Notes under the pieces: model-generated
Told to the model about the DNA's origin: nothing
The model's input: the letters and a program-made list of their open reading frames with translations, nothing else
The model's database searches: none
Translations under genes and position numbers: made by a program
Assembly: GCA_963931685.1 (NCBI GenBank)
Contig: OZ007038.1
Span: forward strand, 1,194,940 to 1,258,939
Length of the DNA: 64,000 nt
Reading direction: 5' to 3'
DNA from: an uncultured Bacilli bacterium
GTDB taxonomy: Bacteria > Bacillota_I > Bacilli_A > RF39 > UBA660
In this document: positions 1 through 64,000 of the stretch, piece by piece
Position numbering within the stretch: position 1 is the first letter of the stretch
Layout of the letters: every line of letters begins with the position of its first letter

Positions 1-117
1 ACATTAATTTTACTTATTTGACTATTATATAATTTAGACATTATTTAACACTTTTGGATCTATTTTAATATTGCTTTATTTTTTTCTTAGAATTACAATT
101 ATAATGGAGGCGATGAT

Positions 118-1083
118 ATGGAAGCAAAAGAGATTAAAAGAGTAGCTTGTGTTGGTGCGGGAGTTATTGGATATAGCTGGGCACTTTATTATTCTTTAAA
201 AAAGCTTGAGGTTTATGTTTATGATTTGACAGAAGAAAAACTTGAATTAGCTAAAAAAAGAATTCATGATAGTTTACTTAATTTGATGAAAAATGATGTA
301 GTTAGCGAAAATGAAATAAGTTTAATTGAGGGAAGAATACACTATACTACTTCAATAGAAGAGGCTGTTAAAGAGGTTCAATTTATTACAGAGTCTGGAC
401 CAGAAAATTATGAGGTTAAACAAAAAATGGCCGAAGAGATGGAAAGGTATACTGCTAGTGATACAATTATCGCATCATCAACTTCTGGATTACTTGTTAG
501 TGAGATTGCTAAAAATGCAATACATCCTGAGAGATTTATAGGAGCACATCCTTACAATCCACCTCACTTAATTCCATTAGTTGAACTTACTAAAGGTGAT
601 AAGACTAGTGATGAAGTACTTGAATGCGCTAAAGAATTTTATCAATTAATTGATAAGGAGCCTGTAGTTTTACAAAAAGAAGCTTTAGGTTTTATTTGTA
701 ACCGTATTCAAATGGCGGTTTATAGAGAAGTTTGTAATCTGGTTATGAAAGGTGTTTGCTCGATTGAGGATGCGGATAAGGCTGTTACTTACGGCCCTGG
801 ACTTAGATGGGCAATTATGGGACCTAGTTTAGTTTTTGAACTTGGTGGTGGTGAAGGTCATATAGATGGTCTTATGAAACATCTAAACCCTTCTATTAGT
901 TTATGGCTTCACGATATGGCTGATTTTAAAGATTTTCCTGAAGAATTTCCTGAAGTTGCAAGAAAAGGTGTAGAAGAAGCTTTAAAAAATCGTCCTAGAG
1001 AAATCGGTAATGATGATACATCTTTAGCTGAATACCGAGATAAAATGCTTATTTCTTTACTTAAACTACATAAGAAATTATGA
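118..1083 (+). CDS. 3-hydroxyacyl-CoA dehydrogenase family oxidoreductase (L-carnitine/L-gulonate dehydrogenase-like)
   Basis: 321-aa ORF; N-terminal Rossmann motif VGAGVIG; HPYNPPHLIPLVE block typical of the 3HCDH family; GGAGG RBS upstream. Confidence 0.7.
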   Translation: MEAKEIKRVACVGAGVIGYSWALYYSLKKLEVYVYDLTEEKLELAKKRIHDSLLNLMKNDVVSENEISLIEGRIHYTTSIEEAVKEVQFITESGPENYEVKQKMAEEMERYTASDTIIASSTSGLLVSEIAKNAIHPERFIGAHPYNPPHLIPLVELTKGDKTSDEVLECAKEFYQLIDKEPVVLQKEALGFICNRIQMAVYREVCNLVMKGVCSIEDADKAVTYGPGLRWAIMGPSLVFELGGGEGHIDGLMKHLNPSISLWLHDMADFKDFPEEFPEVARKGVEEALKNRPREIGNDDTSLAEYRDKMLISLLKLHKKL

Positions 1084-1101
1084 TATTTAAAAAGACATTG
1101 A

Positions 1102-1344
1102 TTAAATCATTTTATCAATGTCTTTTGGTACATTATCATTGACAACTGCGTCAATGATTTTCTTTTTGTTTTCTTCTGAAACTTTTCTACCCGTCATTTG
1201 ACTAAGTTCACTAATTACCTCTCTTAGGGTTCCTTCATCCTTTAAATTACCTTCTTGAAGTTTTTTTGCTAAATCTAAAATCGTTTCTTTATTTACATTG
1301 GTTTTCTTTTCTACACGCTTGAAAAAACTATCTGAAAATGCCAT
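1102..1344 (-). CDS. spoVIF: stage VI sporulation protein F-like
   Basis: 80 aa; FFKRVEKKTNV ... LKDEGTLREVI ... VPKDIDKM resembles Bacillus SpoVIF (YjcC) as I recall it. Confidence 0.6.
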   Translation of the reverse strand: MAFSDSFFKRVEKKTNVNKETILDLAKKLQEGNLKDEGTLREVISELSQMTGRKVSEENKKKIIDAVVNDNVPKDIDKMI

Positions 1345-1387
1345 TTTAAAACCTCCTACATTAATATATGCAGAAGGTTCTATTAGG

Positions 1388-2701
1388 CTACTGTTCTCCT
1401 TTGTTTTTAAAATTTAATTTAATTGGTGTTCCAGTAAAATCAAAGTTTTCTCTGATTTTGTTTTCTAGATATCTTTCATATGAGAAGTGAATTAGTCCTT
1501 TACTATTAACTTGAATATTAAAAGTTGGAGGACAAATATTACTTTGATTTGAAAAATATATTTTTAATCTTTTTCCCTTATATGATGGTGGTAGATTTAA
1601 GGCATAAGCATCAGTTATTACATTATTTAAAGCGCTTGTTGATATTTTTTTATGGGCATTTTCATTTGCTTTTATAATTTCTGGCATTAGTGTATGTATA
1701 CGTTTTTTTGTTAAAGCTGACAAAAATACAACCTTTGCATACGGCATGAATTGAAACTGATATTCTATTTCTTCTTTCCATTTTCTCATTTCTTTATCTT
1801 TATCTTCAACTGTATCCCATTTATTTACCGCTATTACTATAGCTTTACCTGCTTCTAAAGCATATCCAGCTATATGCTTATCGTGTTCAATAATTCCTTC
1901 TTCAGCATTTATAACTAAAACACAGACATCTGATCTATCAATAGCTTTAAGTGAACGAAGTAAACTATACTTTTCAACGTTTTCATATATTTTTCCTTTT
2001 TTACGCATTCCAGCGGTGTCGATAACTACAAAGTCTTTATCATGATATTTAAATGGTGTATCTATGGCATCTCTTGTTGTTCCGGCTATTGGACTTACAA
2101 TGACTCTTTCTTCATTTAGTAAAGCATTTACCAAGCTACTTTTTCCAACATTTGGCCTACCTATAATAGAAAATTTAATTATTTCTTCATCATATTCTTC
2201 TTTTATTTCTTTAAAGTTTTTCGTTATTTCATCTAATAGACTTGTTATTCCTATATTATGTTCAGCTGACAGTTCAATATAATTATCAAAGGCAAGGCTG
2301 TAAAAATCATATTTATGTTCTTCATAGATTTTAGAGTCGGTTTTATTTATGGCAACAATGACTGGTTTACCACTTTTCTTTAGTATATCTCTAACTGTAT
2401 AGTCACCTGTAGTTAAACCTTCTTTTCCATCAACAACAAAAACTACTATATCAGCTTCATCAATAGCCAGTTCTGCTTGTCCTTTAATTTCAGTGTTGAA
2501 GTTTCCATCACCCATATCAATACCACCGGTATCAATAAGGTGAAAACTATAGTCTAAATAGTTAACTGTTCCATATAATCTATCTCTAGTTACTCCTGGA
2601 GTATCTTCAATTATAGCCATTTTTGTGCCAACTAATCTATTAAATATGGTGGATTTTCCAACATTTGGTCTTCCAACTAATGCAACGATTTGTTTTCTCA
2701 T
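1388..2701 (-). CDS. der: ribosome-associated GTPase Der (EngA)
   Basis: Two tandem GTPase domains, each with a GRPNVGKS P-loop and DT(G/A)G; KH-like C-terminus; ATG at 2701 follows GGTGA. Confidence 0.95.
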   Translation of the reverse strand: MRKQIVALVGRPNVGKSTIFNRLVGTKMAIIEDTPGVTRDRLYGTVNYLDYSFHLIDTGGIDMGDGNFNTEIKGQAELAIDEADIVVFVVDGKEGLTTGDYTVRDILKKSGKPVIVAINKTDSKIYEEHKYDFYSLAFDNYIELSAEHNIGITSLLDEITKNFKEIKEEYDEEIIKFSIIGRPNVGKSSLVNALLNEERVIVSPIAGTTRDAIDTPFKYHDKDFVVIDTAGMRKKGKIYENVEKYSLLRSLKAIDRSDVCVLVINAEEGIIEHDKHIAGYALEAGKAIVIAVNKWDTVEDKDKEMRKWKEEIEYQFQFMPYAKVVFLSALTKKRIHTLMPEIIKANENAHKKISTSALNNVITDAYALNLPPSYKGKRLKIYFSNQSNICPPTFNIQVNSKGLIHFSYERYLENKIRENFDFTGTPIKLNFKNKGEQ

Positions 2702-2706
2702 AATTA

Positions 2707-3192
2707 TCACCTACTTATAATTTGACTTTGTGTTTCTATTTTTCTGGCATTTTTCCCATAAATTATTTCTCCATTTTCTAGAATGATTCCAAGTTCAATG
2801 TGTGTTAATGTATCTTTAGCTTTTAAATATATTTTTTCTTTATTTTTATACATGATAAATTTTTTTAGTAAGTTTTTATTTAAACGAAATATATCTTCAA
2901 TTTTATATAAAAAAGTGTCTTCAATTATTTGAGTACTCATTTCTATTTGATTATTAAAGTAATCTAAATATTCTAATTCTTCTTTCTGCATATCTATAAT
3001 AAGTCCATAGTTTTCATCTTTATATATAAACACACTATAATACCCATTTAAATCTAAAGTATATTTATTCTGAAGTTTGTTTATTAATTTTATTAATTTT
3101 TTTTGAATTTGATTTTGATTTGTTAAATCTATAGTTTGCAAATAAATTTTATCTAAAAAAATGACAATGTTTTCATCTATTATAAGTTTCAT
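2707..3192 (-). CDS. hypothetical protein
   Basis: 161-aa ORF; its stop abuts the der RBS (operon position); no motif recognised. Confidence 0.4.
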   Translation of the reverse strand: MKLIIDENIVIFLDKIYLQTIDLTNQNQIQKKLIKLINKLQNKYTLDLNGYYSVFIYKDENYGLIIDMQKEELEYLDYFNNQIEMSTQIIEDTFLYKIEDIFRLNKNLLKKFIMYKNKEKIYLKAKDTLTHIELGIILENGEIIYGKNARKIETQSQIISR

Positions 3193-3241
3193 TTTATCAC
3201 CTAAAATAGTGTATGAAACATTATATTACTTTGTTATTAGA

Positions 3242-3823
3242 TTACATTGTCCTTTCAATTTTCTTATGAATTTCTTCTTTTCCGTCTTTGGTTACACTAG
3301 AAAACATAACAAATTCATCACCAACAACTAAATCTAAATCATTTAAAATCATATTTCTCTGTTTTTGTCTTGAGGTTATACCAATTTTATCTGATTTGGT
3401 AGCTACAATAGTGACTGGTAATTTATAATATTTTAAAAAATTATACATTAGTATATCATCATTTGTTGGGCGATGACGAAAATCTATTAATAAAAATATT
3501 CCTTTTAAATTTTTTCTATTTACTAGATAATCTTCAATCATTAAACCAAATTTTTTCCTTTTTGTTTTACTTACTTGGGCAAAGCCATAACCTGGCGCAT
3601 CTACTAAATAAAATTCATCATTTATATTATAAAAATTAATTGTTTGAGTTTTACCTGGTCTACTAGATGTTCTAGCAAAGTTTTTTCTATTGATGATTGT
3701 GTTTATAAAACTACTTTTTCCAACATTTGATCTTCCAACTAACATATATTCCGGCTTATTATCAGTTGGATATTGACTTCGGCGCGTTGCCGAAATGGTT
3801 AAATCAACGGATTTTATTTTCAT
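3242..3823 (-). CDS. engB: ribosome biogenesis GTP-binding protein YsxC/EngB
   Basis: GRSNVGKSS P-loop, DAPGYG, TKSDK G4 motif; size typical (193 aa). Confidence 0.9.
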   Translation of the reverse strand: MKIKSVDLTISATRRSQYPTDNKPEYMLVGRSNVGKSSFINTIINRKNFARTSSRPGKTQTINFYNINDEFYLVDAPGYGFAQVSKTKRKKFGLMIEDYLVNRKNLKGIFLLIDFRHRPTNDDILMYNFLKYYKLPVTIVATKSDKIGITSRQKQRNMILNDLDLVVGDEFVMFSSVTKDGKEEIHKKIERTM

Positions 3824-3886
3824 ATTTTATCACCTGACTATACCTTTAAAGTATAACAAAATTGTGTCTAAAAGTAAAGTTTCTAC

Positions 3887-4789
3887 TCATTGGAAATGCT
3901 TTTTAACTTTGCTTAAACCATGTTTTATTGTTTCTTTTTTTCCTAAGGTTGTCCCACTACTCATAGCAAGTCTGATAGAGTTTGGAAGATTTGTTTTTCT
4001 AAAATAATTATTAATTATTTTGCTTAATTTTTGCAAATCTTGTTCTCCAATATCGTTTGATCTAAAGTTAGCTATAATATATTTTTTAAGATTTTGTGGA
4101 AGTTTTTCTATTAATTCTACTGGATGAGGATTGATTCCATTATTTTGTTTGACTAGGTTATTTTGTCCGTATGTTTCTTCAAAGAAATCAAATGCACCAC
4201 TAACTATATCTAAAGATTTACTCTTTTTTTCGCCTGGAAGAATTGTTCTAAAATCGTACATATAAGTTATTTTTGATATTGTATTATATAGTTCATTTTT
4301 TGTTATATTTCTTTTTGGATTTAATAAATAGGCTGTTATAAGAATGTTTTCTCTATTTTCATGTATAGCAGTTTCTAAATCTTCTTTAATATTTTGATAA
4401 AGTATCGGTTTAGTTAATCGCCCTGCCATTCCAAAATATTTCCAAGTTTTTAAATCTTCAAATAATGCTTTTTTTGATATAACCATTGCTTTAAAATGTA
4501 TATTATCATGATAAAATTTTAAGCAGCCAATATTGCTATAAAACTTTTCTTTTTCTTTTTTCTTTAATAATATTCTTTTATCAAAATCTTCAGAAAAATG
4601 ATGAGGATTTTGTTCATAATCTTCAATTAAAAAATCTTTAAAATCTTCGGTTATTATAATTACATCTTTATCTGGTTTTTCTTCACGATTGTAACCAGGT
4701 TGTTTATATATTCCTGAGCCATATCCTATAACAGCTTCTGTTGGTGGTAAAGCTTTTTTTAAATTTTCTATAATTTCTAAATTATCCAT
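3887..4789 (-). CDS. Tam41/Mmp37-like phosphatidate cytidylyltransferase homolog
   Basis: IGYGSGIYKQPGY and DLKTWKYFGMAGRLTKPI blocks resemble eukaryotic Tam41; start moved to ATG 4789, which follows AGGAG. Confidence 0.55.
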   Translation of the reverse strand: MDNLEIIENLKKALPPTEAVIGYGSGIYKQPGYNREEKPDKDVIIITEDFKDFLIEDYEQNPHHFSEDFDKRILLKKKEKEKFYSNIGCLKFYHDNIHFKAMVISKKALFEDLKTWKYFGMAGRLTKPILYQNIKEDLETAIHENRENILITAYLLNPKRNITKNELYNTISKITYMYDFRTILPGEKKSKSLDIVSGAFDFFEETYGQNNLVKQNNGINPHPVELIEKLPQNLKKYIIANFRSNDIGEQDLQKLSKIINNYFRKTNLPNSIRLAMSSGTTLGKKETIKHGLSKVKKHFQ

Positions 4790-5027
4790 ATTATATCTCC
4801 TTTGAATGTTTGTTATTATAGCACACTTTATATTAATATACAAAGTAATTAATTAAATTATATCACTAAGGTTTTATTTTGTATTTATTTACTTCAAAAT
4901 TACAAGTTTGTTTTTTTGTTATTTTATATATTTATGTAATAAAGTTGAAAAAATTAATATATTTTGAAGGAAAAAGGTTCTTGAAGGTCGTATGTTTATT
5001 TATAGAGGGGCTTAGAAAGGAGGAAAT

Positions 5028-6170
5028 ATGAAAAAAGTATTATTATTTGTTTTTATGTTTTTGCTAGCTTTTCCAGTTAAAGGATTAGAAAATGATATGA
5101 ATACCATTAGAAAATATAAATATTATCGTCTAAATAAAGTAATGGGTCCTATGGTTTTGAAAAATGAGGTTAATAACGAATATCCTTTAATAGATGAAAA
5201 AAACTATATTTTAGATGACCTAAGTGAACTTTCTGTTGATAAACCTTCTGAGATGGATGGAAGGAAAATATACGAATACGATGGATTTCATTATTTAAAA
5301 ATTCCTGGCGTTAACTCTTTAGTTATTACCCCTGAACATGATACTATTCTCTATGATATTGAAATTAAAAAAACTAATGGTGAGAGTATTTATAAAAGTG
5401 AGGATATATTAAATAATATTTCTAAAACTTATAAATTAAATGAGGACATTAATCTGAATGATTTGGTGGTAGAGTGTAAGGGTGGAGATAATCGAGAAAG
5501 TCAGCTTTTTACTATTGACTTTAAATACGATGATAAAATTATAGGTAAATTGGGTGTGAATTCATTTTTAAATAATATTGCGGTCTATGGAAGACAATCT
5601 GAAATTAAAAAGGATGCTTACGAAAATATTTATAGTTTAACTGAATTAAGTCTGAATGATTATTTGATTTATAATGGGCAAGTAAAATTATATCAATATC
5701 AAGATTATAAATATCAATCTTATAGGCTTGATAGAGAATATTATAATGAATATTTGACTGAACCTTTTGAGGACTATATTTACCGTGATGAAAATGATTT
5801 TATTGACGTTCCTATAAATACTGTGGATAATATAGAAGATAATATTGAGGAATCTATAACTGAGCCAGTATCTAATGATTCTTTAAAACAGGTTAGTGTA
5901 TCTAAAGAAAATAATGTAAATAAGACTATAGATAACAATACTGTTTCTAAAAAAATACAAGAGAGTCATAAGAACATTTTAGAAACACCTGCACAGAGCA
6001 AGAGTGTAGCACCTGTTCAATATGCTCAAGCATTAAAAATTAATAAAAATACTCCATCAAACAAAATGACAGATAATAATGTTTACTATTATTTTTTACT
6101 AGCAATATTAATTATTCTATTAATTATAGCATTTAAAATTAGAAACAAATTAAAAGAATACCAAAGGTGA
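5028..6170 (+). CDS. secreted / C-terminally anchored hypothetical protein
   Basis: Signal-peptide-like N-terminus (MKKVLLFVFMFLLAFPV); C-terminal hydrophobic helix followed by a basic tail. Confidence 0.5.
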   Translation: MKKVLLFVFMFLLAFPVKGLENDMNTIRKYKYYRLNKVMGPMVLKNEVNNEYPLIDEKNYILDDLSELSVDKPSEMDGRKIYEYDGFHYLKIPGVNSLVITPEHDTILYDIEIKKTNGESIYKSEDILNNISKTYKLNEDINLNDLVVECKGGDNRESQLFTIDFKYDDKIIGKLGVNSFLNNIAVYGRQSEIKKDAYENIYSLTELSLNDYLIYNGQVKLYQYQDYKYQSYRLDREYYNEYLTEPFEDYIYRDENDFIDVPINTVDNIEDNIEESITEPVSNDSLKQVSVSKENNVNKTIDNNTVSKKIQESHKNILETPAQSKSVAPVQYAQALKINKNTPSNKMTDNNVYYYFLLAILIILLIIAFKIRNKLKEYQR

Positions 6171-6180
6171 TAAATTTTAT

Positions 6181-7850
6181 GTAACTATTCAGACTATGGC
6201 ACGCAAAAGTAAAGAGTAATCAGTGATTGATTGCTCTTTTAATTTGCAAATAACACTTTATTTTCAAATATTGCATTAATAGACTCAAAAGGGTTTATAT
6301 TCCTTTTGATAGATGTCTTTATAATTGATAAGGTATTAGCAAAATCTTGGGCAACATTTATGCTTCTAAAGCCTCCTGATATTTTCGTTTTGTTTTTAAA
6401 TATTCTTAAATCTCTTTCACTTAGGTTATCATCAAAGGGAACTTTAAAATCTTCTATAAAATACAAATGATTTTGTTTATATTTTACCAATCTATTATAT
6501 AATGGTTTGGCCTTGGTTACCCTGTAATATGAAGATTTTATTTGTTTGTTTTCTTCTTTGGCTAGCTCTAAAATTTCTTCATATTCATCTTTGTATTCTT
6601 TTATCTTATCATCAGAAAATTTTGTTAATCCATAAGCTATAGCTATCTTTCTTGTATTATTCATTCTAAATATTAAATCATACATTAAAAATGGCCATTT
6701 CGTATCTGGTATATTTTCCATCAGTTCCATTAAATATCTTCCCAAGTGAATATTACATTCATAATTTTTACTACCATAACTATATAATGTTGTATCATGA
6801 TCACCCATTATTCCTCCACAAAATCTTGGCAATATATTATCTTCTTTAATTGGATTATGACCTTTATTTTTATGAACTTTATAGACTACATTCTCTTCAT
6901 TACTATAATTTCTTACATATAGCTTTTTCTTATTGAATTTGGTCCCAGTTTCATCAGTAAATCCATTGTCCTTATTTAAAAAGTTATTTTCTAAATTTAT
7001 TATTGTAGCTTTACTTTTGTTCCCAAATTCTTTTACAAAATTTACTAATGTTCCATTAGAAATATTATAAACATTATTTGTCACCACACTAAAGAAATCA
7101 CTTAATCTATTATAAGCAACTACGTTATAACATCCTAAATGAATCGATAATGTCTTTATACTATTTCCATATGTCACATCTGTATAAAACTCTTTTGGCA
7201 GTGTTTCTGAAGACTTATCATCATATTTAAATATATGTTTTTCTATGTATGGCTTAATTTCTAATTCATATCTATATTTTATTAAGGGCTCTTTTTTGGG
7301 ATTACCCTTGATTGTATGAATAATTTCTCTAACTTCAACTTTATTTTCACTTATTAATTTTTCTGCATCTTTTTTACTTAAATTATATCCTTGATGATTA
7401 TATTGACCGCCTTTCTTTTTGCCGGTTATAGTGCGATAATTATATAAATTAGCTCCTGTTTTCTTTTTAGGCGTAACAATATTAGTCGATGATGGTTTAC
7501 TAGAATTATTACTGTTTTTATTATTTTGATTTTTTAGTCTATCTATTTCATTTAATAATTTTTGGATAGTTTTATCTTTTTCTAAAATAATAGCTTTTAA
7601 TTCATCTTGTTTTTCTTTGAACTCTTTTTTCAATTCTTTATTTTCTTTAAACAATATATCTAACTTATTATTTAATTCTTCGAATTGTCTGTAAAAATCT
7701 ACAGTTACTGTCATCGTTTTTATGTTTGCCATACTATCACTATCCTCAACTATTTTTATTTTCTCACATTTAAACAAAAAAAGCAGCATCGTTGACACTA
7801 CTTTTGACACTTTATTTAATTTTTTTTATTTTCATAGTCTGAATAGTTAC
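6181..7850 (-). mobile_element. IS66-family-like insertion sequence, copy A (1670 bp)
   Basis: Terminal inverted repeats GTAACTATTCAGACTATG (6181-6198) and CATAGTCTGAATAGTTAC (7833-7850); 8-bp direct duplication AATTTTAT at 6173-6180 and 7851-7858. Confidence 0.85.
6239..7810 (-). CDS. IS66-family transposase (single-ORF type, no zinc-finger block)
   Basis: N-terminal coiled coil; C-terminal DNLSERDLRIFKNKTKISGGFRS...NINPF resembles the IS66 Tnp C-terminus; likely true start is MANIK at 7732. Confidence 0.8.
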   Translation of the reverse strand: MSKVVSTMLLFLFKCEKIKIVEDSDSMANIKTMTVTVDFYRQFEELNNKLDILFKENKELKKEFKEKQDELKAIILEKDKTIQKLLNEIDRLKNQNNKNSNNSSKPSSTNIVTPKKKTGANLYNYRTITGKKKGGQYNHQGYNLSKKDAEKLISENKVEVREIIHTIKGNPKKEPLIKYRYELEIKPYIEKHIFKYDDKSSETLPKEFYTDVTYGNSIKTLSIHLGCYNVVAYNRLSDFFSVVTNNVYNISNGTLVNFVKEFGNKSKATIINLENNFLNKDNGFTDETGTKFNKKKLYVRNYSNEENVVYKVHKNKGHNPIKEDNILPRFCGGIMGDHDTTLYSYGSKNYECNIHLGRYLMELMENIPDTKWPFLMYDLIFRMNNTRKIAIAYGLTKFSDDKIKEYKDEYEEILELAKEENKQIKSSYYRVTKAKPLYNRLVKYKQNHLYFIEDFKVPFDDNLSERDLRIFKNKTKISGGFRSINVAQDFANTLSIIKTSIKRNINPFESINAIFENKVLFAN

Positions 7851-7864
7851 AATTTTATCATCTT

Positions 7865-9389
7865 TTTTTGCAAAAAATATGTTAAACATTAGTTAAAATG
7901 TATACGATTTATAATATTGATAACAAACAAAGGTGAACTTTGTTTGTAACGATAGTATAATCGATGAAAGTTAAAAAGCAAGGGTTTCATGAACTCAACT
8001 ACGTTTCGCCCTTGCTTTTAATCTTTCATCTCTTTCTTTTAAAACTTGTTCAAGTTGTTTTTGATTGTTTATTCTCATTTGTTCTCTTTTAACTGGATCT
8101 TGTCTATGACCTTCTATTTGCTTTGTTTCGTAAAAGACATTGTAATATTTAATTTTTACGACTTTAGTTAAAACGTTCTCATATACTTTGATTTTTGTTC
8201 CTTTATAAATTTGCTTAACAGAGTTATCTTTGTCTAATATTTGATAGTAATTGTTATTCCAAGAAATCATATTGCCATTAAGAATAGTTCTTGTATCTCT
8301 AATACAAAAAACATTAGATAAATCTATATTATCTAATGGAACAAAAGCAGATTCGCTTTCTTTAGGTTCATAAGCGTATTTTTGATTAAGATAATTGCAA
8401 TAATAATCATTAAAAAATATATTTAACTCATCAATAGATTTAATGTTATATCTTTTGATATCATTAATTAATCTGTTTTGAATTGTATTGTTCCATTTTT
8501 CAACTTTGCCTTTGGCCTGTGGTGTATTGGCAGCGATAATATTAATACCTAAATCGGCACATATATAACCAAATTGGGTTAATTCACTGTCTTTTGGATT
8601 AATAAGAATAGTATGTTTATCGCAGTAGATATTCTCTGGTATTCCATATTTTGTGACTAATATTTGAAGCATTCTAACATATCCTTCCAAGCATTCAGTA
8701 GGCATAAACCAACCACATAAGGCTTCTCCTGTTGCATCATCAATAGCTAAATGCAAAGAGTACTTTTTTCCATTTTGAAACCAATCGTGAGGGGTACCAT
8801 CAATCATAATTAAAATACCTCTTTGTGATGAGGGCTCTCTTAATGGATGAGATTCATATTCCTTATTGAAGCATTTATGTTTGATAGGTTTCACCCAATG
8901 AAATTTTTCATATAAAGATTCATAAAAGGAATAACTTCGAACTTTAAGATTATTTTCTTTTACAATTTTTGCCATATTAGGATTCCAAACAACATCTTCG
9001 TGATAAATATCTTGAAATTGTGTTATACTAATAACCGGATATTTATTCTTGAAGTTCTTAATAAATTCGATTTCTTTGGTGGAAGGTGAATTATTAGAAG
9101 GTTTATTTGTTAAACCATGAACTAAAACAGAATCAATATCCTTTTTATTTAACTCAATGGACAATCGATAGATTTGAGTTTTAGTATATCCCGTTAAGGA
9201 ACCTATCTGAGAATAAGAATAATTGTTTAACCCCTTTTGTTTGTCTTGAATAAGTTTTAATGCATATTCTTTATTATGCATATAAAAAATACATCTCCTT
9301 TCAGAGATATATTATAACTTATTAATGTATACATTTTAATTAATGATACGTATACATTTTAAAAAAGGATTAACATTTTTGCAAAAAAT
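7865..9389 (-). mobile_element. ISNCY/IS481-like insertion sequence (boundaries approximate)
   Basis: Imperfect ~40-bp inverted ends (…TGTTAAAC..TTAAAATGTATACG at 7865-7906; CGTATACATTTTAA..TTAACA… at 9349-9389). Both ends carry the palindrome TTTTTGCAAAAA, so the exact termini and TSD are ambiguous. Confidence 0.55.
7995..9281 (-). CDS. DDE (integrase-core) transposase with N-terminal HTH
   Basis: 428 aa; IDGTPHDWF ... LAIDDATGE ... YCDKHT ... AKGKVEKWNNTIQNRL are typical rve-type DDE blocks. Confidence 0.8.
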   Translation of the reverse strand: MHNKEYALKLIQDKQKGLNNYSYSQIGSLTGYTKTQIYRLSIELNKKDIDSVLVHGLTNKPSNNSPSTKEIEFIKNFKNKYPVISITQFQDIYHEDVVWNPNMAKIVKENNLKVRSYSFYESLYEKFHWVKPIKHKCFNKEYESHPLREPSSQRGILIMIDGTPHDWFQNGKKYSLHLAIDDATGEALCGWFMPTECLEGYVRMLQILVTKYGIPENIYCDKHTILINPKDSELTQFGYICADLGINIIAANTPQAKGKVEKWNNTIQNRLINDIKRYNIKSIDELNIFFNDYYCNYLNQKYAYEPKESESAFVPLDNIDLSNVFCIRDTRTILNGNMISWNNNYYQILDKDNSVKQIYKGTKIKVYENVLTKVVKIKYYNVFYETKQIEGHRQDPVKREQMRINNQKQLEQVLKERDERLKARAKRS

Positions 9390-9390
9390 A

Positions 9391-9420
9391 TTGACTTTTT
9401 TATATTATTAATGGTATACT
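9391..9420 (+). promoter_or_regulatory. sigma-A-type promoter for tRNA-Ala
   Basis: TTGACT (9391-9396), 18-nt spacer, TATACT (9415-9420), about 20 nt before the tRNA. Confidence 0.45.
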
Positions 9421-9440
9421 TTATGAGTAGTTTGTCTTAC

Positions 9441-9517
9441 GGGGAATTAGCTCAGTTGGCTAGAGCACCTGCTTTGCACGCAGGGGGTCAGGAGTTCGAG
9501 TCTCCTATTCTCCACCA
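9441..9517 (+). tRNA. tRNA-Ala(UGC)
   Basis: Cloverleaf folded by hand: acceptor GGGGAAT/ATTCTCC, anticodon loop TTTGCAC, T-arm AGGAGTTCGAGTCTCCT, encoded CCA. Confidence 0.95.
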
Positions 9518-9528
9518 TTTTTGTATTT

Positions 9529-9557
9529 AACCGTTGTTTTTCAACGGTTTTTATTTT
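9529..9557 (+). terminator. rho-independent terminator after tRNA-Ala
   Basis: AACCGTTG-TTTTT-CAACGGTT hairpin followed by TTTATTTT. Confidence 0.7.
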
Positions 9558-9771
9558 GCAATATCATATTTATATCACTTTTTTGATAAATATTGATAAA
9601 TGTGCTAATATAATTGTAAAATTATAAGTAGGAGATAGACATTTCCCATTTCGCTTATATCTCCATTTTCTTTAGCATTTTTCACTAAATTTAAATATGA
9701 ATCTTTATATTTTATTGTTGGATTTACTAATTTCATTTGTGCTTCGCTCCTTTTTAATATTGTAATACATT

Positions 9772-10548
9772 TTACGAGTTTTTTTGTATTAATTCAATTA
9801 TATCATTAAAGTCGTTGTTATTAGTATATATAATATCAAAGCATTTTTTGAATTCTTTTATTTTTAAATCATCTTTATAATTTAAAAATCCAATTTTATA
9901 AGTTTCAGACTCTTCTTTAACTTTCATTAATGTGTCTCCTGTATTGTCTCCTATGATTATAACTTCATCTTTATTTTTTAATATTTCTTTTATTTTAGGC
10001 GGAACTTCAACTTTGTTTTTGTTTAATGAGTGAATTATATTATTTCTTAATGATTTTAATTTGCCATCTTTAAACTTGAATATATTTGAAATGACATAAA
10101 CATTATTAAAAAAGCAGTTATTTTTTTTTAAAACGCCTTCTATTATATTTGATATTCCAGCTGATATTATAATAACTGGTATTTTTTTTTCGTTTGTATA
10201 TTTTAAAAAGTCTACAACGCCTTTTCTTAGAACAATCGAATTCTTTTTACTTACTTCATTTATATCTATTTCCTTTAAATTATATTGAACCAATAACTCT
10301 GCATGATTTTGATACCATTTTTTCATCATTTTATTTTTTATTTCATAATCTATAGAATCATCTTGTTCAATTGGAAAATAATAATCATTATTTTTTATAC
10401 TTTGTGTTATGTAATCTTTAGATATATTTGGAATAGTTGAAAGAACTCCCCAACAGTTTTGGCTGTTTTTGGTGGTTAATGTGTGATCAAAATCAGTTAC
10501 AATGTATAATTTATTTAAATCAAATATTTTTTTATTCATCTTTTTCAC
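9772..10548 (-). CDS. HAD-superfamily hydrolase, pyrimidine 5'-nucleotidase (UMPH-1)-like
   Basis: DFDHTLT motif I; ISAGISNIIEGVL and GDNTGD blocks. Confidence 0.5.
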   Translation of the reverse strand: MKKMNKKIFDLNKLYIVTDFDHTLTTKNSQNCWGVLSTIPNISKDYITQSIKNNDYYFPIEQDDSIDYEIKNKMMKKWYQNHAELLVQYNLKEIDINEVSKKNSIVLRKGVVDFLKYTNEKKIPVIIISAGISNIIEGVLKKNNCFFNNVYVISNIFKFKDGKLKSLRNNIIHSLNKNKVEVPPKIKEILKNKDEVIIIGDNTGDTLMKVKEESETYKIGFLNYKDDLKIKEFKKCFDIIYTNNNDFNDIIELIQKNS

Positions 10549-10668
10549 CTGTAATCATTATATGAAAAATTTTAATTTTTTAAAACATATAACTATTGAC
10601 TTATAAATTTTAGTTGCTTTATTTTTTTATTATTGCTATATTAATTAATATAGTATGGGGCGAGAAAA

Positions 10669-11400
10669 ATGATTAATTTTATCATCTGTGACGATAACGA
10701 ATTTTTTTTAATGGAAATTTATAATGTTGTCAGTAATTTTTGTTTAAAAAGAAATATAAGTTTTAAAATATTTGTTTTTTCTGATTATAATAATGACTTT
10801 TTTGAGGTTATGAAAAAAGAATTAGATAACAAAATATATATTTTGGATATTGAAACTCCTAGTGGGAATGGTATTGATATTGCTAAAAAGATAAGAAATA
10901 AGGATTTAAATTCATTTTTAATTTTTATTAGTTCTTATACAAAAAAATATGTTAATCAAGTAGTTAGCAGTGATACTATGTTTATAGGTTATATTTCAAA
11001 AAGGAAAAATTATAATGAGGAATTAGAAAAAAAACTTAAAAAGATTTTTAATCTTGGTTTTAGAAGAAATGTTATTCGGTTTAAAGATCAAGGTGTTATT
11101 TATACTTTTGACATGAGAAATATTATATATATTGAGGCTGATAGTAAAAAAAGAAGGAGTATTATTCATACTAAAAATTCTACTATAGAGGTTAGACTTA
11201 CTTTGAAAAAATTAAAACAAATTCTGGACTATAGATTTGAATATTCCCACAGAAGTTGTATTATAAACCATGAGCAAATTTTTTATATTGATACAATTGT
11301 TAAAGTTATTAAATTTAAAGACGGTAATACTATAAGTCTACTCTCAGATAGTTTTATTAAAAAAATAAGATTACAGCAATCTCATATACATTTCATGTAA
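10669..11400 (+). CDS. LytTR-family response regulator (orphan, AgrA-like)
   Basis: Receiver domain (MINFIICDD...LDIETPSGNGIDIAKKIR) plus C-terminal LytTR-like domain; paralog of the regulator at 58563-59264; no adjacent kinase. Confidence 0.8.
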   Translation: MINFIICDDNEFFLMEIYNVVSNFCLKRNISFKIFVFSDYNNDFFEVMKKELDNKIYILDIETPSGNGIDIAKKIRNKDLNSFLIFISSYTKKYVNQVVSSDTMFIGYISKRKNYNEELEKKLKKIFNLGFRRNVIRFKDQGVIYTFDMRNIIYIEADSKKRRSIIHTKNSTIEVRLTLKKLKQILDYRFEYSHRSCIINHEQIFYIDTIVKVIKFKDGNTISLLSDSFIKKIRLQQSHIHFM

Positions 11401-11540
11401 TTATTTATAAATTTCATGTAACTTTTTTTATTATGTGCTAACGGGAAAATAATTTTATGTTACAATTTTTATTGTAGTAAAGGTTGTGATAAATGAATTA
11501 ATGTTTTATTAAAAATTAGTAGTAGAAGGAGCAGTATGTA

Positions 11541-11885
11541 ATGTTAACAAAGTTTGATATTTCAGGGGGAAATAATAAAACTTTAAATAGAGTTTATAAA
11601 GAAATGATTAAAGGTCATAAATGTAAAAGTGTTTATGATGGAATTTATAATACTTTTATTAAAGATATTTTAGGCTATAAAAACATTAAGGATTTAACAA
11701 GTAATGATATTGATTATTTTTATATATATTTAACTAGAAAAACTTACAATGGTCATTTATATAGTCATAGTTATATAAAAAAAGTTATGAATTTGCTTAA
11801 AAAAATTTTTGATTTTGGAATTAAAAATAAGTATATTGAAATTAATTTAGTAGAAATTAAAATATATTTTACTAAAAATTATTGA
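11541..11885 (+). pseudogene. fragment of a tyrosine integrase (N-terminal core-binding/SAM-like domain only)
   Basis: 114 aa with LTSNDIDYFYIYL...YSHSYIKKVMNLLKKIFDFGIKNKYI pattern; no catalytic domain follows. Confidence 0.4.
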
Positions 11886-11926
11886 TTAAAGCAAAAAAAA
11901 TAGTTATACTAAGTCTAGGTGATTAT

Positions 11927-12358
11927 ATGAGAAATACTAAGTTTATAGCTATTTTTTTATTCTCTATAATATTACTAACGGGATGTGAAAGTAAAGAGTT
12001 AAGTTGTACAAAAGAAGAAACTGCTGATTCTGGTAAAGTAAATGAAAAGCAAGTATTTATTTTTAAAAACAATACAATAAGTACATATGATGCTGAAATG
12101 GTAATCAATTTAAATGATGATTTTAAGGATTATGCTGATTTATTGTTAGAAAGTTTAGAGTCTCCTTTTGAAGAGTTTAAAGATAAAAAAGGTATAACTT
12201 ATAAAACTTCTAAAAATGATAATAAAATTTCCGTTAGTATTAGTGCTGATTATGACAAAATTGATGAAGATACTAAGAAAAGTTTAGGTATTTTTGAAAA
12301 TCCTTCATTTGAGAAAACTAAAAAAACTCTAGAGGATGATGGTTATAAATGTAAGTAA
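11927..12358 (+). CDS. lipoprotein
   Basis: Lipobox LLTGC after a hydrophobic leader; ATG 11927 preceded by AGGTGA. Confidence 0.6.
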   Translation: MRNTKFIAIFLFSIILLTGCESKELSCTKEETADSGKVNEKQVFIFKNNTISTYDAEMVINLNDDFKDYADLLLESLESPFEEFKDKKGITYKTSKNDNKISVSISADYDKIDEDTKKSLGIFENPSFEKTKKTLEDDGYKCK

Positions 12359-12414
12359 ACACAATATTGTGTTTTTTTTACATTGTTGGGCAAAAAAATA
12401 ACGAGGAATTCTCG

Positions 12415-13269
12415 TTATTTTAATCCTACTTCTTCAAATAAGCTATCAATAACTGATGTATCATTAGTGTATCCACTGATTTCAGTTATTACTTCTTTAT
12501 CTTTAATAGCTAAAGTAAGTGGCGTTCCCCAATCAGCATTTTCTTCAAAGTAGCTTAATGATGAAAATACTTTATTAGAGTCTCCACTATCCATAGTATC
12601 AATTTCTAAGAAGTAAACTGGAACATTCTTTTCACCAGCATATTCATTAATTACAGGTAAAAATTGTTCACAATAACCACAAGTTGATTGGGTAATTACT
12701 ACCACAAATGGATTATCACTATTATATAAGCAGTCATATTGTTCATATGTTAATCTAGAAAGATTTTCATACTCTGAGTCACTTTCAGCATTACATGCAA
12801 ATTTGACAAGTCCTGCATCTTCTAAGAAATCATAAATTTTGTCACTATCATCTAAATTTTTATCCATACCTTCAATAACTTTTCCATTTTCAACAACAAC
12901 TAAACTAGTGTTATCATAAGAAACTTTGTCTGTTTTTAATTCTTTTTCAATATTTTTTAAATCAGTATTTGAAACTTCATCACTAAGATAATAAATGCCA
13001 TGATTTGTTTTTGAAGCTGCTTTATTAAGTGCCTCTTTTTCTTTATCACTTAATCCATCAGATATAGCAATAGCAAATTTACTGTCTTGTTTAGTTAAAC
13101 ATTCATATTGTTCATATTTAACGCTACCTAATTTATTATAATCTTTATCAGCTGTAACTCCACAGGCAAATGTTGTATCGGCTTCAGGCCAAAATGCTAT
13201 AACTAAGATGACAGCTACAATTAAAACTATTGAAATAAAAAATATTAACATCCTTTTGTTTTCATTCAT
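12415..13269 (-). CDS. membrane-anchored thioredoxin-fold protein (internally duplicated)
   Basis: N-terminal TM helix; two homologous halves (FACGVTADKDYNKLG..YEQYEC and FACNAESDSEYENLS..YEQYDC); only the second half has CGYC (CxxC). Confidence 0.6.
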   Translation of the reverse strand: MNENKRMLIFFISIVLIVAVILVIAFWPEADTTFACGVTADKDYNKLGSVKYEQYECLTKQDSKFAIAISDGLSDKEKEALNKAASKTNHGIYYLSDEVSNTDLKNIEKELKTDKVSYDNTSLVVVENGKVIEGMDKNLDDSDKIYDFLEDAGLVKFACNAESDSEYENLSRLTYEQYDCLYNSDNPFVVVITQSTCGYCEQFLPVINEYAGEKNVPVYFLEIDTMDSGDSNKVFSSLSYFEENADWGTPLTLAIKDKEVITEISGYTNDTSVIDSLFEEVGLK

Positions 13270-13377
13270 ATTATGTACCTCTTCTTTCCTTTTATATAAT
13301 AACATATTTACTATTTTTTTATCAATATTATGGAATGAAATTTTCATGAAAATGTTGAATTTTCAATGTTTTAATAA

Positions 13378-14802
13378 TTACTTTTCAATATATGGTTTTA
13401 TGGCATCACTTAAACATCCAATTGTGTCACGAGCTAACATGCTGACACTGCCTTTTTTCTTTTGAGCTATCTCTCCCGCTAAACCATTTATGTAAGCGGC
13501 AAAAGCAACTGTTTTTATATCTGGTTTTTTATATCCTAATAATCCAATTAATATTCCTGACAAAACATCTCCACTTCCTGCTGTTGCCATACCAGCTGAG
13601 CCTTTATCTATTAAATATACTTTATTACCATCTGTAACTATTGTGGTTGGACCTTTTAAAAGTAAAATAATATTATATTTTTTTGCATATTCCTTAGCAA
13701 TATCAATTGGATTTTCAGTTATTTCACTGATTTCAAATCCTGTTAATCTTGAGAATTCTTTTAAATGTGGGGTTAATATTAAGTTTGGGGTTAACTTTTT
13801 TGTGTGGGCTAAAATATTTAGTCCATCGGCATCTAGTACTATTGGTATATTATAATTATTTAAAATATAGTTTAATATTTGTTCGTTATTTTTATTCTGG
13901 TCCCAACCTATTCCTATTAAAAGAGCAGTTACATTTTTTAATGACTGATTTATTTTTTCTTCATTAAAAATCATCTGGCCATTTACATCTTCTATTGGAA
14001 AAATTGTACTTTCTAAAGTATATAAAAGAAGACTCTGGCTTATACTAGATGGTATTATTATTCTTGATACTCCAGCGCCTGAAGCTAATGCTGATAGGCT
14101 TAAGCTTGCAAGTTTTACTGAGCCACTATACTTTATAGAACCTCCTAATATTCCAACTAATCCATAGCTTCCTTTATGGCTATAATTTAATCTTTTAGGG
14201 ATAAAATTTTTAAAATCAGCTTCTTCTAAAAGATAGTAATATTTTTCATTTGTGTCTTTTTCAAGGTTTACATTAATCAATTTATCAATATTATCTTTTG
14301 CCATATTTAATAAATGTCCTGGTTTTAAACCACCTATGGAAATAGTTAGCGTTGAATGGATGCATGTTTTAGCAAGACCATTATATGGATTTAATCCACT
14401 ATTTATATCTATGCTGATAATTGGCTTATTACTTTGGTTCATTTTTTCTATTATTTCATTTTCTATATTTGATAGTTGGTTTTTACCTATAGCATCTATT
14501 AAAATGTCATAAGATGTAAATTTAATGGTGTGATTATATATATATAATTTATTTTTGGGGATATTAAGGTAATTTTTTTCATTATTAAACATTTCTTGAT
14601 TAGTAAATAATATATTTACGTCAACTTCTTTTTTCTGCGTGTGTAAATATAAAGATTGCGCTAATTTTAAGTTATTTAAAGTTCCTACTGCTATTAATAC
14701 TTTTCCTTTAATTGGATAACTATTTAATGTGCTTTCAGCAATTATATCTAGTTCTTCTTTTGTATAATTGTTTTCTGTTGGTTTGGAAAGTACCTTTTGC
14801 AT
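13378..14802 (-). CDS. nnr: bifunctional NAD(P)H-hydrate repair enzyme (epimerase/dehydratase)
   Basis: C-terminal YjeF-type dehydratase blocks HKGSYG, DADGL, GSGDVLSG; N-terminal YjeF_N-like half; ATG after AAGGTGA. Confidence 0.8.
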   Translation of the reverse strand: MQKVLSKPTENNYTKEELDIIAESTLNSYPIKGKVLIAVGTLNNLKLAQSLYLHTQKKEVDVNILFTNQEMFNNEKNYLNIPKNKLYIYNHTIKFTSYDILIDAIGKNQLSNIENEIIEKMNQSNKPIISIDINSGLNPYNGLAKTCIHSTLTISIGGLKPGHLLNMAKDNIDKLINVNLEKDTNEKYYYLLEEADFKNFIPKRLNYSHKGSYGLVGILGGSIKYSGSVKLASLSLSALASGAGVSRIIIPSSISQSLLLYTLESTIFPIEDVNGQMIFNEEKINQSLKNVTALLIGIGWDQNKNNEQILNYILNNYNIPIVLDADGLNILAHTKKLTPNLILTPHLKEFSRLTGFEISEITENPIDIAKEYAKKYNIILLLKGPTTIVTDGNKVYLIDKGSAGMATAGSGDVLSGILIGLLGYKKPDIKTVAFAAYINGLAGEIAQKKKGSVSMLARDTIGCLSDAIKPYIEK

Positions 14803-14903
14803 TACTATCACCTTCTATTACTTTTGTATAGAGTATATCATAAGAAATCTTACTTGTAAATTTTTCCAAATCAACATTTTGATAATTGTATATTAAAAAG
14901 TGG

Positions 14904-15530
14904 CTAGTGATTATTTTTACTGCTTACATTAGCCACTTTGGTTTTGTTTATTATTTTATTTATTTTTTTTATTTGTCTTTCCATGTGATGGTGATGATAA
15001 TAATTAAGAAGAAGCGTAATTCGATTATTTTTAACTAATAATACATCTGGATAAGCGATTACTTTTCTTTTTTTACTATTTATATATGTAAAACATTTTA
15101 GATATGGTTTAATTAGTTCTTTTATTTGGTTTATTTCATTTTTATTTAATTGGATTGTAATAATTTTACATGGAATTTTAAGCTTAATAATTTGATTGTA
15201 TTTATCTTCATTTGTAGATTTTAAATCATATGGTAATATTTCTTTACATATTCTTTTTAAGCGATAGTTCTTTTTCATATCATCTAGATAATAAAAATAT
15301 GACCACATATTGCTTTGACAACATATTTCTTTAGATATTTTATATACCTCACCTTTTTCACTGATAATTACATCAGCTTCATAATATCTATCCATAAATA
15401 GTTGATTAGCTTTTTCTTTAATGACGTTATTGATTGGAAAAATTATTTCTTTTTCTCCTTTGACACTTGTATACCAATATGCAATGTGTTCACTTAATGA
15501 TGAAAGTAGTTTATCATTATCCATTAACAT
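14904..15530 (-). CDS. hypothetical protein
   Basis: 208-aa ORF; no motif recognised (contains a YYHHHHM run). Confidence 0.4.
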   Translation of the reverse strand: MLMDNDKLLSSLSEHIAYWYTSVKGEKEIIFPINNVIKEKANQLFMDRYYEADVIISEKGEVYKISKEICCQSNMWSYFYYLDDMKKNYRLKRICKEILPYDLKSTNEDKYNQIIKLKIPCKIITIQLNKNEINQIKELIKPYLKCFTYINSKKRKVIAYPDVLLVKNNRITLLLNYYHHHHMERQIKKINKIINKTKVANVSSKNNH

Positions 15531-15601
15531 TTATCCTTTCTTGCTAAAATATTACCTACGGTAAATAAAATATATCATAATAGTATATATATAATATTTG
15601 A

Positions 15602-15659
15602 TTTGTTTGAATGTTTGCCTTTTTATGACAAAGATTATTTTTTTTGTTTGAACGTATAT
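15602..15659 (+). promoter_or_regulatory. direct repeats TTTGTTTGAA(T/C)GT upstream of the DUF368 gene (candidate LytTR-regulator site)
   Basis: Copies at 15602-15614 and 15643-15655; the 17-mer TTTGTTTGAACGTATAT (15643-15659) recurs upstream of agrB at 56256-56272. Confidence 0.3.
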
Positions 15660-15717
15660 TTATTTTGTTTATTTGATTAAATTGTAATATTTGATTTATT
15701 AATTTATATATTTTAGT

Positions 15718-16539
15718 ATGAAATATATAATGTTAATATGTAAGGGCTTTATTATAGGAGTAGCAAAAATTATTCCTGGGGTGAGTGGAGCTATAATTGC
15801 TATTTCTTTTGGAGTTTATGAACGGCTTGTTAATATAATGTCTAGACCTACTAAGTTAAACTTTAATGATTTGAAGTTCTTAGTTTGTTTATTAATTGGG
15901 GCAGCTTTAGGAATTGGCTTATTATGTAAAGTTGTAAAGTGGTGTCTAGAAATATTTTATCTTCCAACTATGTTACTATTTGTTGGTTTAATATTTGGTG
16001 GAATCTCAGAAATTACTAATAAAATCAAAACAAAAAGAATGAGTGCTAAAAGTTTAATAACTTTTATATGCTGTTTTTCTATTCTTTATTATTTGGTTAA
16101 CATTCAAGGTGGAAATGGGAATGTAATTCATGATAACTTTGTCTATTTTTTAATTGGTATAATTGAATCTGCAACTACAATTATTCCTGGAATTAGTGGT
16201 ACAGCTATTTTTATAGCTTTAGGTTGGTATGAAAACTTGCTTGGTATTTTTGAAGGTATAACAAATTTTAGTATAGATTTTTTTACTTTGTGTTTGTTCT
16301 TAAGTGGATTTATTATTAGTACGATTATGATTTCAAAATTAATATCTTATTTATTTAATAATTATAAGTCTTTGGCATATACTGGCGTATTGGGATTTAT
16401 GATTTCATCTTTAGTAATTATGTTAGAAGATACTTTCAGTCACGGATTTTCTATTTTAGAGATAATTATTGGTGTTTGTCTATTTTTAATTGGAACTATG
16501 ATGACTAAAAAAATTAATACTTTTTTTAGCAAGTTATAA
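15718..16539 (+). CDS. DUF368-family polytopic membrane protein (undecaprenyl-phosphate translocase type)
   Basis: Two repeats of the IIPG(V/I)SG(A/T)AI motif in a ~9-TM protein, as in DUF368. Confidence 0.65.
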   Translation: MKYIMLICKGFIIGVAKIIPGVSGAIIAISFGVYERLVNIMSRPTKLNFNDLKFLVCLLIGAALGIGLLCKVVKWCLEIFYLPTMLLFVGLIFGGISEITNKIKTKRMSAKSLITFICCFSILYYLVNIQGGNGNVIHDNFVYFLIGIIESATTIIPGISGTAIFIALGWYENLLGIFEGITNFSIDFFTLCLFLSGFIISTIMISKLISYLFNNYKSLAYTGVLGFMISSLVIMLEDTFSHGFSILEIIIGVCLFLIGTMMTKKINTFFSKL

Positions 16540-16573
16540 ATTTTAATTCATATTATTAATTAGAGGTGATAAG

Positions 16574-16894
16574 ATGGAAAAGAAATTACCAAAAGTTTTT
16601 GCGAATAAGGTAGAGGGAAACGCTGGTAACAACGAAAATGTATATTATTCTTACGGAAAGAACAATCAAGATGATAGAACAGTGGATACTCCTAAGTTAA
16701 ATGGAAAAAACATTAATCAGAAAATAAATGAAATATTTAATTCGTCAAATTATATTTATAAGGCCGATGTTAAATTAACTTTAAAAAGTGGCACTGTTAC
16801 TAAAAGAATTGTTGGAAAGAATGCTACTCATTTGATTACAATAGATAATGAGCTTATTCCATTAACTGATATTATCGATATCGAAAGAAAATAA
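16574..16894 (+). CDS. hypothetical protein
   Basis: 106-aa ORF with GAGGTGA RBS, followed by a hairpin terminator (16896-16925). Confidence 0.4.
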   Translation: MEKKLPKVFANKVEGNAGNNENVYYSYGKNNQDDRTVDTPKLNGKNINQKINEIFNSSNYIYKADVKLTLKSGTVTKRIVGKNATHLITIDNELIPLTDIIDIERK

Positions 16895-16974
16895 AAAATT
16901 CCTAGTCATTAAATTAGGAATTTTTTATAAATAAATTTTTATATAATAAAACCCTTGGTAAACAAGGGTAATTT

Positions 16975-16997
16975 CTAAATGGTCGGGAAAACAGGAT
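16975..16997. repeat. att repeat (distal copy) CTAAATGGTCGGGAAAACAGGAT
   Basis: Identical to 27674-27696, which covers the last 18 nt of tRNA-Pro plus 5 nt downstream; flanking bases differ on both sides. Confidence 0.85.
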
Positions 16998-17127
16998 AAC
17001 GTACCATTTTATATATGTTTCATTTTCCTTTATTTTTCAAGGAGTTAAATGTACTTAAAGGTTACAGAGTGCTAATAATTTTCTTTGTTTTTATACTTTT
17101 TAAGTGAAAAACAAGGGAGGTAATAAA

Positions 17128-17787
17128 GTGGCAGTCTTCAGAATAAATAAGAACGATAATTATACTGTGATGTCTAATTATCATTTAAAAGATAAAAATC
17201 TAACATATAAAGCTAAAGGTCTACTTTCATTTATGCTTAGTTTACCAGATGACTGGGACTATTCAATGAACGGTTTAGTAGCCATTAGTAAAGAAAATAT
17301 TAGTGCCATAAGGTCTGCATTAAAAGAATTAGAGCAAAATCATTACTTAATCAGAACTAGACACCAAAAAAGTAATGGACAATTTGAATATGATTACACT
17401 ATTTATGAAAAACCTCTAGTTCAACCGTATATAGGTTTTCTGCATACGGTTAATCCGCATACGGAAAATCACATACAAATAAATACTAATAACAAAGATA
17501 AAAAAGATAAACAAAATTTGCCTTTAATAAAAGAGCTAATTAATAGAAATTTTATAGAAGAAAGCGATATAAATATACCGGCATATTATGATTTACTCTG
17601 TGATGTGCAAAAAGAATATGATTATTATGATTTGGCTAGAGTTTGTGGTTATATAGCTGATAAGTGGAAAGATAATAAAGGGTTAGACGAAAATAATAAC
17701 CCTATTATCAATAAATTTGCTTATTTTAAAAGTTCACTAATAAACAATTTAGAAAAAATAAATAATGTAGTTGAATTAGACTATTAA
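17128..17787 (+). CDS. replication-initiator / DnaD-like winged-helix protein
   Basis: FRINKNDNYTVMSNYHLKDKNLTYKAKGLLSFMLSLPDDWDYS is a typical plasmid/ICE Rep N-terminus; GTG 17128 follows GGGAGG. Confidence 0.5.
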   Translation: MAVFRINKNDNYTVMSNYHLKDKNLTYKAKGLLSFMLSLPDDWDYSMNGLVAISKENISAIRSALKELEQNHYLIRTRHQKSNGQFEYDYTIYEKPLVQPYIGFLHTVNPHTENHIQINTNNKDKKDKQNLPLIKELINRNFIEESDINIPAYYDLLCDVQKEYDYYDLARVCGYIADKWKDNKGLDENNNPIINKFAYFKSSLINNLEKINNVVELDY

Positions 17788-17848
17788 GATACTAGAAGAT
17801 ATGTTATTCGGCATATCTTCTTTTAATAATGAAAGAAAGGATGATTTA

Positions 17849-18097
17849 ATGAAAAAATTAACAATAGAAGAAATACAAAAAAATGATGTAAATACTATTA
17901 ATCAATTTAAAGTATTACAGTTTCTAAAGAAAGAACTTGATTTAAACTGTTTTGATGTTTACTTATACAATGAAGATACTATTAAAGTTATTGATAAACA
18001 TAATGATGTGGGTTACTTTAGTTATAATAAAGAAGTAAATGATATTACTTTTGTTGATGGAAAAGAGATTAATACTGAAATCGATTTAGGTATATAA
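17849..18097 (+). CDS. hypothetical protein
   Basis: 82-aa ORF from ATG 17849 (AAAGGA RBS), immediately upstream of the relaxase gene. Confidence 0.35.
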   Translation: MKKLTIEEIQKNDVNTINQFKVLQFLKKELDLNCFDVYLYNEDTIKVIDKHNDVGYFSYNKEVNDITFVDGKEINTEIDLGI

Positions 18098-18106
18098 TTA
18101 AACTTT

Positions 18107-19378
18107 ATGAACTATGCAATATTTAGAAGTGAACCAATATATACCCTATCTGATTTAGCTCAAATTGGTTCACATAATAAACGTGAGAAAAAATCATATA
18201 ATAGTAACCCTGATATAAAACTAGAATTAACTAAAGATAATATTCAATTAGTACCTTCAAATGAAAAATATGTTAAAGGGTTTTATGAACTTACTAAAGA
18301 ATATAAAAAAGAACATGATGAAAGAATGAAACATGAAAGAGCTGATAGGAAACGCACTTTTAAACAAATGCTTGATAAATCTAAAAATGTTGTGGCTGAT
18401 GAGCTATTATTTACAGCTACACATACCTTTTTTGAAAATATGAGTAAAGAAGATATTAAAAAATGGGCTGATACTTGTATGGAATTTGTATATAATGATT
18501 TAGGTTATACAAAGGATCAAGTATTACACGCAGTTGTTCACATGGACGAAAAAACGCCACATATTCATTGTGTTGTTGTCCCTTTGATTAAAAAATATGA
18601 TAAAAGAGCAAAACGTGAAAAATATACCATTTCTAAAAAAGCCTATATTAAAGATAAAATTCATTTGTCAGAGTTGCAAGATAAATATCATAAAAGGCTT
18701 ACTGATAAAGGTTTTGATTTAGAAAGAGGTATTAAAAATAGTGATAATGAACATATCAACATTAAGGAGTATAAAAAAATCACTAGAAAATTAAATCAAA
18801 AGTTAGATGTTAGAAATGAAAAACTAGAAAGTGCAATTAGTGATTTAGATAATAAAATGAAGACTAATAAAGAAACTTTATTTGATAAAGATTATGTTAA
18901 AATCAAAAAAGATACTTTTGACAGTATGAATAAAGTTATTTTTGAAAGTAAAAAAATTATGGAAATTCAACCTGCTTTAAAGAAAGTATATAATGAAGTT
19001 GATACATATACTCAAAGTTATCAAAATCTTCAAAAAGAAAATGATAATATTAAAAAAGAAGTCAAATATTTACGCAATAGAAACGAAAAGCTAGGTAAAG
19101 AAAACAAACAGCTTATTTCTTACATAAAAGCCATTTTTAAGGCTATAAAGCAATTTTTTAGGCATTTACTCATAATTGGCAATAAAGATGTTCAAAAGGC
19201 CACAAATGAAGAAATAAAAGATTATTATGATAATAAAGATTTTGATAATAATGACATTTATGATATTGCTAAAGATACTGATAGCGAAAAAGAATTATTT
19301 GATTATGCAGATATTAGTGATTATAGCCTAGTAAATAATGAATATGATAAAGATGATGACTATGAGATGTATTTATAA
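18107..19378 (+). CDS. MobV-family (Pre/Mob) relaxase
   Basis: HNKRE motif I and HMDEKTPHIHCVVVP (HxDE..PHxH) motif III; long coiled-coil C-terminus. Confidence 0.85.
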   Translation: MNYAIFRSEPIYTLSDLAQIGSHNKREKKSYNSNPDIKLELTKDNIQLVPSNEKYVKGFYELTKEYKKEHDERMKHERADRKRTFKQMLDKSKNVVADELLFTATHTFFENMSKEDIKKWADTCMEFVYNDLGYTKDQVLHAVVHMDEKTPHIHCVVVPLIKKYDKRAKREKYTISKKAYIKDKIHLSELQDKYHKRLTDKGFDLERGIKNSDNEHINIKEYKKITRKLNQKLDVRNEKLESAISDLDNKMKTNKETLFDKDYVKIKKDTFDSMNKVIFESKKIMEIQPALKKVYNEVDTYTQSYQNLQKENDNIKKEVKYLRNRNEKLGKENKQLISYIKAIFKAIKQFFRHLLIIGNKDVQKATNEEIKDYYDNKDFDNNDIYDIAKDTDSEKELFDYADISDYSLVNNEYDKDDDYEMYL

Positions 19379-19399
19379 TTCTAAAGCCAGTAAAAGAGG

Positions 19400-19627
19400 C
19401 TATTTTACTGGCTTTGATATTGTTGATAAGTTTTGACCAAGCGCTTTAGCAACCTTAGATACAGTATCTATTGTTGCATTTCTTTTGGCAAGCTCTAAAT
19501 CGCTAATACATTTATTCGTGGCATTGGACTCAAAAGCTAATTGTTCTTGAGTCCAGCCTTTACTTTTTCTATAATGCAATATATTACGAGCTATATATAT
19601 TCTGTCTTGATTTGTTAATTTTGCCAT
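19400..19627 (-). CDS. XRE-family HTH regulator
   Basis: 75 aa; KGWTQEQLAFESNATNKCISDLELAKRN HTH; close paralog of 19812-20036. Confidence 0.75.
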   Translation of the reverse strand: MAKLTNQDRIYIARNILHYRKSKGWTQEQLAFESNATNKCISDLELAKRNATIDTVSKVAKALGQNLSTISKPVK

Positions 19628-19811
19628 GTAAAAACCTACCTTTCACATTATTTTGTGCGTTTTTAGTCTTGTATGACTAGTTAAATTGTACTTTTTAATT
19701 TACATTACGTCGACGTCATATATGACTAATTTGGTAGATAAATTTATATACATTTTGCAATAAAAAAATTACTACCTTTAATAAATCTGATATAATGTAA
19801 TTAGGTAGTAA

Positions 19812-20036
19812 TTAGTTTATTTTTGTTAAGTCTGATAGTTGTACATCTAATGCTTTAGCGACTTTAGAAATTGTATCTAGTTTTACGTTTCTTTTAGCAA
19901 GTTCTAAATCGCTAATACATTTATTCGTCGTATGAGCTTCAAAAGCTAGTTGTTCTTGTGTCCACCCTTTGATTTTTCTGTAATGTACAAGATTACGAGC
20001 TACATACACTCTATCTTGATTTGTAATTTTATTCAT
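19812..20036 (-). CDS. XRE-family HTH regulator (paralog)
   Basis: 74 aa, aligns end to end with 19400-19627; the upstream region is duplicated as well. Confidence 0.75.
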   Translation of the reverse strand: MNKITNQDRVYVARNLVHYRKIKGWTQEQLAFEAHTTNKCISDLELAKRNVKLDTISKVAKALDVQLSDLTKIN

Positions 20037-20177
20037 GGAAGTATTACCTACCTTTCATGTTATTTTGTGCGTTATTTACAAGTCATATACGACTAATTAA
20101 ATTGTACTTTTTTATTTGTATAACGTCGACGTCATATATGACTAATAACTACCTTTTGTAGAAAGGAGGAAAACTGA

Positions 20178-20447
20178 TTGAATGTTAATTTTCAATTATT
20201 AAAATCTATTATGAAAGAAAAGAAATATACCTATGAATATATAGCAAATGCTTTAGGGTGTTCTAAACCTTTTGTATGGCAGATTATAAATAATAAAAGA
20301 CGATTATCATATAAAAATGCCTTATTAATTGCTCGTGCTTTTAATATGAAACCTGATGAGTTGTTTTATGATAGTTATATTGATAATGAAGATATAAAAC
20401 AGAACCTATTACAAGTAGATAAAGTACGAAATCTATCTTACAAATAA
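20178..20447 (+). CDS. XRE/Cro-like HTH regulator
   Basis: 89 aa; YEYIANALGCSKPFVWQIINNKRRLS HTH; divergent from 19812-20036 across palindromic operators. Confidence 0.65.
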   Translation: MNVNFQLLKSIMKEKKYTYEYIANALGCSKPFVWQIINNKRRLSYKNALLIARAFNMKPDELFYDSYIDNEDIKQNLLQVDKVRNLSYK

Positions 20448-20543
20448 CTAAAATATATTAAATTGTTATAAAATTATTGAAAATTAAAATTGAAAATGAT
20501 AGTATATATAACAATAAATTAATTTTTTAGTTAATTTTTGGGT

Positions 20544-20573
20544 TTGACACTATAAAATGCTGCATGATAAAAT
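20544..20573 (+). promoter_or_regulatory. sigma-A promoter of the methyltransferase/radical-SAM operon
   Basis: TTGACA (20544-20549), 18-nt spacer, extended -10 TGATAAAAT (20565-20573). Confidence 0.5.
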
Positions 20574-20594
20574 ATTTTTGGGTCGTGGTGATTA

Positions 20595-21434
20595 ATGATA
20601 AGTAAATTTGATTATAGTAAAAATTTTTTAAAAAATGATGATTTATTAATTTGTCCTATTTGTAAAGGAAGATTAATTTTAAATGATCATTCATTAGTGT
20701 GTAAAAATAAACATACTTATGATATTTCAAAAAAAGGTATTACTACCCTTGTTTCACATAATCATATTAAAGAAAGTAAAATATATAATTATGAATTATT
20801 TTCAAATAGAAGAAAATTTATTCAAAAAATGTATTATAAAGATTTGTATAATAAAATAATTAATATTATAAACCAGAATTTTGATAAAAAAATAAATATT
20901 ATAGATTTAGGCTGTGGCGAGGGTGCTCATACAATGAATATATTAAATTCATTAAAACTAAATTATGTGTATTACGGATTTGATTATTCCAAAACAGCTA
21001 TTGATATGGCTAGTTATTACAATTCTGATGTTAGATTTTATTTTGTGGCAGATGTCAATAATGTTCCTATTAAAGATAATTCTATTGATTTAATTATTGA
21101 TATATTATCCCCATATAATCAGTCAGAAATAAAAAGATTGTTAAAAAAGAATGGTATATTTGTTAAAGTTGCTCCTGGAAAAGATTATTTAAAAGAAATG
21201 AGAGCTGCTACAAATATTTCTACGTATGATAAAGATGTAGAAGTGGAGCAAAATTTGAATAAAAACTTTAAAGTAGTAAAAAAAGAGCATATTTTAAACA
21301 CTTACCCAATTACTAAAGATGATTTTAAACTATTATTAAAAATGTCGCCAATGTACAACGATAAAGTATTTAAGATTCCTGAAAAAATAACAATAGATTT
21401 AATGATATATATTATGAATGGAGAAGAATTATGA
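20595..21434 (+). CDS. RlmA/RrmA-like SAM-dependent (rRNA guanine-N1) methyltransferase
   Basis: N-terminal Zn-ribbon CPICKGRL..LVCKNKHTYDISKKG, then IIDLGCGEG SAM motif; overall layout as in RlmA. Confidence 0.65.
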   Translation: MISKFDYSKNFLKNDDLLICPICKGRLILNDHSLVCKNKHTYDISKKGITTLVSHNHIKESKIYNYELFSNRRKFIQKMYYKDLYNKIINIINQNFDKKINIIDLGCGEGAHTMNILNSLKLNYVYYGFDYSKTAIDMASYYNSDVRFYFVADVNNVPIKDNSIDLIIDILSPYNQSEIKRLLKKNGIFVKVAPGKDYLKEMRAATNISTYDKDVEVEQNLNKNFKVVKKEHILNTYPITKDDFKLLLKMSPMYNDKVFKIPEKITIDLMIYIMNGEEL

Positions 21435-22735
21435 TTTCTAAATATGTAAGTAAAGTAAAAATTAAAAATGATGTATATGCAATATTCAACAATTTGGTTA
21501 TGTTACCTATATTTGTTAATGAAAAACAATGTAACGATATTTTGAATGGTAATGTAGATAATTTAACAGATGAAGAAAAAACTGAATTTATAAAGGCAGG
21601 AATAATTATTGAAAATAAGGATACTGATGTGAAATTGTTAAACACATTAAAAATGGCGCGTGAACAATTCATGAAAGAACATATAACTATAATGTATATA
21701 ATTCCTACCAATACGTGTAATTTAAAATGTAAATACTGTTTTATAGGTAAACTTAATGATAAACCTGTAAAAATGGACGAAGGAACTTTAATTAATGCTA
21801 TTGAATTGTTTAATAAACATTTAGAAGAAATTGGGGATAAAGGAACTATTTTTCTTTATGGTGCTGAGCCATTACTCAACTTTGATTTAATTAAGGTAGG
21901 CGTTGAATATGTTAAAAAACATAATTACAATATTCAATTTTCTATGGTATCAAATGGAATACTTATAACTGATAAAATTGCGGATTTTATCAAAGAAAAT
22001 AATATTTCTTTAGGAATTTCTATTGATGGTCCAAAAGAAATTACTGATGAAAATAGGATATTTAAAAACGGTAATAATAGTGTATATGACGCTGTTTTAA
22101 AGAAAATAGATTTATTAAAGTCCAAAAAGGTTGACTTTGGGTTATCAATAACTATTGCTCCAATATTTCTTGAAAACGAGGAATATTTTCTAGATTGGAT
22201 TTCTAAACTAGGAGTATATAATATTAGTTATAATTTATTACATTTTACAACAAAAACAGATGCGTGGAAAGATTATTATAAAAAAGCAACTAAATTTATT
22301 TATAAATCTAACAAAAAACTATTTGACCAAGGTTTTAATGAAGATAGAATTAACAGAAAATATGATTCATTTTACAACAGAATATTTAAATTTAGTGACT
22401 GCGGAGCGGTTGGTGGAAATCAAATAACTGTATGTCCAAATGGCGACATTGAAATATGTCATGGTTATTGGAATTACAAAAGAAAAATTTTGCCAAATAT
22501 TAATCAAATTCAATCATTTTCCGATTTATTTGATAATGCTGAATATATAAAATGGTCTAATAATATTACATTAAATAAGAAAAAATGCTTACGATGTCCC
22601 GCAATATACATATGTGGTGGTGGCTGTGCTATGCAAGCAAAGGATTTATTTGGTAATGAAAAAAAAATTGATAAACCATTTTGTATATATACTAAAGGAA
22701 TGTTAAAAAACATTTTAAAAGAAGTGTATGAGTAA
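21431..22735 (+). CDS. radical SAM / SPASM-domain peptide-modifying enzyme (last 7 codons replaced by IS insertion)
   Basis: CNLKCKYC (Cx3Cx2C); C-terminal CLRCPAIYICGGGC (Cx2Cx5Cx3C) SPASM signature; ~90-aa N-terminal extension; ATGA overlap with the methyltransferase stop; its TAA stop lies inside the IS terminal repeat. Confidence 0.85.
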   Translation: MISKYVSKVKIKNDVYAIFNNLVMLPIFVNEKQCNDILNGNVDNLTDEEKTEFIKAGIIIENKDTDVKLLNTLKMAREQFMKEHITIMYIIPTNTCNLKCKYCFIGKLNDKPVKMDEGTLINAIELFNKHLEEIGDKGTIFLYGAEPLLNFDLIKVGVEYVKKHNYNIQFSMVSNGILITDKIADFIKENNISLGISIDGPKEITDENRIFKNGNNSVYDAVLKKIDLLKSKKVDFGLSITIAPIFLENEEYFLDWISKLGVYNISYNLLHFTTKTDAWKDYYKKATKFIYKSNKKLFDQGFNEDRINRKYDSFYNRIFKFSDCGAVGGNQITVCPNGDIEICHGYWNYKRKILPNINQIQSFSDLFDNAEYIKWSNNITLNKKKCLRCPAIYICGGGCAMQAKDLFGNEKKIDKPFCIYTKGMLKNILKEVYE

Positions 22736-24401
22736 CTATTCAGACTATGGCACGCAAAAGTAAAGAGTAATCAGTGATTGATTGCTCTTTTAATTTGCAA
22801 ATAACACTTTATTTTCAAATATTGCATTAATAGACTCAAAAGGGTTTATATTCCTTTTGATAGATGTCTTTATAATTGATAAGGTATTAGCAAAATCTTG
22901 GGCAACATTTATGCTTCTAAAGCCTCCTGATATTTTCGTTTTGTTTTTAAATATTCTTAAATCTCTTTCACTTAGGTTATCATCAAAGGGAACTTTAAAA
23001 TCTTCTATAAAATACAAATGATTTTGTTTATATTTTACCAATCTATTATATAATGGTTTGGCCTTGGTTACCCTGTAATATGAAGATTTTATTTGTTTGT
23101 TTTCTTCTTTGGCTAGCTCTAAAATTTCTTCATATTCATCTTTGTATTCTTTTATCTTATCATCAGAAAATTTTGTTAATCCATAAGCTATAGCTATCTT
23201 TCTTGTATTATTCATTCTAAATATTAAATCATACATTAAAAATGGCCATTTCGTATCTGGTATATTTTCCATCAGTTCCATTAAATATCTTCCCAAGTGA
23301 ATATTACATTCATAATTTTTACTACCATAACTATATAATGTTGTATCATGATCACCCATTATTCCTCCACAAAATCTTGGCAATATATTATCTTCTTTAA
23401 TTGGATTATGACCTTTATTTTTATGAACTTTATAGACTACATTCTCTTCATTACTATAATTTCTTACATATAGCTTTTTCTTATTGAATTTGGTCCCAGT
23501 TTCATCAGTAAATCCATTGTCCTTATTTAAAAAGTTATTTTCTAAATTTATTATTGTAGCTTTACTTTTGTTCCCAAATTCTTTTACAAAATTTACTAAT
23601 GTTCCATTAGAAATATTATAAACATTATTTGTCACCACACTAAAGAAATCACTTAATCTATTATAAGCAACTACGTTATAACATCCTAAATGAATCGATA
23701 ATGTCTTTATACTATTTCCATATGTCACATCTGTATAAAACTCTTTTGGCAGTGTTTCTGAAGACTTATCATCATATTTAAATATATGTTTTTCTATGTA
23801 TGGCTTAATTTCTAATTCATATCTATATTTTATTAAGGGCTCTTTTTTGGGATTACCCTTGATTGTATGAATAATTTCTCTAACTTCAACTTTATTTTCA
23901 CTTATTAATTTTTCTGCATCTTTTTTACTTAAATTATATCCTTGATGATTATATTGACCGCCTTTCTTTTTGCCGGTTATAGTGCGATAATTATATAAAT
24001 TAGCTCCTGTTTTCTTTTTAGGCGTAACAATATTAGTCGATGATGGTTTACTAGAATTATTACTGTTTTTATTATTTTGATTTTTTAGTCTATCTATTTC
24101 ATTTAATAATTTTTGGATAGTTTTATCTTTTTCTAAAATAATAGCTTTTAATTCATCTTGTTTTTCTTTGAACTCTTTTTTCAATTCTTTATTTTCTTTA
24201 AACAATATATCTAACTTATTATTTAATTCTTCGAATTGTCTGTAAAAATCTACAGTTACTGTCATCGTTTTTATGTTTGCCATACTATCACTATCCTCAA
24301 CTATTTTTATTTTCTCACATTTAAACAAAAAAAGCAGCATCGTTGACACTACTTTTGACACTTTATTTAATTTTTTTTATTTTCATAGTCTGAATAGTTA
24401 C
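22732..24401 (-). mobile_element. IS66-family-like insertion sequence, copy B (1670 bp)
   Basis: Same terminal repeats and identical transposase as copy A; 8-bp duplication GTGTATGA at 22724-22731 and 24402-24409. Confidence 0.9.
22790..24361 (-). CDS. IS66-family transposase (identical to 6239-7810)
   Basis: 523-aa product identical to copy A in the supplied translations. Confidence 0.85.
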   Translation of the reverse strand: MSKVVSTMLLFLFKCEKIKIVEDSDSMANIKTMTVTVDFYRQFEELNNKLDILFKENKELKKEFKEKQDELKAIILEKDKTIQKLLNEIDRLKNQNNKNSNNSSKPSSTNIVTPKKKTGANLYNYRTITGKKKGGQYNHQGYNLSKKDAEKLISENKVEVREIIHTIKGNPKKEPLIKYRYELEIKPYIEKHIFKYDDKSSETLPKEFYTDVTYGNSIKTLSIHLGCYNVVAYNRLSDFFSVVTNNVYNISNGTLVNFVKEFGNKSKATIINLENNFLNKDNGFTDETGTKFNKKKLYVRNYSNEENVVYKVHKNKGHNPIKEDNILPRFCGGIMGDHDTTLYSYGSKNYECNIHLGRYLMELMENIPDTKWPFLMYDLIFRMNNTRKIAIAYGLTKFSDDKIKEYKDEYEEILELAKEENKQIKSSYYRVTKAKPLYNRLVKYKQNHLYFIEDFKVPFDDNLSERDLRIFKNKTKISGGFRSINVAQDFANTLSIIKTSIKRNINPFESINAIFENKVLFAN

Positions 24402-24430
24402 GTGTATGAAGATAATTTAAATTCACAAAA

Positions 24431-24460
24431 TTGACTTTTAAGATATTGCTGTGATAAAAT
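24431..24460 (+). promoter_or_regulatory. sigma-A promoter of the Cys-rich peptide gene
   Basis: TTGACT (24431-24436), 18-nt spacer, TGATAAAAT (24452-24460); same architecture as the promoter at 20544. Confidence 0.5.
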
Positions 24461-24481
24461 TGTGGAAAGGAGGAGGTTATA

Positions 24482-24667
24482 ATGAAAATAGCAAAAATTA
24501 GTGCTAAAAACAAAAAGTTTAGAGCTTCTAATTCTATGGCTTCTACTTGTAATTGTGGTGCTTGTAATTGTAATTGCGGTAGTGGAAGTAGCTGCAGTAA
24601 TGTTTTCATTTCACATGAAATTGCATCACTTTTAAATTCTCAAGTTGATCATATTTTAAATGCTTAA
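24482..24667 (+). CDS. 61-aa six-cysteine peptide, candidate RiPP precursor
   Basis: AGGAGG RBS 7 nt before the ATG; core TCNCGACNCNCGSGSSC; lies 80 bp beyond the reconstructed radical-SAM stop. Confidence 0.6.
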   Translation: MKIAKISAKNKKFRASNSMASTCNCGACNCNCGSGSSCSNVFISHEIASLLNSQVDHILNA

Positions 24668-24866
24668 AAAAACTAACTTTTAACCAAGTTAGTAACACAC
24701 TACGATATTGGCTTAGCCAATAACGATGTGTGCCAAAGGGTTTTCCCTTTGGAAACCCCAAACAACACATTTATCAATTAAGGTAATGTGTTGTTTTTAT
24801 ATTGCAAAAAAAGACTATCGCCACTTTCATTGAAACATAGTTTCAACAAAACGTGCCACGTCTTTT

Positions 24867-25304
24867 TTATTTAATATTATGTTGTTGTTTAAGTAATTCT
24901 ATGGTTTCTTTCCTAGCACCACTAATACTAACATAGGTAAATATTTCTGCTATTATTGTTATTATTGTAAAGCCTATCATTACATACAAATTATTTATAA
25001 TACCTTTTTCAACACTATTAAAAAACATAAGAATTAAAAAGATAAGTCCAAATATTACTACAATTATAGTTGTAATATCTGAAAATGATCTATTAATAAT
25101 TTTTGATTTATTAATATCGGAGTTTAGTCCTTCTTTACTCCATTCATTTATAATTAATACTAAAAATATTAAAATTAACGGTGTTGTAAACCAATAATAA
25201 TCAAACATATTATTATTATCAGCAATTCCACTTAAAATTAAAAATAGTATATTTAGAATATTAGTGATTATTAATAAAACATTTAAAACTTTAGTTTTTC
25301 GCAT
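24867..25304 (-). CDS. small integral membrane protein (about 4 TM)
   Basis: 145 aa, four hydrophobic segments; start overlaps the upstream XRE gene by 14 nt. Confidence 0.5.
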   Translation of the reverse strand: MRKTKVLNVLLIITNILNILFLILSGIADNNNMFDYYWFTTPLILIFLVLIINEWSKEGLNSDINKSKIINRSFSDITTIIVVIFGLIFLILMFFNSVEKGIINNLYVMIGFTIITIIAEIFTYVSISGARKETIELLKQQHNIK

Positions 25305-25791
25305 TTTTATTTCTCTCCTTTACTTTGATACTTTGTATTAATTTAATTATTTCATTTGAAGTATTAATTTGGTATTTTGTATCTTCTATGGTATTTAATA
25401 ATAGTTCTTTTTCTTTATCCGTTATATTTTCTTTTTTTAAATTTTCTTCACACGATTCAATTAATTTTTTGTTATTTTCTATACTACCTAATACATTTAT
25501 TTCAGCCGCATTTAATTCTTCCCCTTTTAAATTAGAATAGAAACTTTTAATAAAAGGATTTAATGGACTTACTTGAAAGCCTAAACCTGCAGCATACATT
25601 AAATCATTATAATTAACATCAATGTATTGGCTTATTTTTCGGAGTGTTTTAGGATTTGGCATTTCCCGTTTTCCACTTTCAATTCTCGCTAATTCAGTAT
25701 CACTAATATTAGCTAATCTTGATAATTCCCTTTTTGATAAACCTTTTTCTTCTCTAGCTTTGGCTATCATTTGACCAACAGTTTCATACAT
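25291..25791 (-). CDS. XRE-family HTH regulator with C-terminal helical domain
   Basis: GLSKRELSRLANISDTELARIESGKR HTH; start set at MYETVGQ (ATG 25791 after GGAG). Confidence 0.7.
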   Translation of the reverse strand: MYETVGQMIAKAREEKGLSKRELSRLANISDTELARIESGKREMPNPKTLRKISQYIDVNYNDLMYAAGLGFQVSPLNPFIKSFYSNLKGEELNAAEINVLGSIENNKKLIESCEENLKKENITDKEKELLLNTIEDTKYQINTSNEIIKLIQSIKVKERNKNAKN

Positions 25792-25881
25792 AAGAATACT
25801 CCTCTCTGCTATAAATATAGCATATATTTCGTATTTTTTCAACTAATTTGATGTAAAATAATGACTTTTGCAACTTTTTGG

Positions 25882-25910
25882 TTGACAAAAATGTATTTAT
25901 GTTATATACT
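25882..25910 (+). promoter_or_regulatory. sigma-A promoter ahead of the long xis-int leader
   Basis: TTGACA (25882-25887), 17-nt spacer, TATACT (25905-25910); xis starts about 310 nt downstream. Confidence 0.55.
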
Positions 25911-26228
25911 CAACTTATAGGTTGCACTAGAATTCAATTGTAACCTAAAAAAGGATCTTTGAAAACCGAATAGTGTGCTTACGCTCAGACTGGCCCAGGG
26001 TTTGCTGGGAACGGGAAGTACACGTTAAACAAAAAATCATCCTAATTCATATTAGGAGTTGTGGGTTAGCTAAAACCCTCCTTAGATACATTGCCTAAAA
26101 AGTATGTATACATCCTAAAAGGGAGTTGTCGGTAACACTAAAACCGTCAAAATTTAAGCTATAAGTTTAAATTAATTTATACTACGTATTAAAAAATGAT
26201 AAAATGTACTAGAGAAAGGAGGTGAAAT

Positions 26229-26525
26229 ATGTCCTATGGTGAGCTATATAATGTTATAAATCATGCTTGGGCTAGTTTAAAAGAAATTCAGTTAATAGCA
26301 CAGTGTGGTAGAAAGGCAGCTGAAAATATTAGAGATAATATTAAAAATGATATTATCAATAGTGGTAAAAAACTTCCAGAGGGAAAGACAATAGTAATAC
26401 CTATGAAAAATTTACTAGAATATCTAAATTTAGATTTAGAATATATCACACAAATGGCAATAAATGAGCAAAAATTTAATCTAGCTAATAACAGGACTAA
26501 TAATTATGCCGGTATATCAAGATAA
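26229..26525 (+). CDS. xis: excisionase / recombination-directionality-factor-like small DNA-binding protein
   Basis: 98 aa; overlaps the integrase start by 20 nt; GGAGGTGA RBS; position typical of Xis. Confidence 0.45.
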   Translation: MSYGELYNVINHAWASLKEIQLIAQCGRKAAENIRDNIKNDIINSGKKLPEGKTIVIPMKNLLEYLNLDLEYITQMAINEQKFNLANNRTNNYAGISR

Positions 26526-27603
26526 GAAAACGAAGAAATGGTATTATAGGGCTTATGCTGATGATGTGTATGGAAATCATAAACAATTTGAAAAACATGG
26601 TTTTAAAACTAAAAAAGAGGCAACAACTGCTGAAAGTGAACTATGTACATCGGATGAAAAAGAATGTACGATTAGCTTTATGGAACTGTGGGAAGATTAT
26701 GATAAATATATAAAATTAAAATTAAAAAAACAATCATATAGAAAGACTGTTAGTAAATTTAATAATCATATAATACCATATTTTAAAAAATATAAAGTAA
26801 AATCAATAAACGTTAGTATTTATACAAAATGGCAACAAGAAATTGAGAAAAAGCATTTTAGTCATGATTATAATTCTAGTTTACATTCCTCTATGGTTAC
26901 TATATTAAACTATGCCAAGAAATTTCATGGTTTAAAAGTAAATATAGCTAGTAATGTTGGAAATTTTGTTAAAAAGACAGAGTTACCTAAAAAAGTGGAC
27001 TTTTGGACTTATGAAGAATTTAAGAAATTTATTCAAGTTGTCAAAGAAAAACATTATCAAATATTCTTTGAAACATTATATTTTACTGGTTTAAGACAAG
27101 GAGAATGTTTAGCACTAACTTGGAAAGACTTTAAAGATAATTATTTAGATATATATAAAACTATATCAAAAGAACAAGAAAACGGTCAATATATCATTAA
27201 TACTCCAAAAACAAAAAATTCGATTAGGAAAATTAAAGTTGATAGTCATTTAGTAGGTTTACTCAATGAATTAAAAGAAAGTTATAAAAAATATGAGGGT
27301 TTTAATGATGACTGGTATATATTTGGTGGTATTAAACCTTTTGCTCCTACAACAATCGGTAGGAAAAAAGATAAATATTGTGCGTTAGCAGGTGTAAAAA
27401 AAATAAGAATACATGATTTAAGACATAGCCATGCATCCTTATTACTGTCATTTGGAGTTCCAATTACAGTCATTTCCCAAAGACTTGGACACTCCGATAT
27501 AAATATGACACTTAACACTTACTCACATTTAATGCCTCGTGATGAGGACAAAGCCATCAATATGATTAATGACTTAATAAAATTTAACCCCTTAATAATA
27601 TAG
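26506..27603 (+). CDS. int: tyrosine site-specific integrase
   Basis: N-terminal AP2-like arm domain (KKTKKWYYRAY), SAM-like domain, catalytic TGLRQGE ... HDLRHSHAS ... LGHSDINMTLNTYSH. Confidence 0.92.
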   Translation: MPVYQDKKTKKWYYRAYADDVYGNHKQFEKHGFKTKKEATTAESELCTSDEKECTISFMELWEDYDKYIKLKLKKQSYRKTVSKFNNHIIPYFKKYKVKSINVSIYTKWQQEIEKKHFSHDYNSSLHSSMVTILNYAKKFHGLKVNIASNVGNFVKKTELPKKVDFWTYEEFKKFIQVVKEKHYQIFFETLYFTGLRQGECLALTWKDFKDNYLDIYKTISKEQENGQYIINTPKTKNSIRKIKVDSHLVGLLNELKESYKKYEGFNDDWYIFGGIKPFAPTTIGRKKDKYCALAGVKKIRIHDLRHSHASLLLSFGVPITVISQRLGHSDINMTLNTYSHLMPRDEDKAINMINDLIKFNPLII

Positions 27604-27673
27604 AAATAAGGGCATTTTAAGGGATTAAGTATCATTTATATTATAAAATCCTTATAAAATAAGGGATTATAAA

Positions 27674-27696
27674 CTAAATGGTCGGGAAAACAGGAT
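27674..27696. repeat. att repeat (tRNA-proximal copy)
   Basis: Identical 23-mer to 16975-16997; overlaps the tRNA-Pro 3' end. Confidence 0.85.
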
Positions 27697-27755
27697 TTGA
27701 ACCTGCAACCCCCTGGTCCCAAACCAGGTGCTCTACCAAGTTGAACTATTTCCCG
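27679..27755 (-). tRNA. tRNA-Pro(UGG)
   Basis: Reverse strand CGGGAAA...acceptor, anticodon loop TTTGGGA, T-arm GCAGGTTCAAATCCTGT, encoded CCA. Confidence 0.93.
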
Positions 27756-27761
27756 ATATAA

Positions 27762-27838
27762 TGGCGCGCCCAGTAGGAGTCGAACCCGCAACCTTTTGAT
27801 CCGTAGTCAAACGCTCTATCCAATTGAGCTATGGGCGC
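27762..27838 (-). tRNA. tRNA-Arg(ACG)
   Basis: Reverse strand GCGCCCATAGCTCAATTGGATAGAGC..., anticodon loop CTACGGA, encoded CCA. Confidence 0.93.
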
Positions 27839-27982
27839 ACGTTTTTAATTATATTAATAAGTGATACGAGAGTATCTTACCATAAACTTTTATTATAGTC
27901 AAGCTCAATTGTTTTACTTAATATTATGCAATAATTTAATATTAAATAACATATAATTTAAATTTTCGTATTGTTTTTTAAA

Positions 27983-28009
27983 ACCGTTGAAAATCAACGG
28001 TGTTTTTTC
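27983..28009. terminator. hairpin terminator between tRNA-Phe (original 3' end) and the tRNA-Arg/Pro unit
   Basis: ACCGTTGA-AAA-TCAACGGT stem-loop with T/A runs on both sides. Confidence 0.5.
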
Positions 28010-28012
28010 AAG

Positions 28013-28064
28013 TGGTGGTTTCGGACAGAATCGAACTGCCGACACAGGGATTTTCAGTCCCTTG
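28013..28064 (-). pseudogene. displaced 3' fragment of the original tRNA-Phe (positions ~25-76 incl. CCA)
   Basis: Reverse strand CAAGGGACTGAAAATCCCTGTGTCGGCAGTTCGATTCTGTCCGAAACCACCA; homology stops abruptly at 28064. Confidence 0.85.
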
Positions 28065-28197
28065 TTGTCTATTTTAATTATATTTAATATTTATACTCAT
28101 TTATCTATAAACCGTTATATTGTATACTATTTTAACTAGATTAAATTTTTGATTAAAATAAATGATTTTAAATAAATTTAATGTTTTTAATGATGTT

Positions 28198-28243
28198 TTG
28201 TCCACGTTTGTCCATAAAATTTTAGTAGAACTTTTTGTCCACA
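28198..28243 (+). repeat. three TTGTCCAYA motifs (left arm of island)
   Basis: TTGTCCACG 28198-28206, TTGTCCATA 28208-28216, TTGTCCACA 28235-28243. Confidence 0.7.
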
Positions 28244-28325
28244 AATCACCGTTTTTCAAAGAACATATATATAATATCACAAAATAAAATCACTATGCAA
28301 TACATTTAACAAAAAAAAGTGGATT

Positions 28326-30087
28326 TTTGTTACTATTCACAGCCTAGAGTAGACAATGAAAGTATCTAGTAAAAATAACTAGGTACTTTTTTACTGTGGA
28401 TAAAGTGGTAAAAACCGTTGGAAAATAAGGGAAAAATCATGATTTAGGTATTGCAAGTTTCATCTTATTTTGATATATTGAATATAGTAAAGGAAGTAAG
28501 ATATATATGCCACTAAAATCAAATTATTCTAATCAATTATTTAATGACTATCAAAAACTAGAAATAAAAAATAAAAAATTAAATATGGAAATTAAAACTT
28601 TAAGATTAGAAAAAAGCTTGTTAAAAGATGAATTAAAAAAACAAAGAGATGAATTAGATGAGAAGAATAAAGAAATTGCTAGATTAAAGTCATTACTTAA
28701 TAATGACGGAACTAATAGTGGCATTTCTACTAGTAAAACTCCTATTAATAAAAACAAAGTTATTCCAAATAGTAGGAAAAAAAGTGGCAAAAAGATAGGC
28801 GAACAAAAAGGTCATAAAAAACATAAATTAGAAAGATTTAAAGATGAAGATGTTACAGAAGTAGAATATATTGAAATGGATAGATGTCCAAATTGTAATC
28901 ATGAATTAATAGATACTAATGAAACTATTGATAAAGATGTTTTGGATTATGAATTAGTTGTGGTTAAAAAAAGAATAAAATTTAAAGAATACAAATGTCC
29001 TTGTTGCGGAAAAAAAATACATTCTAAAATACCTAATGAGTTAAAAGAAGATGTTCAATATGGACCAAATGTAAAATCATTAGTTTTATCATTATTAAAT
29101 GAAGGATACATATCAATTAATAGGGTTAAAAGAATTATTAAAGGATTAAGTCAAGGAGATATAGATTTAAGTGAAAGTTATATAGCTAAAGTACAAAAAG
29201 TAATGTCTGAAAAACTAGATGATTTTAAGCAAGAGGTAACTAGAGAACTTTTAAAAAGAAAATTATTGTATTGGGATGATACAGTAATATTTGTTGATAA
29301 GAAAAGAGCTTGTTTAAGATTTTATGGTGATGAGAAAATAGCTTTATATGTATCACATAAGCAAAAGAACAAAGATGGTCTTGATGAAGATAATATACTA
29401 AAAAATTTAAGTAATCATACAAAGGTAATGCATGACCATAATAAAGTAAATTATAATGAAGAATATTCATTTATAAATTTAGAATGTAATGCCCATCTAC
29501 AAAGAGACTTACAAAAAGTGATAGATAATTTAAAAGCTGATTGGGCCACAAGGTTAAAAACATTAATATCTGAAAGTATTAAACAAAGGAACAAATTTAT
29601 AGAAAACAACTATACTTATAACGATGAATTTAGTAATAACTTCTTTGATAAATTTAATAAAATAATGTTATCAGCCATAGATGAAAACAGAAATAGAGAA
29701 AGTGTTTTTTATAAAGATGAAGAAAAGACATTAATACAAAGGATATTAAATTATAAAGACAACTATTTTGCATGGATAGCAGATTTTACATTACCGACAA
29801 CAAATAATTTATCTGAACGTTCACTTAGATCTAGTAAAACCAAACAGAAAGTATCTGGGCAATTTAAGAATATTGATAGAGCTATGGATTATGCCAATAT
29901 AAAGACATACATAGAGACCAGTTACAGAAATGGTATAAATCCTATGTATGCACTATTTAGACTATCAATAGGTGCCCCCTTTACTTTAGATGAAATTTTG
30001 AACAATGAAAAATTAAGCGAAGAAAAATAGCGAATATCTCCGCTATTTTTAAGTGCCTTTATTTATTAGGCTGTGAATAGTAACAAA
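28326..30087 (+). mobile_element. IS66-family insertion sequence (third, divergent element)
   Basis: Inverted ends TTTGTTACTATTCACAGCCT (28326-28345) and AGGCTGTGAATAGTAACAAA (30068-30087); no clean TSD seen. Confidence 0.7.
28507..30030 (+). CDS. IS66-family transposase (with zinc-finger block)
   Basis: Coiled-coil N-terminus, CPNCNHEL...CPCCGKK zinc finger, C-terminal TNNLSERSLRSSKTKQKVSGQF...GINPM. Confidence 0.85.
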   Translation: MPLKSNYSNQLFNDYQKLEIKNKKLNMEIKTLRLEKSLLKDELKKQRDELDEKNKEIARLKSLLNNDGTNSGISTSKTPINKNKVIPNSRKKSGKKIGEQKGHKKHKLERFKDEDVTEVEYIEMDRCPNCNHELIDTNETIDKDVLDYELVVVKKRIKFKEYKCPCCGKKIHSKIPNELKEDVQYGPNVKSLVLSLLNEGYISINRVKRIIKGLSQGDIDLSESYIAKVQKVMSEKLDDFKQEVTRELLKRKLLYWDDTVIFVDKKRACLRFYGDEKIALYVSHKQKNKDGLDEDNILKNLSNHTKVMHDHNKVNYNEEYSFINLECNAHLQRDLQKVIDNLKADWATRLKTLISESIKQRNKFIENNYTYNDEFSNNFFDKFNKIMLSAIDENRNRESVFYKDEEKTLIQRILNYKDNYFAWIADFTLPTTNNLSERSLRSSKTKQKVSGQFKNIDRAMDYANIKTYIETSYRNGINPMYALFRLSIGAPFTLDEILNNEKLSEEK

Positions 30088-30485
30088 TTTTCCCTATCTT
30101 TTTGCAAATCTTCTTGACTTTGATTATATTTTTTTAGTTTTTTTCTATCCTCTTCATTAACTAATTCATCACTAAAAATATATTTTATATAATTATCAAT
30201 TATTGGCTTGTTTATTCCAACTGCATCGCATAAACTAAGTAACCTTTGTTCTTCTGCTTGTTGTTTTGCTTTTATCTCTTTGTTTCTTTGGGCTAATTCT
30301 AACTCTCGCTGTTTAGTTTGTCTTTCTTGTTCTAATAATGCTTGCTGTTGTAATAATTTATTTTGTTCTTCCAAAAGTTTATTTTGAGTTTCTTGTTGTT
30401 CGTACCTATTATCAGCAGCTATCATTTGATCAACTATATCCATACCATTGTCCGTCTTTTCCCCTAAATAGTCCCATAACTTCAT
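30066..30485 (-). CDS. coiled-coil protein (3' end fused into the IS66 terminal repeat)
   Basis: 139 aa, Q/E/K-rich heptad-like centre; last codons and stop lie inside the IS right end; 4-nt overlap with the upstream gene. Confidence 0.5.
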   Translation of the reverse strand: MKLWDYLGEKTDNGMDIVDQMIAADNRYEQQETQNKLLEEQNKLLQQQALLEQERQTKQRELELAQRNKEIKAKQQAEEQRLLSLCDAVGINKPIIDNYIKYIFSDELVNEEDRKKLKKYNQSQEDLQKDRENLLLFTA

Positions 30486-31012
30486 TTCTCCTTATTTAAT
30501 TTATTAATTGAAATAACATTACTCATAGTCTTAATGTACTCTATTAAAGCTTTGTCAGGTTTAGAAAACTCCATTCCAACAATAACTGTGATACCATGAT
30601 TTTTTAAACTATATAATGATTCAAATAATGCTTTCTTATCTGTTTTAGCTTCTTCTAATAAAACAAACGAATCAATTACTAATACCTTAATATTTTTCTC
30701 TTTGATGGTATTAATAATGTCTTTTATACCGATTTTTGAATTATCCACAACATAAATATTATCTAATGTTAAATTTATATCTGAATAAGTTTTTGCTCGT
30801 TTAATTATGTAATCACTTTTACTTAATAATGATATAAACATTAGTTTATTTTTTTTATCAAGTTCATTGATTAACTTTAATAATAACCTAATTAACCCCT
30901 GATCTTTATTACTATATACCACTGTAATATTATTTATAATATTATCCAAAGGTGGTATATAATCTGCCATTACCGCTTGCCGGCTTGTAATGGTGGTTAT
31001 TTTATTTGTCAT
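30482..31012 (-). CDS. small RecA/KaiC-fold-like protein, no Walker A (paralog 2)
   Basis: 176 aa; VLVIDSFVLL (Walker-B-like strand) and HGITVIVGMEF; aligns with 31027-31524; no GxxxxGK(S/T). Confidence 0.4.
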   Translation of the reverse strand: MTNKITTITSRQAVMADYIPPLDNIINNITVVYSNKDQGLIRLLLKLINELDKKNKLMFISLLSKSDYIIKRAKTYSDINLTLDNIYVVDNSKIGIKDIINTIKEKNIKVLVIDSFVLLEEAKTDKKALFESLYSLKNHGITVIVGMEFSKPDKALIEYIKTMSNVISINKLNKEK

Positions 31013-31026
31013 TTAAAACACACTCC

Positions 31027-31524
31027 TTATGTAATCACCATTCCTCCCAAATTTTCTACGTACATTATTATTTCATCAATACAGCTTAATTCTGAATTTA
31101 TAATTATAGTTATTCCTTGCTCGCAAATATAATGTAATAAACTAAATAGTTCTTCATAGTTATGGTTAAGCAAAAGCTGAAACTCATCAATGACTAATAT
31201 TTTGCTGTTAGTTTCATTAACCATTTTCATTATAGATTCAGGTTTTATATTATCTATATCTTCATAAACAATGTTTGTAGACTGGATTATATCTAAATTA
31301 GCTTTAGTACTGATGTATAAAATTGGATAACTTTTACACAGTAACTTAACTAAATTTATAAATACTGATTTTTTATAATTTTCATATTCGCCAAAAATAA
31401 AAGTAATATGATTTATAATGGTATCTAAATCATAAACATAATTTTCATTTAATACATCTTTTGACTCCAACAGACAAGCTGATCCTTTATAAGAACTTAC
31501 AGTCTTTTTTGATAATGCTTTCAT
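31027..31524 (-). CDS. small RecA/KaiC-fold-like protein, degenerate Walker A (paralog 1)
   Basis: ATG 31524 after GAGGGAG; FGEYENYKKS in the P-loop position, ILVIDEFQLL Walker-B-like, QGITIIINSE. Confidence 0.4.
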   Translation of the reverse strand: MKALSKKTVSSYKGSACLLESKDVLNENYVYDLDTIINHITFIFGEYENYKKSVFINLVKLLCKSYPILYISTKANLDIIQSTNIVYEDIDNIKPESIMKMVNETNSKILVIDEFQLLLNHNYEELFSLLHYICEQGITIIINSELSCIDEIIMYVENLGGMVIT

Positions 31525-31546
31525 AATAAACTCCCTCAAACCTATA

Positions 31547-33311
31547 GGTAGTGTGAATAGTTTATTACACTACCCATGACTTTTTCTTTATATTTAAAGG
31601 CTTTTCTTAACAATTTACTTATGACTCCCTTTTTGGAGTAAATATTTTGTTAAAATTTACCTTTTTATCTATCAAAAAATGACAAATACCTCTATAATAA
31701 TTTTAGAACATATAGAAATGAGGTATCTGTCATGTCTAAAATTATATCAGTTTTAATTGAATTTTTAAATAGAATTAATAAAATTATTTGGAAATTTATT
31801 ATTTTTCTGTCAAAATTTATCAAAGTAAATGATGTAATCACCAGTAATAAACCTACTGATGAAAAATATAAACTGTTTAAAGTTGATGATTCTCCTTTAA
31901 TAGAACCTTTTGTAAAACTGGAACATAAAGATTATAAAAAACTCATCAAAGAAAACAACATTAAACCTATTATTCGTCGCAATGGTAAATCTCTTATTCC
32001 ATATAATATCAAATGCCCTTGTTGTGGAGCTCCTAAAGATTATCTTTATGATAATACTGGTAAACAAAATCAATTTGAATGTAAGGTCTGTCATCATATT
32101 TTTTCTAATAATCCTCACAAACAAAATGATGTTGTTTTAAAATGCCCTCACTGTGAACATCAACTTGTTTTAAGAAAGCAAAGAACTGATTATGATGTAT
32201 ATGTCTGTAAGAATAACAAATGCAGATACTATTTAAACAATTTAGCTACTTTAACTTTATCTGATAAGAAAAAGTTTGAAGAAAATCCTACATTATTTAA
32301 AATGCATTACATATATCGTAAATTTCATATTGACTTACCTACTTTAACCAAAGATTATCGTGATTTTGTAAAGCAACCTGTTGATCTTTCTAAAATTTAT
32401 TCTTCAGATTATGTCCTTGGTTTATGCCTTACTTATCATGTTAATTATGGGCTTTCTTATAGACAAACTTCTTCTATTTTAAAAGACATTCATGAAGTGT
32501 CTATTTCTTATAAGAATGTTGAAAATTATTGTAAATCAGTTTCTCCTACCATCCAAACGTTACTTGAATTTTATCCTTACGAACTGTCAGATACCATTGC
32601 TGCAGATAAAACTTATATTAAAATATTAGGTAAAACTGCTTATATATTTTTCTACTTTGATGCCATTAAAAAGATTGTTACTTCTTACAGAGTCTTTGAT
32701 AAAAGAAATTCTTTATCTTCTATCAAAACAGCTTATTCTACCTTATCCAAATACGACAAACTTCCAGATAGTTTAAAAGTAATTTCTGATGGTAATCCTA
32801 TTTATAACGTTGCTGTTCAGTATTGGTGTCAAAATGGTTTACCTTTTGAATTATATCAGATTATTGGACTTACAAATCTAGATGAAACTTCCAAAGAGTA
32901 CCGTAGTCAAAAACAAATTATTGAAAGATTCAATCGAACTTTAAAATATTACTACAGACCAAAAGGTGGTTTTTCATCTTTAGATAATGCCAATAATTAT
33001 ATGGTTTTATTTGCCACTTATAACAATTTTTTAAGACCAAATAAAGCTCTTAACTATGAAACTCCTGTTGTTCTAGAGGAACTCAAAGATATTCCTAATA
33101 TGCCGAACAAGTGGCTTGAACTAATAAGACTTGCTTGTAAATATGCAGAACCATATTCTGAATAGTTTTTAAAAATTACATTAAAAACTACTTTTTGTCG
33201 TGGACTAATTTCCTGATTTTTTATTAAGTCTATTTTCAAAGATCAATTCTATCACCAAATTGATAGATTTTTTTGTTAGTGTTAGTTTTCCATAAAACTT
33301 TTCACACTATC
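31547..33311 (+). mobile_element. IS6-family-like insertion sequence (boundaries approximate)
   Basis: Imperfect inverted ends GGTAGTGTGAATAGTTTA (31547-) and TAAAACTTTTCACACTATC (-33311); no 8-bp TSD detected. Confidence 0.55.
31732..33165 (+). CDS. DDE transposase, IS6-like core with N-terminal multi-zinc-ribbon extension
   Basis: CPCCG..CKVCHH..CPHCEH..CKNNKC ribbons; DKTYIKILGK ... SDGNPIYN ... IERFNRTLKYY DDE-like blocks. Confidence 0.65.
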   Translation: MSKIISVLIEFLNRINKIIWKFIIFLSKFIKVNDVITSNKPTDEKYKLFKVDDSPLIEPFVKLEHKDYKKLIKENNIKPIIRRNGKSLIPYNIKCPCCGAPKDYLYDNTGKQNQFECKVCHHIFSNNPHKQNDVVLKCPHCEHQLVLRKQRTDYDVYVCKNNKCRYYLNNLATLTLSDKKKFEENPTLFKMHYIYRKFHIDLPTLTKDYRDFVKQPVDLSKIYSSDYVLGLCLTYHVNYGLSYRQTSSILKDIHEVSISYKNVENYCKSVSPTIQTLLEFYPYELSDTIAADKTYIKILGKTAYIFFYFDAIKKIVTSYRVFDKRNSLSSIKTAYSTLSKYDKLPDSLKVISDGNPIYNVAVQYWCQNGLPFELYQIIGLTNLDETSKEYRSQKQIIERFNRTLKYYYRPKGGFSSLDNANNYMVLFATYNNFLRPNKALNYETPVVLEELKDIPNMPNKWLELIRLACKYAEPYSE

Positions 33312-33334
33312 TCTTTTTAAATCAATCAAAATAC

Positions 33335-33461
33335 TTTAAATATAATACAACATAATTACCCAAAATAAACAACGTGTGAGAAACAAAGAGAATGGGGCAA
33401 TATGCAAATAAGATAAATTTAGAATTACAAAGCTAACAACAAGTGTGGACAAAATTAGTCT
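33335..33461. repeat. 127-bp module, copy L (downstream of the array, upstream of the RecA-like operon)
   Basis: Near-identical to 38256-38382 (a few substitutions, two 1-nt indels); contains TGTGGACAA at 33444-33452. Confidence 0.85.
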
Positions 33462-34321
33462 ATTCCTAGTAACTTGTTATATTCTTCCTCGGTTAAGGCT
33501 TGAACTACACAATCACTTGTTTCAAAATTCGGTAATATTTCTTTAATAGTTTTTCTTAATTTTTTATTATTTAATTCAAAAAAGTTATCATAATATATAT
33601 GTAATACATAAGAATCTTTACCTCGATTGCAATACCGACTCTTTATTTCACTTATATTACTAGAAAATAAACCGATGGGGGAATCTGTAAAATCTTTATA
33701 TAATTGAACAAAAGCTGAACTATCTAATAATTTAATATTTTCATACCTTACAATGTCAAATCCTCCAATAATGTAATCGCCTTGTTTAACTAAGGCTTTA
33801 TATTTTTTACAAAAAGAAATTTTTTTACCATTATATACACACTTTAATAATTTAGAATTTGACCAATCAACATTATTTTTGTAGTCATTATCTGCTAAAT
33901 CATAATTGATTAAATAATAATTTTTCGGATAAAATTTTATATCAACTATATTCGGTATTACTTCTACATAATTTTGTAATGCTATAACTCTTTCTATTTC
34001 ACTTTCCCAACCATATTTTTCGTTTAAATAGCTATGTAAATGACAATCATCTTTCCAACATATAAGTACATCTATGGGGCTCTTTTTAAAAAACGCTTGA
34101 TATTTACTCTTTAATAAATAATCACTTGATAAATATTCAAAGATAATAGTCCTTTCTTTATAATGCGAATAAATTTTTGTACCATTTGGTTGTAATTCAT
34201 CATAGGATAAAATATTACCAAGTCTAGGAAAACCTAATTGATCGTGCAATTGTCCAAATAATACTTTAACATCTGTTACAGAATTAACCGGTGAATAAAT
34301 TTTAATTTTTTCGCTACACAT
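33455..34321 (-). CDS. array paralog P1: conserved N-domain + PUA/EVE-like C-terminal region
   Basis: 288 aa; blocks KIYSP, LHDQLGFP, FEYLSSDY, ICWKDDC, YYLINYDL, GDYIIGGFDIVRYENI, LTEEEYNKLLG. Confidence 0.6.
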   Translation of the reverse strand: MCSEKIKIYSPVNSVTDVKVLFGQLHDQLGFPRLGNILSYDELQPNGTKIYSHYKERTIIFEYLSSDYLLKSKYQAFFKKSPIDVLICWKDDCHLHSYLNEKYGWESEIERVIALQNYVEVIPNIVDIKFYPKNYYLINYDLADNDYKNNVDWSNSKLLKCVYNGKKISFCKKYKALVKQGDYIIGGFDIVRYENIKLLDSSAFVQLYKDFTDSPIGLFSSNISEIKSRYCNRGKDSYVLHIYYDNFFELNNKKLRKTIKEILPNFETSDCVVQALTEEEYNKLLGID

Positions 34322-34362
34322 TTATTACAACTCCTTTAGATTTGCTTATAAAATTTGTGAAT

Positions 34363-35241
34363 CTAAATATCCATTACTCTTTGACAAAACTTTTTATCTA
34401 TGCCTAGTAATTTGTTATATTCTTCCTCGGTTAAAGCTTGAACTGCACAATCACTTGTTTCAAAATTTGGTAATATTTCTTTAATAGTTTTTCTTAATTT
34501 TTTATTATTTAATTCAAAAAAATTACTGTAAAATATGTGATTAACATTTTGATTAGCATATTGTTTTTTTATGTCGCTTATATTACTAGAAAATAAACCG
34601 ATGGGTGAATCTGTAAAATTTTTATATAATTGAACAAAAGCTGACCTATCTAATAATTTGATATTTTCATACCTTACAATGTCAAAGCCTCCAATAATGT
34701 AATCACCATCTTTGATTAAAGCTTTACTTCCATCTGTTATCTTAATATTTTTATTGTTTTTAAATTTTAATAATTTAGTATTCAATAGATCAACATAACC
34801 TTTGTAATTCTCTTTCACCAAATCATAATCTATTAAATAATAAAGGTTCTTATTCCTAGATTTATAATCAACTATATCCGGTATTACTTCTACATAATTT
34901 TGTAATGCTATGACTCTTTCTATTTTACTTTCCTGATTATAATTATTCTTTAAATAACTCTTTAAATGACAATCATCTTCCCAACAAACAAGAACTACAT
35001 AAAAATGATCGTATTTTTTCAATAAATAATCACTTGATAAATATTCAAAAATAATATTTCCAGACATATACGATTCCTTACCACGAGACAAATCCAAATG
35101 ATGAAGGAACATAATAACATTATTATCTTGAAGGGAAACAAGTCTAGGAAAACCTAATTGCTTATGCAATTTTCCAAATAATATTTTAACATCTGTTACA
35201 GAATTAACCGGTGAATAAATTTTCATTTTTTCATGACACAT
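34363..35241 (-). CDS. array paralog P2
   Basis: 292 aa; same blocks; 45-nt leader and first ~35 codons near-identical to P1; ~165-nt 3' segment identical to P3. Confidence 0.6.
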   Translation of the reverse strand: MCHEKMKIYSPVNSVTDVKILFGKLHKQLGFPRLVSLQDNNVIMFLHHLDLSRGKESYMSGNIIFEYLSSDYLLKKYDHFYVVLVCWEDDCHLKSYLKNNYNQESKIERVIALQNYVEVIPDIVDYKSRNKNLYYLIDYDLVKENYKGYVDLLNTKLLKFKNNKNIKITDGSKALIKDGDYIIGGFDIVRYENIKLLDRSAFVQLYKNFTDSPIGLFSSNISDIKKQYANQNVNHIFYSNFFELNNKKLRKTIKEILPNFETSDCAVQALTEEEYNKLLGIDKKFCQRVMDI

Positions 35242-35265
35242 TTATTACAACTCCTTTAGATTTGC

Positions 35266-36147
35266 TTATAAAATTTGTGAATCTAGATAATAATTATTTT
35301 TTGATATACATTTTTTATCTATTCCTAGTAATTTGTTATATTCTTCCTCGGTTAAAGCTTGAACTGCACAATCACTTGTTTCAAAATTTGGTAATATTTC
35401 TTTAATAGTTTTTCTTAATTTTTTATTATTTAATTCAAAAAAATTACTGTAAAATATGTGATTAACATTTTGATTAGCATATTTTTCAATTACCTCATCA
35501 CAGTCTAAAAAGACTAAACCAACAGGATAATCAGTTAATCTTTTATATGACTCAATAAAATTACGATCATTTGGTATCCATATATTTTCATACCTTACAA
35601 TGTCAAAGCCTCCAATAATGTGATCACCATCTTTGATTAAAGCTTTACTTCCATTTCCAATAAGAATGTAATCTCCCTTAAATCTAAATAACCTAGAATT
35701 TTTCCAATCAACATAACTTTTGTAATCGTCGCCTGCTAAATCATAATTGATTAAATAATACTTGTATTCTGGTTTTAATTCTTCACCACCAATATTGTTT
35801 ACAAATTCAACATGATTTTTTAACTCTATTATTTGTATATCGTTCTTATAATTTTCTTGTAAATAAATATTTAACTTACAATCGTCTTCCCAACATACAA
35901 GTATATGTTTTTTATTTCTTGACATAGATATTTGACGATTATGTAATAAATAATCGCTTGATAAATATTCAAAGTCTACTGTTACCTCTTCATACTGATT
36001 TTTACTTTTATTCCAATGTTTTGCCTTTTTTATAAACATTTTGTCATGAACCGAATACTCAATAAATGGAAAACCTAATTGCTCGTGAAATTTAGCAAAT
36101 AATACTATTACATCTAATGAAGATAAAACTGGAGAGTAAATTTTCAT
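35266..36147 (-). CDS. array paralog P3
   Basis: ATG 36147 (MKIYSP) after GAGGTG; same blocks; its stop lies in the shared leader of P2. Confidence 0.6.
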   Translation of the reverse strand: MKIYSPVLSSLDVIVLFAKFHEQLGFPFIEYSVHDKMFIKKAKHWNKSKNQYEEVTVDFEYLSSDYLLHNRQISMSRNKKHILVCWEDDCKLNIYLQENYKNDIQIIELKNHVEFVNNIGGEELKPEYKYYLINYDLAGDDYKSYVDWKNSRLFRFKGDYILIGNGSKALIKDGDHIIGGFDIVRYENIWIPNDRNFIESYKRLTDYPVGLVFLDCDEVIEKYANQNVNHIFYSNFFELNNKKLRKTIKEILPNFETSDCAVQALTEEEYNKLLGIDKKCISKNNYYLDSQIL

Positions 36148-36189
36148 TTTTATACACCTCACTATCAAATATTTACTTTAAAATTTATA

Positions 36190-36771
36190 TGCCTAATAAT
36201 TTTATCAACCACCCTGCACTGAAAGTGCAGGGTTTGTAGTGATGACTGAAAGTCATACTATGCTAAAGCATACTATCTTGTCTAAAAATATCATCAACAT
36301 TATCATTTTGATTTTCTATATATTCTTCTATCATATCTTGTGTTACTTTTCCTACACTTCTACAAAAATATCCCGTCGCCCACATGTGCTGACCCCAAAA
36401 TTGTTTTCTTAAACTCGGAAATTCTTCTTGTAATTTTTTCGAACTTCTCCCTTTAATATATTGCATAACTTGAGATACAGAAAGTGATGCTGGAATACTT
36501 AATAGCAAATGTACGTGTTCTGGTTGGATGTTTCCTCTTACAATTGTTATTCCTTTTGCTGTGCATCCTTGCATCAACAATATTTTTAATCTATTTACTA
36601 TTTTCCCTCTTAATATCTTTCTTCTATACTTTGTTATCCATACTACATGTACTTCCAAATCATATTGTGTGTGGGCTCCTCTTCTCATTTGTATCACCAC
36701 AATGTATTGTAATACTTTTTGTTTGTTTTTTCCAGTCCTTGAAGGATTTATGTGGCTAAAGCCAATGGATA
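36190..36771 (-). mobile_element. IS200-type element (tnpA only) inserted between P4 and P3
   Basis: Y1 transposase gene plus subterminal hairpins CCCTGCACT-GAA-AGTGCAGGG (36212-36232) and ATGACT-GAA-AGTCAT (36242-36256); ends approximate. Confidence 0.6.
36263..36700 (-). CDS. tnpA: IS200/IS605-family Y1 (HUH) transposase TnpA
   Basis: HVVWITKYRRK, HVHLL (HUH) and ATGYF catalytic-Tyr blocks. Confidence 0.9.
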   Translation of the reverse strand: MVIQMRRGAHTQYDLEVHVVWITKYRRKILRGKIVNRLKILLMQGCTAKGITIVRGNIQPEHVHLLLSIPASLSVSQVMQYIKGRSSKKLQEEFPSLRKQFWGQHMWATGYFCRSVGKVTQDMIEEYIENQNDNVDDIFRQDSML

Positions 36772-37281
36772 TTATCCTCCAGTGCTTAGCATATTATATT
36801 GTATTTCTTCTATTTGCTGAACAATACAATTTTTTATTTCTAGGTCTGGCAATATTTCTTGAACTGTTTTTCTTAATTTTTTATTATCTAATTCAAAAAA
36901 ATTCTTATAAAATATGTGTCCAACATAATGGTTAGCATATTCTTTTGCGATATCATAATATGAAAGGGCAAAGAAAGTAACCGGATAATCTGTTAATTTT
37001 TTGTATAAATTAATATAATCTGGTTGATTAAACATTTTAATGTTTTTAAATTTTACAACATCAAAACCCCCTAAAATATAATCACCATCTTTAACTAATA
37101 CTTTGCTTCCACTTGTTATATTTATTTTTTCATCATTAATAAATCTATATATAGATGAATTATACCAATTAACAAAAGGACTATAATTCTTATCTAAATC
37201 ATAATTAATTAAATAATAACCAATTTTGTCATCTTTTTCATTAGTCGTATTTAAGATATTTTTTTTAGATTCATTATTCAA
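36772..37281 (-). CDS. array paralog P4: stand-alone PUA/EVE-like region (no N-domain)
   Basis: 169 aa; TTG start 9 nt after AAGGAGGTG; YYLINYDL, GDYILGGFDVVKFKNI, FFELDNKKLRKTVQEILP; the C-terminal tail abuts the IS200 end. Confidence 0.55.
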   Translation of the reverse strand: MNNESKKNILNTTNEKDDKIGYYLINYDLDKNYSPFVNWYNSSIYRFINDEKINITSGSKVLVKDGDYILGGFDVVKFKNIKMFNQPDYINLYKKLTDYPVTFFALSYYDIAKEYANHYVGHIFYKNFFELDNKKLRKTVQEILPDLEIKNCIVQQIEEIQYNMLSTGG

Positions 37282-37359
37282 ACTGAATACACCTCCTTAA
37301 ATAGTAATTACCAAAGTGTGCTTTTAATTACAACCGCTTTGGAAAAAAATAACAAAATT

Positions 37360-38202
37360 TTAACTTTGTCCTAATAGTTTGTTATATTGTTCTTCAGTTA
37401 AGGTTTGAACTGCTGCATTACTTATACCCAAATCGGGTAATATTTCTTTAACAGTTCTCCTTAAGTTTTTATCACTCAATTCAAAGAAGTTATTATAAAA
37501 TATATGTCCAATATTATTATTTACATATTCAGATTTTATTTCATTAGGTGATGATACAAATAGATCTACTGGATAATCAGTTAATGTCTTATATATTGAA
37601 ATCGTATCATTGTTATTAGTTAATTTAATATTTTTGAATCTTACAATGTCAAAGCCTCCAATAATGTAATTACCTTGTTTAACTAAGGCTTTGCTTCCAT
37701 CTGTTATCTTAATATTGTTATTGTTTTTAAATCTATACATATTGGCGTTACGCCAAGCTGAAAAAGGTGTATAATCTGCTTCTTTAAGATTATAGTTTAT
37801 TAAATAATATTTAATATCATGTTCTTCTTCTATTATATTATCCGGTTTAATTTCAACGTAATTTTTTAATTCAATTATTTTATATAAATCTTTTTTATAA
37901 TTTTCTTTTATATAGCCTTTTAAATTACAATTATCTTCCCAACAAACAACTATATATTTCTTATCATCTTGCATATCGTTTTGATGTCCATGTAATATAA
38001 AATTACTCGATAGGTACTCAAATTCTATAACTACACGGTGAATGCCTTTTTCATCATGATATTCAATGTTTTCTATATCAAATCCTCTAGCGGAGGATGA
38101 TACTAATTTGGGGAAGCCTAATTTCTCATGTAATTTAGCAAATAACATTACTACACCTAATTCTTCTTTAATAGGTGAATAAATTTTAATTTTGTTCTCC
38201 AT
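37360..38202 (-). CDS. array paralog P5 (first gene of the array)
   Basis: 280 aa; GFDIENIEY..VVIEFEYLSSNFILHGH..YIVVCWEDNC, then YYLINYNL ... GNYIIGGFDIVRFKNI ... LTEEQYNKLLG. Confidence 0.6.
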   Translation of the reverse strand: MENKIKIYSPIKEELGVVMLFAKLHEKLGFPKLVSSSARGFDIENIEYHDEKGIHRVVIEFEYLSSNFILHGHQNDMQDDKKYIVVCWEDNCNLKGYIKENYKKDLYKIIELKNYVEIKPDNIIEEEHDIKYYLINYNLKEADYTPFSAWRNANMYRFKNNNNIKITDGSKALVKQGNYIIGGFDIVRFKNIKLTNNNDTISIYKTLTDYPVDLFVSSPNEIKSEYVNNNIGHIFYNNFFELSDKNLRRTVKEILPDLGISNAAVQTLTEEQYNKLLGQS

Positions 38203-38255
38203 AATTTTTACACCTCAAGTGTAATTATACATTACCAAAAGTATAAAAGCAAGTA

Positions 38256-38382
38256 TTTACAATATAATACGGCATAATTACCCAAAATAAACCCACGTGA
38301 GAAACAAAGAGAATGGGGCAATATGCAAATAAGATAAATTAAGAATTACAAAGCTAACAACAAGTGTGGACAAAATTAGTCT
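38256..38382. repeat. 127-bp module, copy R (upstream of the array)
   Basis: Near-identical to 33335-33461; ends with TGTGGACAAAATTAGTCT. Confidence 0.85.
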
Positions 38383-38407
38383 CTATGGACAGAAAATTTA
38401 TGGACAA
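38365..38407 (-). repeat. three TTGTCCAYA-type motifs (inverted orientation)
   Basis: TGTGGACAA 38365-38373, TATGGACAG 38384-38392, TATGGACAA 38399-38407. Confidence 0.7.
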
Positions 38408-38439
38408 AAAAATCAATACAACTTTAAGAAGTATTGATT
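38404..38439 (-). terminator. rho-independent terminator after island-borne tRNA-Phe
   Basis: Minus strand AATCAATAC-loop-GTATTGATT followed by TTTTTTT. Confidence 0.7.
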
Positions 38440-38452
38440 TTATTAACTAAAA

Positions 38453-38528
<76 letters not shown>

Positions 38529-38643
38529 ATGATAGTGGTTTTTATCTATTTTTCTCATCAAATAATCCCCACTAAATAATAAAATGAAATTGTATAAATT
38601 AATCAATATTTAGACAAATAATGAAAAATAAATAAAGTAAATT

Positions 38644-38663
38644 TTGTCCATACTTTGTCCACA
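38644..38663 (+). repeat. two TTGTCCAYA motifs (right arm of island)
   Basis: TTGTCCATA 38644-38652, TTGTCCACA 38655-38663. Confidence 0.7.
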
Positions 38664-38745
38664 GACTAAATTTATACAATTTCCTTTCTATATAAAGCCC
38701 ACTTAAATATAAGGTATTTCTTATATTTCGATAGAATTTAGGGTA

Positions 38746-38788
38746 GAGGATTTTCAGTCCCTTGCTCTACCGACTGAGCTACGAAACC
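38746..38788 (-). pseudogene. displaced 5' fragment of the original tRNA-Phe (positions 1 to ~41)
   Basis: Reverse strand GGTTTCGTAGCTCAGTCGGTAGAGCAAGGGACTGAAAATCC, then unrelated sequence. Confidence 0.85.
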
Positions 38789-38793
38789 ATAAA

Positions 38794-38869
38794 TGGCGGT
38801 TCCGACGGGAATTGAACCCGCGATCTTCTGCGTGACAGGCAGACGTGATAACCGCTACACTACGGAACC
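38794..38869 (-). tRNA. tRNA-Asp(GUC)
   Basis: GGTTCCGTAGTGTAGCGGTTATCAC..., anticodon loop CTGTCAC, CCA encoded. Confidence 0.92.
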
Positions 38870-38870
38870 A

Positions 38871-38947
<77 letters not shown>

Positions 38948-38959
38948 ATATAAATTAAA

Positions 38960-39050
38960 TGGCGGAGAAAGAGGGATTCGAACCCCCGCGCCGTTTCCGA
39001 CCTCCCGGTTTTCAAGACCGGTCCCTTCAACCAGACTTGGGTATTTCTCC
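38960..39050 (-). tRNA. tRNA-Ser(UGA)
   Basis: GGAGAAATACCCAAGTCTGG..., anticodon loop CTTGAAA, long variable arm, CCA. Confidence 0.9.
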
Positions 39051-39053
39051 ATG

Positions 39054-39142
39054 TGGTGCCTGAGGCCGGACTTGAACCGGCACGGGATTTGACTCCCGCA
39101 GGATTTTAAGTCCTGTGCGTCTACCTATTTCGCCACTCAGGC
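39054..39142 (-). tRNA. tRNA-Leu(UAA)
   Basis: GCCTGAGTGGCGAAATAGGTAGACGC..., anticodon loop CTTAAAA, long variable arm, CCA. Confidence 0.9.
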
Positions 39143-39175
39143 ATTAAAAGTCTTAGTAGACTTAAATAACTAAAA

Positions 39176-39251
39176 TGGTGGCCTGTCCGGGATTCGAACC
39201 CGGGACCCTTTGATTAAAAGTCAAATGCTCTACCGACTGAGCTAACAGACC
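39176..39251 (-). tRNA. tRNA-Lys(UUU)
   Basis: GGTCTGTTAGCTCAGTCGGTAGAGC..., anticodon loop CTTTTAA, CCA. Confidence 0.92.
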
Positions 39252-39254
39252 ATG

Positions 39255-39329
39255 TGGTTGCCTCGGCTAGATTCGAACTAGCGAATGCCACAGTCAAAGT
39301 GTGGTGCCTTACCGCTTGGCTACGAGGCA
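39255..39329 (-). tRNA. tRNA-Gln(UUG)
   Basis: TGCCTCGTAGCCAAGCGGTAAGGC..., anticodon loop CTTTGAC, CCA. Confidence 0.9.
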
Positions 39330-39336
39330 ATAAAAG

Positions 39337-39420
39337 TGGTGGAGAGAGATGGATTCGAACCATCGAACCCGAAGGAACAGATTTACAGTCTGCCGCGTTT
39401 AACCACTTCGCTACCTCTCC
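39337..39420 (-). tRNA. tRNA-Tyr(GUA)
   Basis: GGAGAGGTAGCGAAGTGGTTAAACGC..., anticodon loop CTGTAAA, long variable arm, CCA. Confidence 0.9.
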
Positions 39421-39452
39421 AAGTAACAATTTAAAGGTTATTATTTTTTAAT

Positions 39453-39527
39453 TGGTTGCCTCGGCTGGATTCGAACTAGCGAATGTCGCATTCAGAGTGC
39501 GATGCCTTACCACTTGGCTACGAGGCA
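39453..39527 (-). tRNA. tRNA-Gln(CUG)
   Basis: TGCCTCGTAGCCAAGTGGTAAGGC..., anticodon loop CTCTGAA, CCA. Confidence 0.9.
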
Positions 39528-39535
39528 ATATAAAA

Positions 39536-39611
<76 letters not shown>

Positions 39612-39619
39612 AAAAAAAA

Positions 39620-39696
39620 TGGTGGGCGCTATAGGACTCGAACCTATGACCCCCTGCTTGTAAGGCAGGTGCTCTAACCAACTGAGCTAAGCGCCC
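39620..39696 (-). tRNA. tRNA-Val(UAC)
   Basis: GGGCGCTTAGCTCAGTTGGTTAGAGC..., anticodon loop CTTACAA, CCA. Confidence 0.92.
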
Positions 39697-39738
39697 GATT
39701 TCACTCCCTAGACAAATATGATTATATTATTTATATGA

Positions 39739-40116
39739 TTATTTGTCAATACTATTTTCTCTATTTTTTTGTTTTTTTAACTGATTATTTATCCAAAGGG
39801 GTAATTTTTTACTTAAAGTTGTGAAACCATGAGGTGTTTCAATAATTTTTCTATGTTTAGGTTTTCCATTAATTTTATAGTTAATATTTTTAATACTTAG
39901 TTTTAAATGTGCTTCTTCATCATCTACATCTAATATTTCTACATATATATGGTCACCTATATTAACAAAATCATGAATATCTTTAACAAAACCTTTTGAT
40001 ATTTCTGATATATGAATTAAGCCTGTATAATATTCATCAAAAGACATAAATGCTCCATATGGCTCTATGCAAGTTACTGTGCCTTTTACTATTTTTCCCT
40101 TCACATATTTGGTCAT
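39739..40116 (-). CDS. S1 RNA-binding domain protein (general stress protein 13 / YugI-like)
   Basis: GKIVKGTVTCIEPYGAFMSF..GLIHISEIS..FVKDI is a typical S1 fold. Confidence 0.75.
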   Translation of the reverse strand: MTKYVKGKIVKGTVTCIEPYGAFMSFDEYYTGLIHISEISKGFVKDIHDFVNIGDHIYVEILDVDDEEAHLKLSIKNINYKINGKPKHRKIIETPHGFTTLSKKLPLWINNQLKKQKNRENSIDK

Positions 40117-40209
40117 AATAACACCTCACTAGTTATTATAACATATTTTTTTTTATTTAAAAAGTTTACCTTAACAATTATTTAGTATATAATTAATTTG
40201 GTGATTAAA

Positions 40210-40437
40210 ATGACTAATGAAGAAAAAATTATAGAAATTATAAATAAACTTAGACCATATCTGATTGGTGATGGTGGAGATATCGAGTTTGTTAAATATG
40301 AAGATAATATAGTTTATATCAAAATGCTTGGTGCTTGTGCGGGGTGTGCACTTATTGATTATACTTTAAAAGATGGTATTGAAATGGCAATCAAGGAAGA
40401 AGTTCCGGAAGTTAAAGAAGTTGTTAATCTGGTTTGA
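40210..40437 (+). CDS. NifU-like C-terminal domain Fe-S assembly protein (YutI-like)
   Basis: RPYLIGDGGDIEFV...MLGACAGCAL CxxC motif; ATG 40210 after GGTGA. Confidence 0.8.
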   Translation: MTNEEKIIEIINKLRPYLIGDGGDIEFVKYEDNIVYIKMLGACAGCALIDYTLKDGIEMAIKEEVPEVKEVVNLV

Positions 40438-40438
40438 T

Positions 40439-41332
40439 TTATTCTAACCATTCTATCTTAGATATTGGTAAAAATGTTTTATAATAATTATATACTTTTT
40501 TTATTATTTTTTCAAAATCATCTACTTTATTGGTGATTTTTTTTATTTCTTCATCTTCTTTTCTATCTGTTATTATTTCTTCATATAAGTCAAAATAATA
40601 TGTTGGATAAATAAGACGAGCTAAAAAAAGATAATATTCATAAGTACTTAATCTTACATTATTTAAATAATAGGTGAGGTCATCCATAATGTTTTCATCA
40701 TTGAAAAAACGACTTTTTAAATATTCCGCTATATCTCTTACTTTATAATCTACTATTAAATTTAATGGATTATATAAGTCATATTGTTTGTCATCTGCAT
40801 TAATTCTTTTATGGGAATAAACCAAATTAATATTGGTTTTTTCTAATGAATTGACTAGTTGAATAGCTGTTTCGCCTAATCCTATATAATAGCTGAAACT
40901 TTCTGTAATTAACGGATGTTTTTTTCCTAACATACTTATTTGATATTCTAGATAATCATTCTTTTGGGCCCAAAGTTCTCCCCAGTTTGGGTAATGTGAA
41001 GTATTAACATGTATTTGATTAAAATATTTTATATCATTTACATTTATTTTGCTTTCATAGTATAAGGTAATCATTAATATATATGGTTCATCATTTATAA
41101 ATGTCAATATTTGATTTTGATTATTTAAAATGATTGGGTGAATGTAAATATTTTGGTTTAAAAGGCTGATATGCATATCATAAATTTTTTGGATATCATT
41201 AGGATTATCTTTATATTTTGTAAAAACATATCTAGTTTGATTTATTATAAAATAATATCCTTTTTCGTTTTGATGAATGTTATTTGGATATAGGCTATAG
41301 TAATAGTTAATCGCATTTTTCATGATATGCAC
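40439..41332 (-). CDS. CotS/YutH-family spore coat protein (kinase-like fold)
   Basis: 297 aa; adjacent to the NifU-like gene as yutH-yutI in Bacillus; YSLYP...YYF... N-terminus typical of the family. Confidence 0.5.
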   Translation of the reverse strand: MHIMKNAINYYYSLYPNNIHQNEKGYYFIINQTRYVFTKYKDNPNDIQKIYDMHISLLNQNIYIHPIILNNQNQILTFINDEPYILMITLYYESKINVNDIKYFNQIHVNTSHYPNWGELWAQKNDYLEYQISMLGKKHPLITESFSYYIGLGETAIQLVNSLEKTNINLVYSHKRINADDKQYDLYNPLNLIVDYKVRDIAEYLKSRFFNDENIMDDLTYYLNNVRLSTYEYYLFLARLIYPTYYFDLYEEIITDRKEDEEIKKITNKVDDFEKIIKKVYNYYKTFLPISKIEWLE

Positions 41333-41446
41333 CTCAATTAATTTTATGAAAATAGTTTTTAGACAATTACTTTAATTTGAATATTTGGGTTTTTGGTGAT
41401 ACCTTATTTTTATTTTTGAATATGTTATATTGAGAATAAAGAAGGG

Positions 41447-41893
41447 GTGGATTATATGTGTAATAATTCTAATGACAGTTCATGTATTGCAGAAATACTT
41501 ACAGTAATTAATATTTTACAGTGTAACGCACAGTGTCCCGATACTTGTTTAGATACTTGTGATCGTGGCTTTTTAGGAAACACTGTTGCTACTTTAGGGT
41601 TAAATACTAGACCTGTTATGCTTTATACGTGTGCTGGTAATGGTACACCTTGGAGCATGCCAACAACTAAAGAAAATATAGACTGTGCTTCTGTTGGAGC
41701 AACATGTTCAAGCGTATTTAGAGTAGAAAAAATAGACGGTAATTGTGCAACCTTCAGAGTACTTGCTGCTAACACTGACCCAGTAACATCTCCAACTATG
41801 CCTTATGTAGCAACTAATTCATTTTTTACAATAAATTTGGACTGTGTATGTGCTTTAAAATGTTTGAATGATACAACTGTCGAAGGAGTTTAA
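41447..41893 (+). CDS. CotY/CotZ-like cysteine-rich spore coat/exosporium protein
   Basis: CIAEILTVINILQ..CPDTCLDTC..RPVMLYT..FRVEKIDGNCATFRVL resembles CotZ. Confidence 0.6.
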   Translation: MDYMCNNSNDSSCIAEILTVINILQCNAQCPDTCLDTCDRGFLGNTVATLGLNTRPVMLYTCAGNGTPWSMPTTKENIDCASVGATCSSVFRVEKIDGNCATFRVLAANTDPVTSPTMPYVATNSFFTINLDCVCALKCLNDTTVEGV

Positions 41894-41973
41894 GAAAGCT
41901 TAACGCTTTCTTTTTTGATGAACATTTTTGTGATTATTTTAATATTAATATAGAAAAAAGCACTTTTTAGTGC

Positions 41974-42984
41974 TTAATCAAAATAGTTGATTTTCATGTT
42001 TGTTTTTACTTTTTTTATAGTTGTCTCAGCAACTTTTTTTGCTTTTTTAGTACCTTCTTTTAAAATTTCGTCTACTAGTTCAGTGTGCTTTTCATAGTAT
42101 TTTCTTTTTTCAGCAATTGGCTTTAAAAATTCTAACATTTTATTTATTAGTTCTTTTTTACAGGCAACACATCCTCTTTTTCCAGCCTTGCATTCTTTAC
42201 ACACTACATCTAAATTATCATTACCTATTAATTTGTGATAATAATAAACCATGCAAATATCAGGGTTGGCTTTATCATCAATTTTTATTTTATTTGGATC
42301 GGTTACTGCTCCCATGATTTTTTTCTTGACTTTTTCTTCATCGTCTGCTAAAAATATTGCATTTCCTAAACTTTTTCCCATTTTTTCATTGCCATCTAAT
42401 CCTTTGATTCTTGGCACTTTGCTTAAGTAGGCTTCAGGTTCTATTAAGGTTTCCCCATATATACTATTAAATTTATGAACTATTTCACGGCATTGTTCTA
42501 GTAAAGGAAGTTGGTCTTCACCTACTGGGACTAATTTGCCATTAAATGCAGTAATATCTGCGGCTTGACTTACGGGGTATCCTAGAAATCCATACGTAAT
42601 ACTTTCTCCTTTTTCACCAAATAATTCTTTTTTTTGCTTTATTTCAGTTTTCACAGTTGGGTTTCTTTCTAGTCTGGCTATAGTTACTAAATTAGAATAG
42701 AAAACTGTTAGTTCAGCTATTTCTGGAATTGTTGATTGTATAAACAAGGTGGCTTTATTAGGATCAATGCCAATTGATAATAAATCAATTACTAAATCTC
42801 TAACGCTTTTTCTTACTTTATCTGGATTATTAAAATTATCGGTCAATGCCTGAACATCAGCTATTTCTATATATGTATCAAATTTATCTTGTAATTTAAC
42901 CCAATTTTGTCCAGCTCCAAAATAATGTCCTAAATGGAGATGTCCAGTTGGTCTTATTCCTGTTAAAATTGTTTGTTTTTTCAT
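41974..42984 (-). CDS. trpS: tryptophan--tRNA ligase
   Basis: HLGHY (HIGH) and KMGKS (KMSKS) motifs, class Ic size; C-terminal Cys cluster CKECKAGKRGCVAC; ATG 42984 after GAAGGA. Confidence 0.92.
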   Translation of the reverse strand: MKKQTILTGIRPTGHLHLGHYFGAGQNWVKLQDKFDTYIEIADVQALTDNFNNPDKVRKSVRDLVIDLLSIGIDPNKATLFIQSTIPEIAELTVFYSNLVTIARLERNPTVKTEIKQKKELFGEKGESITYGFLGYPVSQAADITAFNGKLVPVGEDQLPLLEQCREIVHKFNSIYGETLIEPEAYLSKVPRIKGLDGNEKMGKSLGNAIFLADDEEKVKKKIMGAVTDPNKIKIDDKANPDICMVYYYHKLIGNDNLDVVCKECKAGKRGCVACKKELINKMLEFLKPIAEKRKYYEKHTELVDEILKEGTKKAKKVAETTIKKVKTNMKINYFD

Positions 42985-43011
42985 AATCATTCCTTCTTTT
43001 TTTATTCGTTT

Positions 43012-44259
43012 TTAATAAAAGCTTCGAGGGCTTTTTATTATATAAATATATAGTGCTACTAAAAATTCATTCGGAAATGGTATAATATATTTAAAAGATA
43101 TATTATTATCTTCAATTTGTTTATAAAAATATTTGACAATCTTTCGTTTATCTAAAAAGTTTTCTAAGTTTTTATTTTTAATAGAAATTTCTTCTAAATT
43201 AATAAACTCTGTGTTGGAAAGAGCTGTTAAAAGTCCTTTATTATAACTATATATATTATAAATGGTTGATTCATCAAAGTTAAATATTTTACCAGCTGTT
43301 TCAATTAGGTTATTAAAATTATTATATAATGTTTTATTATTTAAAATACCTTTGAATATATCTGTTTCAAATATTTTATTTAAAATTTTATTGTCACTTA
43401 CTTTAAATATTTCTTTTAATTTTTCTTCGAAGTTTTCAGCATACTTATTATAATTTTTTATTAAATTATATTTTTTAAAGGTAAAATAATTACCTTCTAA
43501 TTTTCCAAATGTTTTCATTGTATCATTATATCCTAATTTAATGGATTTTTTTGCTTGGTTTTTATCAAAGACTAAAAATGAGCCTATTTTATTACGTGGG
43601 ACAATATAGGTTATATCTACGGCTTTGTTTTTGACGTTTTTTTTGAATCCTATTGCTCTTAAGTCTACAGCTATTATTTCTGTAGCGCCTAAATCAATAG
43701 CTAAATTAATTGGTAAGTTGTCATAATATCCGCCATCAATATACATTTCTCCATCTATTAAGTATGGTTTAAATGCTGGATAACAGGAGGCTGAAGCTAG
43801 TACATAATCTTTAATGTTTTCTTTTGGGAGTTCTTCTTTTATTTTTAATACTGGTTTATTTTGACTAATGTTATAAGTTACTAAGCCATAATCTATATTT
43901 GAGTTATAAAATTTATATGGTTTAAAAGATTTATCAAAGAGGCTTTTCATTTTATAAATATCCAATCCACCTTCATTTATAAAACTTTTAGCATACTGCA
44001 TGTATATTTTACTTAGTTTTTCGTCTTCCATAATTGGAAATGAATCTTCATCATATATGGTTTTAAAACTGATGTTTTTCCATAGTTTTAAAGCTCCTCT
44101 TAGGTCTTTTTGAACTATAAATAATCCATTTATAGCTCCTATTGAGGTTCCTGTTACAATGTCTATATTTTTATGTAGTTTTTTTAAAGCTTTATATACA
44201 CCTATTTCATAAGCTCCTTTGGAGCCACCGCCTGAAAGAACTAATCCTAATTTTGACAT
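43012..44259 (-). CDS. patatin-like phospholipase
   Basis: LSGGGSKGAYEIGV oxyanion motif, GTSIGA (GxSxG), DGGYYDN catalytic Asp. Confidence 0.85.
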   Translation of the reverse strand: MSKLGLVLSGGGSKGAYEIGVYKALKKLHKNIDIVTGTSIGAINGLFIVQKDLRGALKLWKNISFKTIYDEDSFPIMEDEKLSKIYMQYAKSFINEGGLDIYKMKSLFDKSFKPYKFYNSNIDYGLVTYNISQNKPVLKIKEELPKENIKDYVLASASCYPAFKPYLIDGEMYIDGGYYDNLPINLAIDLGATEIIAVDLRAIGFKKNVKNKAVDITYIVPRNKIGSFLVFDKNQAKKSIKLGYNDTMKTFGKLEGNYFTFKKYNLIKNYNKYAENFEEKLKEIFKVSDNKILNKIFETDIFKGILNNKTLYNNFNNLIETAGKIFNFDESTIYNIYSYNKGLLTALSNTEFINLEEISIKNKNLENFLDKRKIVKYFYKQIEDNNISFKYIIPFPNEFLVALYIYIIKSPRSFY

Positions 44260-44363
44260 GTTATCAACTCCAATTTCATTATACTACAAATAGTATATTT
44301 TTCATAATTTATGAACTGGACTTTATATAATAAATAAGGTAAAATGATAATAGGTGAGGATTT

Positions 44364-45020
44364 GTGCTGGACTTTTATGAATTTATAACTTTATGTGCAT
44401 TATTTTTAGTTTATTCTTTTTTGGGATGGATAATAGAGGTTATCTTTACTATTTTTGTAGAAGGTAAGCTTGTTAATAGAGGTTTTTTAGTAGGACCTTT
44501 AGTACCAATCTGGGGTACTGGTGCCATTTTAATTACTTTGTTTTTAAAACCAAATGATAGTATTTTTAGTCTAATTGTATCTTCTGCGTTTGTTGGAACT
44601 ATTTTGGAATATATTGTCAATTATGTAATGGAAAAAATATTTAAGGTAAGATGGTGGGATTATTCACAATTTCCTTTTAATATTAATGGTAGGGTGTGTT
44701 TAATTACTTCTTGTATGTTTGGAATAGCTGGTTTACTTGTAATTAAGGTATTTAATCCTTTGTTTATTAAACTTTTTTTAATGATAAATGAATCTGTATT
44801 TTGTATATTGGTATCTGTTTTAATTGTTTTAGCTTGTATTGATTTTTGTGTTTCATTTAATATTATTCAAAAGTTTAAATTTTCTGTTGATTCTGTACGT
44901 AAGGATTATACTGAAGAGATTTCTAAAAAAGTTAGAAAGACTTTGATGGAAAAGTCTTTATGGTTTAGAAGGTTATTTAAGGCTTTTCCAAATATTAAAT
45001 TTGGTTTAAAGAAAAAATAG
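44364..45020 (+). CDS. polytopic membrane protein (DUF1113 / putative ABC-transporter type IV family)
   Basis: YSFLGWIIEVIF ... GPLVPIWGTGAI pattern; GTG start after GGTGAGGA. Confidence 0.5.
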   Translation: MLDFYEFITLCALFLVYSFLGWIIEVIFTIFVEGKLVNRGFLVGPLVPIWGTGAILITLFLKPNDSIFSLIVSSAFVGTILEYIVNYVMEKIFKVRWWDYSQFPFNINGRVCLITSCMFGIAGLLVIKVFNPLFIKLFLMINESVFCILVSVLIVLACIDFCVSFNIIQKFKFSVDSVRKDYTEEISKKVRKTLMEKSLWFRRLFKAFPNIKFGLKKK

Positions 45021-45029
45021 GTTTTAATC

Positions 45030-46241
45030 CTATTTTTTATATACTCCGAATGATAAATCTTTATTGAATTCTAATTCTGTATTAGTGATGACTCTTCTTT
45101 CTCCATAGTTATAGTGATAATAAAAGGTGTCTTTATTTAAATAATATATTGCATCTTCTAAATAGATTACACTATTTAAATCGTTTGTTTTAAATAAGTA
45201 TGTTTTTTGTTTTTTATTTTGAATGTCGGCTCTATAAACATTATAATAATCATTTTCTTTTTCATATATATAATAATAGTTGCCAACTTTATCTACTTTG
45301 TCATAACCTTCTACATCGTTAGTTTGATATGGGTTAAAGATTTTTCCATCTAAAGCTTCTGTTAAGCTGATATCTTCCCATTTTCCATTATATGTCTGAA
45401 GATTATTTTTATCGTGAAATAGTTCAACACTTTCATTTTTTATACTTATTTTGTATTGTTTAGAAGCATCTTTATCAAATAAATATATATCATCATTAAC
45501 GGCTCCTTGAATATATGAGTCAAATGAGATGTCATCGTAGCTTCTAATGTCTATTTGATTTCCATTAATAATATTTATTACATGAAACATTTTAAATGTA
45601 TACTCTGCTGTATAGTCTGCAACTATGTAATATTTATCTGTGAAGTAACTAATTGGTTTTGTATATACATCGTTATCAAATATTTGAACATTACTTTTTT
45701 TCCCGTTAAATAGATTTAATCCTTTATATGTCTCCATAGCAATATAGTGATTTTCTAAAAAGTTATCTTCATATATTGTTTGGGTATTTGAAAGTTTAAT
45801 AGCTTTAGCGTTGTCTTTATAATCGTTTGTGTTATAGCCGTATTTTTTTAAAGTATTTAAATAATCTTTTATTTTTTTATTGTTTAAATCATGAGCATAA
45901 GTAATATTATTATCTTTTAAGCACAGTACGTCGGTTAATATTTGCCCGTTTTTGAAAATTGGTAAAACACATTGATAATCATCTATTTTTTTATATTCTA
46001 TTTTATTTATTACTTTTTCTGCTTTATTATAGTTTTTGTTTATTTGAAAGTTTATTTTGAATTTTTCATGTGTTAATTCAAAGTAATAATTATTATTTTC
46101 TTTAGTTTCTAATTCTTCTTTTACTTTAAAATTTCCGACATTATAAGTTATACTATGACCAGTATCAAACATGAATAAGATAAATTTTAAAGCAAAAAAA
46201 ACTACAGTAAATACAATTAGTGTTTTAAACAGATACTTCAT
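45030..46241 (-). CDS. membrane-anchored hypothetical protein
   Basis: 403 aa; single N-terminal TM helix; Y/N/K-rich extracytoplasmic region. Confidence 0.45.
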   Translation of the reverse strand: MKYLFKTLIVFTVVFFALKFILFMFDTGHSITYNVGNFKVKEELETKENNNYYFELTHEKFKINFQINKNYNKAEKVINKIEYKKIDDYQCVLPIFKNGQILTDVLCLKDNNITYAHDLNNKKIKDYLNTLKKYGYNTNDYKDNAKAIKLSNTQTIYEDNFLENHYIAMETYKGLNLFNGKKSNVQIFDNDVYTKPISYFTDKYYIVADYTAEYTFKMFHVINIINGNQIDIRSYDDISFDSYIQGAVNDDIYLFDKDASKQYKISIKNESVELFHDKNNLQTYNGKWEDISLTEALDGKIFNPYQTNDVEGYDKVDKVGNYYYIYEKENDYYNVYRADIQNKKQKTYLFKTNDLNSVIYLEDAIYYLNKDTFYYHYNYGERRVITNTELEFNKDLSFGVYKK

Positions 46242-46302
46242 AAGTCCCTCCTAATAATAATTATAAAACATTGATAAATATTTGTCCACAATAAAACGGA
46301 GA

Positions 46303-46812
46303 CTAATTTTCTCCGTGTTTTGAAATATTTTTTAATTCATCTTTTAATCTATTATGTTCTTCATCTGTTAATTCGCTTTCATATTGTCTTTTTTCTTGCA
46401 TCATATATTTTGAAATTACAGTTTCTATTTCCCTTAAAGCATTTTTTGATATAAAAGTTAAAATAACAGTTTCTTTTACTGTATCAATAACTACTTTTCC
46501 CCAGAAAAGTCCCATTCTAAGAGTTAAATCATTAAACATGTCTGGTGTAATTGTGTAATAAAAATATCCAAAAATTAAACGTTTTTGTGCAAGTAAAATT
46601 CTTTTATCTGTAATGACGATTACATATGTTGAGGTAATATTAAATACACTTGGTAATTTTTGAGCCGCAAATGCATATAAAACTTCTTCATCATCATTAA
46701 CGTGTTCAGCAGCAACTTTGCTATGAGCTTTTAGTCTCCATGAAATTGTTAATGGGTATCTTTTTTTAAAATCTTTTACTTTATTATAAATTATGTTTAA
46801 CATAAGTTTCAC
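46303..46812 (-). CDS. hypothetical protein (possible bacterial PH-like domain)
   Basis: 169 aa; 4-nt overlap with the upstream DUF1653 gene; weak YdbS/YdbT-like pattern only. Confidence 0.35.
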
Positions 46813-47075
46813 TTCCTTTTTACTTTAACACTATCTATTTTTACTTTCTCAAATCTATATTTTTGTTTTTCTTCTGGATATTTTTCATGATTTACTTCTG
46901 ATAAAAACATATCTTTTTGTCTTATATATAATTTGTTGTCACCATATAAAGCTCTATAAACTACATATTCTTCTTCTGTTTCTGAATGAATAGCTATATC
47001 TAATACTAAATAATAATCACCCTTAAAATGTTTATAGATAGTATTTTTTACTATATCTCTCACTTTATCCCTCAT
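46809..47075 (-). CDS. DUF1653-family protein
   Basis: [32 protein letters not shown]...YIRQKDMF matches the DUF1653 signature as I recall it. Confidence 0.6.
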
Positions 47076-47144
47076 TTCAATTTAATTATACATTTTTTTA
47101 TATATTAAAACAAGTTGATATTTTCATAAGAACAAAATGCCAAA

Positions 47145-47271
47145 ATAAATTTTGACATTAGCTTACCTCACGGTAAGCTTTTTCTACTTCACAGAAACCT
47201 AAGGCTTCTCCATAGACCAATATCGGATAGTCTTTTGCCCTAATTTATATTTTATTTATGTCAAAATTTAT
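47145..47271 (-). ncRNA. candidate omega-RNA / right-end structure of the TnpB element
   Basis: 14-bp stem ATAAATTTTGACAT (47145-47158) / ATGTCAAAATTTAT (47258-47271) encloses a GC-richer core with hairpin AGCTTACC-TCAC-GGTAAGCT, directly 3' of the tnpB stop. Confidence 0.3.
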
Positions 47272-47273
47272 GA

Positions 47274-48422
47274 TTAGATAGATTGCTCTAGATATAACAT
47301 GTATTTTTCTAAACCTTTAAACATTATATTAACTGCTGCATTATAATCACGTTCATGCTCTGTATGACATACTGGACATTCCCAATTTCTTATACTTAAA
47401 TCTTTTACTTCCTTATTTTGATAATTGCAAACATTACATATTTGACTACTCGGATAATATCTGTCTATTTGTATTATTCTTTTGTTATTCCAATCAGCTT
47501 TATATTTAAGTACTCTGATTATTTCTGATATTGGGTTTTCATTTAAGCCTTTTGCCACATAGTGATTTTTCTGCATTCCTTTAACATCTAAATTCTCAGT
47601 TACTATAATGTCATTTTCATTTATTAGTTTATTTGTTATATCATGTATCATATGTTTTCTTGCGTTTCTTATTTTTTGATATAATCTTTGTATTTTTAGT
47701 TTCATTTTATATCTGTTTTGACTTCCTTTTTTACACCTAGATATTCCTCTTTGCAGGCCTACCATTCTTTTAGTGTTTAGTTTTATTTTGTTTTCTATTT
47801 TCTCATTAAATGATGTTACTATTAAATCTTTTATTCCTAAATCTATTCCTATTATACTTGTTGGTACAAATGCTGGTCTTATTAATTCTTCGTTGATTAA
47901 GACGCTTACATAATATTTACCGGCATCTTTTTTAATTACTGCACTTTTTACTTCACCAGGTATTACTTCTTTATTTCTATATCCTCTTATCTTTACTTCT
48001 TTTAATTTTGGTAATGTTATTGTTTTATTTTTTAAATCTAGTTTTATACTATTATAATTATTTCCTTTATAACTACTTTTTATATTATTAGTTTTATAAC
48101 TTTCATGTACTCCTTTTGCTTTAAATTTAGGATACCCATTTCCATTATAAAAATTGGTAAAAGCATTATCTAAATTAAATAGACTATTTCGAAGTGCGCA
48201 ACTATCTACTTCTTTTAAAAATGAATATTCTTTAGAAAGTGATGGTATTAATTTAATTTGGTCATATGCACTTTTACTTTTGCCAGTTTCTTTATATTCT
48301 TTTATTTTATCATCTAAGAAATGATTATATATAAATCTACAGCATCCAATAGTTTTATTAATTAGTTCCTCTTGCTTTTCAGTTGGATACATTCTAAACA
48401 CATAGCCTTTTAATATTTTCAT
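47274..48422 (-). CDS. tnpB: IS200/IS605-family TnpB (OrfB) RNA-guided endonuclease, solo
   Basis: MKILKGYVFRMYPTEKQ N-terminus, RuvC-like blocks, C-terminal CNVC...CPVCHTEHERDYNAAVNI zinc finger. Confidence 0.9.
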   Translation of the reverse strand: MKILKGYVFRMYPTEKQEELINKTIGCCRFIYNHFLDDKIKEYKETGKSKSAYDQIKLIPSLSKEYSFLKEVDSCALRNSLFNLDNAFTNFYNGNGYPKFKAKGVHESYKTNNIKSSYKGNNYNSIKLDLKNKTITLPKLKEVKIRGYRNKEVIPGEVKSAVIKKDAGKYYVSVLINEELIRPAFVPTSIIGIDLGIKDLIVTSFNEKIENKIKLNTKRMVGLQRGISRCKKGSQNRYKMKLKIQRLYQKIRNARKHMIHDITNKLINENDIIVTENLDVKGMQKNHYVAKGLNENPISEIIRVLKYKADWNNKRIIQIDRYYPSSQICNVCNYQNKEVKDLSIRNWECPVCHTEHERDYNAAVNIMFKGLEKYMLYLEQSI

Positions 48423-48986
48423 AGTATCACCTTCTATTTTTTGATATATCCACTATAGCACATACAAACGTTCTTGTAAATAGCTTCTTGCAAACTTTTA
48501 CCTTTTACAAAGCAAATTCCTAGTAAATAAAAAAAATAAGCTACCTGTCAAATAGCTTATTTTTTTGTGGATAAATTTAACTATCTTTATACTGACAGAT
48601 ATAATGATAGTTGTTATCAAGATTCCACATGTACGTACACTACTTAATAGCTTGATAAACGATAGAAATGTGAACAAATTAGTCATATTATAACCATAAC
48701 TATTTGTAATTTGCATCGTAAATTACTAAAAATTTACTGAAAAATAATTTTTAATAAGCATTCACAGATTAAAAATTATTAGTGCTTTTTGTGACTATCC
48801 TATTAAGTAATTTTAATATATCATGATTTTGATGAAAAAGCAATAAGGTTTTATTAATATTTTGTGTTTTGTGTAAAATGAATGTTAATATATGATAATT
48901 GGATAATTTAATAATATTAACATCTTTTTTAATATTTTGTATTTATGTTGGAATATAAAGTCCAATTAATTTATATAGTTATCTTC

Positions 48987-49913
48987 CTATAATAATTCTA
49001 AATATTTCTTTAACATTTCTATTTCTAACTTTGTTATTAATTTAACAAAATCTGTGTAATTACCAGTTGTATGTGCCTTATCTAACGCTTCATAATAATC
49101 TAATCTATCTTCTTTTTTTATAATTACTGGATTATATCCATGATTCATTAAATCCAAATTCATAAGTAACCTCGATGTTCTGCCATTACCATCTACAAAT
49201 GGATGAATTTTAACTAATTCCCCATGTAATAAAGCAGCTTGGATAATCGGGTGAAATTCATTCCAATTTTCATAACTTAAAACTAATTTTTCCATTAACT
49301 CTGGAACTTTCAAATAATCTGGTGGAATATAGGTAGCACCTTTTATAGTAACATTTTCTTTTCTATATCTTCCTGCGTTTTCATCGTCAATATCTTTTAA
49401 TACTAATTGGTGAATACTTTTAATATTCCATTCAGTTATTGGTTTTTTTTCTTTTACTAAATCATTTAAATATAATATTGCTTTTTCATGATTTATTACT
49501 TCTAAATGTTCCTTTATTGATTTCCCTCCAACTGTAATTCCTTCTAATACGACCTGTGTTTCTCTAAGTGTCAAAGTGTTTCCTTCTATACCATTGCTGT
49601 TATATGTCCATTCAAGATTAATAGATTCTTCTAATGACCTTAATGTTTCTTTTGGAATCGGTCTTTTTATATCAAGTTCTTTTTTTAACTTATCTACTTC
49701 ATTAAAATAGCTGTCTTCTAAATCGACAATAAAATCTACATTATTAGCCTTAATAACACGTTTATCCACAGGTTTTATTGCGTCAATAGGAATATTCCAA
49801 CTATTACCATTCTTAACAGCGCCCTCAATTCGACTATCTTGTAATAATTGCCTGATTCTTCTTTCACTTATATTCCATTTTTTTGCAGCTTCTTTAGTAG
49901 TCATAAATTCCAT
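48987..49913 (-). CDS. Fic-family protein with N-terminal excisionase-type HTH
   Basis: HPFVDGNGRTSRLL Fic motif; N-terminal MTTKEAAKKWNISERRIRQLL HTH. Confidence 0.85.
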   Translation of the reverse strand: MEFMTTKEAAKKWNISERRIRQLLQDSRIEGAVKNGNSWNIPIDAIKPVDKRVIKANNVDFIVDLEDSYFNEVDKLKKELDIKRPIPKETLRSLEESINLEWTYNSNGIEGNTLTLRETQVVLEGITVGGKSIKEHLEVINHEKAILYLNDLVKEKKPITEWNIKSIHQLVLKDIDDENAGRYRKENVTIKGATYIPPDYLKVPELMEKLVLSYENWNEFHPIIQAALLHGELVKIHPFVDGNGRTSRLLMNLDLMNHGYNPVIIKKEDRLDYYEALDKAHTTGNYTDFVKLITKLEIEMLKKYLELL

Positions 49914-49979
49914 AACTTTTCACCTCTATATATTATTATACCGTTATCGGTAGTTTTGTCAACTGCATAAGACTAATTT

Positions 49980-50800
49980 TTACTTATATTTAATAATTTC
50001 ATCTATGCTATCTAATTTAACCATTTCTTCAAATTTTTCACTTGCTTCTTTATCTGTTTCTTTAGTCGTAGTTACATAATAATTTTTGGTTGCTTCAATC
50101 TTGCTGTGCCCTAAAATATCAGCTACATCTCTAATTTCAACTCCGTTTTTTAGACTTTTTGTTGAAAAACTCCTTCTTAAGTCATAAAACCGGCAATTAT
50201 TTATTCCTAGTTCATGATGTATAATCCTATAAGGATAACTGATTAAATCCGTCCCTATGTATATTCCATTATCTTTCACAAACACTAAATTTACTTTTGC
50301 TTTCTTCTTTGACTTATATTTCAGCTCAATTATTCTATTTTCTACTACTTTACCATACTTGTTTTTAGCTTCTTCCAGATAGTAATCATAATATTTTGTT
50401 TTCTGCTTTTTTCTATTGTTAATCTGATAATGTTGATAGCTTTTCAATACTTCTAATAAAGCTTGATTTAGTAAATATGGGGTTATTGAATATAACATAT
50501 ATTTTCCTAGTTCTGCTTTTATTATTTTAAAAGTTTCTTTATATCTTTTCGCTGTGGAATACTTAAAATTAATTTCAAAATATTGACTCATCCAATAATC
50601 TAAATAGTCAGCGTATGTCATATTTGCCTGTTTATTAATTCCACCTTTAATTATTCATCATAGGCTTTCATTCCAGCAATATATGCTTCATTTTTTGTTC
50701 TAAACCCTGATTTATTGATAAACTTTCTTTTTACATTTATTTTTGCAATTTCAAATTAATACTGATAAATCTTTCCTCTTTTTGTCACATTAACTCTCAT
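49980..50800 (-). pseudogene. decayed tyrosine integrase
   Basis: Arm-domain frame MRVNVTKRGKIYQY*FEIAKINVKRKFINKSGFRTKNEA has in-frame stops and then a frame change; the 213-aa ORF retains the SAM-like start and RFYDLRRSF...LGHSKIEATKNYY, but the central catalytic region is missing. Confidence 0.7.
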
Positions 50801-50887
50801 ACTATTTATTCCTTTCCTTTTTCTATTTTTTTATTTACGAAATCATTATAAAAAAATGCCAACATATTTCTATGTTAACATTTTGTA

Positions 50888-51743
50888 TTAAGATACTGGT
50901 GTAAGTTCTTTTTGAAGTAATTTTATGATTATTTCTATAGAATTCATAACATCTTCATAACTTATATCTTTTACATAAATCTTTTTAAGTTTATATCTAT
51001 TAAAGTTTGTTTTTAATCTTTCGCTATTTTTTATTAAATCAAAATTAGAAACAATCATATTTATATCAAATTTAGATGCCCGTCTTTCAAAAGTATTTTT
51101 TATTGCTTGTATTAAATCATCTTTATTAATATCATTATAAAATCTAGTTAATAAAATATATAAATCATAGAAATCTTTTGCTCTTGTGTTCATAATATTA
51201 TCAGTAATAAATGTTTCAAACTTTTCTGCTATAATAGTTTCTTTATTAAAAGCCATAATGTTAATATAAGAATCATCAAACATGCATTTATATTTAAATT
51301 TTAATTCTTTAGGTGTAATAGGATCTCCTACGGTAACATCGATTGATAGTGGCACTCATAAATGTTCCTTATATCCAATTAATTTAACTTTTAATCCACC
51401 ATATTTATCTATTAGTCTAATATCTTTAATATTAACAATTTCAAAAGTTATTCCATCTTTACCATCAATACTTATTATTTCTTTTATTATTTTTTCTAAT
51501 GTTTTTGCTTCTAATGGTATTCCTTTTAACATTGTATCCATATCTTGGGTGGTCCTACGTTCATCACCAAATATTGCAGATAATAAAAGTCCACCTTTTA
51601 ATATGAAATTATATTTGTATTTACTAATTCCAATCCGATATAATAATCTTTCAAAAAAATACATTTGCATTATATCTTGTGGCTCTAAATGGTTTTCATG
51701 GGCTTTTGTTTTAATATTTATTTTTTAAATCTTCAGCATCCAT
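50888..51743 (-). pseudogene. abiEii: AbiEii-type nucleotidyltransferase toxin, inactivated
   Basis: FILKGGLLLS...DMDTM core; in-frame TGA at 51356-51358 splits the ORF; a frameshift in an A-run separates MDAEDLKNK (ATG 51743) from the rest. Confidence 0.7.
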
Positions 51744-51755
51744 AATATCTATCAC

Positions 51756-52349
51756 TTACATTAACACCTCCAAATATCTATTAACTTCATTCTCAACATT
51801 AAGTCTTTTAGAGTATTCTACTAATTTTGGTAAATCCCTATTTTGTTTATCCCTCAAATATTCGGTAATAGCATATTTAATAGTTTCTAAATCCTCTTTA
51901 TTTCTATTTTTTAATAAATCACAAATACATCTTTCTGCATTATAACACGTAATAATTTGTCCCTGAGGACTTTTAATTTCTATTTTTCCTAATTCAAAAA
52001 TTTCTGTTTTTACAAAGTGCAATTTTACATTGTCAACATGATTTAATTTTCCATTATACCCTCGGCAGACTGTAATATGATAAATACTTGGAACTGTTTC
52101 ACATAAACCTAGAAAATATAGTGCTGTATCATATGAAAAAATAGCGTTTATTCCGTAAATTAAATTAAAATATTCATCTCCCCAAGTATTTGGTAAAACA
52201 TATAATCCTTTTTTTACTCTTTCAATTTTTCTAGATTTAACTAATCTTGTTAAAAATATTCTGTTAATACCATGTTTGGAAACCTCTTTTGACGTGATTA
52301 TACCATTATTTACTTTAATTAAATTTAAAATTTGCTCTTCTTTACTCAT
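51756..52349 (-). CDS. abiEi: AbiEi-family antitoxin / transcriptional regulator
   Basis: N-terminal wHTH GIITSKEVSKHGINRIFLTRLVKSRKIERVKKGLYVL typical of AbiEi; intact 197 aa. Confidence 0.8.
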   Translation of the reverse strand: MSKEEQILNLIKVNNGIITSKEVSKHGINRIFLTRLVKSRKIERVKKGLYVLPNTWGDEYFNLIYGINAIFSYDTALYFLGLCETVPSIYHITVCRGYNGKLNHVDNVKLHFVKTEIFELGKIEIKSPQGQIITCYNAERCICDLLKNRNKEDLETIKYAITEYLRDKQNRDLPKLVEYSKRLNVENEVNRYLEVLM

Positions 52350-52575
52350 AAACTCCTGTTCCTTTCAACATACATTATATCATAATTGTTAGTTTAAAGG
52401 AACATAAAAATACAATATATTTTAAAAATAAAAAGAATGTTTACATATTTTTATGCAAGCATTCTCTTAATTTTAAAGGACTTTTAAAGTTTTTTTATTT
52501 TTTTGTAAACAATTTTTATATTTTTTAATTTTCTATTTTTTCTAAAATACATCTATTCCCTTATTTTATAAGGCC

Positions 52576-55074
52576 TTACGCATTACGACCACAGCAATTC
52601 TTATACTTTTTTCCCGAACCACATGGACATGGATCATTTCTACCAATTTTTTTTACTCTTTTAGGAGTCTGTTTTTTTGTTTTACTTTTATCTTCATTTG
52701 GTGTTCCTTTAATTACTTGTTCTCTTTCAGTATTTTGTCTAATTTCAGCATTTAGTAAGTATCTACTAATATCCATATCTATTGTAGCAAGTAAGTTATC
52801 AAACATTTCATATCCTTCTGCTGTATATGCTTGAAGTGGATTTTCTTGAGCGTATTGTCTTAAATATATACCTTCTCTAAGTAAACTCATTGCATTTATG
52901 TGATCCATCCAATGCGTATCAATTACACGTAATGAAATAGCTTTTTCAAATTCATTTTTAAGTTCTTCTGGAAACTCTTTAATCTTTTCTTCATATTCTT
53001 CTACAACGTGTTCATAAATTGTTTCTATTAGACTTTCTGAATCTAGTTCTTCTAATTCATCAACTGATAAATCATTTTTTAATAAATTTTCATTAACTGA
53101 TTCTAATATTTCTGTTACATCTAAACCAGTTAATTTATTACTATCGATTAAATGACTATTAACAATATTAGAAATATGGTTTTTGAAATGGTCTAATGTC
53201 ATACTATGAATCGAATCGCTATCTAAAATTCTATTTCTTTGTCCATAAATAATCATACGTTGATTATTTATAACATCGTCATATTCTAGTAAATGTTTAC
53301 GAGTATCAAAATTATTTCCTTCTACTCTTTTTTGTGCTGATTCGATTGATCTAGATAAAGCCTTACTTCTTATTGAAAGTTCACCATCGAAACCCACTTT
53401 TTGAAGTAAGTGTTTTGCACTATCAGTACCAAATCTTACCATTAAGTCATCTTCAAATGAAACACAGAATTGACTCATTCCTGGGTCTCCTTGACGTCCT
53501 GAACGACCTCTTAATTGGTTATCAATACGTCTAGACTCATGTCTTTCTGTACCCAATACACATAAACCACCAAGTTCTTTAACTCCTTTACCTAATTTAA
53601 TATCTGTACCACGTCCAGCCATGTTTGTGGCGATGGTTACAGCGCCTTTTTCTCCGGCTTTAGCGATTATTTCTGCTTCACGAGCATTGTTTTTAGCATT
53701 TAATACTTCATGTGGAATATGTTCTTTTTTTAACATGTTACTTATTTTTTCACTGTTTTCAACGGCTACAGTACCTACTAGGACTGGTTGTCCTTTTGCA
53801 TGTCTTTCTTTGATTTCTTTAACTATTGCTTTATATTTTCCTTCAGCAGTTGCGAAGATTAAATCATTATAGTCTTCACGAATTACAGGTTTATTTGTTG
53901 GAATTTGAATAACATACATGTTATAAATATCTCTAAATTCTTCTTCTTCTGTTTTTGCAGTACCTGTCATACCAGCTAGTTTCTTATACATTCTAAATAA
54001 GTTTTGGAATGTTATAGTTGCTAGTGTTTTAGTCTCTTCATTAATTTGAACACCTTCTTTAGCTTCTATTGCTTGGTGTAATCCTTCTGAGAATGCTCTT
54101 CCCGGCATTAAACGTCCTGTAAATTGGTCAACAATAACTATTTTTCCATCTTGAATAACATAGTCGAAATCTTTTTTCATGCTATAGTTTGCATGTAATG
54201 CTTGGTTAATAAAGTGAACTAATGTTGCATGTTCAATGTCATATAAATTTTTAACATTAAAGTATTTTTCAGCTTTCTTTATACCTTCAGCATCTAATGA
54301 TGTTGCTTTTGTTTTTTCATCATATATATATCCTTCGTCTTCTTTTAATGTTTTAACGAATTTATCAGCTTGTAAATATAAATTAGCAGATTGCATCTTT
54401 CCACCTGAAATAATTAATGGAGTTCTAGCTTCATCTATTAATACTGAGTCTACTTCATCGATGATTACAAAGTTTAATGGTCTTTGTACTCTATCTTCAG
54501 CGCGAACAACCATGTTATCTCTTAAGTAGTCAAAACCAATTTCATTGTTAGTTGAATACATAATATCACAGTTATATGCTTCTCTTTTTTGCTGTTGATT
54601 ATATTCCCTATAATTTATACCTACTGTTAAACCTAAAAATTCGTAAATTTTTCCCATCCAAACAGCGTCACGTCCGGCTAAGTATTCGTTAACTGTGATA
54701 ATATGTACCCCATCACCAGTTAAAGCATTTAGGTACGCTGGTAAGATTGATGTTAAGGTTTTTCCTTCACCAGTTTTCATTTCAGCAATATTACCATAGT
54801 GAATAGCTAGTCCACCTAATAACTGAACATAGTATGGCTTTTCACCAATCACACGGTAAGCAGCCTCTCTTGCAACAGCAAATGCTTCTACTTTGATATC
54901 TTCTAATGTTTCTCCATTTTGTAATCTTTCTTTAAATTCTGTTGTTTTTGCTTTTAACTCTTTATCGGTTAATTGTGACATTTCTTCATCTAAAGCTTCT
55001 ATTTCATCGGCTATTTTTTGAAACTTTTCTAGTTCTTTATAATCATGGTCAAATATTTTTTTTAAAAACTTCAT
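52576..55074 (-). CDS. secA: preprotein translocase ATPase SecA
   Basis: 832 aa; MKTGEGKT Walker A, DEVDS, TNMAGRGTDI, C-terminal CPCGSGKKYKNCCG zinc motif. Confidence 0.97.
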   Translation of the reverse strand: MKFLKKIFDHDYKELEKFQKIADEIEALDEEMSQLTDKELKAKTTEFKERLQNGETLEDIKVEAFAVAREAAYRVIGEKPYYVQLLGGLAIHYGNIAEMKTGEGKTLTSILPAYLNALTGDGVHIITVNEYLAGRDAVWMGKIYEFLGLTVGINYREYNQQQKREAYNCDIMYSTNNEIGFDYLRDNMVVRAEDRVQRPLNFVIIDEVDSVLIDEARTPLIISGGKMQSANLYLQADKFVKTLKEDEGYIYDEKTKATSLDAEGIKKAEKYFNVKNLYDIEHATLVHFINQALHANYSMKKDFDYVIQDGKIVIVDQFTGRLMPGRAFSEGLHQAIEAKEGVQINEETKTLATITFQNLFRMYKKLAGMTGTAKTEEEEFRDIYNMYVIQIPTNKPVIREDYNDLIFATAEGKYKAIVKEIKERHAKGQPVLVGTVAVENSEKISNMLKKEHIPHEVLNAKNNAREAEIIAKAGEKGAVTIATNMAGRGTDIKLGKGVKELGGLCVLGTERHESRRIDNQLRGRSGRQGDPGMSQFCVSFEDDLMVRFGTDSAKHLLQKVGFDGELSIRSKALSRSIESAQKRVEGNNFDTRKHLLEYDDVINNQRMIIYGQRNRILDSDSIHSMTLDHFKNHISNIVNSHLIDSNKLTGLDVTEILESVNENLLKNDLSVDELEELDSESLIETIYEHVVEEYEEKIKEFPEELKNEFEKAISLRVIDTHWMDHINAMSLLREGIYLRQYAQENPLQAYTAEGYEMFDNLLATIDMDISRYLLNAEIRQNTEREQVIKGTPNEDKSKTKKQTPKRVKKIGRNDPCPCGSGKKYKNCCGRNA

Positions 55075-55223
55075 ATTTGTTCATCCTTTCGTCTATATAG
55101 TATTTTACCAAAAAAACATTAAATTGCATAGAAAAACAGGGCAAAAATTCAAAAAAGCTTTAAATATTCCCTGTTTTTATTCTTTTGCTTGATGATATGC
55201 ATGAGAAAAATCGCTTTTGGCGA

Positions 55224-55757
55224 TTATTTCTCTTTGATTAAACCGTAGTTGCCATCTTCACGTTTATAAATTACTTCAATATCTCCAGTTTTGGAATTTC
55301 TGAAGATAAAGAATGCATGGTCTATTAAATTCATTTGTAAAATTGCCTCGTCTTCACTCATTGGCTTAAGTTCAACACTTTTACGTTTAACAATCTTACT
55401 TTTGTCGTTTTCTGTTTTTTCTACTTTAAAGTCGGTAACAAAGCCAGGAATTTTATCCTTAATAACTTTTTTACTCATTCGTGTTTTGTTTTTACGAATT
55501 TGTCTTTCTAACTTATCAATAATTAAATCAATAGCAGCGAAAGGGTCTTTATGACTTTCCTCAGCACGTAAAATTACTTTTCTTACTGGGATAGTTACTT
55601 CTACTTTATAGTTTGGTTCTACATTTCTAATTAGAACAGTAGCAGTATACTCTTCTCCTTCGTTAAAGTACTTTTCAAGCTTTGAAAGCTTTTTTTCTGC
55701 ATGCTCTTTGAGGTCATTTGTGACTTTGACTTTTTTGCCACGGATTATATATTTCAT
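55224..55757 (-). CDS. hpf: ribosome hibernation-promoting factor (long HPF/YvyD)
   Basis: MKYIIRGKKVKVT...; C-terminal dimerisation domain FFIFRNSKTGDIEVIYKREDGNYGLI; ATG after AAGGTGA. Confidence 0.9.
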   Translation of the reverse strand: MKYIIRGKKVKVTNDLKEHAEKKLSKLEKYFNEGEEYTATVLIRNVEPNYKVEVTIPVRKVILRAEESHKDPFAAIDLIIDKLERQIRKNKTRMSKKVIKDKIPGFVTDFKVEKTENDKSKIVKRKSVELKPMSEDEAILQMNLIDHAFFIFRNSKTGDIEVIYKREDGNYGLIKEK

Positions 55758-55857
55758 ATCATCACCTTCCACTTACATTATATCATAAATTTTCTATAAT
55801 TTATATGATATTCTGTGGGAAATTATGTGTTTTTTTGTTTTCTTTTTAAAGAAAAAA

Positions 55858-56070
55858 CTACACAAGTGCAGTTTTAATTTCGACAACATTTTTAGCTTGT
55901 AATCCTTTGTCAGTTCTGACTAAATCGAATTCAACGTACTGACCCTCAACTAGCGTTTTGTAGCCAGGTGTAAGAATTGCTGAATAGTGGACGAATATAT
56001 CTTCTTTATCGTTATATTCGATAAAACCAAAACCTTTTTCATTGTTGAACCACTTAACTTTGCCCTTCAT
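55858..56070 (-). CDS. cold-shock protein (CspA family)
   Basis: [15 protein letters not shown] (RNP1) and DIFVHYS (RNP2). Confidence 0.92.
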
Positions 56071-56255
56071 GTCTTACATCTCCCTTCTAGTAAGTCTCTT
56101 ACAATACTAGTATAAATTAATAAGGCCTTTGTTTTCAATGAAAACCAAACTACTTTTCCCGACAGTTTTTTTAAAACTTATATAATATATTTTTTGTGCA
56201 CGTTACTACATCGACATGTTTGATTTTACACGTACTATGGACAATATTCACTCAA

Positions 56256-56289
56256 TTTGTTTGAACGTATATATATTTTGACTGAATGC
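56256..56289 (+). promoter_or_regulatory. two direct repeats 21 bp apart upstream of agrB (candidate AgrA/LytTR binding site)
   Basis: TTTGTTTGAACGT (56256-56268) and TTTGACTGAATGC (56277-56289). Confidence 0.35.
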
Positions 56290-56413
56290 TAACAAATATA
56301 ACGAGTAGAATACTTTTTACTTTATTTATGTTCTATTTTTTATATATTGGACAAGTTGCAACTATTTTCTTTTGAAATTATGTATTATGTTAGTTAGTAA
56401 AGAGAGGATTTTT

Positions 56414-57013
56414 ATGAAAGCAGTATTTATTAATAACTCTATGAGTTTAATTAAAAAATATTATCCTGATTATTCTGATGTAAGACTTGAAGAATTAAAA
56501 TATGGATTATTAGGACTTTATTTACTAATCTCGAAGTCGATAATTATATTTGGAATTGCTTTATTTCTTGGCATATTTAAAGAATTGTTAATCTTTACTA
56601 TTATTTATAATATTCTAAGAGCTCCCTCTTTTGGGATGCATGCTTCTAAAAGCTGGATATGCTTGGTAGCTTCAACTACAATATTTATCTTTTCAACATA
56701 TTTGAGTGCTAATACTTCAATACCAATTAATATTAAAATTATTTTTGGAATAATTGGTATTATGTTGATTTTTAAAAATAGTCCAGCTGATACTAAAAAA
56801 AGACCTATTGTGAGTCCGAAAAGAAGAAAAATTTATAAGTTAATATCAACTATGATTGCTAGCGTGTTTGCTGTTACATCAATTGTTATAAATAATAATT
56901 TTTTATCTAATGCATTTATTTTATCATTATTAATACAATGTGTTTTTACTTCTCCAACAATGTATAAAATTTGTGGAGAACCCTATGATAACTATAAAAG
57001 TTATCAATCTTAA
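56414..57013 (+). CDS. agrB: AgrB-family autoinducer-processing membrane protease
   Basis: LEELKYGLLGLYLLISK...NILRAPSFGMHASKSW... typical AgrB; ATG 56414 after AGAGAGGA. Confidence 0.85.
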   Translation: MKAVFINNSMSLIKKYYPDYSDVRLEELKYGLLGLYLLISKSIIIFGIALFLGIFKELLIFTIIYNILRAPSFGMHASKSWICLVASTTIFIFSTYLSANTSIPINIKIIFGIIGIMLIFKNSPADTKKRPIVSPKRRKIYKLISTMIASVFAVTSIVINNNFLSNAFILSLLIQCVFTSPTMYKICGEPYDNYKSYQS

Positions 57014-57068
57014 TCCATGGTTTAAATTTATTAATTTAAACATAAATCTATAGAAAGGAGTTTGCTGT

Positions 57069-57188
57069 ATGAGTTTAATTGCATCATTATTATCTTCTTT
57101 GGGTAGCATGTTTGCTAGTGCTGGTAGTGTAGCTTGTCATAGTTGGTGGTTAGATGAACCAGAATGTCCAAAAAGTTTAATTAAATAA
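57069..57188 (+). CDS. agrD: AgrD-type autoinducing-peptide precursor (39 aa; not in the ORF track)
   Basis: MSLIASLLSSLGSMFASAGSVACHSWWLDEPECPKSLIK: amphipathic leader, single ring Cys, conserved DEPExPKSL recognition tail; AGGAG RBS. Confidence 0.8.
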   Translation: MSLIASLLSSLGSMFASAGSVACHSWWLDEPECPKSLIK

Positions 57189-57224
57189 GGAGTTATATTA
57201 TATAGCATATAGTATATAATATGA

Positions 57225-57250
57225 AACCAGGAATTTTTATATTCCTGGTT
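57225..57250. terminator. bidirectional hairpin between convergent agrD and the kinase gene
   Basis: AACCAGGAAT-TTTTAT-ATTCCTGGTT. Confidence 0.6.
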
Positions 57251-58561
57251 TTACATTTTTATTTTTAATGTCTGAGTAAAATTGTCGCGGTTTATACTTT
57301 TTTCATTTTCTAATTTATTTGGCTCTTCAGCTATGAGTTTAGACACTAAAGTTAATCCATAACCGTGTCCATCGCCTTTAGTAGTATACTTTATATTATT
57401 TATTTTATTTAAATCTAAATTACCTTCAAAATTATTTGTTATATCAACACATAACTCTTTATCCATTATATATATTTCTATAGATATCTCTTTTTTCTTT
57501 AAATTAGTTACTGCTTCAATTGCATTATCTAAGAATACACCAAGTATCTTACAAATCTTTAATACTAAATCTTCATCTAAATTGATTAGATCTGTTGTTC
57601 TTACTTCTCTAGAAATGTTTAATTTATATTTTATTTTTAATTTATCCATTAAACATAGTTTAGAATAAATAGTAGCTCTTAAACCACCTTCTGGTATTTT
57701 AGATGTTTTTTTCATAATTTTATCATTGTCTTTTATTTTATTGTCAACTAGTTTATCTATATACTTAATTACTGTTTCTTTACTATTTTTATCTTTTAAC
57801 ATGTTCCTAATAGTCAAAAATTCATTTTTGTTTTCATGTGTATCTATTCTAAACTTATCAATCATAACTTCATATTCTTTTAGACTAGAAATACTTGTTT
57901 CATATTTACTATTGATTTTTTCAAAGCTGTTTTTTAAATTTTTTGACATAATTATAATTCCAATAAAAATTGTTGCCATTAAAGTATTGGTGATTATTAC
58001 AACAGTAAAAGAAAGATGCATATATGTTTCCATAGTAGCAGCAATCATTATAATCACCATTATGATTGCATATATTATAGAATCTGTATCTTTATTAGTT
58101 TTTCTTTGTGGCATTAATAATTTATATAATCGTTTAGTAAAACCAATTTTATGAAGCAAAAATGACAGTAATGTAATAAATATATTTAAACCTATAAAAA
58201 TTAAACCTTGTTCAGTTAACTTTTGTATATCACCTTTATATAGCAATGATGAAATAATGGCAAACGCAAATTCTGATATCCATATTGTAATTTGTGAAAT
58301 TATTACAAGAATTATAGATTCTTTTAAGTTCTTACTAATTAAAAAATAATTAATAGATATGAGTAAAATAAAAACTATTAATAATCTAATTGGTTGATCA
58401 AAAATATAACTAGATAAATTAAGAGATAAAGATGTTAAAATGATTGTTAACATTGTTTGTTTATTAATTTTTGTATCTTTATCAAATAAGTTTGACCAAC
58501 AATAAAAATGGTAACTAGCCAAAATAAAATCACCCAATAGTAGCATTAATATATTTTCCAA
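57251..58561 (-). CDS. agrC: AgrC-like (HPK10) sensor histidine kinase
   Basis: ~6 TM N-terminal sensor, H-box RIDTHENKNEF, N-box FLDNAIEA, G-box GDGHGYGL. Confidence 0.8.
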   Translation of the reverse strand: MENILMLLLGDFILASYHFYCWSNLFDKDTKINKQTMLTIILTSLSLNLSSYIFDQPIRLLIVFILLISINYFLISKNLKESIILVIISQITIWISEFAFAIISSLLYKGDIQKLTEQGLIFIGLNIFITLLSFLLHKIGFTKRLYKLLMPQRKTNKDTDSIIYAIIMVIIMIAATMETYMHLSFTVVIITNTLMATIFIGIIIMSKNLKNSFEKINSKYETSISSLKEYEVMIDKFRIDTHENKNEFLTIRNMLKDKNSKETVIKYIDKLVDNKIKDNDKIMKKTSKIPEGGLRATIYSKLCLMDKLKIKYKLNISREVRTTDLINLDEDLVLKICKILGVFLDNAIEAVTNLKKKEISIEIYIMDKELCVDITNNFEGNLDLNKINNIKYTTKGDGHGYGLTLVSKLIAEEPNKLENEKSINRDNFTQTLKIKM

Positions 58562-58562
58562 A

Positions 58563-59264
58563 TTATATCAACTCCTTATTGAATCTTGTTGATATTAAAT
58601 CAGAAGTCATACCATTGTCAAATACTACTTCTTTTTGCGATTTGCTAAAACTTAAGATACGTTTAGAGTTCATAAGACAGGCTCTGTGGGTTTTTATAAA
58701 ATTATCATTAACTATTTCTTCTAATTCATTTAGTGTTTTTCCAACTTTAAATTCACTATAATCAGTTATGATTATACATTTTCTTTCGACACTATCTCTA
58801 GTTATATATAAAATATCATCTTGTGGAATAGTGTAAATAACACCATTATCTTTAAATCTGATAATACTTTTTACTTTGAGCAGTTGTAATGCTTTATCTA
58901 ATGAATTTTTTAGTCTTTGTTCACAGTTATCAAATTTATTAATATAAGATAAAAATAGAAAATCATTTTTCATAACAACATGTCCAAGTTCTTGATGTCC
59001 TGTTAAAAATATCAAGACACTATCAACGTCTTTATTTCTTATAAGTCTAGCAATGTCAATTCCAGATTTTGTTGGTGTTTCTATATCTAAAATATATATT
59101 TTAAACGATAATTTGGATTCTACTATTTTTACAAATTCATTATCATAATCTTCAAAAACATGAGTTTTATATTCTATTTTATTTTTCATCATAAATGAAT
59201 CTACTATATGTTCAACCATATCTCGGTACTGCTTTACATCATCACAAATAATAAAATTTATCAT
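58563..59264 (-). CDS. agrA: AgrA-like LytTR-family response regulator
   Basis: MINFIICDD..LDIETPTKSGIDIARLIR receiver + LytTR domain; ATG 59264 after GGAAAGG. Confidence 0.85.
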   Translation of the reverse strand: MINFIICDDVKQYRDMVEHIVDSFMMKNKIEYKTHVFEDYDNEFVKIVESKLSFKIYILDIETPTKSGIDIARLIRNKDVDSVLIFLTGHQELGHVVMKNDFLFLSYINKFDNCEQRLKNSLDKALQLLKVKSIIRFKDNGVIYTIPQDDILYITRDSVERKCIIITDYSEFKVGKTLNELEEIVNDNFIKTHRACLMNSKRILSFSKSQKEVVFDNGMTSDLISTRFNKELI

Positions 59265-59393
59265 AATTATTACCTTTCCCTCTCCAATTAAGCCTTTAAT
59301 ATGATATCCTATGTAAATATACCACAATTTGACAAATATTACAATGAAAAAAGGTAATTTTTTTAAATATTACCTTTTGATATTATAAATAAA

Positions 59394-59969
59394 CTATTTT
59401 GAATTTCTTTTGGACTTTATTTCTTCCCATAGTTCAAGTCCTTTATCTTTTAAACCATCTAAGGCATCTAATCCTTTTGCCGCACTATCTGTAAACCAAT
59501 CTTTAAATCTTTCTTTATAATCTGGTATTAAATAGTTTACAGTATCATCTAATGATGATAAGGCATTCATGGCACTTTCTTTACCTTTATCACTTAGTTC
59601 ACTAAATGTTGTTCCATTTATTTCACTACCATTAAAAATGAAGTCAGTAAGTTCTTTTAAATTTTGCATTGATAGATCTAACTGTTCTTGTACTTGTTCA
59701 CTATTGGCAGCATTAGAAGCAGAATCTTTTAATTTTTCTCCTTCCTCTAACATGACTTCAATGGCTGTAGCTGCTGCTGAATCTCCTTCTTCCCAGTGGG
59801 TTTGTAATTCATCTTTTAAGGTTGTCTCTGTTTGTGTACTTTCAGTAGATTCAGTATTTTTAATTTTATTTTCTGCAGTGTTACCACAACTTGATAAAGT
59901 TAATGCGAGTGAAACTCCACATATAGCTGTTAATATTTTATTAGGATATAATTTAAATTTATTTTCCAT
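59394..59969 (-). CDS. lipoprotein
   Basis: Lipobox LTLSSC after a hydrophobic leader; acidic helical mature part. Confidence 0.6.
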   Translation of the reverse strand: MENKFKLYPNKILTAICGVSLALTLSSCGNTAENKIKNTESTESTQTETTLKDELQTHWEEGDSAAATAIEVMLEEGEKLKDSASNAANSEQVQEQLDLSMQNLKELTDFIFNGSEINGTTFSELSDKGKESAMNALSSLDDTVNYLIPDYKERFKDWFTDSAAKGLDALDGLKDKGLELWEEIKSKRNSK

Positions 59970-60021
59970 ATTTATCCCTTCTTTCGCTTTATATTATAAC
60001 AAATACATAGAAAAATGCAAA

Positions 60022-62610
60022 TTATACTCCACCTATTTCTCCATGCTTTCTTAAATAAATTTTTCTAAGCCAATCAACTGGTACTACGGTTATGGAAAGT
60101 AATAACATTATTTCAAATTCAAATGGTGAAAGTCCATAGGCTCTAAATAAATCTCCACCATAATATATAAGGGATATTTGAACTATTAAAATAAATAAAA
60201 TTATAAATAGAAAGACTTTGTTTTTTGATAAATGGGCAAATAGATTTAATCTATGAGTTCTAGCATTAAAACAGTTGAATATTCCCATAAAAATAAATAG
60301 GCCGAAAAAGGCTGTCATTAAATATCTATCATCTGCACTATCTCTAAATATATTATGAATAAATGGAGTCTTTAAAAAAAATACACACATTAAAGCTGAA
60401 TACGCTCCTGTAAAAATAATTTCGTCTTTCATATAACGGTTAATAATATTTTCGTTTTTTCTTTTAGGTTTTTCATTCATATATTCTTTAAGTGGAGGTT
60501 CATACGAAAAGGCTATTCCAGCTAATGTATCCATAACCATATTTATCCATAGCATTTGAATTACAGTTACAGGAACATCTACTCCTATAAATGGTCCAAT
60601 AATAGAAATACTGACAGCGCATATATTCATTGTTAGTTGGAATATAATAAATTTTCTAATACTTTTAAATATAGTTCTACCATATAAAACAGCGTTAGAA
60701 ATTGATAGTAAATTGTCATCTAGTATTACAATATCACTAGCTTCTTTAGCTACTTCTGTTCCGGAGCCCATGGCAAAACCAACATCGGCTTTTTTTAAGG
60801 CAGGGGCATCATTTACTCCATCTCCTGTCATTCCTACGACTAATCCTGATTCTCTTGCTAGTGTAACTAAACGGCTTTTATCTTGGGGTAAAGAGCGAGC
60901 TAATACTTTTAGGTTTGGTAATATTTTTTTTATTTCATTATCACTTTTTTTATTAAATTCTTCGCTTGTTAAAATTAAATCGGTAGGTTTATTTATTAGC
61001 CCAACTTCTTTACCAATGGCTTTAGCTGTATCAATATTATCACCAGTAATCATAACAGTATTTATATGAGCTTTTTGAATTAGTTTTAATCCTTCAACAG
61101 CTTCTGGTCTTACTTCATCTTTAATATATACTAATCCAATGAGGGTTAATCTTTCAATGTTTCTTTTTGACGGAGATGTAGCGAATGCTAATACTCTAAT
61201 TCCTTGATTAGTAGCTTTGTTTATTTGATTGTATATTTTTATTTTGCTTGTTAATAATTTTTTGTGTGTTTTGTCATAGTAATGTGTACAATTTTTTATT
61301 AATAGCTCGGGTGCGCCTTTAATTAAGTTTATTCTTTGATTATTGTATTCTATTTCTGTCAATGAATATTTATTTTTGCTTGAAAAAGGAATTTTATCTA
61401 TAACTTTATAATTTATGGATTCATTTCCAAAAAATTTTAAAAGTGCTCTATCGGTAATGTTCCCACCAACCGGCTTATTTTCTTCACTGTAGGTACTTTC
61501 ATTATTGGCAATTAGTGATAATTTTACTCTAGTATAATAAGATGAATATTGACTCAGTTCTTTTTTACTTTTAAAGATGTTTCCATTCGCATCTGTAATA
61601 GCTATAACATCCAATTTCCCTTTGGTAATTGTTCCTGTTTTATCAGTAAATAACATATTAATATTACCTGCTGTTTCAATTCCCATAAGTTTTCTTACTA
61701 AAACATTATTTTTTAACATTCTTTTCATATTGGATGATAATACTAAAGTTACCATTAAAGGCAATCCTTCTGGAACAGCAACTACGATAATTGTTACTGA
61801 TAATGTTAAGGCGTGAAGAATATGACCAAACATTAATGGAAAATTGGTTACTGTATTAATAATGGCTTCACCATTAAAGTTATTTTCTAGTATAGTTACT
61901 GAAAATAAATATGATAAGCTTACAAGCAGGGCACCAATATATCCTATTTTACTAATTAGTTCTGCTAATTTAACTAGCCTTAGTTTTAATGGACTTGTTG
62001 GTGATTTTTCACTAACTTCTTTAGCTAATTTGCCATAAAATGTTTGGTTGCCTACTTTTTTTACCTCCATAGTGGCTAAACCGGAATATACGACAGATGA
62101 TCTATATATTTCATCCGATTTTCTTTTTTCTTTTTCTTTCATTTCTCCGTTTAGGCTTGATTCATTAACTAATATTTTTCCTTCTAAAATTTTTCCATCA
62201 GCTGGTACAGCATCTCCAGTTTCTAAACAAACTATATCACCAACTACGACTTCACCTATTTCTATTTCTTTTATTTTGTTATCTCGTTTAACTTTTGTTT
62301 TTATTTTTGATGCATCGGCTTGTAATTGTTCGAAGGCTTTTTCACTTCCATATTCTGAAACTGTCGAAATAAATGAAGCCAAGAATATAGCAATTACTAT
62401 ACCAATTGTTTCATACCAATCAAAGTTTTGAAATAAAAATAGTGTTTTGACTGCTAAAGCAATAAGTAAAATTCTAATTATTGGGTCACCTAATGTACCT
62501 AATAACTTATGAATAAAACTTTCTTTTTTAATTGCTTTTATTTCGTTGTTACCATGTACTTTACGACTTTTAATTACTTCTTCGTTGGTTAACCCTTTAT
62601 TCATAAGCAC
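60022..62610 (-). CDS. calcium-translocating P-type ATPase (P2 type)
   Basis: DKTGTIT phosphorylation site, TGDN, GDGVNDAPAL, PEGLP in TM4; 862 aa. Confidence 0.9.
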   Translation of the reverse strand: MLMNKGLTNEEVIKSRKVHGNNEIKAIKKESFIHKLLGTLGDPIIRILLIALAVKTLFLFQNFDWYETIGIVIAIFLASFISTVSEYGSEKAFEQLQADASKIKTKVKRDNKIKEIEIGEVVVGDIVCLETGDAVPADGKILEGKILVNESSLNGEMKEKEKRKSDEIYRSSVVYSGLATMEVKKVGNQTFYGKLAKEVSEKSPTSPLKLRLVKLAELISKIGYIGALLVSLSYLFSVTILENNFNGEAIINTVTNFPLMFGHILHALTLSVTIIVVAVPEGLPLMVTLVLSSNMKRMLKNNVLVRKLMGIETAGNINMLFTDKTGTITKGKLDVIAITDANGNIFKSKKELSQYSSYYTRVKLSLIANNESTYSEENKPVGGNITDRALLKFFGNESINYKVIDKIPFSSKNKYSLTEIEYNNQRINLIKGAPELLIKNCTHYYDKTHKKLLTSKIKIYNQINKATNQGIRVLAFATSPSKRNIERLTLIGLVYIKDEVRPEAVEGLKLIQKAHINTVMITGDNIDTAKAIGKEVGLINKPTDLILTSEEFNKKSDNEIKKILPNLKVLARSLPQDKSRLVTLARESGLVVGMTGDGVNDAPALKKADVGFAMGSGTEVAKEASDIVILDDNLLSISNAVLYGRTIFKSIRKFIIFQLTMNICAVSISIIGPFIGVDVPVTVIQMLWINMVMDTLAGIAFSYEPPLKEYMNEKPKRKNENIINRYMKDEIIFTGAYSALMCVFFLKTPFIHNIFRDSADDRYLMTAFFGLFIFMGIFNCFNARTHRLNLFAHLSKNKVFLFIILFILIVQISLIYYGGDLFRAYGLSPFEFEIMLLLSITVVPVDWLRKIYLRKHGEIGGV

Positions 62611-62676
62611 CTCCTATCAAAACATATTATGAGAGATACTTATTTATACTTTTTTGCAGTCGACAAAAAAATCTAC

Positions 62677-63015
62677 CTATTTGGTAGATTTTAGTAAGCC
62701 TTCTGATTTTAATAAATTATATATACAAGAATAGCTACGACTATTATAAAACTTACAAAATTTTCTAATACTAACATTACTTTTTTTATAAAGTTTTATA
62801 ATTTTTTGCCTTTCTTCTTCACTCATAATATTTGCTGGTATTCTGTTTTTATTTCCGTGAACAAAACTAACCGTGCCATTAATAACTTCTTTTTTCAACT
62901 TTAAAATATATTTAGGATGATAACCTGTAATATCGGCTATTTCTTTATATGTTAAAAATGTCTTTTTATTCATTTTATCATGTATTAATTTTACTGCTTC
63001 TTCTTTTTTTGTCAT
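62677..63015 (-). pseudogene. HTH-only remnant of an ISNCY/IS481-like transposase
   Basis: AVKLIHDKMNKK..TYKEIADITGY..HGNKNRIP parallels the N-terminus of the 7995-9281 transposase; no DDE core follows. Confidence 0.45.
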
Positions 63016-63193
63016 ATTTACACCTCTTGTTATAACAATGGTAATATTTTCCATAAATAATACCATGTACATTTAATTTACAATAATTAACTTTTTTAAG
63101 TTGATATTATTATATCATATAATAGTCAGTTTAAAACATAATTTGTCTTAATCTTTAAATAAAATAAGGTTTTTTATTTAATCATTTATATCT

Positions 63194-64000
63194 TTAATTC
63201 ATTTCAATAATTTTTATATATTTTGATGAATCGTTTAATAATTCGTTAATAAATATTGAAGGATTATTTTTATTAACTAATAAAATTACTTGGTTTTTTG
63301 TTCTAGTGAGCGCTACATAAAAAAGTCTTCTTTCTTCAGCGTACGGGTATTTATCTAATTTAGGAATTACATATTTTAAGTACTCGCTTTCTTGATTTTT
63401 ATTTGGCAGGCCTGTTATAGTGTTTTGCAAATTTATTATGATTACTTTATCCGCTTCTAAACCTTTTGATTTGTGAATAGTCATATATTTCATATGTTTA
63501 TTTAAATAAGGTATTTGGTTAATATCTTTATTGTTACGTCCTAAAACTAAGGTTTCTTCTTTTGTTTCATTAATTATTTTGTTCCATATCTCCTTTATAT
63601 TGTTTTTATAATAGTATACATAAATTGGAAAATTTGTTTTATTTGATTGAATTTTTTTGTCTATTTGATATGGATTTTTTGTGATAAATTTTCTTGTTAC
63701 TTTTAATAATTCTTTACTGTTACGATATGTTTTGTTTAATTTTATTATTTTGGTATTGGGAAAATACTTTTTAAAGTTAGTAAATATTTCTAAATTGCTT
63801 CCTGTAAATCTATATATAGACTGCCAATCATCACCAACAGCTATAAGGTGAGCATTTGTTTTTTTTTGAATGGCTTTGATTAGTTCACATTTGTTTAATG
63901 AAGTGTCTTGATATTCATCAATAATAATATATTTATATGGATATATTCCTTCATTATTTACTATTTTAGTAGCTTCATTTATCATATCATGAAAATCTAT
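63194..64000 (-). CDS. UvrD/Rep/helicase IV-like superfamily-1 helicase (C-terminal part; gene continues beyond the window)
   Basis: IIIDEYQDTS (motif II), VGDDWQSIY, TIHKSKGLE, LFYVALTRTKN; frame is open to the window edge. Confidence 0.8.
   Translation of the reverse strand: MDFHDMINEATKIVNNEGIYPYKYIIIDEYQDTSLNKCELIKAIQKKTNAHLIAVGDDWQSIYRFTGSNLEIFTNFKKYFPNTKIIKLNKTYRNSKELLKVTRKFITKNPYQIDKKIQSNKTNFPIYVYYYKNNIKEIWNKIINETKEETLVLGRNNKDINQIPYLNKHMKYMTIHKSKGLEADKVIIINLQNTITGLPNKNQESEYLKYVIPKLDKYPYAEERRLFYVALTRTKNQVILLVNKNNPSIFINELLNDSSKYIKIIEMN

Follow-up and report, generated by a model that had tools for sequence, protein, structure and literature searches.

A mobile gene cassette joins an RlmA-type methyltransferase and a radical SAM/SPASM maturase with a Cys-rich candidate precursor peptide

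The nearest described system to the locus studied here is FibroRumin, in which a TIGR04136 maturase is paired with a Cys-rich RiPP of family TIGR04135. The enzymes structurally closest to our maturase catalyse different reactions, namely thioether formation (CteB), cyclopropanation (TigE) and Cys oxidation (anSME). Thiopeptide producers shield their own ribosomes through methylation of 23S rRNA (Tsr, NshR), and macrolide producers are protected by m1G748 made by the RlmA-family enzymes TlrB, MyrA and ChrB. G745 and G748 belong to 23S rRNA helix 35, which lies at the exit tunnel, and m1G748 by itself confers only weak macrolide resistance. Our literature search for an RlmA-type methyltransferase linked to a radical SAM RiPP found no such paper. 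Here we describe this pairing in a 64,000-nucleotide stretch of DNA from an uncultured Bacilli bacterium (the window), citing homologous loci by their L numbers.

The initial annotation had read the locus as a RiPP-like cassette consisting of an RlmA-type methyltransferase, a radical SAM/SPASM maturase and a Cys-rich precursor; all ORFs that it described are present where it had placed them, and comparative evidence supports this structural reading. Profile, structure, tree and alignment evidence assigns the first gene (20595–21434, + strand, 279 aa) to the RlmA family of 23S rRNA m1G745/748-type methyltransferases. The proposed RlmA layout is borne out by a match to Pfam Zn_ribbon_RlmA (34.3 bits, cutoff 27), class-I methyltransferase domains with a DLGCGEG motif, and similarity to the E. 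coli RlmA structure 1P91 (E=7.8e-24). Its stop codon overlaps the start of the maturase gene in the sequence ATGA, as had been noted.

The maturase (21431–22735, + strand) has 434 residues here and 441 in its native form, as identified from profiles, structure and uninterrupted copies. Both predicted cluster motifs were located and are invariant among homologues: the CxxxCxxC motif corresponds to Cys96/100/103, and the C-terminal part contains seven invariant SPASM Cys, including C386-x2-C389-x5-C395-x3-C399. An N-terminal extension had been suggested as a precursor-recognition element, consistent with the AF2 model (pLDDT 94), in which residues 1–80 form three strands and three helices in an RRE-like fold. 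Radical_SAM and SPASM profiles match the protein, and NCBIfam models of the FibroRumin, CefB, Clo7bot and PapB maturases show full-length similarity. Since its closest structural neighbours (CteB, TigE, anSME) differ in reaction, the assumption of thioether chemistry is no more than a guess based on the Cys-rich substrate.

The putative precursor gene (24482–24667, + strand) encodes 61 aa, with KKF in the leader, the core STCNCGACNCNCGSGSSC and a follower of ~23 aa, assigned from conservation and homologue clusters. As annotated, six Cys fall within 17 residues (T22–C38), and a Shine-Dalgarno sequence, AGGAGGAGG, ends 5 nt before the ATG. The family comprises 117 clusters at 90% identity (48–69 aa) with a nearly invariant core of consensus CNCGxCNCNCG and a K-K-F/Y leader motif. 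Because the ORF is conserved beside homologous enzymes, with frequent synonymous differences among homologues, we regard it as a real gene. Searches of the peptide against Pfam and NCBIfam gave no match, the family being unnamed, and TIGR04135 did not match even at E<=1, in agreement with the earlier remark that the peptide differs from known precursors.

In the window, maturase and peptide genes are separated by a complete 1,670-bp IS66-family insertion sequence (22732–24401, - strand), bounded by perfect 18-nt inverted repeats, GTAACTATTCAGACTATG, and by an 8-bp target-site duplication, GTGTATGA (22724–22731 and 24402–24409); its transposase (22790–24361, - strand) matches DDE_Tnp_IS66 and NF033517. 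The element is 100% identical to a copy at 6181–7850, and is absent at L002, L005 and L010. The TAA stop of the maturase (22733–22735) and its last codon are IS sequence, and the native reading frame resumes at 24402, where the displaced 3' end (24402–24434, + strand) reads ...(V Y E) D N L N S Q N before a stop at 24432–24434. Uninterrupted 441-aa maturases in L002, L005, L007 and L010 confirm this end. The initial annotation had referred to a reconstructed stop ~80 bp upstream of the peptide; the stop is indeed displaced, the insertion behind it was left implicit there, and the native spacing to the peptide ATG is 47 bp. The insertion is recent and splits the module, at the cost of only seven non-conserved C-terminal maturase residues, leaving the putative precursor promoter intact.

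The cassette contains two promoter-like sites on the + strand, one before the methyltransferase–maturase operon (20544–20573; TTGACA, 18 nt, TGATAAAAT; 11/12 plus TG extension, the region's top score) and one before the precursor gene (24431–24460; TTGACT, 18 nt, TGATAAAAT; 10/12 with TG extension). They align without gaps, distance to the ATG included, as their description as look-alike promoters implies; however, such matches number 48 in this AT-rich region against 41 +/- 5.9 in shuffles, so that there is no excess. The upstream site is kept with an orphan methyltransferase in L096. Downstream of the peptide, four consecutive stem-loops, the last with a U-run (24672–24797, + strand; MFE -50.5 kcal/mol, z=-8.06; 0/200 shuffles equally stable), likely terminate transcription and stabilise the 3' region of the mRNA.

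An integrative mobilizable element of 10.7 kb, located at tRNA-Pro (16975–27696), carries the cassette as cargo, in line with the mobility originally proposed. The ends of the element are 23-bp direct repeats, CTAAATGGTCGGGAAAACAGGAT, the longest exact repeat common to both flanks: attL at 16975–16997 and attR at 27674–27696, which overlaps the 3' end of tRNA-Pro (27679–27755, - strand). The att core also borders the element in L001–L005. On the + strand the element encodes a MobV/Mob_Pre relaxase (18107–19378; Pfam Mob_Pre, E=2.7e-30), whose gene matches mobV genes of small plasmids in blastn, and a tyrosine integrase (26506–27603), assigned from Arm-DNA-bind_4, Phage_int_SAM_3 and Phage_integrase matches (Pfam) on identical copies. 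A 98-aa ORF 5' of the integrase (26229–26525, + strand) is by position a possible excisionase and has no Pfam match. Directly 5' of the cassette's promoter-like site lies an 89-aa HTH_3 regulator (Pfam; 20178–20447, + strand), which belongs to the element and is outside the conserved trio: apart from a weak match in L012, it was not found beside other cassettes.

The trio itself is a conserved unit. At least 11 diverged lineages, with maturases 35–72% identical, carry the RlmA-type methyltransferase, the maturase and a CNCGxCNCNCG peptide together (L011–L016, L102, L184, L186, L191 and L202, from a maturase-side search). A second search of metagenomes, with the core DNA motif of the peptide alone, gave 12 matches, 11 of which are family peptides; homologues of both enzymes accompany the motif in L190, L191, L193 and L196, a methyltransferase fragment in L195 and L199, and a maturase in L194, while each of the remaining four contigs is short or stops beside the peptide. 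Both approaches thus recovered the trio, and the conservation of the peptide beside homologous enzymes, on which the original proposal depended, was found. The adjacency spans at least four kinds of context and three gene orders, including a tyrosine-integrase mobilizable element, serine-recombinase elements and chromosomal sites beside spo0A or topA, and no other island genes were found to travel with the trio. In 9/10 loci the methyltransferase stop overlaps the maturase start or is <=5 nt away from it, and the divergence of the two enzymes is correlated (Mantel r=0.90; reached by 0/5000 permutations). In L202 the methyltransferase is convergent and uncoupled, indicating that the association survives rearrangement. 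Its presence on a mobilizable island and its recurrence in many gut Firmicutes suggest that the trio is probably an uncharacterised modified-peptide system, in which the methyltransferase may protect the producer's ribosomes.

Maturase-coupled methyltransferases do not form a clade of their own (monophyly in 0/100 bootstraps). Stand-alone homologues, 50–64% identical and surrounded by rRNA-modification genes, fall inside the coupled clade; the L099 enzyme, 64% identical to that of the window and neighboured by rplM-rpsI, NUDIX, a second rRNA-type methyltransferase and a pseudouridine synthase, lies within the window enzyme's clade in 97/100 bootstraps. An alignment of coupled and stand-alone enzymes contains 75 columns invariant in both groups and no group-specific column was found, so that at the level of sequence we see no sign of neofunctionalisation. 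Additionally, L096–L098 retain only the promoter, the methyltransferase and a truncated integrase, representing a decayed copy of the window's island, in which the methyltransferase resembles an orphaned gene for immunity or resistance.

As the best explanation, we tentatively propose that the trio is a self-contained RiPP-type module with a thioether-forming maturase and an RlmA-type methyltransferase providing ribosome immunity. The N-terminal RRE-like domain would bind the precursor, and the maturase, with a SAM-cleaving [4Fe-4S] cluster and two auxiliary ones, would modify its Cys-rich core, most likely through Cys-derived thioether cross-links of the sacti/ranthi type. The translationally coupled methyltransferase would retain the ancestral N1-methylation of G745/G748, rendering producer ribosomes insensitive to the mature peptide. 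In a somewhat unlikely variant of the same module, the methyltransferase would instead be a tailoring enzyme acting on the precursor or product by S-, N- or O-methylation, its Zn-ribbon now serving to hold the peptide. Tight translational coupling and co-divergence with the maturase would be expected for a shared substrate, the lack of an exporter might make an immunity gene unnecessary, and a sister architecture (type-B; L018, L188, L189) has a GNAT acetyltransferase in the methyltransferase's slot, which is as compatible with tailoring as with immunity, GNATs being common RiPP tailoring enzymes. Of the two roles offered in the initial annotation, we provisionally favour self-protection over peptide methylation because the methyltransferase shows no new function, its stand-alone homologues in rRNA contexts are nested among the coupled ones, and it persists intact, without maturase or peptide, in the decayed island; we also count the co-divergence as better supporting self-protection. 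Further against a tailoring role, L202 transcribes its methyltransferase convergently and alone, L016 has an additional ordinary class-I methyltransferase beside the RlmA-type one that could perform any peptide methylation, and we know of no RlmA-family member acting on peptides.

None of the type-A cassettes examined was found to contain an exporter, a leader protease or a double-Gly site, which is atypical for a secreted antibiotic, resembles intracellular SCIFF-type systems and speaks against immunity. This minimal make-up in all contexts would suit an intracellular SCIFF-like product (redox- or metal-binding, cofactor-like), as would the metallothionein-like CxCxxCxCxC spacing, or a ribosome toxin that forms an addiction pair with the methyltransferase and stabilises the element, as would the frequent location on integrative elements and a methyltransferase that comes first from the promoter common with the maturase. 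We consider this unlikely: some chromosomal copies (L184, L186) have no mobility genes, the ArpU regulator and holin-like protein of type-B relatives suggest release, and neither metal binding nor post-segregational killing is directly supported. That the methyltransferase serves only as a housekeeping rlmA, or for macrolide resistance as a passenger gene, and lies by chance beside an unrelated radical SAM/peptide pair is highly improbable given the recurrent adjacency with overlapping stop and start and the correlated divergence described above, even though close homologues stand alone, methyltransferase-only remnants occur, and genes of the RlmA type are known to confer resistance (NCBIfam models for Erm(32), ChrB and MyrA match the window enzyme at 39–66 bits). 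The window methyltransferase may, however, be the host's sole rlmA, which counts against immunity, as does the weakness of the macrolide resistance conferred by m1G748 alone.

Among known systems, FibroRumin likewise pairs short, Cys-rich precursors containing CxC runs with an adjacent RRE–radical SAM–SPASM enzyme, in a minimal cluster often on mobile DNA with a conserved 'resistance-like' third gene. Its TIGR04136 is the top NCBIfam match of our maturase (full length), but at 222 bits, below the 400-bit cutoff, and with the peptide unmatched by TIGR04135, all tests of membership fail. FibroRumin precursors are in tandem, upstream and have another leader, and its partner is a UvrA-like ATPase paralogue rather than an RlmA-type methyltransferase; such paralogues are a classical type of self-resistance protein, which by analogy may favour an immunity role here. 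CteB/thermocellin ranks highest by sequence and structure (5WGG, E=3.8e-40; Foldseek 5WHY, E=2e-22, TM 0.71), and PapB/freyrasin reaches 161.6 bits of a 340-bit cutoff. Both share the RRE, radical SAM and twin-cluster SPASM architecture and a Cys-containing substrate; however, identity is only ~21%, our core lacks Cys-X3-Asp repeats, and their clusters usually include transporters or proteases and no rRNA methyltransferase. SCIFF (scfA/scfB, Clostridia) is similarly a minimal precursor–maturase pair of Firmicutes with six Cys and no exporter or protease, but its Cys spacing is unlike ours and it is a core chromosomal gene without a methyltransferase partner, whereas ours is an accessory mobile cassette. 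The SCIFF likeness drawn initially does not extend to family membership: the general Radical_SAM and SPASM models match the maturase, and TIGR03974 scores 98 bits, under its cutoff of 425. With Tsr/NshR and TlrB/MyrA/ChrB, the cassette would share the principle of an rRNA methyltransferase, encoded with biosynthetic genes, that alters the drug's ribosomal target. Tsr and NshR differ in being SpoU-type 2'-O-methylases acting on A1067; TlrB, MyrA and ChrB have the RlmA fold of the window enzyme, and are partners of polyketide macrolides, not RiPPs.

The methyltransferase gene of the cassette (20595–21434, 279 aa) and the maturase gene (21431–22735) share an ATGA in which the stop codon of the former overlaps the start codon of the latter, as seen in both the ORF listing and the raw sequence. 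Pfam detects the RlmA Zn-ribbon (PF21302, 34.3 bits; cutoff 27) as well as class-I methyltransferase domains, and comparison with the structure of E. coli RlmA(I) (1P91; E=7.8e-24, residues 19–207) reveals a homologous class-I SAM fold, so that fold and Zn-ribbon together place the protein in the RlmA family. ORFs, Pfam match and structural match all agree with the initial annotation, which had described an enzyme of RlmA layout coupled to a radical SAM protein.

The maturase, 434 aa long in the window, matches Radical_SAM (PF04055) with 73.2 bits (cutoff 29.5), and the Cys residues of its CxxxCxxC motif (C96/C100/C103) are invariant among 42 homologues. Equally invariant in this set are the seven SPASM Cys (C324, C343, C386, C389, C395, C399 and C418), arranged as G338-x4-C343 and C386-x2-C389-x5-C395-x3-C399, the number required for two auxiliary [4Fe-4S] clusters. 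The proposed radical SAM/SPASM assignment therefore stands as far as these residues are concerned, while the Pfam SPASM model itself scores 18.6 bits on the window maturase, below its cutoff of 21.5; most homologues have SPASM recorded. An AF2 model of the maturase (pLDDT 94, pTM 0.91) contains an N-terminal domain with strands at residues 6–12, 15–20 and 27–29 followed by helices at 31–38, 47–55 and 63–80, a three-strand/three-helix unit that has the predicted winged-helix topology of a RiPP recognition element (RRE), in line with the earlier suggestion that the N-terminal extension might recognise the precursor. The nearest solved structures are the thermocellin thioether synthase CteB, TigE and anSME, of which CteB and TigE, matching over their full length, possess RREs. 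As the reactions of these three enzymes differ, it is the Cys-rich substrate, and not the structural comparison, that suggests thioether formation. Sequence, model and a co-conserved short precursor gene all place the protein in the general class of RRE-dependent radical SAM/SPASM RiPP maturases, and its family comprises 985 matches at E<=1e-10.

The precursor gene (24482–24667) encodes the 61-aa peptide MKIAKISAKNKKFRASNSMASTCNCGACNCNCGSGSSCSNVFISHEIASLLNSQVDHILNA and is preceded by the Shine-Dalgarno sequence AGGAGGAGG, both as initially annotated. The peptide has no Pfam or NCBIfam match, consistent with the first impression that it differs from known precursors. A profile search recovered 117 peptide clusters (90% identity) of 48–69 aa proteins, none of them named, and an exhaustive HMMER search over 1.84 billion representatives gave 46 clusters at 50% identity, 44 containing family peptides and two containing unrelated long repeat proteins. 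Across the family the core (S/A)(S/T)x-C-N-C-G-x-C-N-C-N-C-G, devoid of Asp and Glu, is nearly invariant; one sub-family carries NQCTCSNCNCNC with unchanged Cys spacing. Some 10 residues ahead of the core stands a K-K-F/Y motif, and most peptides end in I/V-Y-K/R. Orthologous gene pairs differ at many synonymous codon positions, which argues for a translated gene under selection, and an exact-sequence look-up found the window peptide in 353 blocks of a public assembly collection. The family is without a name, a Pfam or NCBIfam model, or a paper in the searched literature. Directly 3' of the peptide gene, four consecutive stem-loops (24672–24797; -50.5 kcal/mol, z=-8.06), the last followed by a U-run, are likely a terminator and stabiliser of the precursor mRNA, shared with a convergent 145-aa gene.

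In the window, a complete IS66-family element (22732–24401) separates the maturase gene from the peptide gene. It is bounded by perfect 18-nt inverted repeats (GTAACTATTCAGACTATG) that begin with GTAA, has a minus-strand gene for a 523-aa transposase (DDE_Tnp_IS66), and is flanked by the 8-bp target duplication GTGTATGA at 22724–22731 and 24402–24409; transposase, GTAA repeats and 8-bp duplication together identify it as a member of the family, in a single-ORF form that lacks the canonical accessory ORFs tnpA and tnpB. A second copy at 6181–7850, with the target duplication AATTTTAT, shows no difference over 1,670 bp (100% identity), indicating that the insertion is recent; in this genome the element is evidently active. 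A gene for another IS66-type transposase (507 aa), different from that of the two copies, lies at 28507–30030. The TAA stop of the maturase is supplied from inside the insertion; once this is removed, the reading frame continues as ...KEVYEDNLNSQN to a stop at 24432–24434, 47 bp ahead of the peptide ATG, correcting the earlier estimate of about 80 bp from the reconstructed stop. Four uninterrupted loci (L002, L005, L007 and L010) have exactly this 441-aa maturase and the 47-bp spacing. Because the seven residues lost belong to a non-conserved tail and the promoter-like site of the peptide gene lies intact beyond the insertion, the split cassette is probably still functional. Promoter-like sites near the cassette showed no enrichment over shuffles, and promoter calls were therefore not taken as evidence.

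The three genes recur together in other genomes. In six gut 'Bacilli' MAGs of GTDB (L011–L016), whose maturases are 35–55% identical to that of the window, an RlmA-type methyltransferase lies directly upstream of the maturase in all cases, and a small Cys-rich ORF is found nearby, on either strand, in L011 and L013–L016; the L012 contig ends just upstream of the methyltransferase, where the peptide would be expected. Further trios are found on a serine-recombinase element (L102), adjoining topA on a chromosome (L184, maturase 72% identical), beside spo0A (L186) and in L191. In L202 the order is peptide, maturase and then methyltransferase on the opposite strand, showing that the association survives reordering. 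As an independent test, we scanned metagenomes with the back-translated core alone (TGYAAYTGYGGNNNNTGYAAYTGYAAYTGYGG): 11 of 12 matches were family peptides, and contigs reaching the relevant side contained both methyltransferase and maturase (L190, L191, L193, L196), a methyltransferase fragment (L195, L199) or the maturase (L194). The peptide is thus kept next to homologous enzymes whether the search starts from the maturase or from the core motif. In nine of ten loci the maturase start codon overlaps the methyltransferase stop or is at most 5 nt away from it, and pairwise identities of the two proteins across 12 cassettes are closely correlated (Mantel r=0.90, a value reached by 0 of 5000 permutations). 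Beside other cassettes, none of the remaining genes of the window's island was found; the 145-aa membrane protein and the HTH proteins, considered as exporter or immunity candidates, were rejected on the ground that they are absent there. Judged from these neighbourhoods, the conserved unit is exactly three genes, without transporter or protease.

The initial annotation had also regarded the cassette as cargo of a mobilizable element, which is borne out by att repeats, an integrase and a Mob_Pre relaxase; for architecture and mobility alike, its interpretation is supported. Copies of a 23-bp direct repeat (CTAAATGGTCGGGAAAACAGGAT) are located at 16975 and 27674, the right one overlapping the 3' end of a tRNA-Pro gene. 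Left of the cassette, the enclosed DNA encodes an HTH_36 protein, the Mob_Pre/MobV relaxase and three small HTH regulators; right of it come the 145-aa membrane protein, a protein with HTH_19, a 98-aa ORF and a tyrosine integrase (26506–27603). T4SS genes are absent from this stretch. An integrase, a relaxase with no conjugation apparatus beside it and att repeats at the 3' end of a tRNA gene mark the region as an integrative mobilizable element of 10.7 kb (9.0 kb without the IS66 insertion), and several metagenome contigs carry the same island at the same chromosomal site. Searching IMG/VR with the maturase profile gave nothing above 27% identity, which argues that the cassette is not phage-borne. 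In a plasmid collection, the maturase had just two matches, one in a Campylobacter FibroRumin system (29%) and one from Paraclostridium (34%), and mobV was the sole part of the island DNA with a plasmid match. PADLOC found no defence system in the cassette and its neighbours, only generic radical SAM similarity to pVip and HTH matches.

Within the island, two duplicated HTH_3 genes of 74 and 75 aa (19400–19627 and 19812–20036, 77% nucleotide identity) each precede a box of roughly 66 nt that is conserved between the two (19665–19730 and 20081–20146, 88%) and contains the palindrome ACGTCGACGT. The boxes are possible operators for the regulatory switch of the island. Next to the island, a partial tRNA-Phe 3' half (28010–28060, 94% identical to 38450–38500) and the intact tRNA-Phe (38453–38528) bracket about 10.4 kb (28010–38528) with an IS66 transposase gene, a DDE/rve transposase gene (31732–33165) and five tandem paralogues of about 290 aa without a Pfam match (33455–38202), this array being flanked by an 86-nt repeat (33376–33461 and 38297–38382, 99% identical). 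The region looks like a second integrated island. Twelve tRNA genes, two of them tRNA-Gln, follow on the minus strand (38453–39696). The window as a whole has a G+C content of 26.4% and contains spore-coat genes (YutH and CotZ homologues in identical contexts), which points to a spore-former with very AT-rich DNA.

The top NCBIfam match of the methyltransferase is the 23S rRNA m1G745 methyltransferase (NF008300, 141.7 bits, cutoff 303), and models of G748 enzymes score 64.6 (Erm(32)), 66.3 (ChrB) and 38.9 bits (MyrA), below equivalog level. By these scores the protein is an RlmA family member but an equivalog neither of RlmA(I) nor of the G748 enzymes of actinobacteria, which leaves G745 and G748 both as candidate target guanines. 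Some of its homologues stand alone: a 64% identical homologue (P0137, in L099–L101) neighbours rplM-rpsI, NUDIX, PF10672 methyltransferase and pseudouridine synthase genes, a 50% identical one (P0152) lies in a SpoU-NUDIX-methyltransferase-pheST neighbourhood, and P0147 and P0172 are likewise uncoupled; neither maturase nor peptide was found near any of these four. In a neighbour-joining tree with 100 bootstraps, the coupled methyltransferases were monophyletic in 0/100 replicates. The rRNA-context enzyme of L099 groups with that of the window (97/100) within a clade shared with the coupled L184 enzyme (98/100), and the uncoupled L094 enzyme pairs with the coupled L016 enzyme (100/100). Seventy-five alignment columns, nearly invariant in both groups, are shared, the N-terminal Cys3His Zn-ribbon pattern C20-P-x-C23...C36-x3-H40 is kept in both, and the alignment contains no column that separates coupled from stand-alone enzymes. 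We therefore rejected the idea that cassette methyltransferases form a specialised clade apart from housekeeping RlmA. The comparison suggests nothing that would point to a new substrate, and nested rRNA-context homologues together with the absence of group-specific residues lend indirect support to a retained, predicted m1G745/G748 activity at helix 35. The 64-kb window contains no second rlmA.

A decayed version of the island bears on what this activity may be for. In a related organism (L096 4952–7182, also L097 and L098; 73% identity in the flanks), only the cassette promoter, an intact methyltransferase gene (78% nucleotide identity) and a truncated integrase gene (91%) remain at the same site of the chromosome, maturase, peptide and relaxase having been lost. 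That the methyltransferase alone was retained would be expected if its gene served immunity or resistance, and not if the enzyme tailored the peptide. In L016, moreover, an extra, ordinary class-I methyltransferase lies between the RlmA-type gene and the maturase. The initial annotation had left the choice between ribosome self-protection and methylation of the peptide; nesting among rRNA-context homologues, the lack of group-specific columns, the orphan methyltransferase and the additional enzyme in L016 favour target-site protection of the ribosome. A three-gene RiPP module in which the RlmA-type methyltransferase most likely confers ribosome immunity is our best explanation, held tentatively and at a little below an even chance.

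That the methyltransferase instead tailors the peptide appears unlikely. The immunity reading is weakened by the GNAT acetyltransferase that takes the methyltransferase's position in sister cassettes, since it fits tailoring and immunity equally; against tailoring stand the orphan's survival, the separate methyltransferase that L016 has available and an alignment showing no sign of a new substrate. A methyltransferase that did act on the peptide would be the first peptide methyltransferase with an RlmA fold. The methyltransferase-containing (type-A) cassettes lack an exporter and a protease, which argues against a classical secreted bacteriocin and leaves room for an intracellular or toxin/antidote function, although a peptide with an intracellular or addiction role seems to us improbable. 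Under the favoured immunity reading, the pairing would predict the target of the product, the 23S rRNA helix 35/exit tunnel region, from sequence alone; the system would be compact enough, with three genes, for direct testing in E. coli, and small mobilizable islands would be spreading rRNA-methylase resistance genes among gut bacteria along with their compound. A more specific proposal, possible but doubtful, is that a radical-SAM-crosslinked, Cys-rich peptide hits the exit tunnel near helix 35, with the RlmA-type m1G as its dedicated antidote, and that mobile elements of gut Firmicutes carry both around as a three-gene toxin/immunity unit. Such a peptide would be the first RiPP of sacti/ranthi type to target the ribosome, this would be the first RiPP immunity through an enzyme of the RlmA family, and the orphan methyltransferases would be immunity genes spreading alone, with possible macrolide/ketolide cross-effects.

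A radical SAM/SPASM maturase with a Cys-rich precursor is an already known kind of system. The top NCBIfam matches of the window maturase are all peptide maturases scoring under their cutoffs, including PapB (NF047865, 161.6 bits, cutoff 340), CefB (143), CcpM (124) and the SCIFF maturase ScfB (TIGR03974, 98.3 bits, cutoff 425), and the Cys-X3-Asp/Glu repeats of PapB-type ranthipeptide substrates are missing here. The nearest described system is FibroRumin, whose true loci (L019 593–3563; L020 1459–5447; L204 4646–8448, on a Campylobacter plasmid) combine tandem TIGR04135 peptides, a TIGR04136 maturase and, downstream, a UvrA-like paralogue. The window maturase scores 222.2 bits over its full length against a TIGR04136 cutoff of 400, and the TIGR04135 precursor model (cutoff 45 bits) matches neither the window peptide at E<=0.01 nor the L013, L188 and L016 peptides at E<=1, whereas true FibroRumin peptides reached 55–64 bits in the same run; the UvrA-like paralogue is absent from the window and all type-A loci. 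Failing on all three counts, the window cassette is, as judged from sequence, a sister system and not a member. FibroRumin loci have two or three tandem Cys-rich precursors, and their UvrA-like ATPase, of about 700 aa, lacks membrane domains.

Sister (type-B) cassettes (L018 5051–9030; L188 4063–8004; L189 4538–7554) have maturases 43–46% identical to that of the window and the peptide core ASVCNSCACGGGxGSCNTTCKGCKDK. In L018 and L188, inserted between uvrA and lgt, an ArpU-family regulator is followed by the GNAT acetyltransferase coupled to the maturase, the maturase, a 59-aa peptide, a hydrolase-like 312-aa protein starting IDTHSH and a 4-TMS holin-family protein; L189 shares GNAT, maturase and peptide and has a 327-aa protein. 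A more distant locus (L017 4628–8297, maturase 34% identical) contains two tandem radical SAM/SPASM genes and then an APH-family phosphotransferase gene. No report in the searched literature joins an RlmA-type enzyme to a radical SAM RiPP. Self-resistance by rRNA methylases is known from thiopeptide RiPPs (Tsr, NshR), RlmA-family methylases are known from macrolide producers (TlrB, MyrA, ChrB), and the conserved partner gene of FibroRumin is also of a 'self-resistance' type. What is unusual about the window cassette among such systems is its constant partner, an RlmA-type rRNA methyltransferase that seems biochemically unchanged from its stand-alone relatives.

Follow-up and report, generated by a model that had tools for sequence, protein, structure and literature searches.

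The analyzed window, i.e., the whole stretch of 64,000 nt, contains five paralogous genes in tandem, and all five open reading frames of the first-pass annotation were recovered on the minus strand. P5 (37360..38202, 280 aa) is the canonical family member. P4 (36772..37281, 169 aa) is a reader-only paralog without the nuclease domain, and P3 (35266..36147, 293 aa) and P2 (34363..35241, 292 aa) are derived paralogs, P1 (33455..34321, 288 aa) being the most derived. The protein identities to P5 are 45–52%, and the motif blocks quoted in the annotation were all found. P4 indeed consists of the C-terminal region alone, with a strong SD motif, AAGGAGGTG, 8 nt upstream of its TTG start codon. For P3, the ATG at 36147 is preceded by the SD motif GAGGTG and is the functional start, as had also been chosen before; a TTG further upstream was rejected. 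Each copy in the array has preserved its own SD motif and start codon. In P5, the N-terminal D...ExE nuclease-like domain comprises residues 1–120 (nt 38202-37843) and is followed by a flexible linker (about 121–130) and the C-terminal PUA-like reader (about 131–280). The AF2 model of the two-domain protein was confident overall, with pLDDT values of 86 for the full-length protein and 96 for the N-domain alone.

The array is located on a 10.7-kb island that splits a tRNA-Phe gene, in agreement with the earlier proposal of an island rich in insertion sequences inside a tRNA gene. The ancestral tRNA-Phe has been split into a 5′ part of 43 nt (38746..38788, minus strand), which forms the left junction, and a 3′ part of about 50 nt (28009..28060, minus strand), which forms the right junction; the 17-nt core CAAGGGACTGAAAATCC is repeated at both island ends. 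The island carries an intact tRNA-Phe (38453..38528, minus strand), which is followed by a terminator hairpin and has compensatory changes in the anticodon stem compared with the interrupted chromosomal copy. It also contains an IS66 transposase (28507-30030, plus strand), three small open reading frames, two of them DnaB_C/KaiC-like (30066-31539, minus strand), and an IS6-like transposase (31732-33165, plus strand). An IS200-type element with terminal hairpins (36204..36793, minus strand) lies between P4 and P3 and encodes a Y1 transposase (36263-36700; Pfam Y1_Tnp, 1e-41). It is a clean 590-bp insertion relative to the loci L037 and L038; the insertion is recent and absent from other strains. 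No DNA methyltransferase domain was found in the scanned island open reading frames, and the island has no XRE controller.

A 133-nt direct repeat, R, flanks the array. Copy A (38251..38382, minus strand) is an upstream intergenic module with TTGTCCA motifs; after it come a promoter-like site (-35 TTGCTT, 38252-38247; -10 TATAAT, 38229-38224) and the SD motif GAGGTG (38216-38211). Copy B (33329..33461, minus strand) begins at the P1 stop codon and is 99% identical over 86 nt. The module is reused elsewhere, i.e., upstream of three different genes at L037, where the equivalent of copy B stands before a DnaB_C gene, and upstream of one reader-only gene at L052.

The N-terminal module belongs to a superfamily of about 950 proteins and has no Pfam model. 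D42, E60, E62, and C87 are invariant among 50 diverse superfamily members. The order of secondary structure elements in the P5 model fits an alpha-beta-beta-beta-alpha-beta core, with the aspartate at the beginning of one strand and ExE inside the next, and the strand expected after helix 1 was not called by DSSP. A fold search with the N-domain alone yielded no significant PDB match (best E=0.16, TM<=0.4). Restriction-fold proteins ranked at the top of this otherwise weak search, the best match being the nuclease domain of MspJI (4f0p). As all these matches are non-significant, the assignment of a nuclease fold draws on the motifs, the topology, and the fusion partners. In other proteins, the module is fused to EVE, HARE-HTH, ParB_N, or HNH-associated repeats, and in four cases (P0060, P0087, P0097, and P0113), the partner is a true EVE domain. 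The earlier proposal that the N-domain has a PD-(D/E)xK-type core is thus supported, and a restriction-endonuclease-like topology is predicted by the model.

A Foldseek search, as had been suggested, retrieved PUA-like folds for the C-terminal region. The best match was ZmASCH (5y6b, E=7.5e-6, TM 0.69), and further matches were McrB-N (6n0s), TTHA0113 (2dp9, E=1.6e-3), and the EVE-HNH enzyme VcaM4I (6yex, E=7.6e-3); viral ASCH proteins matched with E=4.5e-6. Comparison with EVE and ASCH models revealed no sequence-level link, and the hhalign probability for EVE was 0.3%. The ASCH signature GxKxxExR is not evident in the domain. The structural searches thus support a PUA-like barrel that, as modeled, is nearest to ASCH; of the original claim of an EVE/ASCH-like barrel, the fold stood, and membership in either family by sequence did not. 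The strand order of the conserved C-domain motifs looks as EVE-like as ASCH-like. A single polypeptide with these two parts represents a previously uncatalogued family.

The conservation of 40 N-domain and 25 C-domain family-conserved positions was scored for each copy. P5 retains 39/40 of the N-domain positions, P3 23/40, P2 20/40, and P1 18/40; for the C-domain, the values are 23/25 for P5, 19/25 for P4, 18/25 for P3, and 14/25 for P1. E14 and G16 are absent from P1, P2, and P3. P3 has an asparagine at the position of the PD-aspartate, DFE instead of ExE, and a half-lost HxH (HNR). In P2, E60 is replaced by isoleucine and HxH by KKY, and P1 combines the asparagine, the E60 replacement, and the loss of HxH. 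The stretch between GFP.L and FEYLSS, which had been regarded as a hypervariable specificity region, turned out to be the beta-hairpin that bears the catalytic PD-aspartate. Its RGFDI motif is highly conserved, being present in 25/25 outside homologs and P5, and is lost only in P1–P3, which indicates that the derived copies have lost their active site and not that specificity has diversified. The alignment of P1–P3 across the hairpin is uncertain, and P2 may keep an aspartate in one alignment; therefore, their nuclease domains are only predicted to be dead. P5 is the only copy predicted to be catalytically competent, and the initial picture of five diversified enzymes was not confirmed.

Homologs are rare, single-copy, located on mobile elements, and patchily distributed across phyla. 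Several lie among housekeeping genes (ScpA/B, DnaA, and PBP5 were seen as neighbors). A divergent XRE/repressor gene is found directly upstream at many loci. The neighbors include HsdR, Fic, and, 4 nt downstream, a GmrSD_N gene (L054), Type I R-M (L041), HNH and Dcm together with an SbcCD-like pair (L001), and a PDC-S26-like nuclease and a serine recombinase (L037). Gabija, resolvases, PcfJ/K, DnaB_C, and SSB also occur among the 143 neighboring open reading frames. These neighborhoods (R-M, GmrSD, Gabija, PDC-S26) bear out the context of mobile elements and defense that had been postulated, and no PADLOC model matched. Full-text literature searches retrieved no description of a tandem array of nuclease-reader paralogs. 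On balance, the locus would be a lineage-specific, five-fold tandem expansion of the uncatalogued family.

Sequence exchange between the copies was analyzed with a Sawyer-type permutation test on the codon alignment. It yielded p<1e-4 for P3/P2 (codon columns 240-297) and P5/P2 (171-185) and p=0.003-0.03 for P2/P1, P4/P1, and P3/P1. The identical 3′ segment of P2 and P3 exists, with an exact identity of 160 nt (about 165 nt had been claimed), and the shared leader of P1 and P2 is part of a 50-nt run made up of a 44-nt leader (claimed as 45 nt) and the first 6 nt of the genes. In addition, the first 30 or so codons of P1 and P2 are 89–96% identical, and P2 and P5 have an exact block of 31 nt in common. 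The tracts vary from strain to strain, which together with the test confirms gene conversion. All copies are direct repeats and no inverted repeats were found, which argues for gene conversion and against recombinase-driven inversion.

It could be argued that P4 to P1 are functionless leftovers of an amplification, that their reading frames are open due to recency and conversion, and that only P5 matters. In line with this, both domains lose conserved residues stepwise along the series P5 to P1, N-domain dN/dS values between paralogs are relatively high (0.5–0.75), and loss of the nuclease domain recurs in other lineages (P0047, P0022). However, the dS values among the copies of 0.4–1.2 mean that the copies are old, and no frameshift or stop codon disrupts a copy in any of the eight further contigs used for comparison (several samples; some contigs with a partial array). 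Moreover, synonymous and nonsynonymous variants between strains are about equally frequent in the derived copies, as in P5 (for P4, 6 and 5 sites, respectively), against a neutral ratio of about 1:4 inferred from site counts; the numbers behind this are low and affected by conversion tracts, and dS between the paralogs is close to saturation. The derived copies thus appear to be under purifying selection. SD motifs and start codons are preserved, and a reader gene that stands alone at another locus is served by a strong promoter of its own. Mere decay is thus unlikely.

Alternatively, the non-catalytic paralogs might be antitoxin-like competitive inhibitors that shield marked host sites from P5. 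The truncated form McrB-S modulates McrBC, which offers a parallel. Readers that lack the nuclease domain or have a predicted dead one are retained beside a single predicted active copy, and the island has neither a DNA methyltransferase nor an XRE controller, while a divergent XRE gene accompanies most of the single-copy homologs. Nevertheless, four diverged inhibitors seem excessive, and genes for the reader alone are also seen on short contigs that carry no full-length partner, so that self-protection is quite unlikely. That all five genes encode active modification-dependent nucleases, with specificities set by the variable segments, is very doubtful: the genes are intact, each with its own SD motif, the most divergent C-domain columns (131-170 and 201-240) could line a pocket, and conversion could shuffle such segments, but within the N-domain, variability peaks at the catalytic hairpin, P1–P3 have lost further active-site residues, and P4 has no nuclease domain. 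An action on RNA (a toxin for modified tRNA or rRNA, or abortive infection) or a role in mobile-element maintenance or homing might be suggested by the best match to ZmASCH, a ribonuclease, by the mostly RNA-associated nature of ASCH domains, by fusions of the N-module to homing-endonuclease-associated repeats and ParB_N, and by the tRNA-associated island. This is highly improbable, as the nearest architectural analogs are DNA-directed modification-dependent restriction endonucleases (PMC6765204, PMC7897488), and the HARE-HTH and EVE fusions and the adjacency of GmrSD and Type I R-M point to DNA.

Taken together, we favor, with moderate confidence, a model of one active nuclease, P5, and four non-catalytic reader paralogs. 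The N-module joined to a PUA-like reader, the fusions, and the mobile and defense neighborhoods make a Type IV-like modification-dependent nuclease the best reading of the family. By analogy with characterized fusions of PUA domains and nucleases, the barrel would recognize a base that is modified, or unusual in some other way, in invading nucleic acid, with the D...ExE module cutting close by; the family would thus be a methylase-independent defense gene carried as cargo of mobile elements. P1–P4 probably share with P5 a transcript that starts at the promoter downstream of the R module. Because they are intact, have their own ribosome-binding sites, and show signs of purifying selection and ongoing conversion, we infer that they may partner, broaden, or restrain P5 as non-catalytic readers, instead of being independent enzymes.

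Several known systems share parts of this design. The EVE-HNH modification-dependent restriction endonucleases VcaM4I and TspA15I (PMC7897488, PMC6765204) are likewise single polypeptides that combine a reader of the PUA superfamily with a nuclease and have no cognate methylase. However, their HNH nuclease is C-terminal and their Pfam-recognizable EVE reader N-terminal, whereas the array family has a putative N-terminal D...ExE restriction-fold module and a reader that matches no EVE/ASCH model. The EVE-PD(D/E)XK Type IV enzymes predicted by Bell, Wolf and Koonin 2020 (PMC7641849) and YenY4I, a PUA-DUF3427-PD-(D/E)XK protein (PMC6765204), also combine a PUA-like reader with a PD-(D/E)xK-type nuclease. 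In contrast to the EVE-PD(D/E)XK enzymes, the reader of the array family is different (hhalign 0.3%) and the nuclease module is without a Pfam model. In structure, the C-domain is best matched by the ASCH proteins ZmASCH and TTHA0113, yet they show no sequence-level similarity to it. MspJI-family Type IV enzymes (4f0p) resemble the family in joining a reader to a compact restriction-fold nuclease, with the non-significant N-domain match noted above, but their reader is of the SRA-like type and lies at the N-terminus. Recognition-domain shuffling in R-M systems is known from phase-variable hsdS shufflons. It also occurs as "domain movement" in H. pylori (PMC3467074). Here, as there, homologous recombination among paralogous segments reshuffles parts of defense genes, but the array uses gene conversion, and the donors are expressed-looking open reading frames with predicted dead nuclease domains.

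The five ORFs of the first-pass annotation were all found on the minus strand exactly where it had placed them: P5 (38202-37360, 280 aa), P4 (37281-36772, 169 aa), P3 (36147-35266, 293 aa), P2 (35241-34363, 292 aa), and P1 (34321-33455, 288 aa). The homology and the motif blocks that it had reported were also recovered, with the paralogs being 45–52% identical to P5. P4 comprises the C-terminal region alone and, as had been noted, has a strong Shine-Dalgarno (SD) motif, AAGGAGGTG, 8 nt 5′ of a TTG start codon. The identical 3′ segment of P2 and P3, originally put at about 165 nt, is exactly identical over 160 nt, and the identical leader of P1 and P2, put at 45 nt, belongs to a 50-nt identical run that spans the 44-nt leader. 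P5 and P2 have an exact block of 31 nt in common. In sliding-window comparisons of the paralogs, blocks of 90–100% identity alternate with stretches of 30–50%. The proposed gene conversion among the copies was mapped on a codon alignment, and in a Sawyer-type permutation test the runs of variable sites shared by two copies were significant for P3/P2 (codon columns 240–297, p<1e-4), for P5/P2 (codon columns 171–185, p<1e-4), and for P2/P1, P4/P1, and P3/P1 (various codon columns, p=0.003–0.03). A paralog array with mosaic identity far beyond chance was thus confirmed.

The same five genes are present on two further contigs, L037 and L038, and the differences between strains are mostly fresh conversion tracts. 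Residues 191–227 of the L038 copy of P2 were copied from P3, a conversion tract covers residues 225–245 of P1 in L049, and the database variants P0015-P0020 are chimeras built from segments of P1, P2, and P3. Strain variants of P5 cluster at residues 261–264 (S261K, N262W, A263G, A264G, plus indels; window 37400-37420), a pattern that resembles either a frameshift with later compensation or a short conversion tract within the reader domain. A shufflon or inversion switch of the hsdS type was rejected, because all copies are direct and the only inverted repeats are AT-rich, match at 71–77%, and are put down to chance. No site-specific recombinase was found in the island of the window; in L037, a serine recombinase lies at the end of the element.

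AlphaFold2, supplied with the family alignment, returned a confident two-domain model (pLDDT 86) with a linker of low confidence at residues ~121–130. For the C-terminal domain, readers of the PUA superfamily ranked first in a Foldseek search of the PDB, led by ZmASCH (5y6b_B, E=7.5e-6, TMt 0.69) and including the N-terminal domain of McrB (6n0s, 4.4e-4), TTHA0113 (2dp9, 1.6e-3), and the EVE-HNH protein VcaM4I (6yex, 7.6e-3). ASCH proteins also led the matches in the viral structure library BFVD (4.5e-6). Judged by these rankings, the domain is a PUA-like barrel with the small pseudo-barrel fold of ASCH and EVE. The fold proposed in the first-pass annotation was therefore borne out by Foldseek, whereas membership in the EVE or ASCH families was not recovered by sequence. 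The domain had no Pfam match at E≤1, be it to EVE (PF01878), ASCH, or another model, the family profile had 0 matches among PDB sequences at E≤10, and EVE membership was rejected at an hhalign probability of 0.3% against the EVE domains to which this N-module is fused in other proteins. The reader family is invisible to the sequence models of Pfam and PADLOC. The domain would read a modified or unusual base. Readers of this superfamily bind a flipped modified base in an aromatic pocket; aromatic residues are conserved here at Y132, Y137, W150, and Y236.

The N-terminal domain alone was modeled with a pLDDT of 96.4, and the order of its elements is compatible with an alpha-beta-beta-beta-alpha-beta core in which an aspartate starts one strand and an ExE lies within the next. 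Foldseek comparison of this domain with the PDB yielded weak matches, none of them significant (best E=0.16, TM≤0.4), and the top-ranked of these have the restriction fold: MspJI, MUS81, Cap4, EndoMS, McrC, and VC1899. Among 50 diverse members D42, E60, E62, and C87 are invariant, and E14, G16, H71, and W88 nearly so. The consensus, GVV.LF..L...LGF / FPDC / V.IEFEY.S.NF..H.H / CD.I.CW.DD, can be read as a PD...ExE signature. BamHI has ExE in place of ExK and uses D, E, and E in this way. An exhaustive profile search retrieved about 950 proteins or clusters (948 at E<1e-3), only about 30 representatives of which have both domains; the others match residues ~7–117, at either terminus of other proteins. 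The fusion partners include EVE domains (Pfam EVE in P0060; by phmmer in P0087, P0097, and P0113), HARE-HTH, ParB_N, homing-endonuclease-associated (HNH-associated) repeats, DUF5655, and zinc fingers. These N-module proteins (P0060-P0181, all from outside the window) occur in bacteria and in archaea (Methanobacterium, Bathyarchaeia). No curated model of Pfam, NCBIfam, or PADLOC matched the N-domain in P5 or in the partner proteins scanned, and Pfam had none over the shared module in the latter. A nuclease function is not proven by the fold, and it is rated as likely because of the motifs, the topology, and the fusion partners. The module deserves a curated family model, which would flag many candidate defence genes.

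Retention of conserved residues was audited at the positions that at least 88% of 25 homologs from outside the lineage have in common (40 positions in the N-domain, 25 in the C-domain). P5 keeps 39/40 of the N-domain and 23/25 of the C-domain positions. The respective values are 23/40 and 18/25 for P3, 20/40 and 16/25 for P2, and 18/40 and 14/25 for P1; P4 lacks the N-domain and keeps 19/25 positions of the C-domain. E13/E14 and G16 are lost in P1-P3, where the RGFD motif is gone at the aligned position, and H73 is lost in all three as well. E60 is replaced by I in P1 and P2, which have also lost H71. The Asp of the PD motif is an N in P1 and P3, and its alignment is ambiguous in P2. The acidic set expected of a catalytic site, an Asp that opens one strand and an ExE in the next, is present in P5 and in all outside homologs; it is broken in P1 and P3 (N for Asp), in P1 and P2 (I at E60), and in P4 (domain missing). 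The segment that had been taken for a hypervariable specificity region of the N-domain is the putative catalytic hairpin, which is conserved everywhere except in P1-P3. Judged by these residues, the array consists of one canonical gene, P5, and four derived copies.

The derived copies nevertheless do not seem to be decaying. Eight other contigs, from several samples, were compared without a disrupted copy being found on any of them, and each array copy retains an SD motif and a start codon. The ratios of synonymous to nonsynonymous variant sites between strains were 14:17 for P5, 6:5 for P4, and 4:5 for P3, and 12:12 for P1-P3 pooled when the window was compared with L037, against a neutral expectation of about 1:4 inferred from the counts of synonymous and nonsynonymous sites, with per-site calls inside conversion tracts being unreliable. 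With dS at about 1, the dN/dS between paralogs says little. Nuclease-domain loss has also arisen independently elsewhere. P0047 (L053 318-809) is 96% identical to residues 109–270 of the full-length P0028 and, as a deletion variant, occupies the same slot after the XRE gene. P0022 (L052 978-1451) encodes the reader alone and has a promoter of its own as well as its own copy of R, the 133-nt repeat that brackets the array. The 70-nt leader between P5 and P4, which includes the SD motif of P4 (window 37289-37357), has a 96%-identical copy downstream of a DnaB_C gene at L037 8353-8422; this leader resembles a second module of the reusable kind and is probably a trace of the event in which the nuclease domain of P4 was lost. 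P5-P1 are probably co-transcribed, because no minus-strand terminator-like site was found inside the array, in a scan that is uninformative in such AT-rich DNA. The same holds for the promoter scan, in which 50 promoter-like sites compare with 43 expected.

The family is tiny, with 35 clusters, all unnamed, in a set of 5.8 billion proteins. Pfam, NCBIfam, PHROGs, and PADLOC gave nothing significant for the five proteins; with PADLOC-DB v2, partial matches at chance level (E≥3e-4) were obtained for 2/5 proteins, without a significant system match. The other full-length loci are single copy within ±10 kb in 16/16 cases, and the tandem array is specific to this lineage. The homologs are patchily distributed over MAGs of Clostridia, Bacilli, and Tenericutes and over Sporanaerobium, Actinomycetota, Spirochaetales, and Acidobacteriota. 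No homolog was found in sequenced phage and plasmid genomes, and IMG/VR contained a single locus. At many loci a divergent XRE/HTH_3 gene lies directly upstream, the copy in L009 being phage-repressor-like. Recurrent neighbours (143 ORFs at 13 loci) are HTH_3, resolvase, PcfJ/PcfK, DnaB_C, SSB, and ResIII. Defence genes near the homologs include a full Gabija pair at one locus, Type I R-M genes (L041), an HNH gene with Dcm and an SbcCD-like pair (L001), and a PDC-S26-like nuclease with the serine recombinase (L037). At the IMG/VR locus (L054 5944-8505, UViG_3300048599_000773) the homolog is preceded by HsdR and a Fic toxin, and a GmrSD_N (DUF262) Type IV restriction gene begins 4 nt downstream of it; together they form a compact cluster of defence genes on a contig classified as viral. 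Some loci, such as L004, lie among housekeeping genes. The family behaves as cargo of mobile elements and defence islands, though not universally. No DNA methyltransferase domain was found in the island ORFs scanned, as expected for a reader and nuclease without a cognate methylase, and the methylases near some homolog loci are parts of other systems.

The description of the locus as an IS-ridden island inside a tRNA gene held when BLAST of the tRNA located the split fragments of tRNA-Phe: the 5′ 43 nt lie at 38746-38788, beside tRNA-Asp, and the 3′ ~50 nt at 28009-28060, marking the two island junctions. A doubt raised by the intact tRNA-Phe that ARAGORN reported was dropped after this result. 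The chromosomal tRNA-Phe is interrupted at its anticodon arm, the 17-nt core of which, CAAGGGACTGAAAATCC, is repeated at both junctions. The intact tRNA-Phe (38453-38528) is carried 217 nt inside the 10.7-kb island and has compensatory changes in the anticodon stem; the island thus brings a replacement tRNA-Phe rather than regenerating the gene at the junction. Rfam found tRNAs only over the whole window. Further genes of the island are IS66 and IS6-like transposases and ORFs of the DnaB_C/KaiC-like kind. An IS200-type element with a Y1 transposase (36204-36793, Pfam 1e-41) lies between P4 and P3; L037 and L038 have the same five genes without it, and relative to both the window shows a clean 590-bp insertion. 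Two adjacent ORFs at 30482-31539 (176 and 170 aa) have weak similarity to KaiC/DnaB_C/RadA-like ATPases and resemble a further tandem pair, here of replicative-helicase C-domains that have been truncated; in L037, the array is followed by a DnaB_C gene. A second integrated element of about 10.7 kb (16980-27838) is bounded by tRNA-Pro (27679-27755), the 3′ 18 nt of which are repeated at 16980-16997. It encodes a tyrosine integrase (26506-27603), a Mob_Pre relaxase (18107-19378), an IS66 transposase, a radical-SAM protein, an RlmA-like methyltransferase, and an HTH regulator.

The two copies of the direct repeat R flank the array at 38251-38382 and 33329-33461. R-like copies in L037 (1688-1793, 3278-3405, and 7604-7756) precede a PDDEXK_4 nuclease (PDC-S26-like by PADLOC), the array, and the DnaB_C gene, and in L052 a copy (~800-930) and, after it, a near-consensus promoter lie upstream of the standalone reader-only gene. 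R was rejected as the att site of the array, because it is reused before unrelated genes (L037, L052) and the true junctions are at the split tRNA-Phe; it was read instead as a reused intergenic regulatory module. TTGTCCA motifs occur in R and also cluster just inside both island ends (28198, 28208, 28235; 38644, 38655), with 16 copies in the window compared with 5.6 expected, and may be an operator or a recombinase-binding motif.

The best-supported model, to which we give slightly better than even weight, is that P5 is a Type IV-like nuclease accompanied by the non-catalytic reader paralogs P4-P1. The PUA-like barrel of P5 would recognize a modified or unusual base and the D...ExE module would cut, while the reader paralogs would partner with, broaden, or restrain P5. 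Homology, folds, the residues kept and lost, conversion, and context are what the data show; catalysis, the ligand, the role in defence, and that of the dead copies are inferences. It is also possible, though unlikely, that the dead copies shield self DNA. Neutral decay of P4-P1 is unlikely; the lost residues might be taken for it, and the intact ORFs, the old divergence, and the synonymous/nonsynonymous ratios contradict it. A more speculative and distinctly unlikely proposal is that P5 is the sole cutter and that conversion from the paralogs into its barrel, and among the paralogs, reprogrammes the modification that is read. The array would then be an expression site with donor cassettes, a pilE/pilS-style variation for an innate immune nuclease. 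Another option is that P5 forms hetero-oligomers with the dead paralogs, resulting in combinatorial recognition. Five diversified active enzymes, as first envisaged from the divergence of the copies, are very improbable, as the active-site audit contradicts this. A role directed at RNA or in mobile-element maintenance, retained as a reading because ASCH domains often bind RNA, is given the least credence.

If the dead copies of the favored Type IV-like model modulate or retarget the active one, the array would be a simple natural system for studying how pseudo-enzymes and gene conversion broaden the specificity of immunity. Nucleases specific for modified bases are, in addition, useful reagents for epigenetic mapping. 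The general logic is already known, as reader-nuclease fusion is an established route to modification-dependent restriction, and Type IV enzymes in which a PUA/EVE reader is joined to an HNH or a PD-(D/E)xK nuclease have been established or predicted (PMC7641849, PMC6765204, PMC7897488). ASCH is among the sensor domains of MDREs (PMC12191111). Full-text searches of the literature turned up no account of such genes in a tandem array of which a single copy is catalytic. New are the reader family, the N-module without a Pfam model, and the array with one putatively catalytic copy and four maintained, recombining reader paralogs that are predicted to be non-catalytic. The domain order is reversed compared with the screened MDREs, which have the sensor at the N-terminus and the nuclease at the C-terminus (PMC6765204), whereas here the nuclease-like domain is N-terminal and the reader C-terminal. 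Neither domain is captured by current sequence models, and PADLOC does not include the family. The closest analogue of the process is the movement of recognition domains by recombination in R-M genes (PMC3467074).
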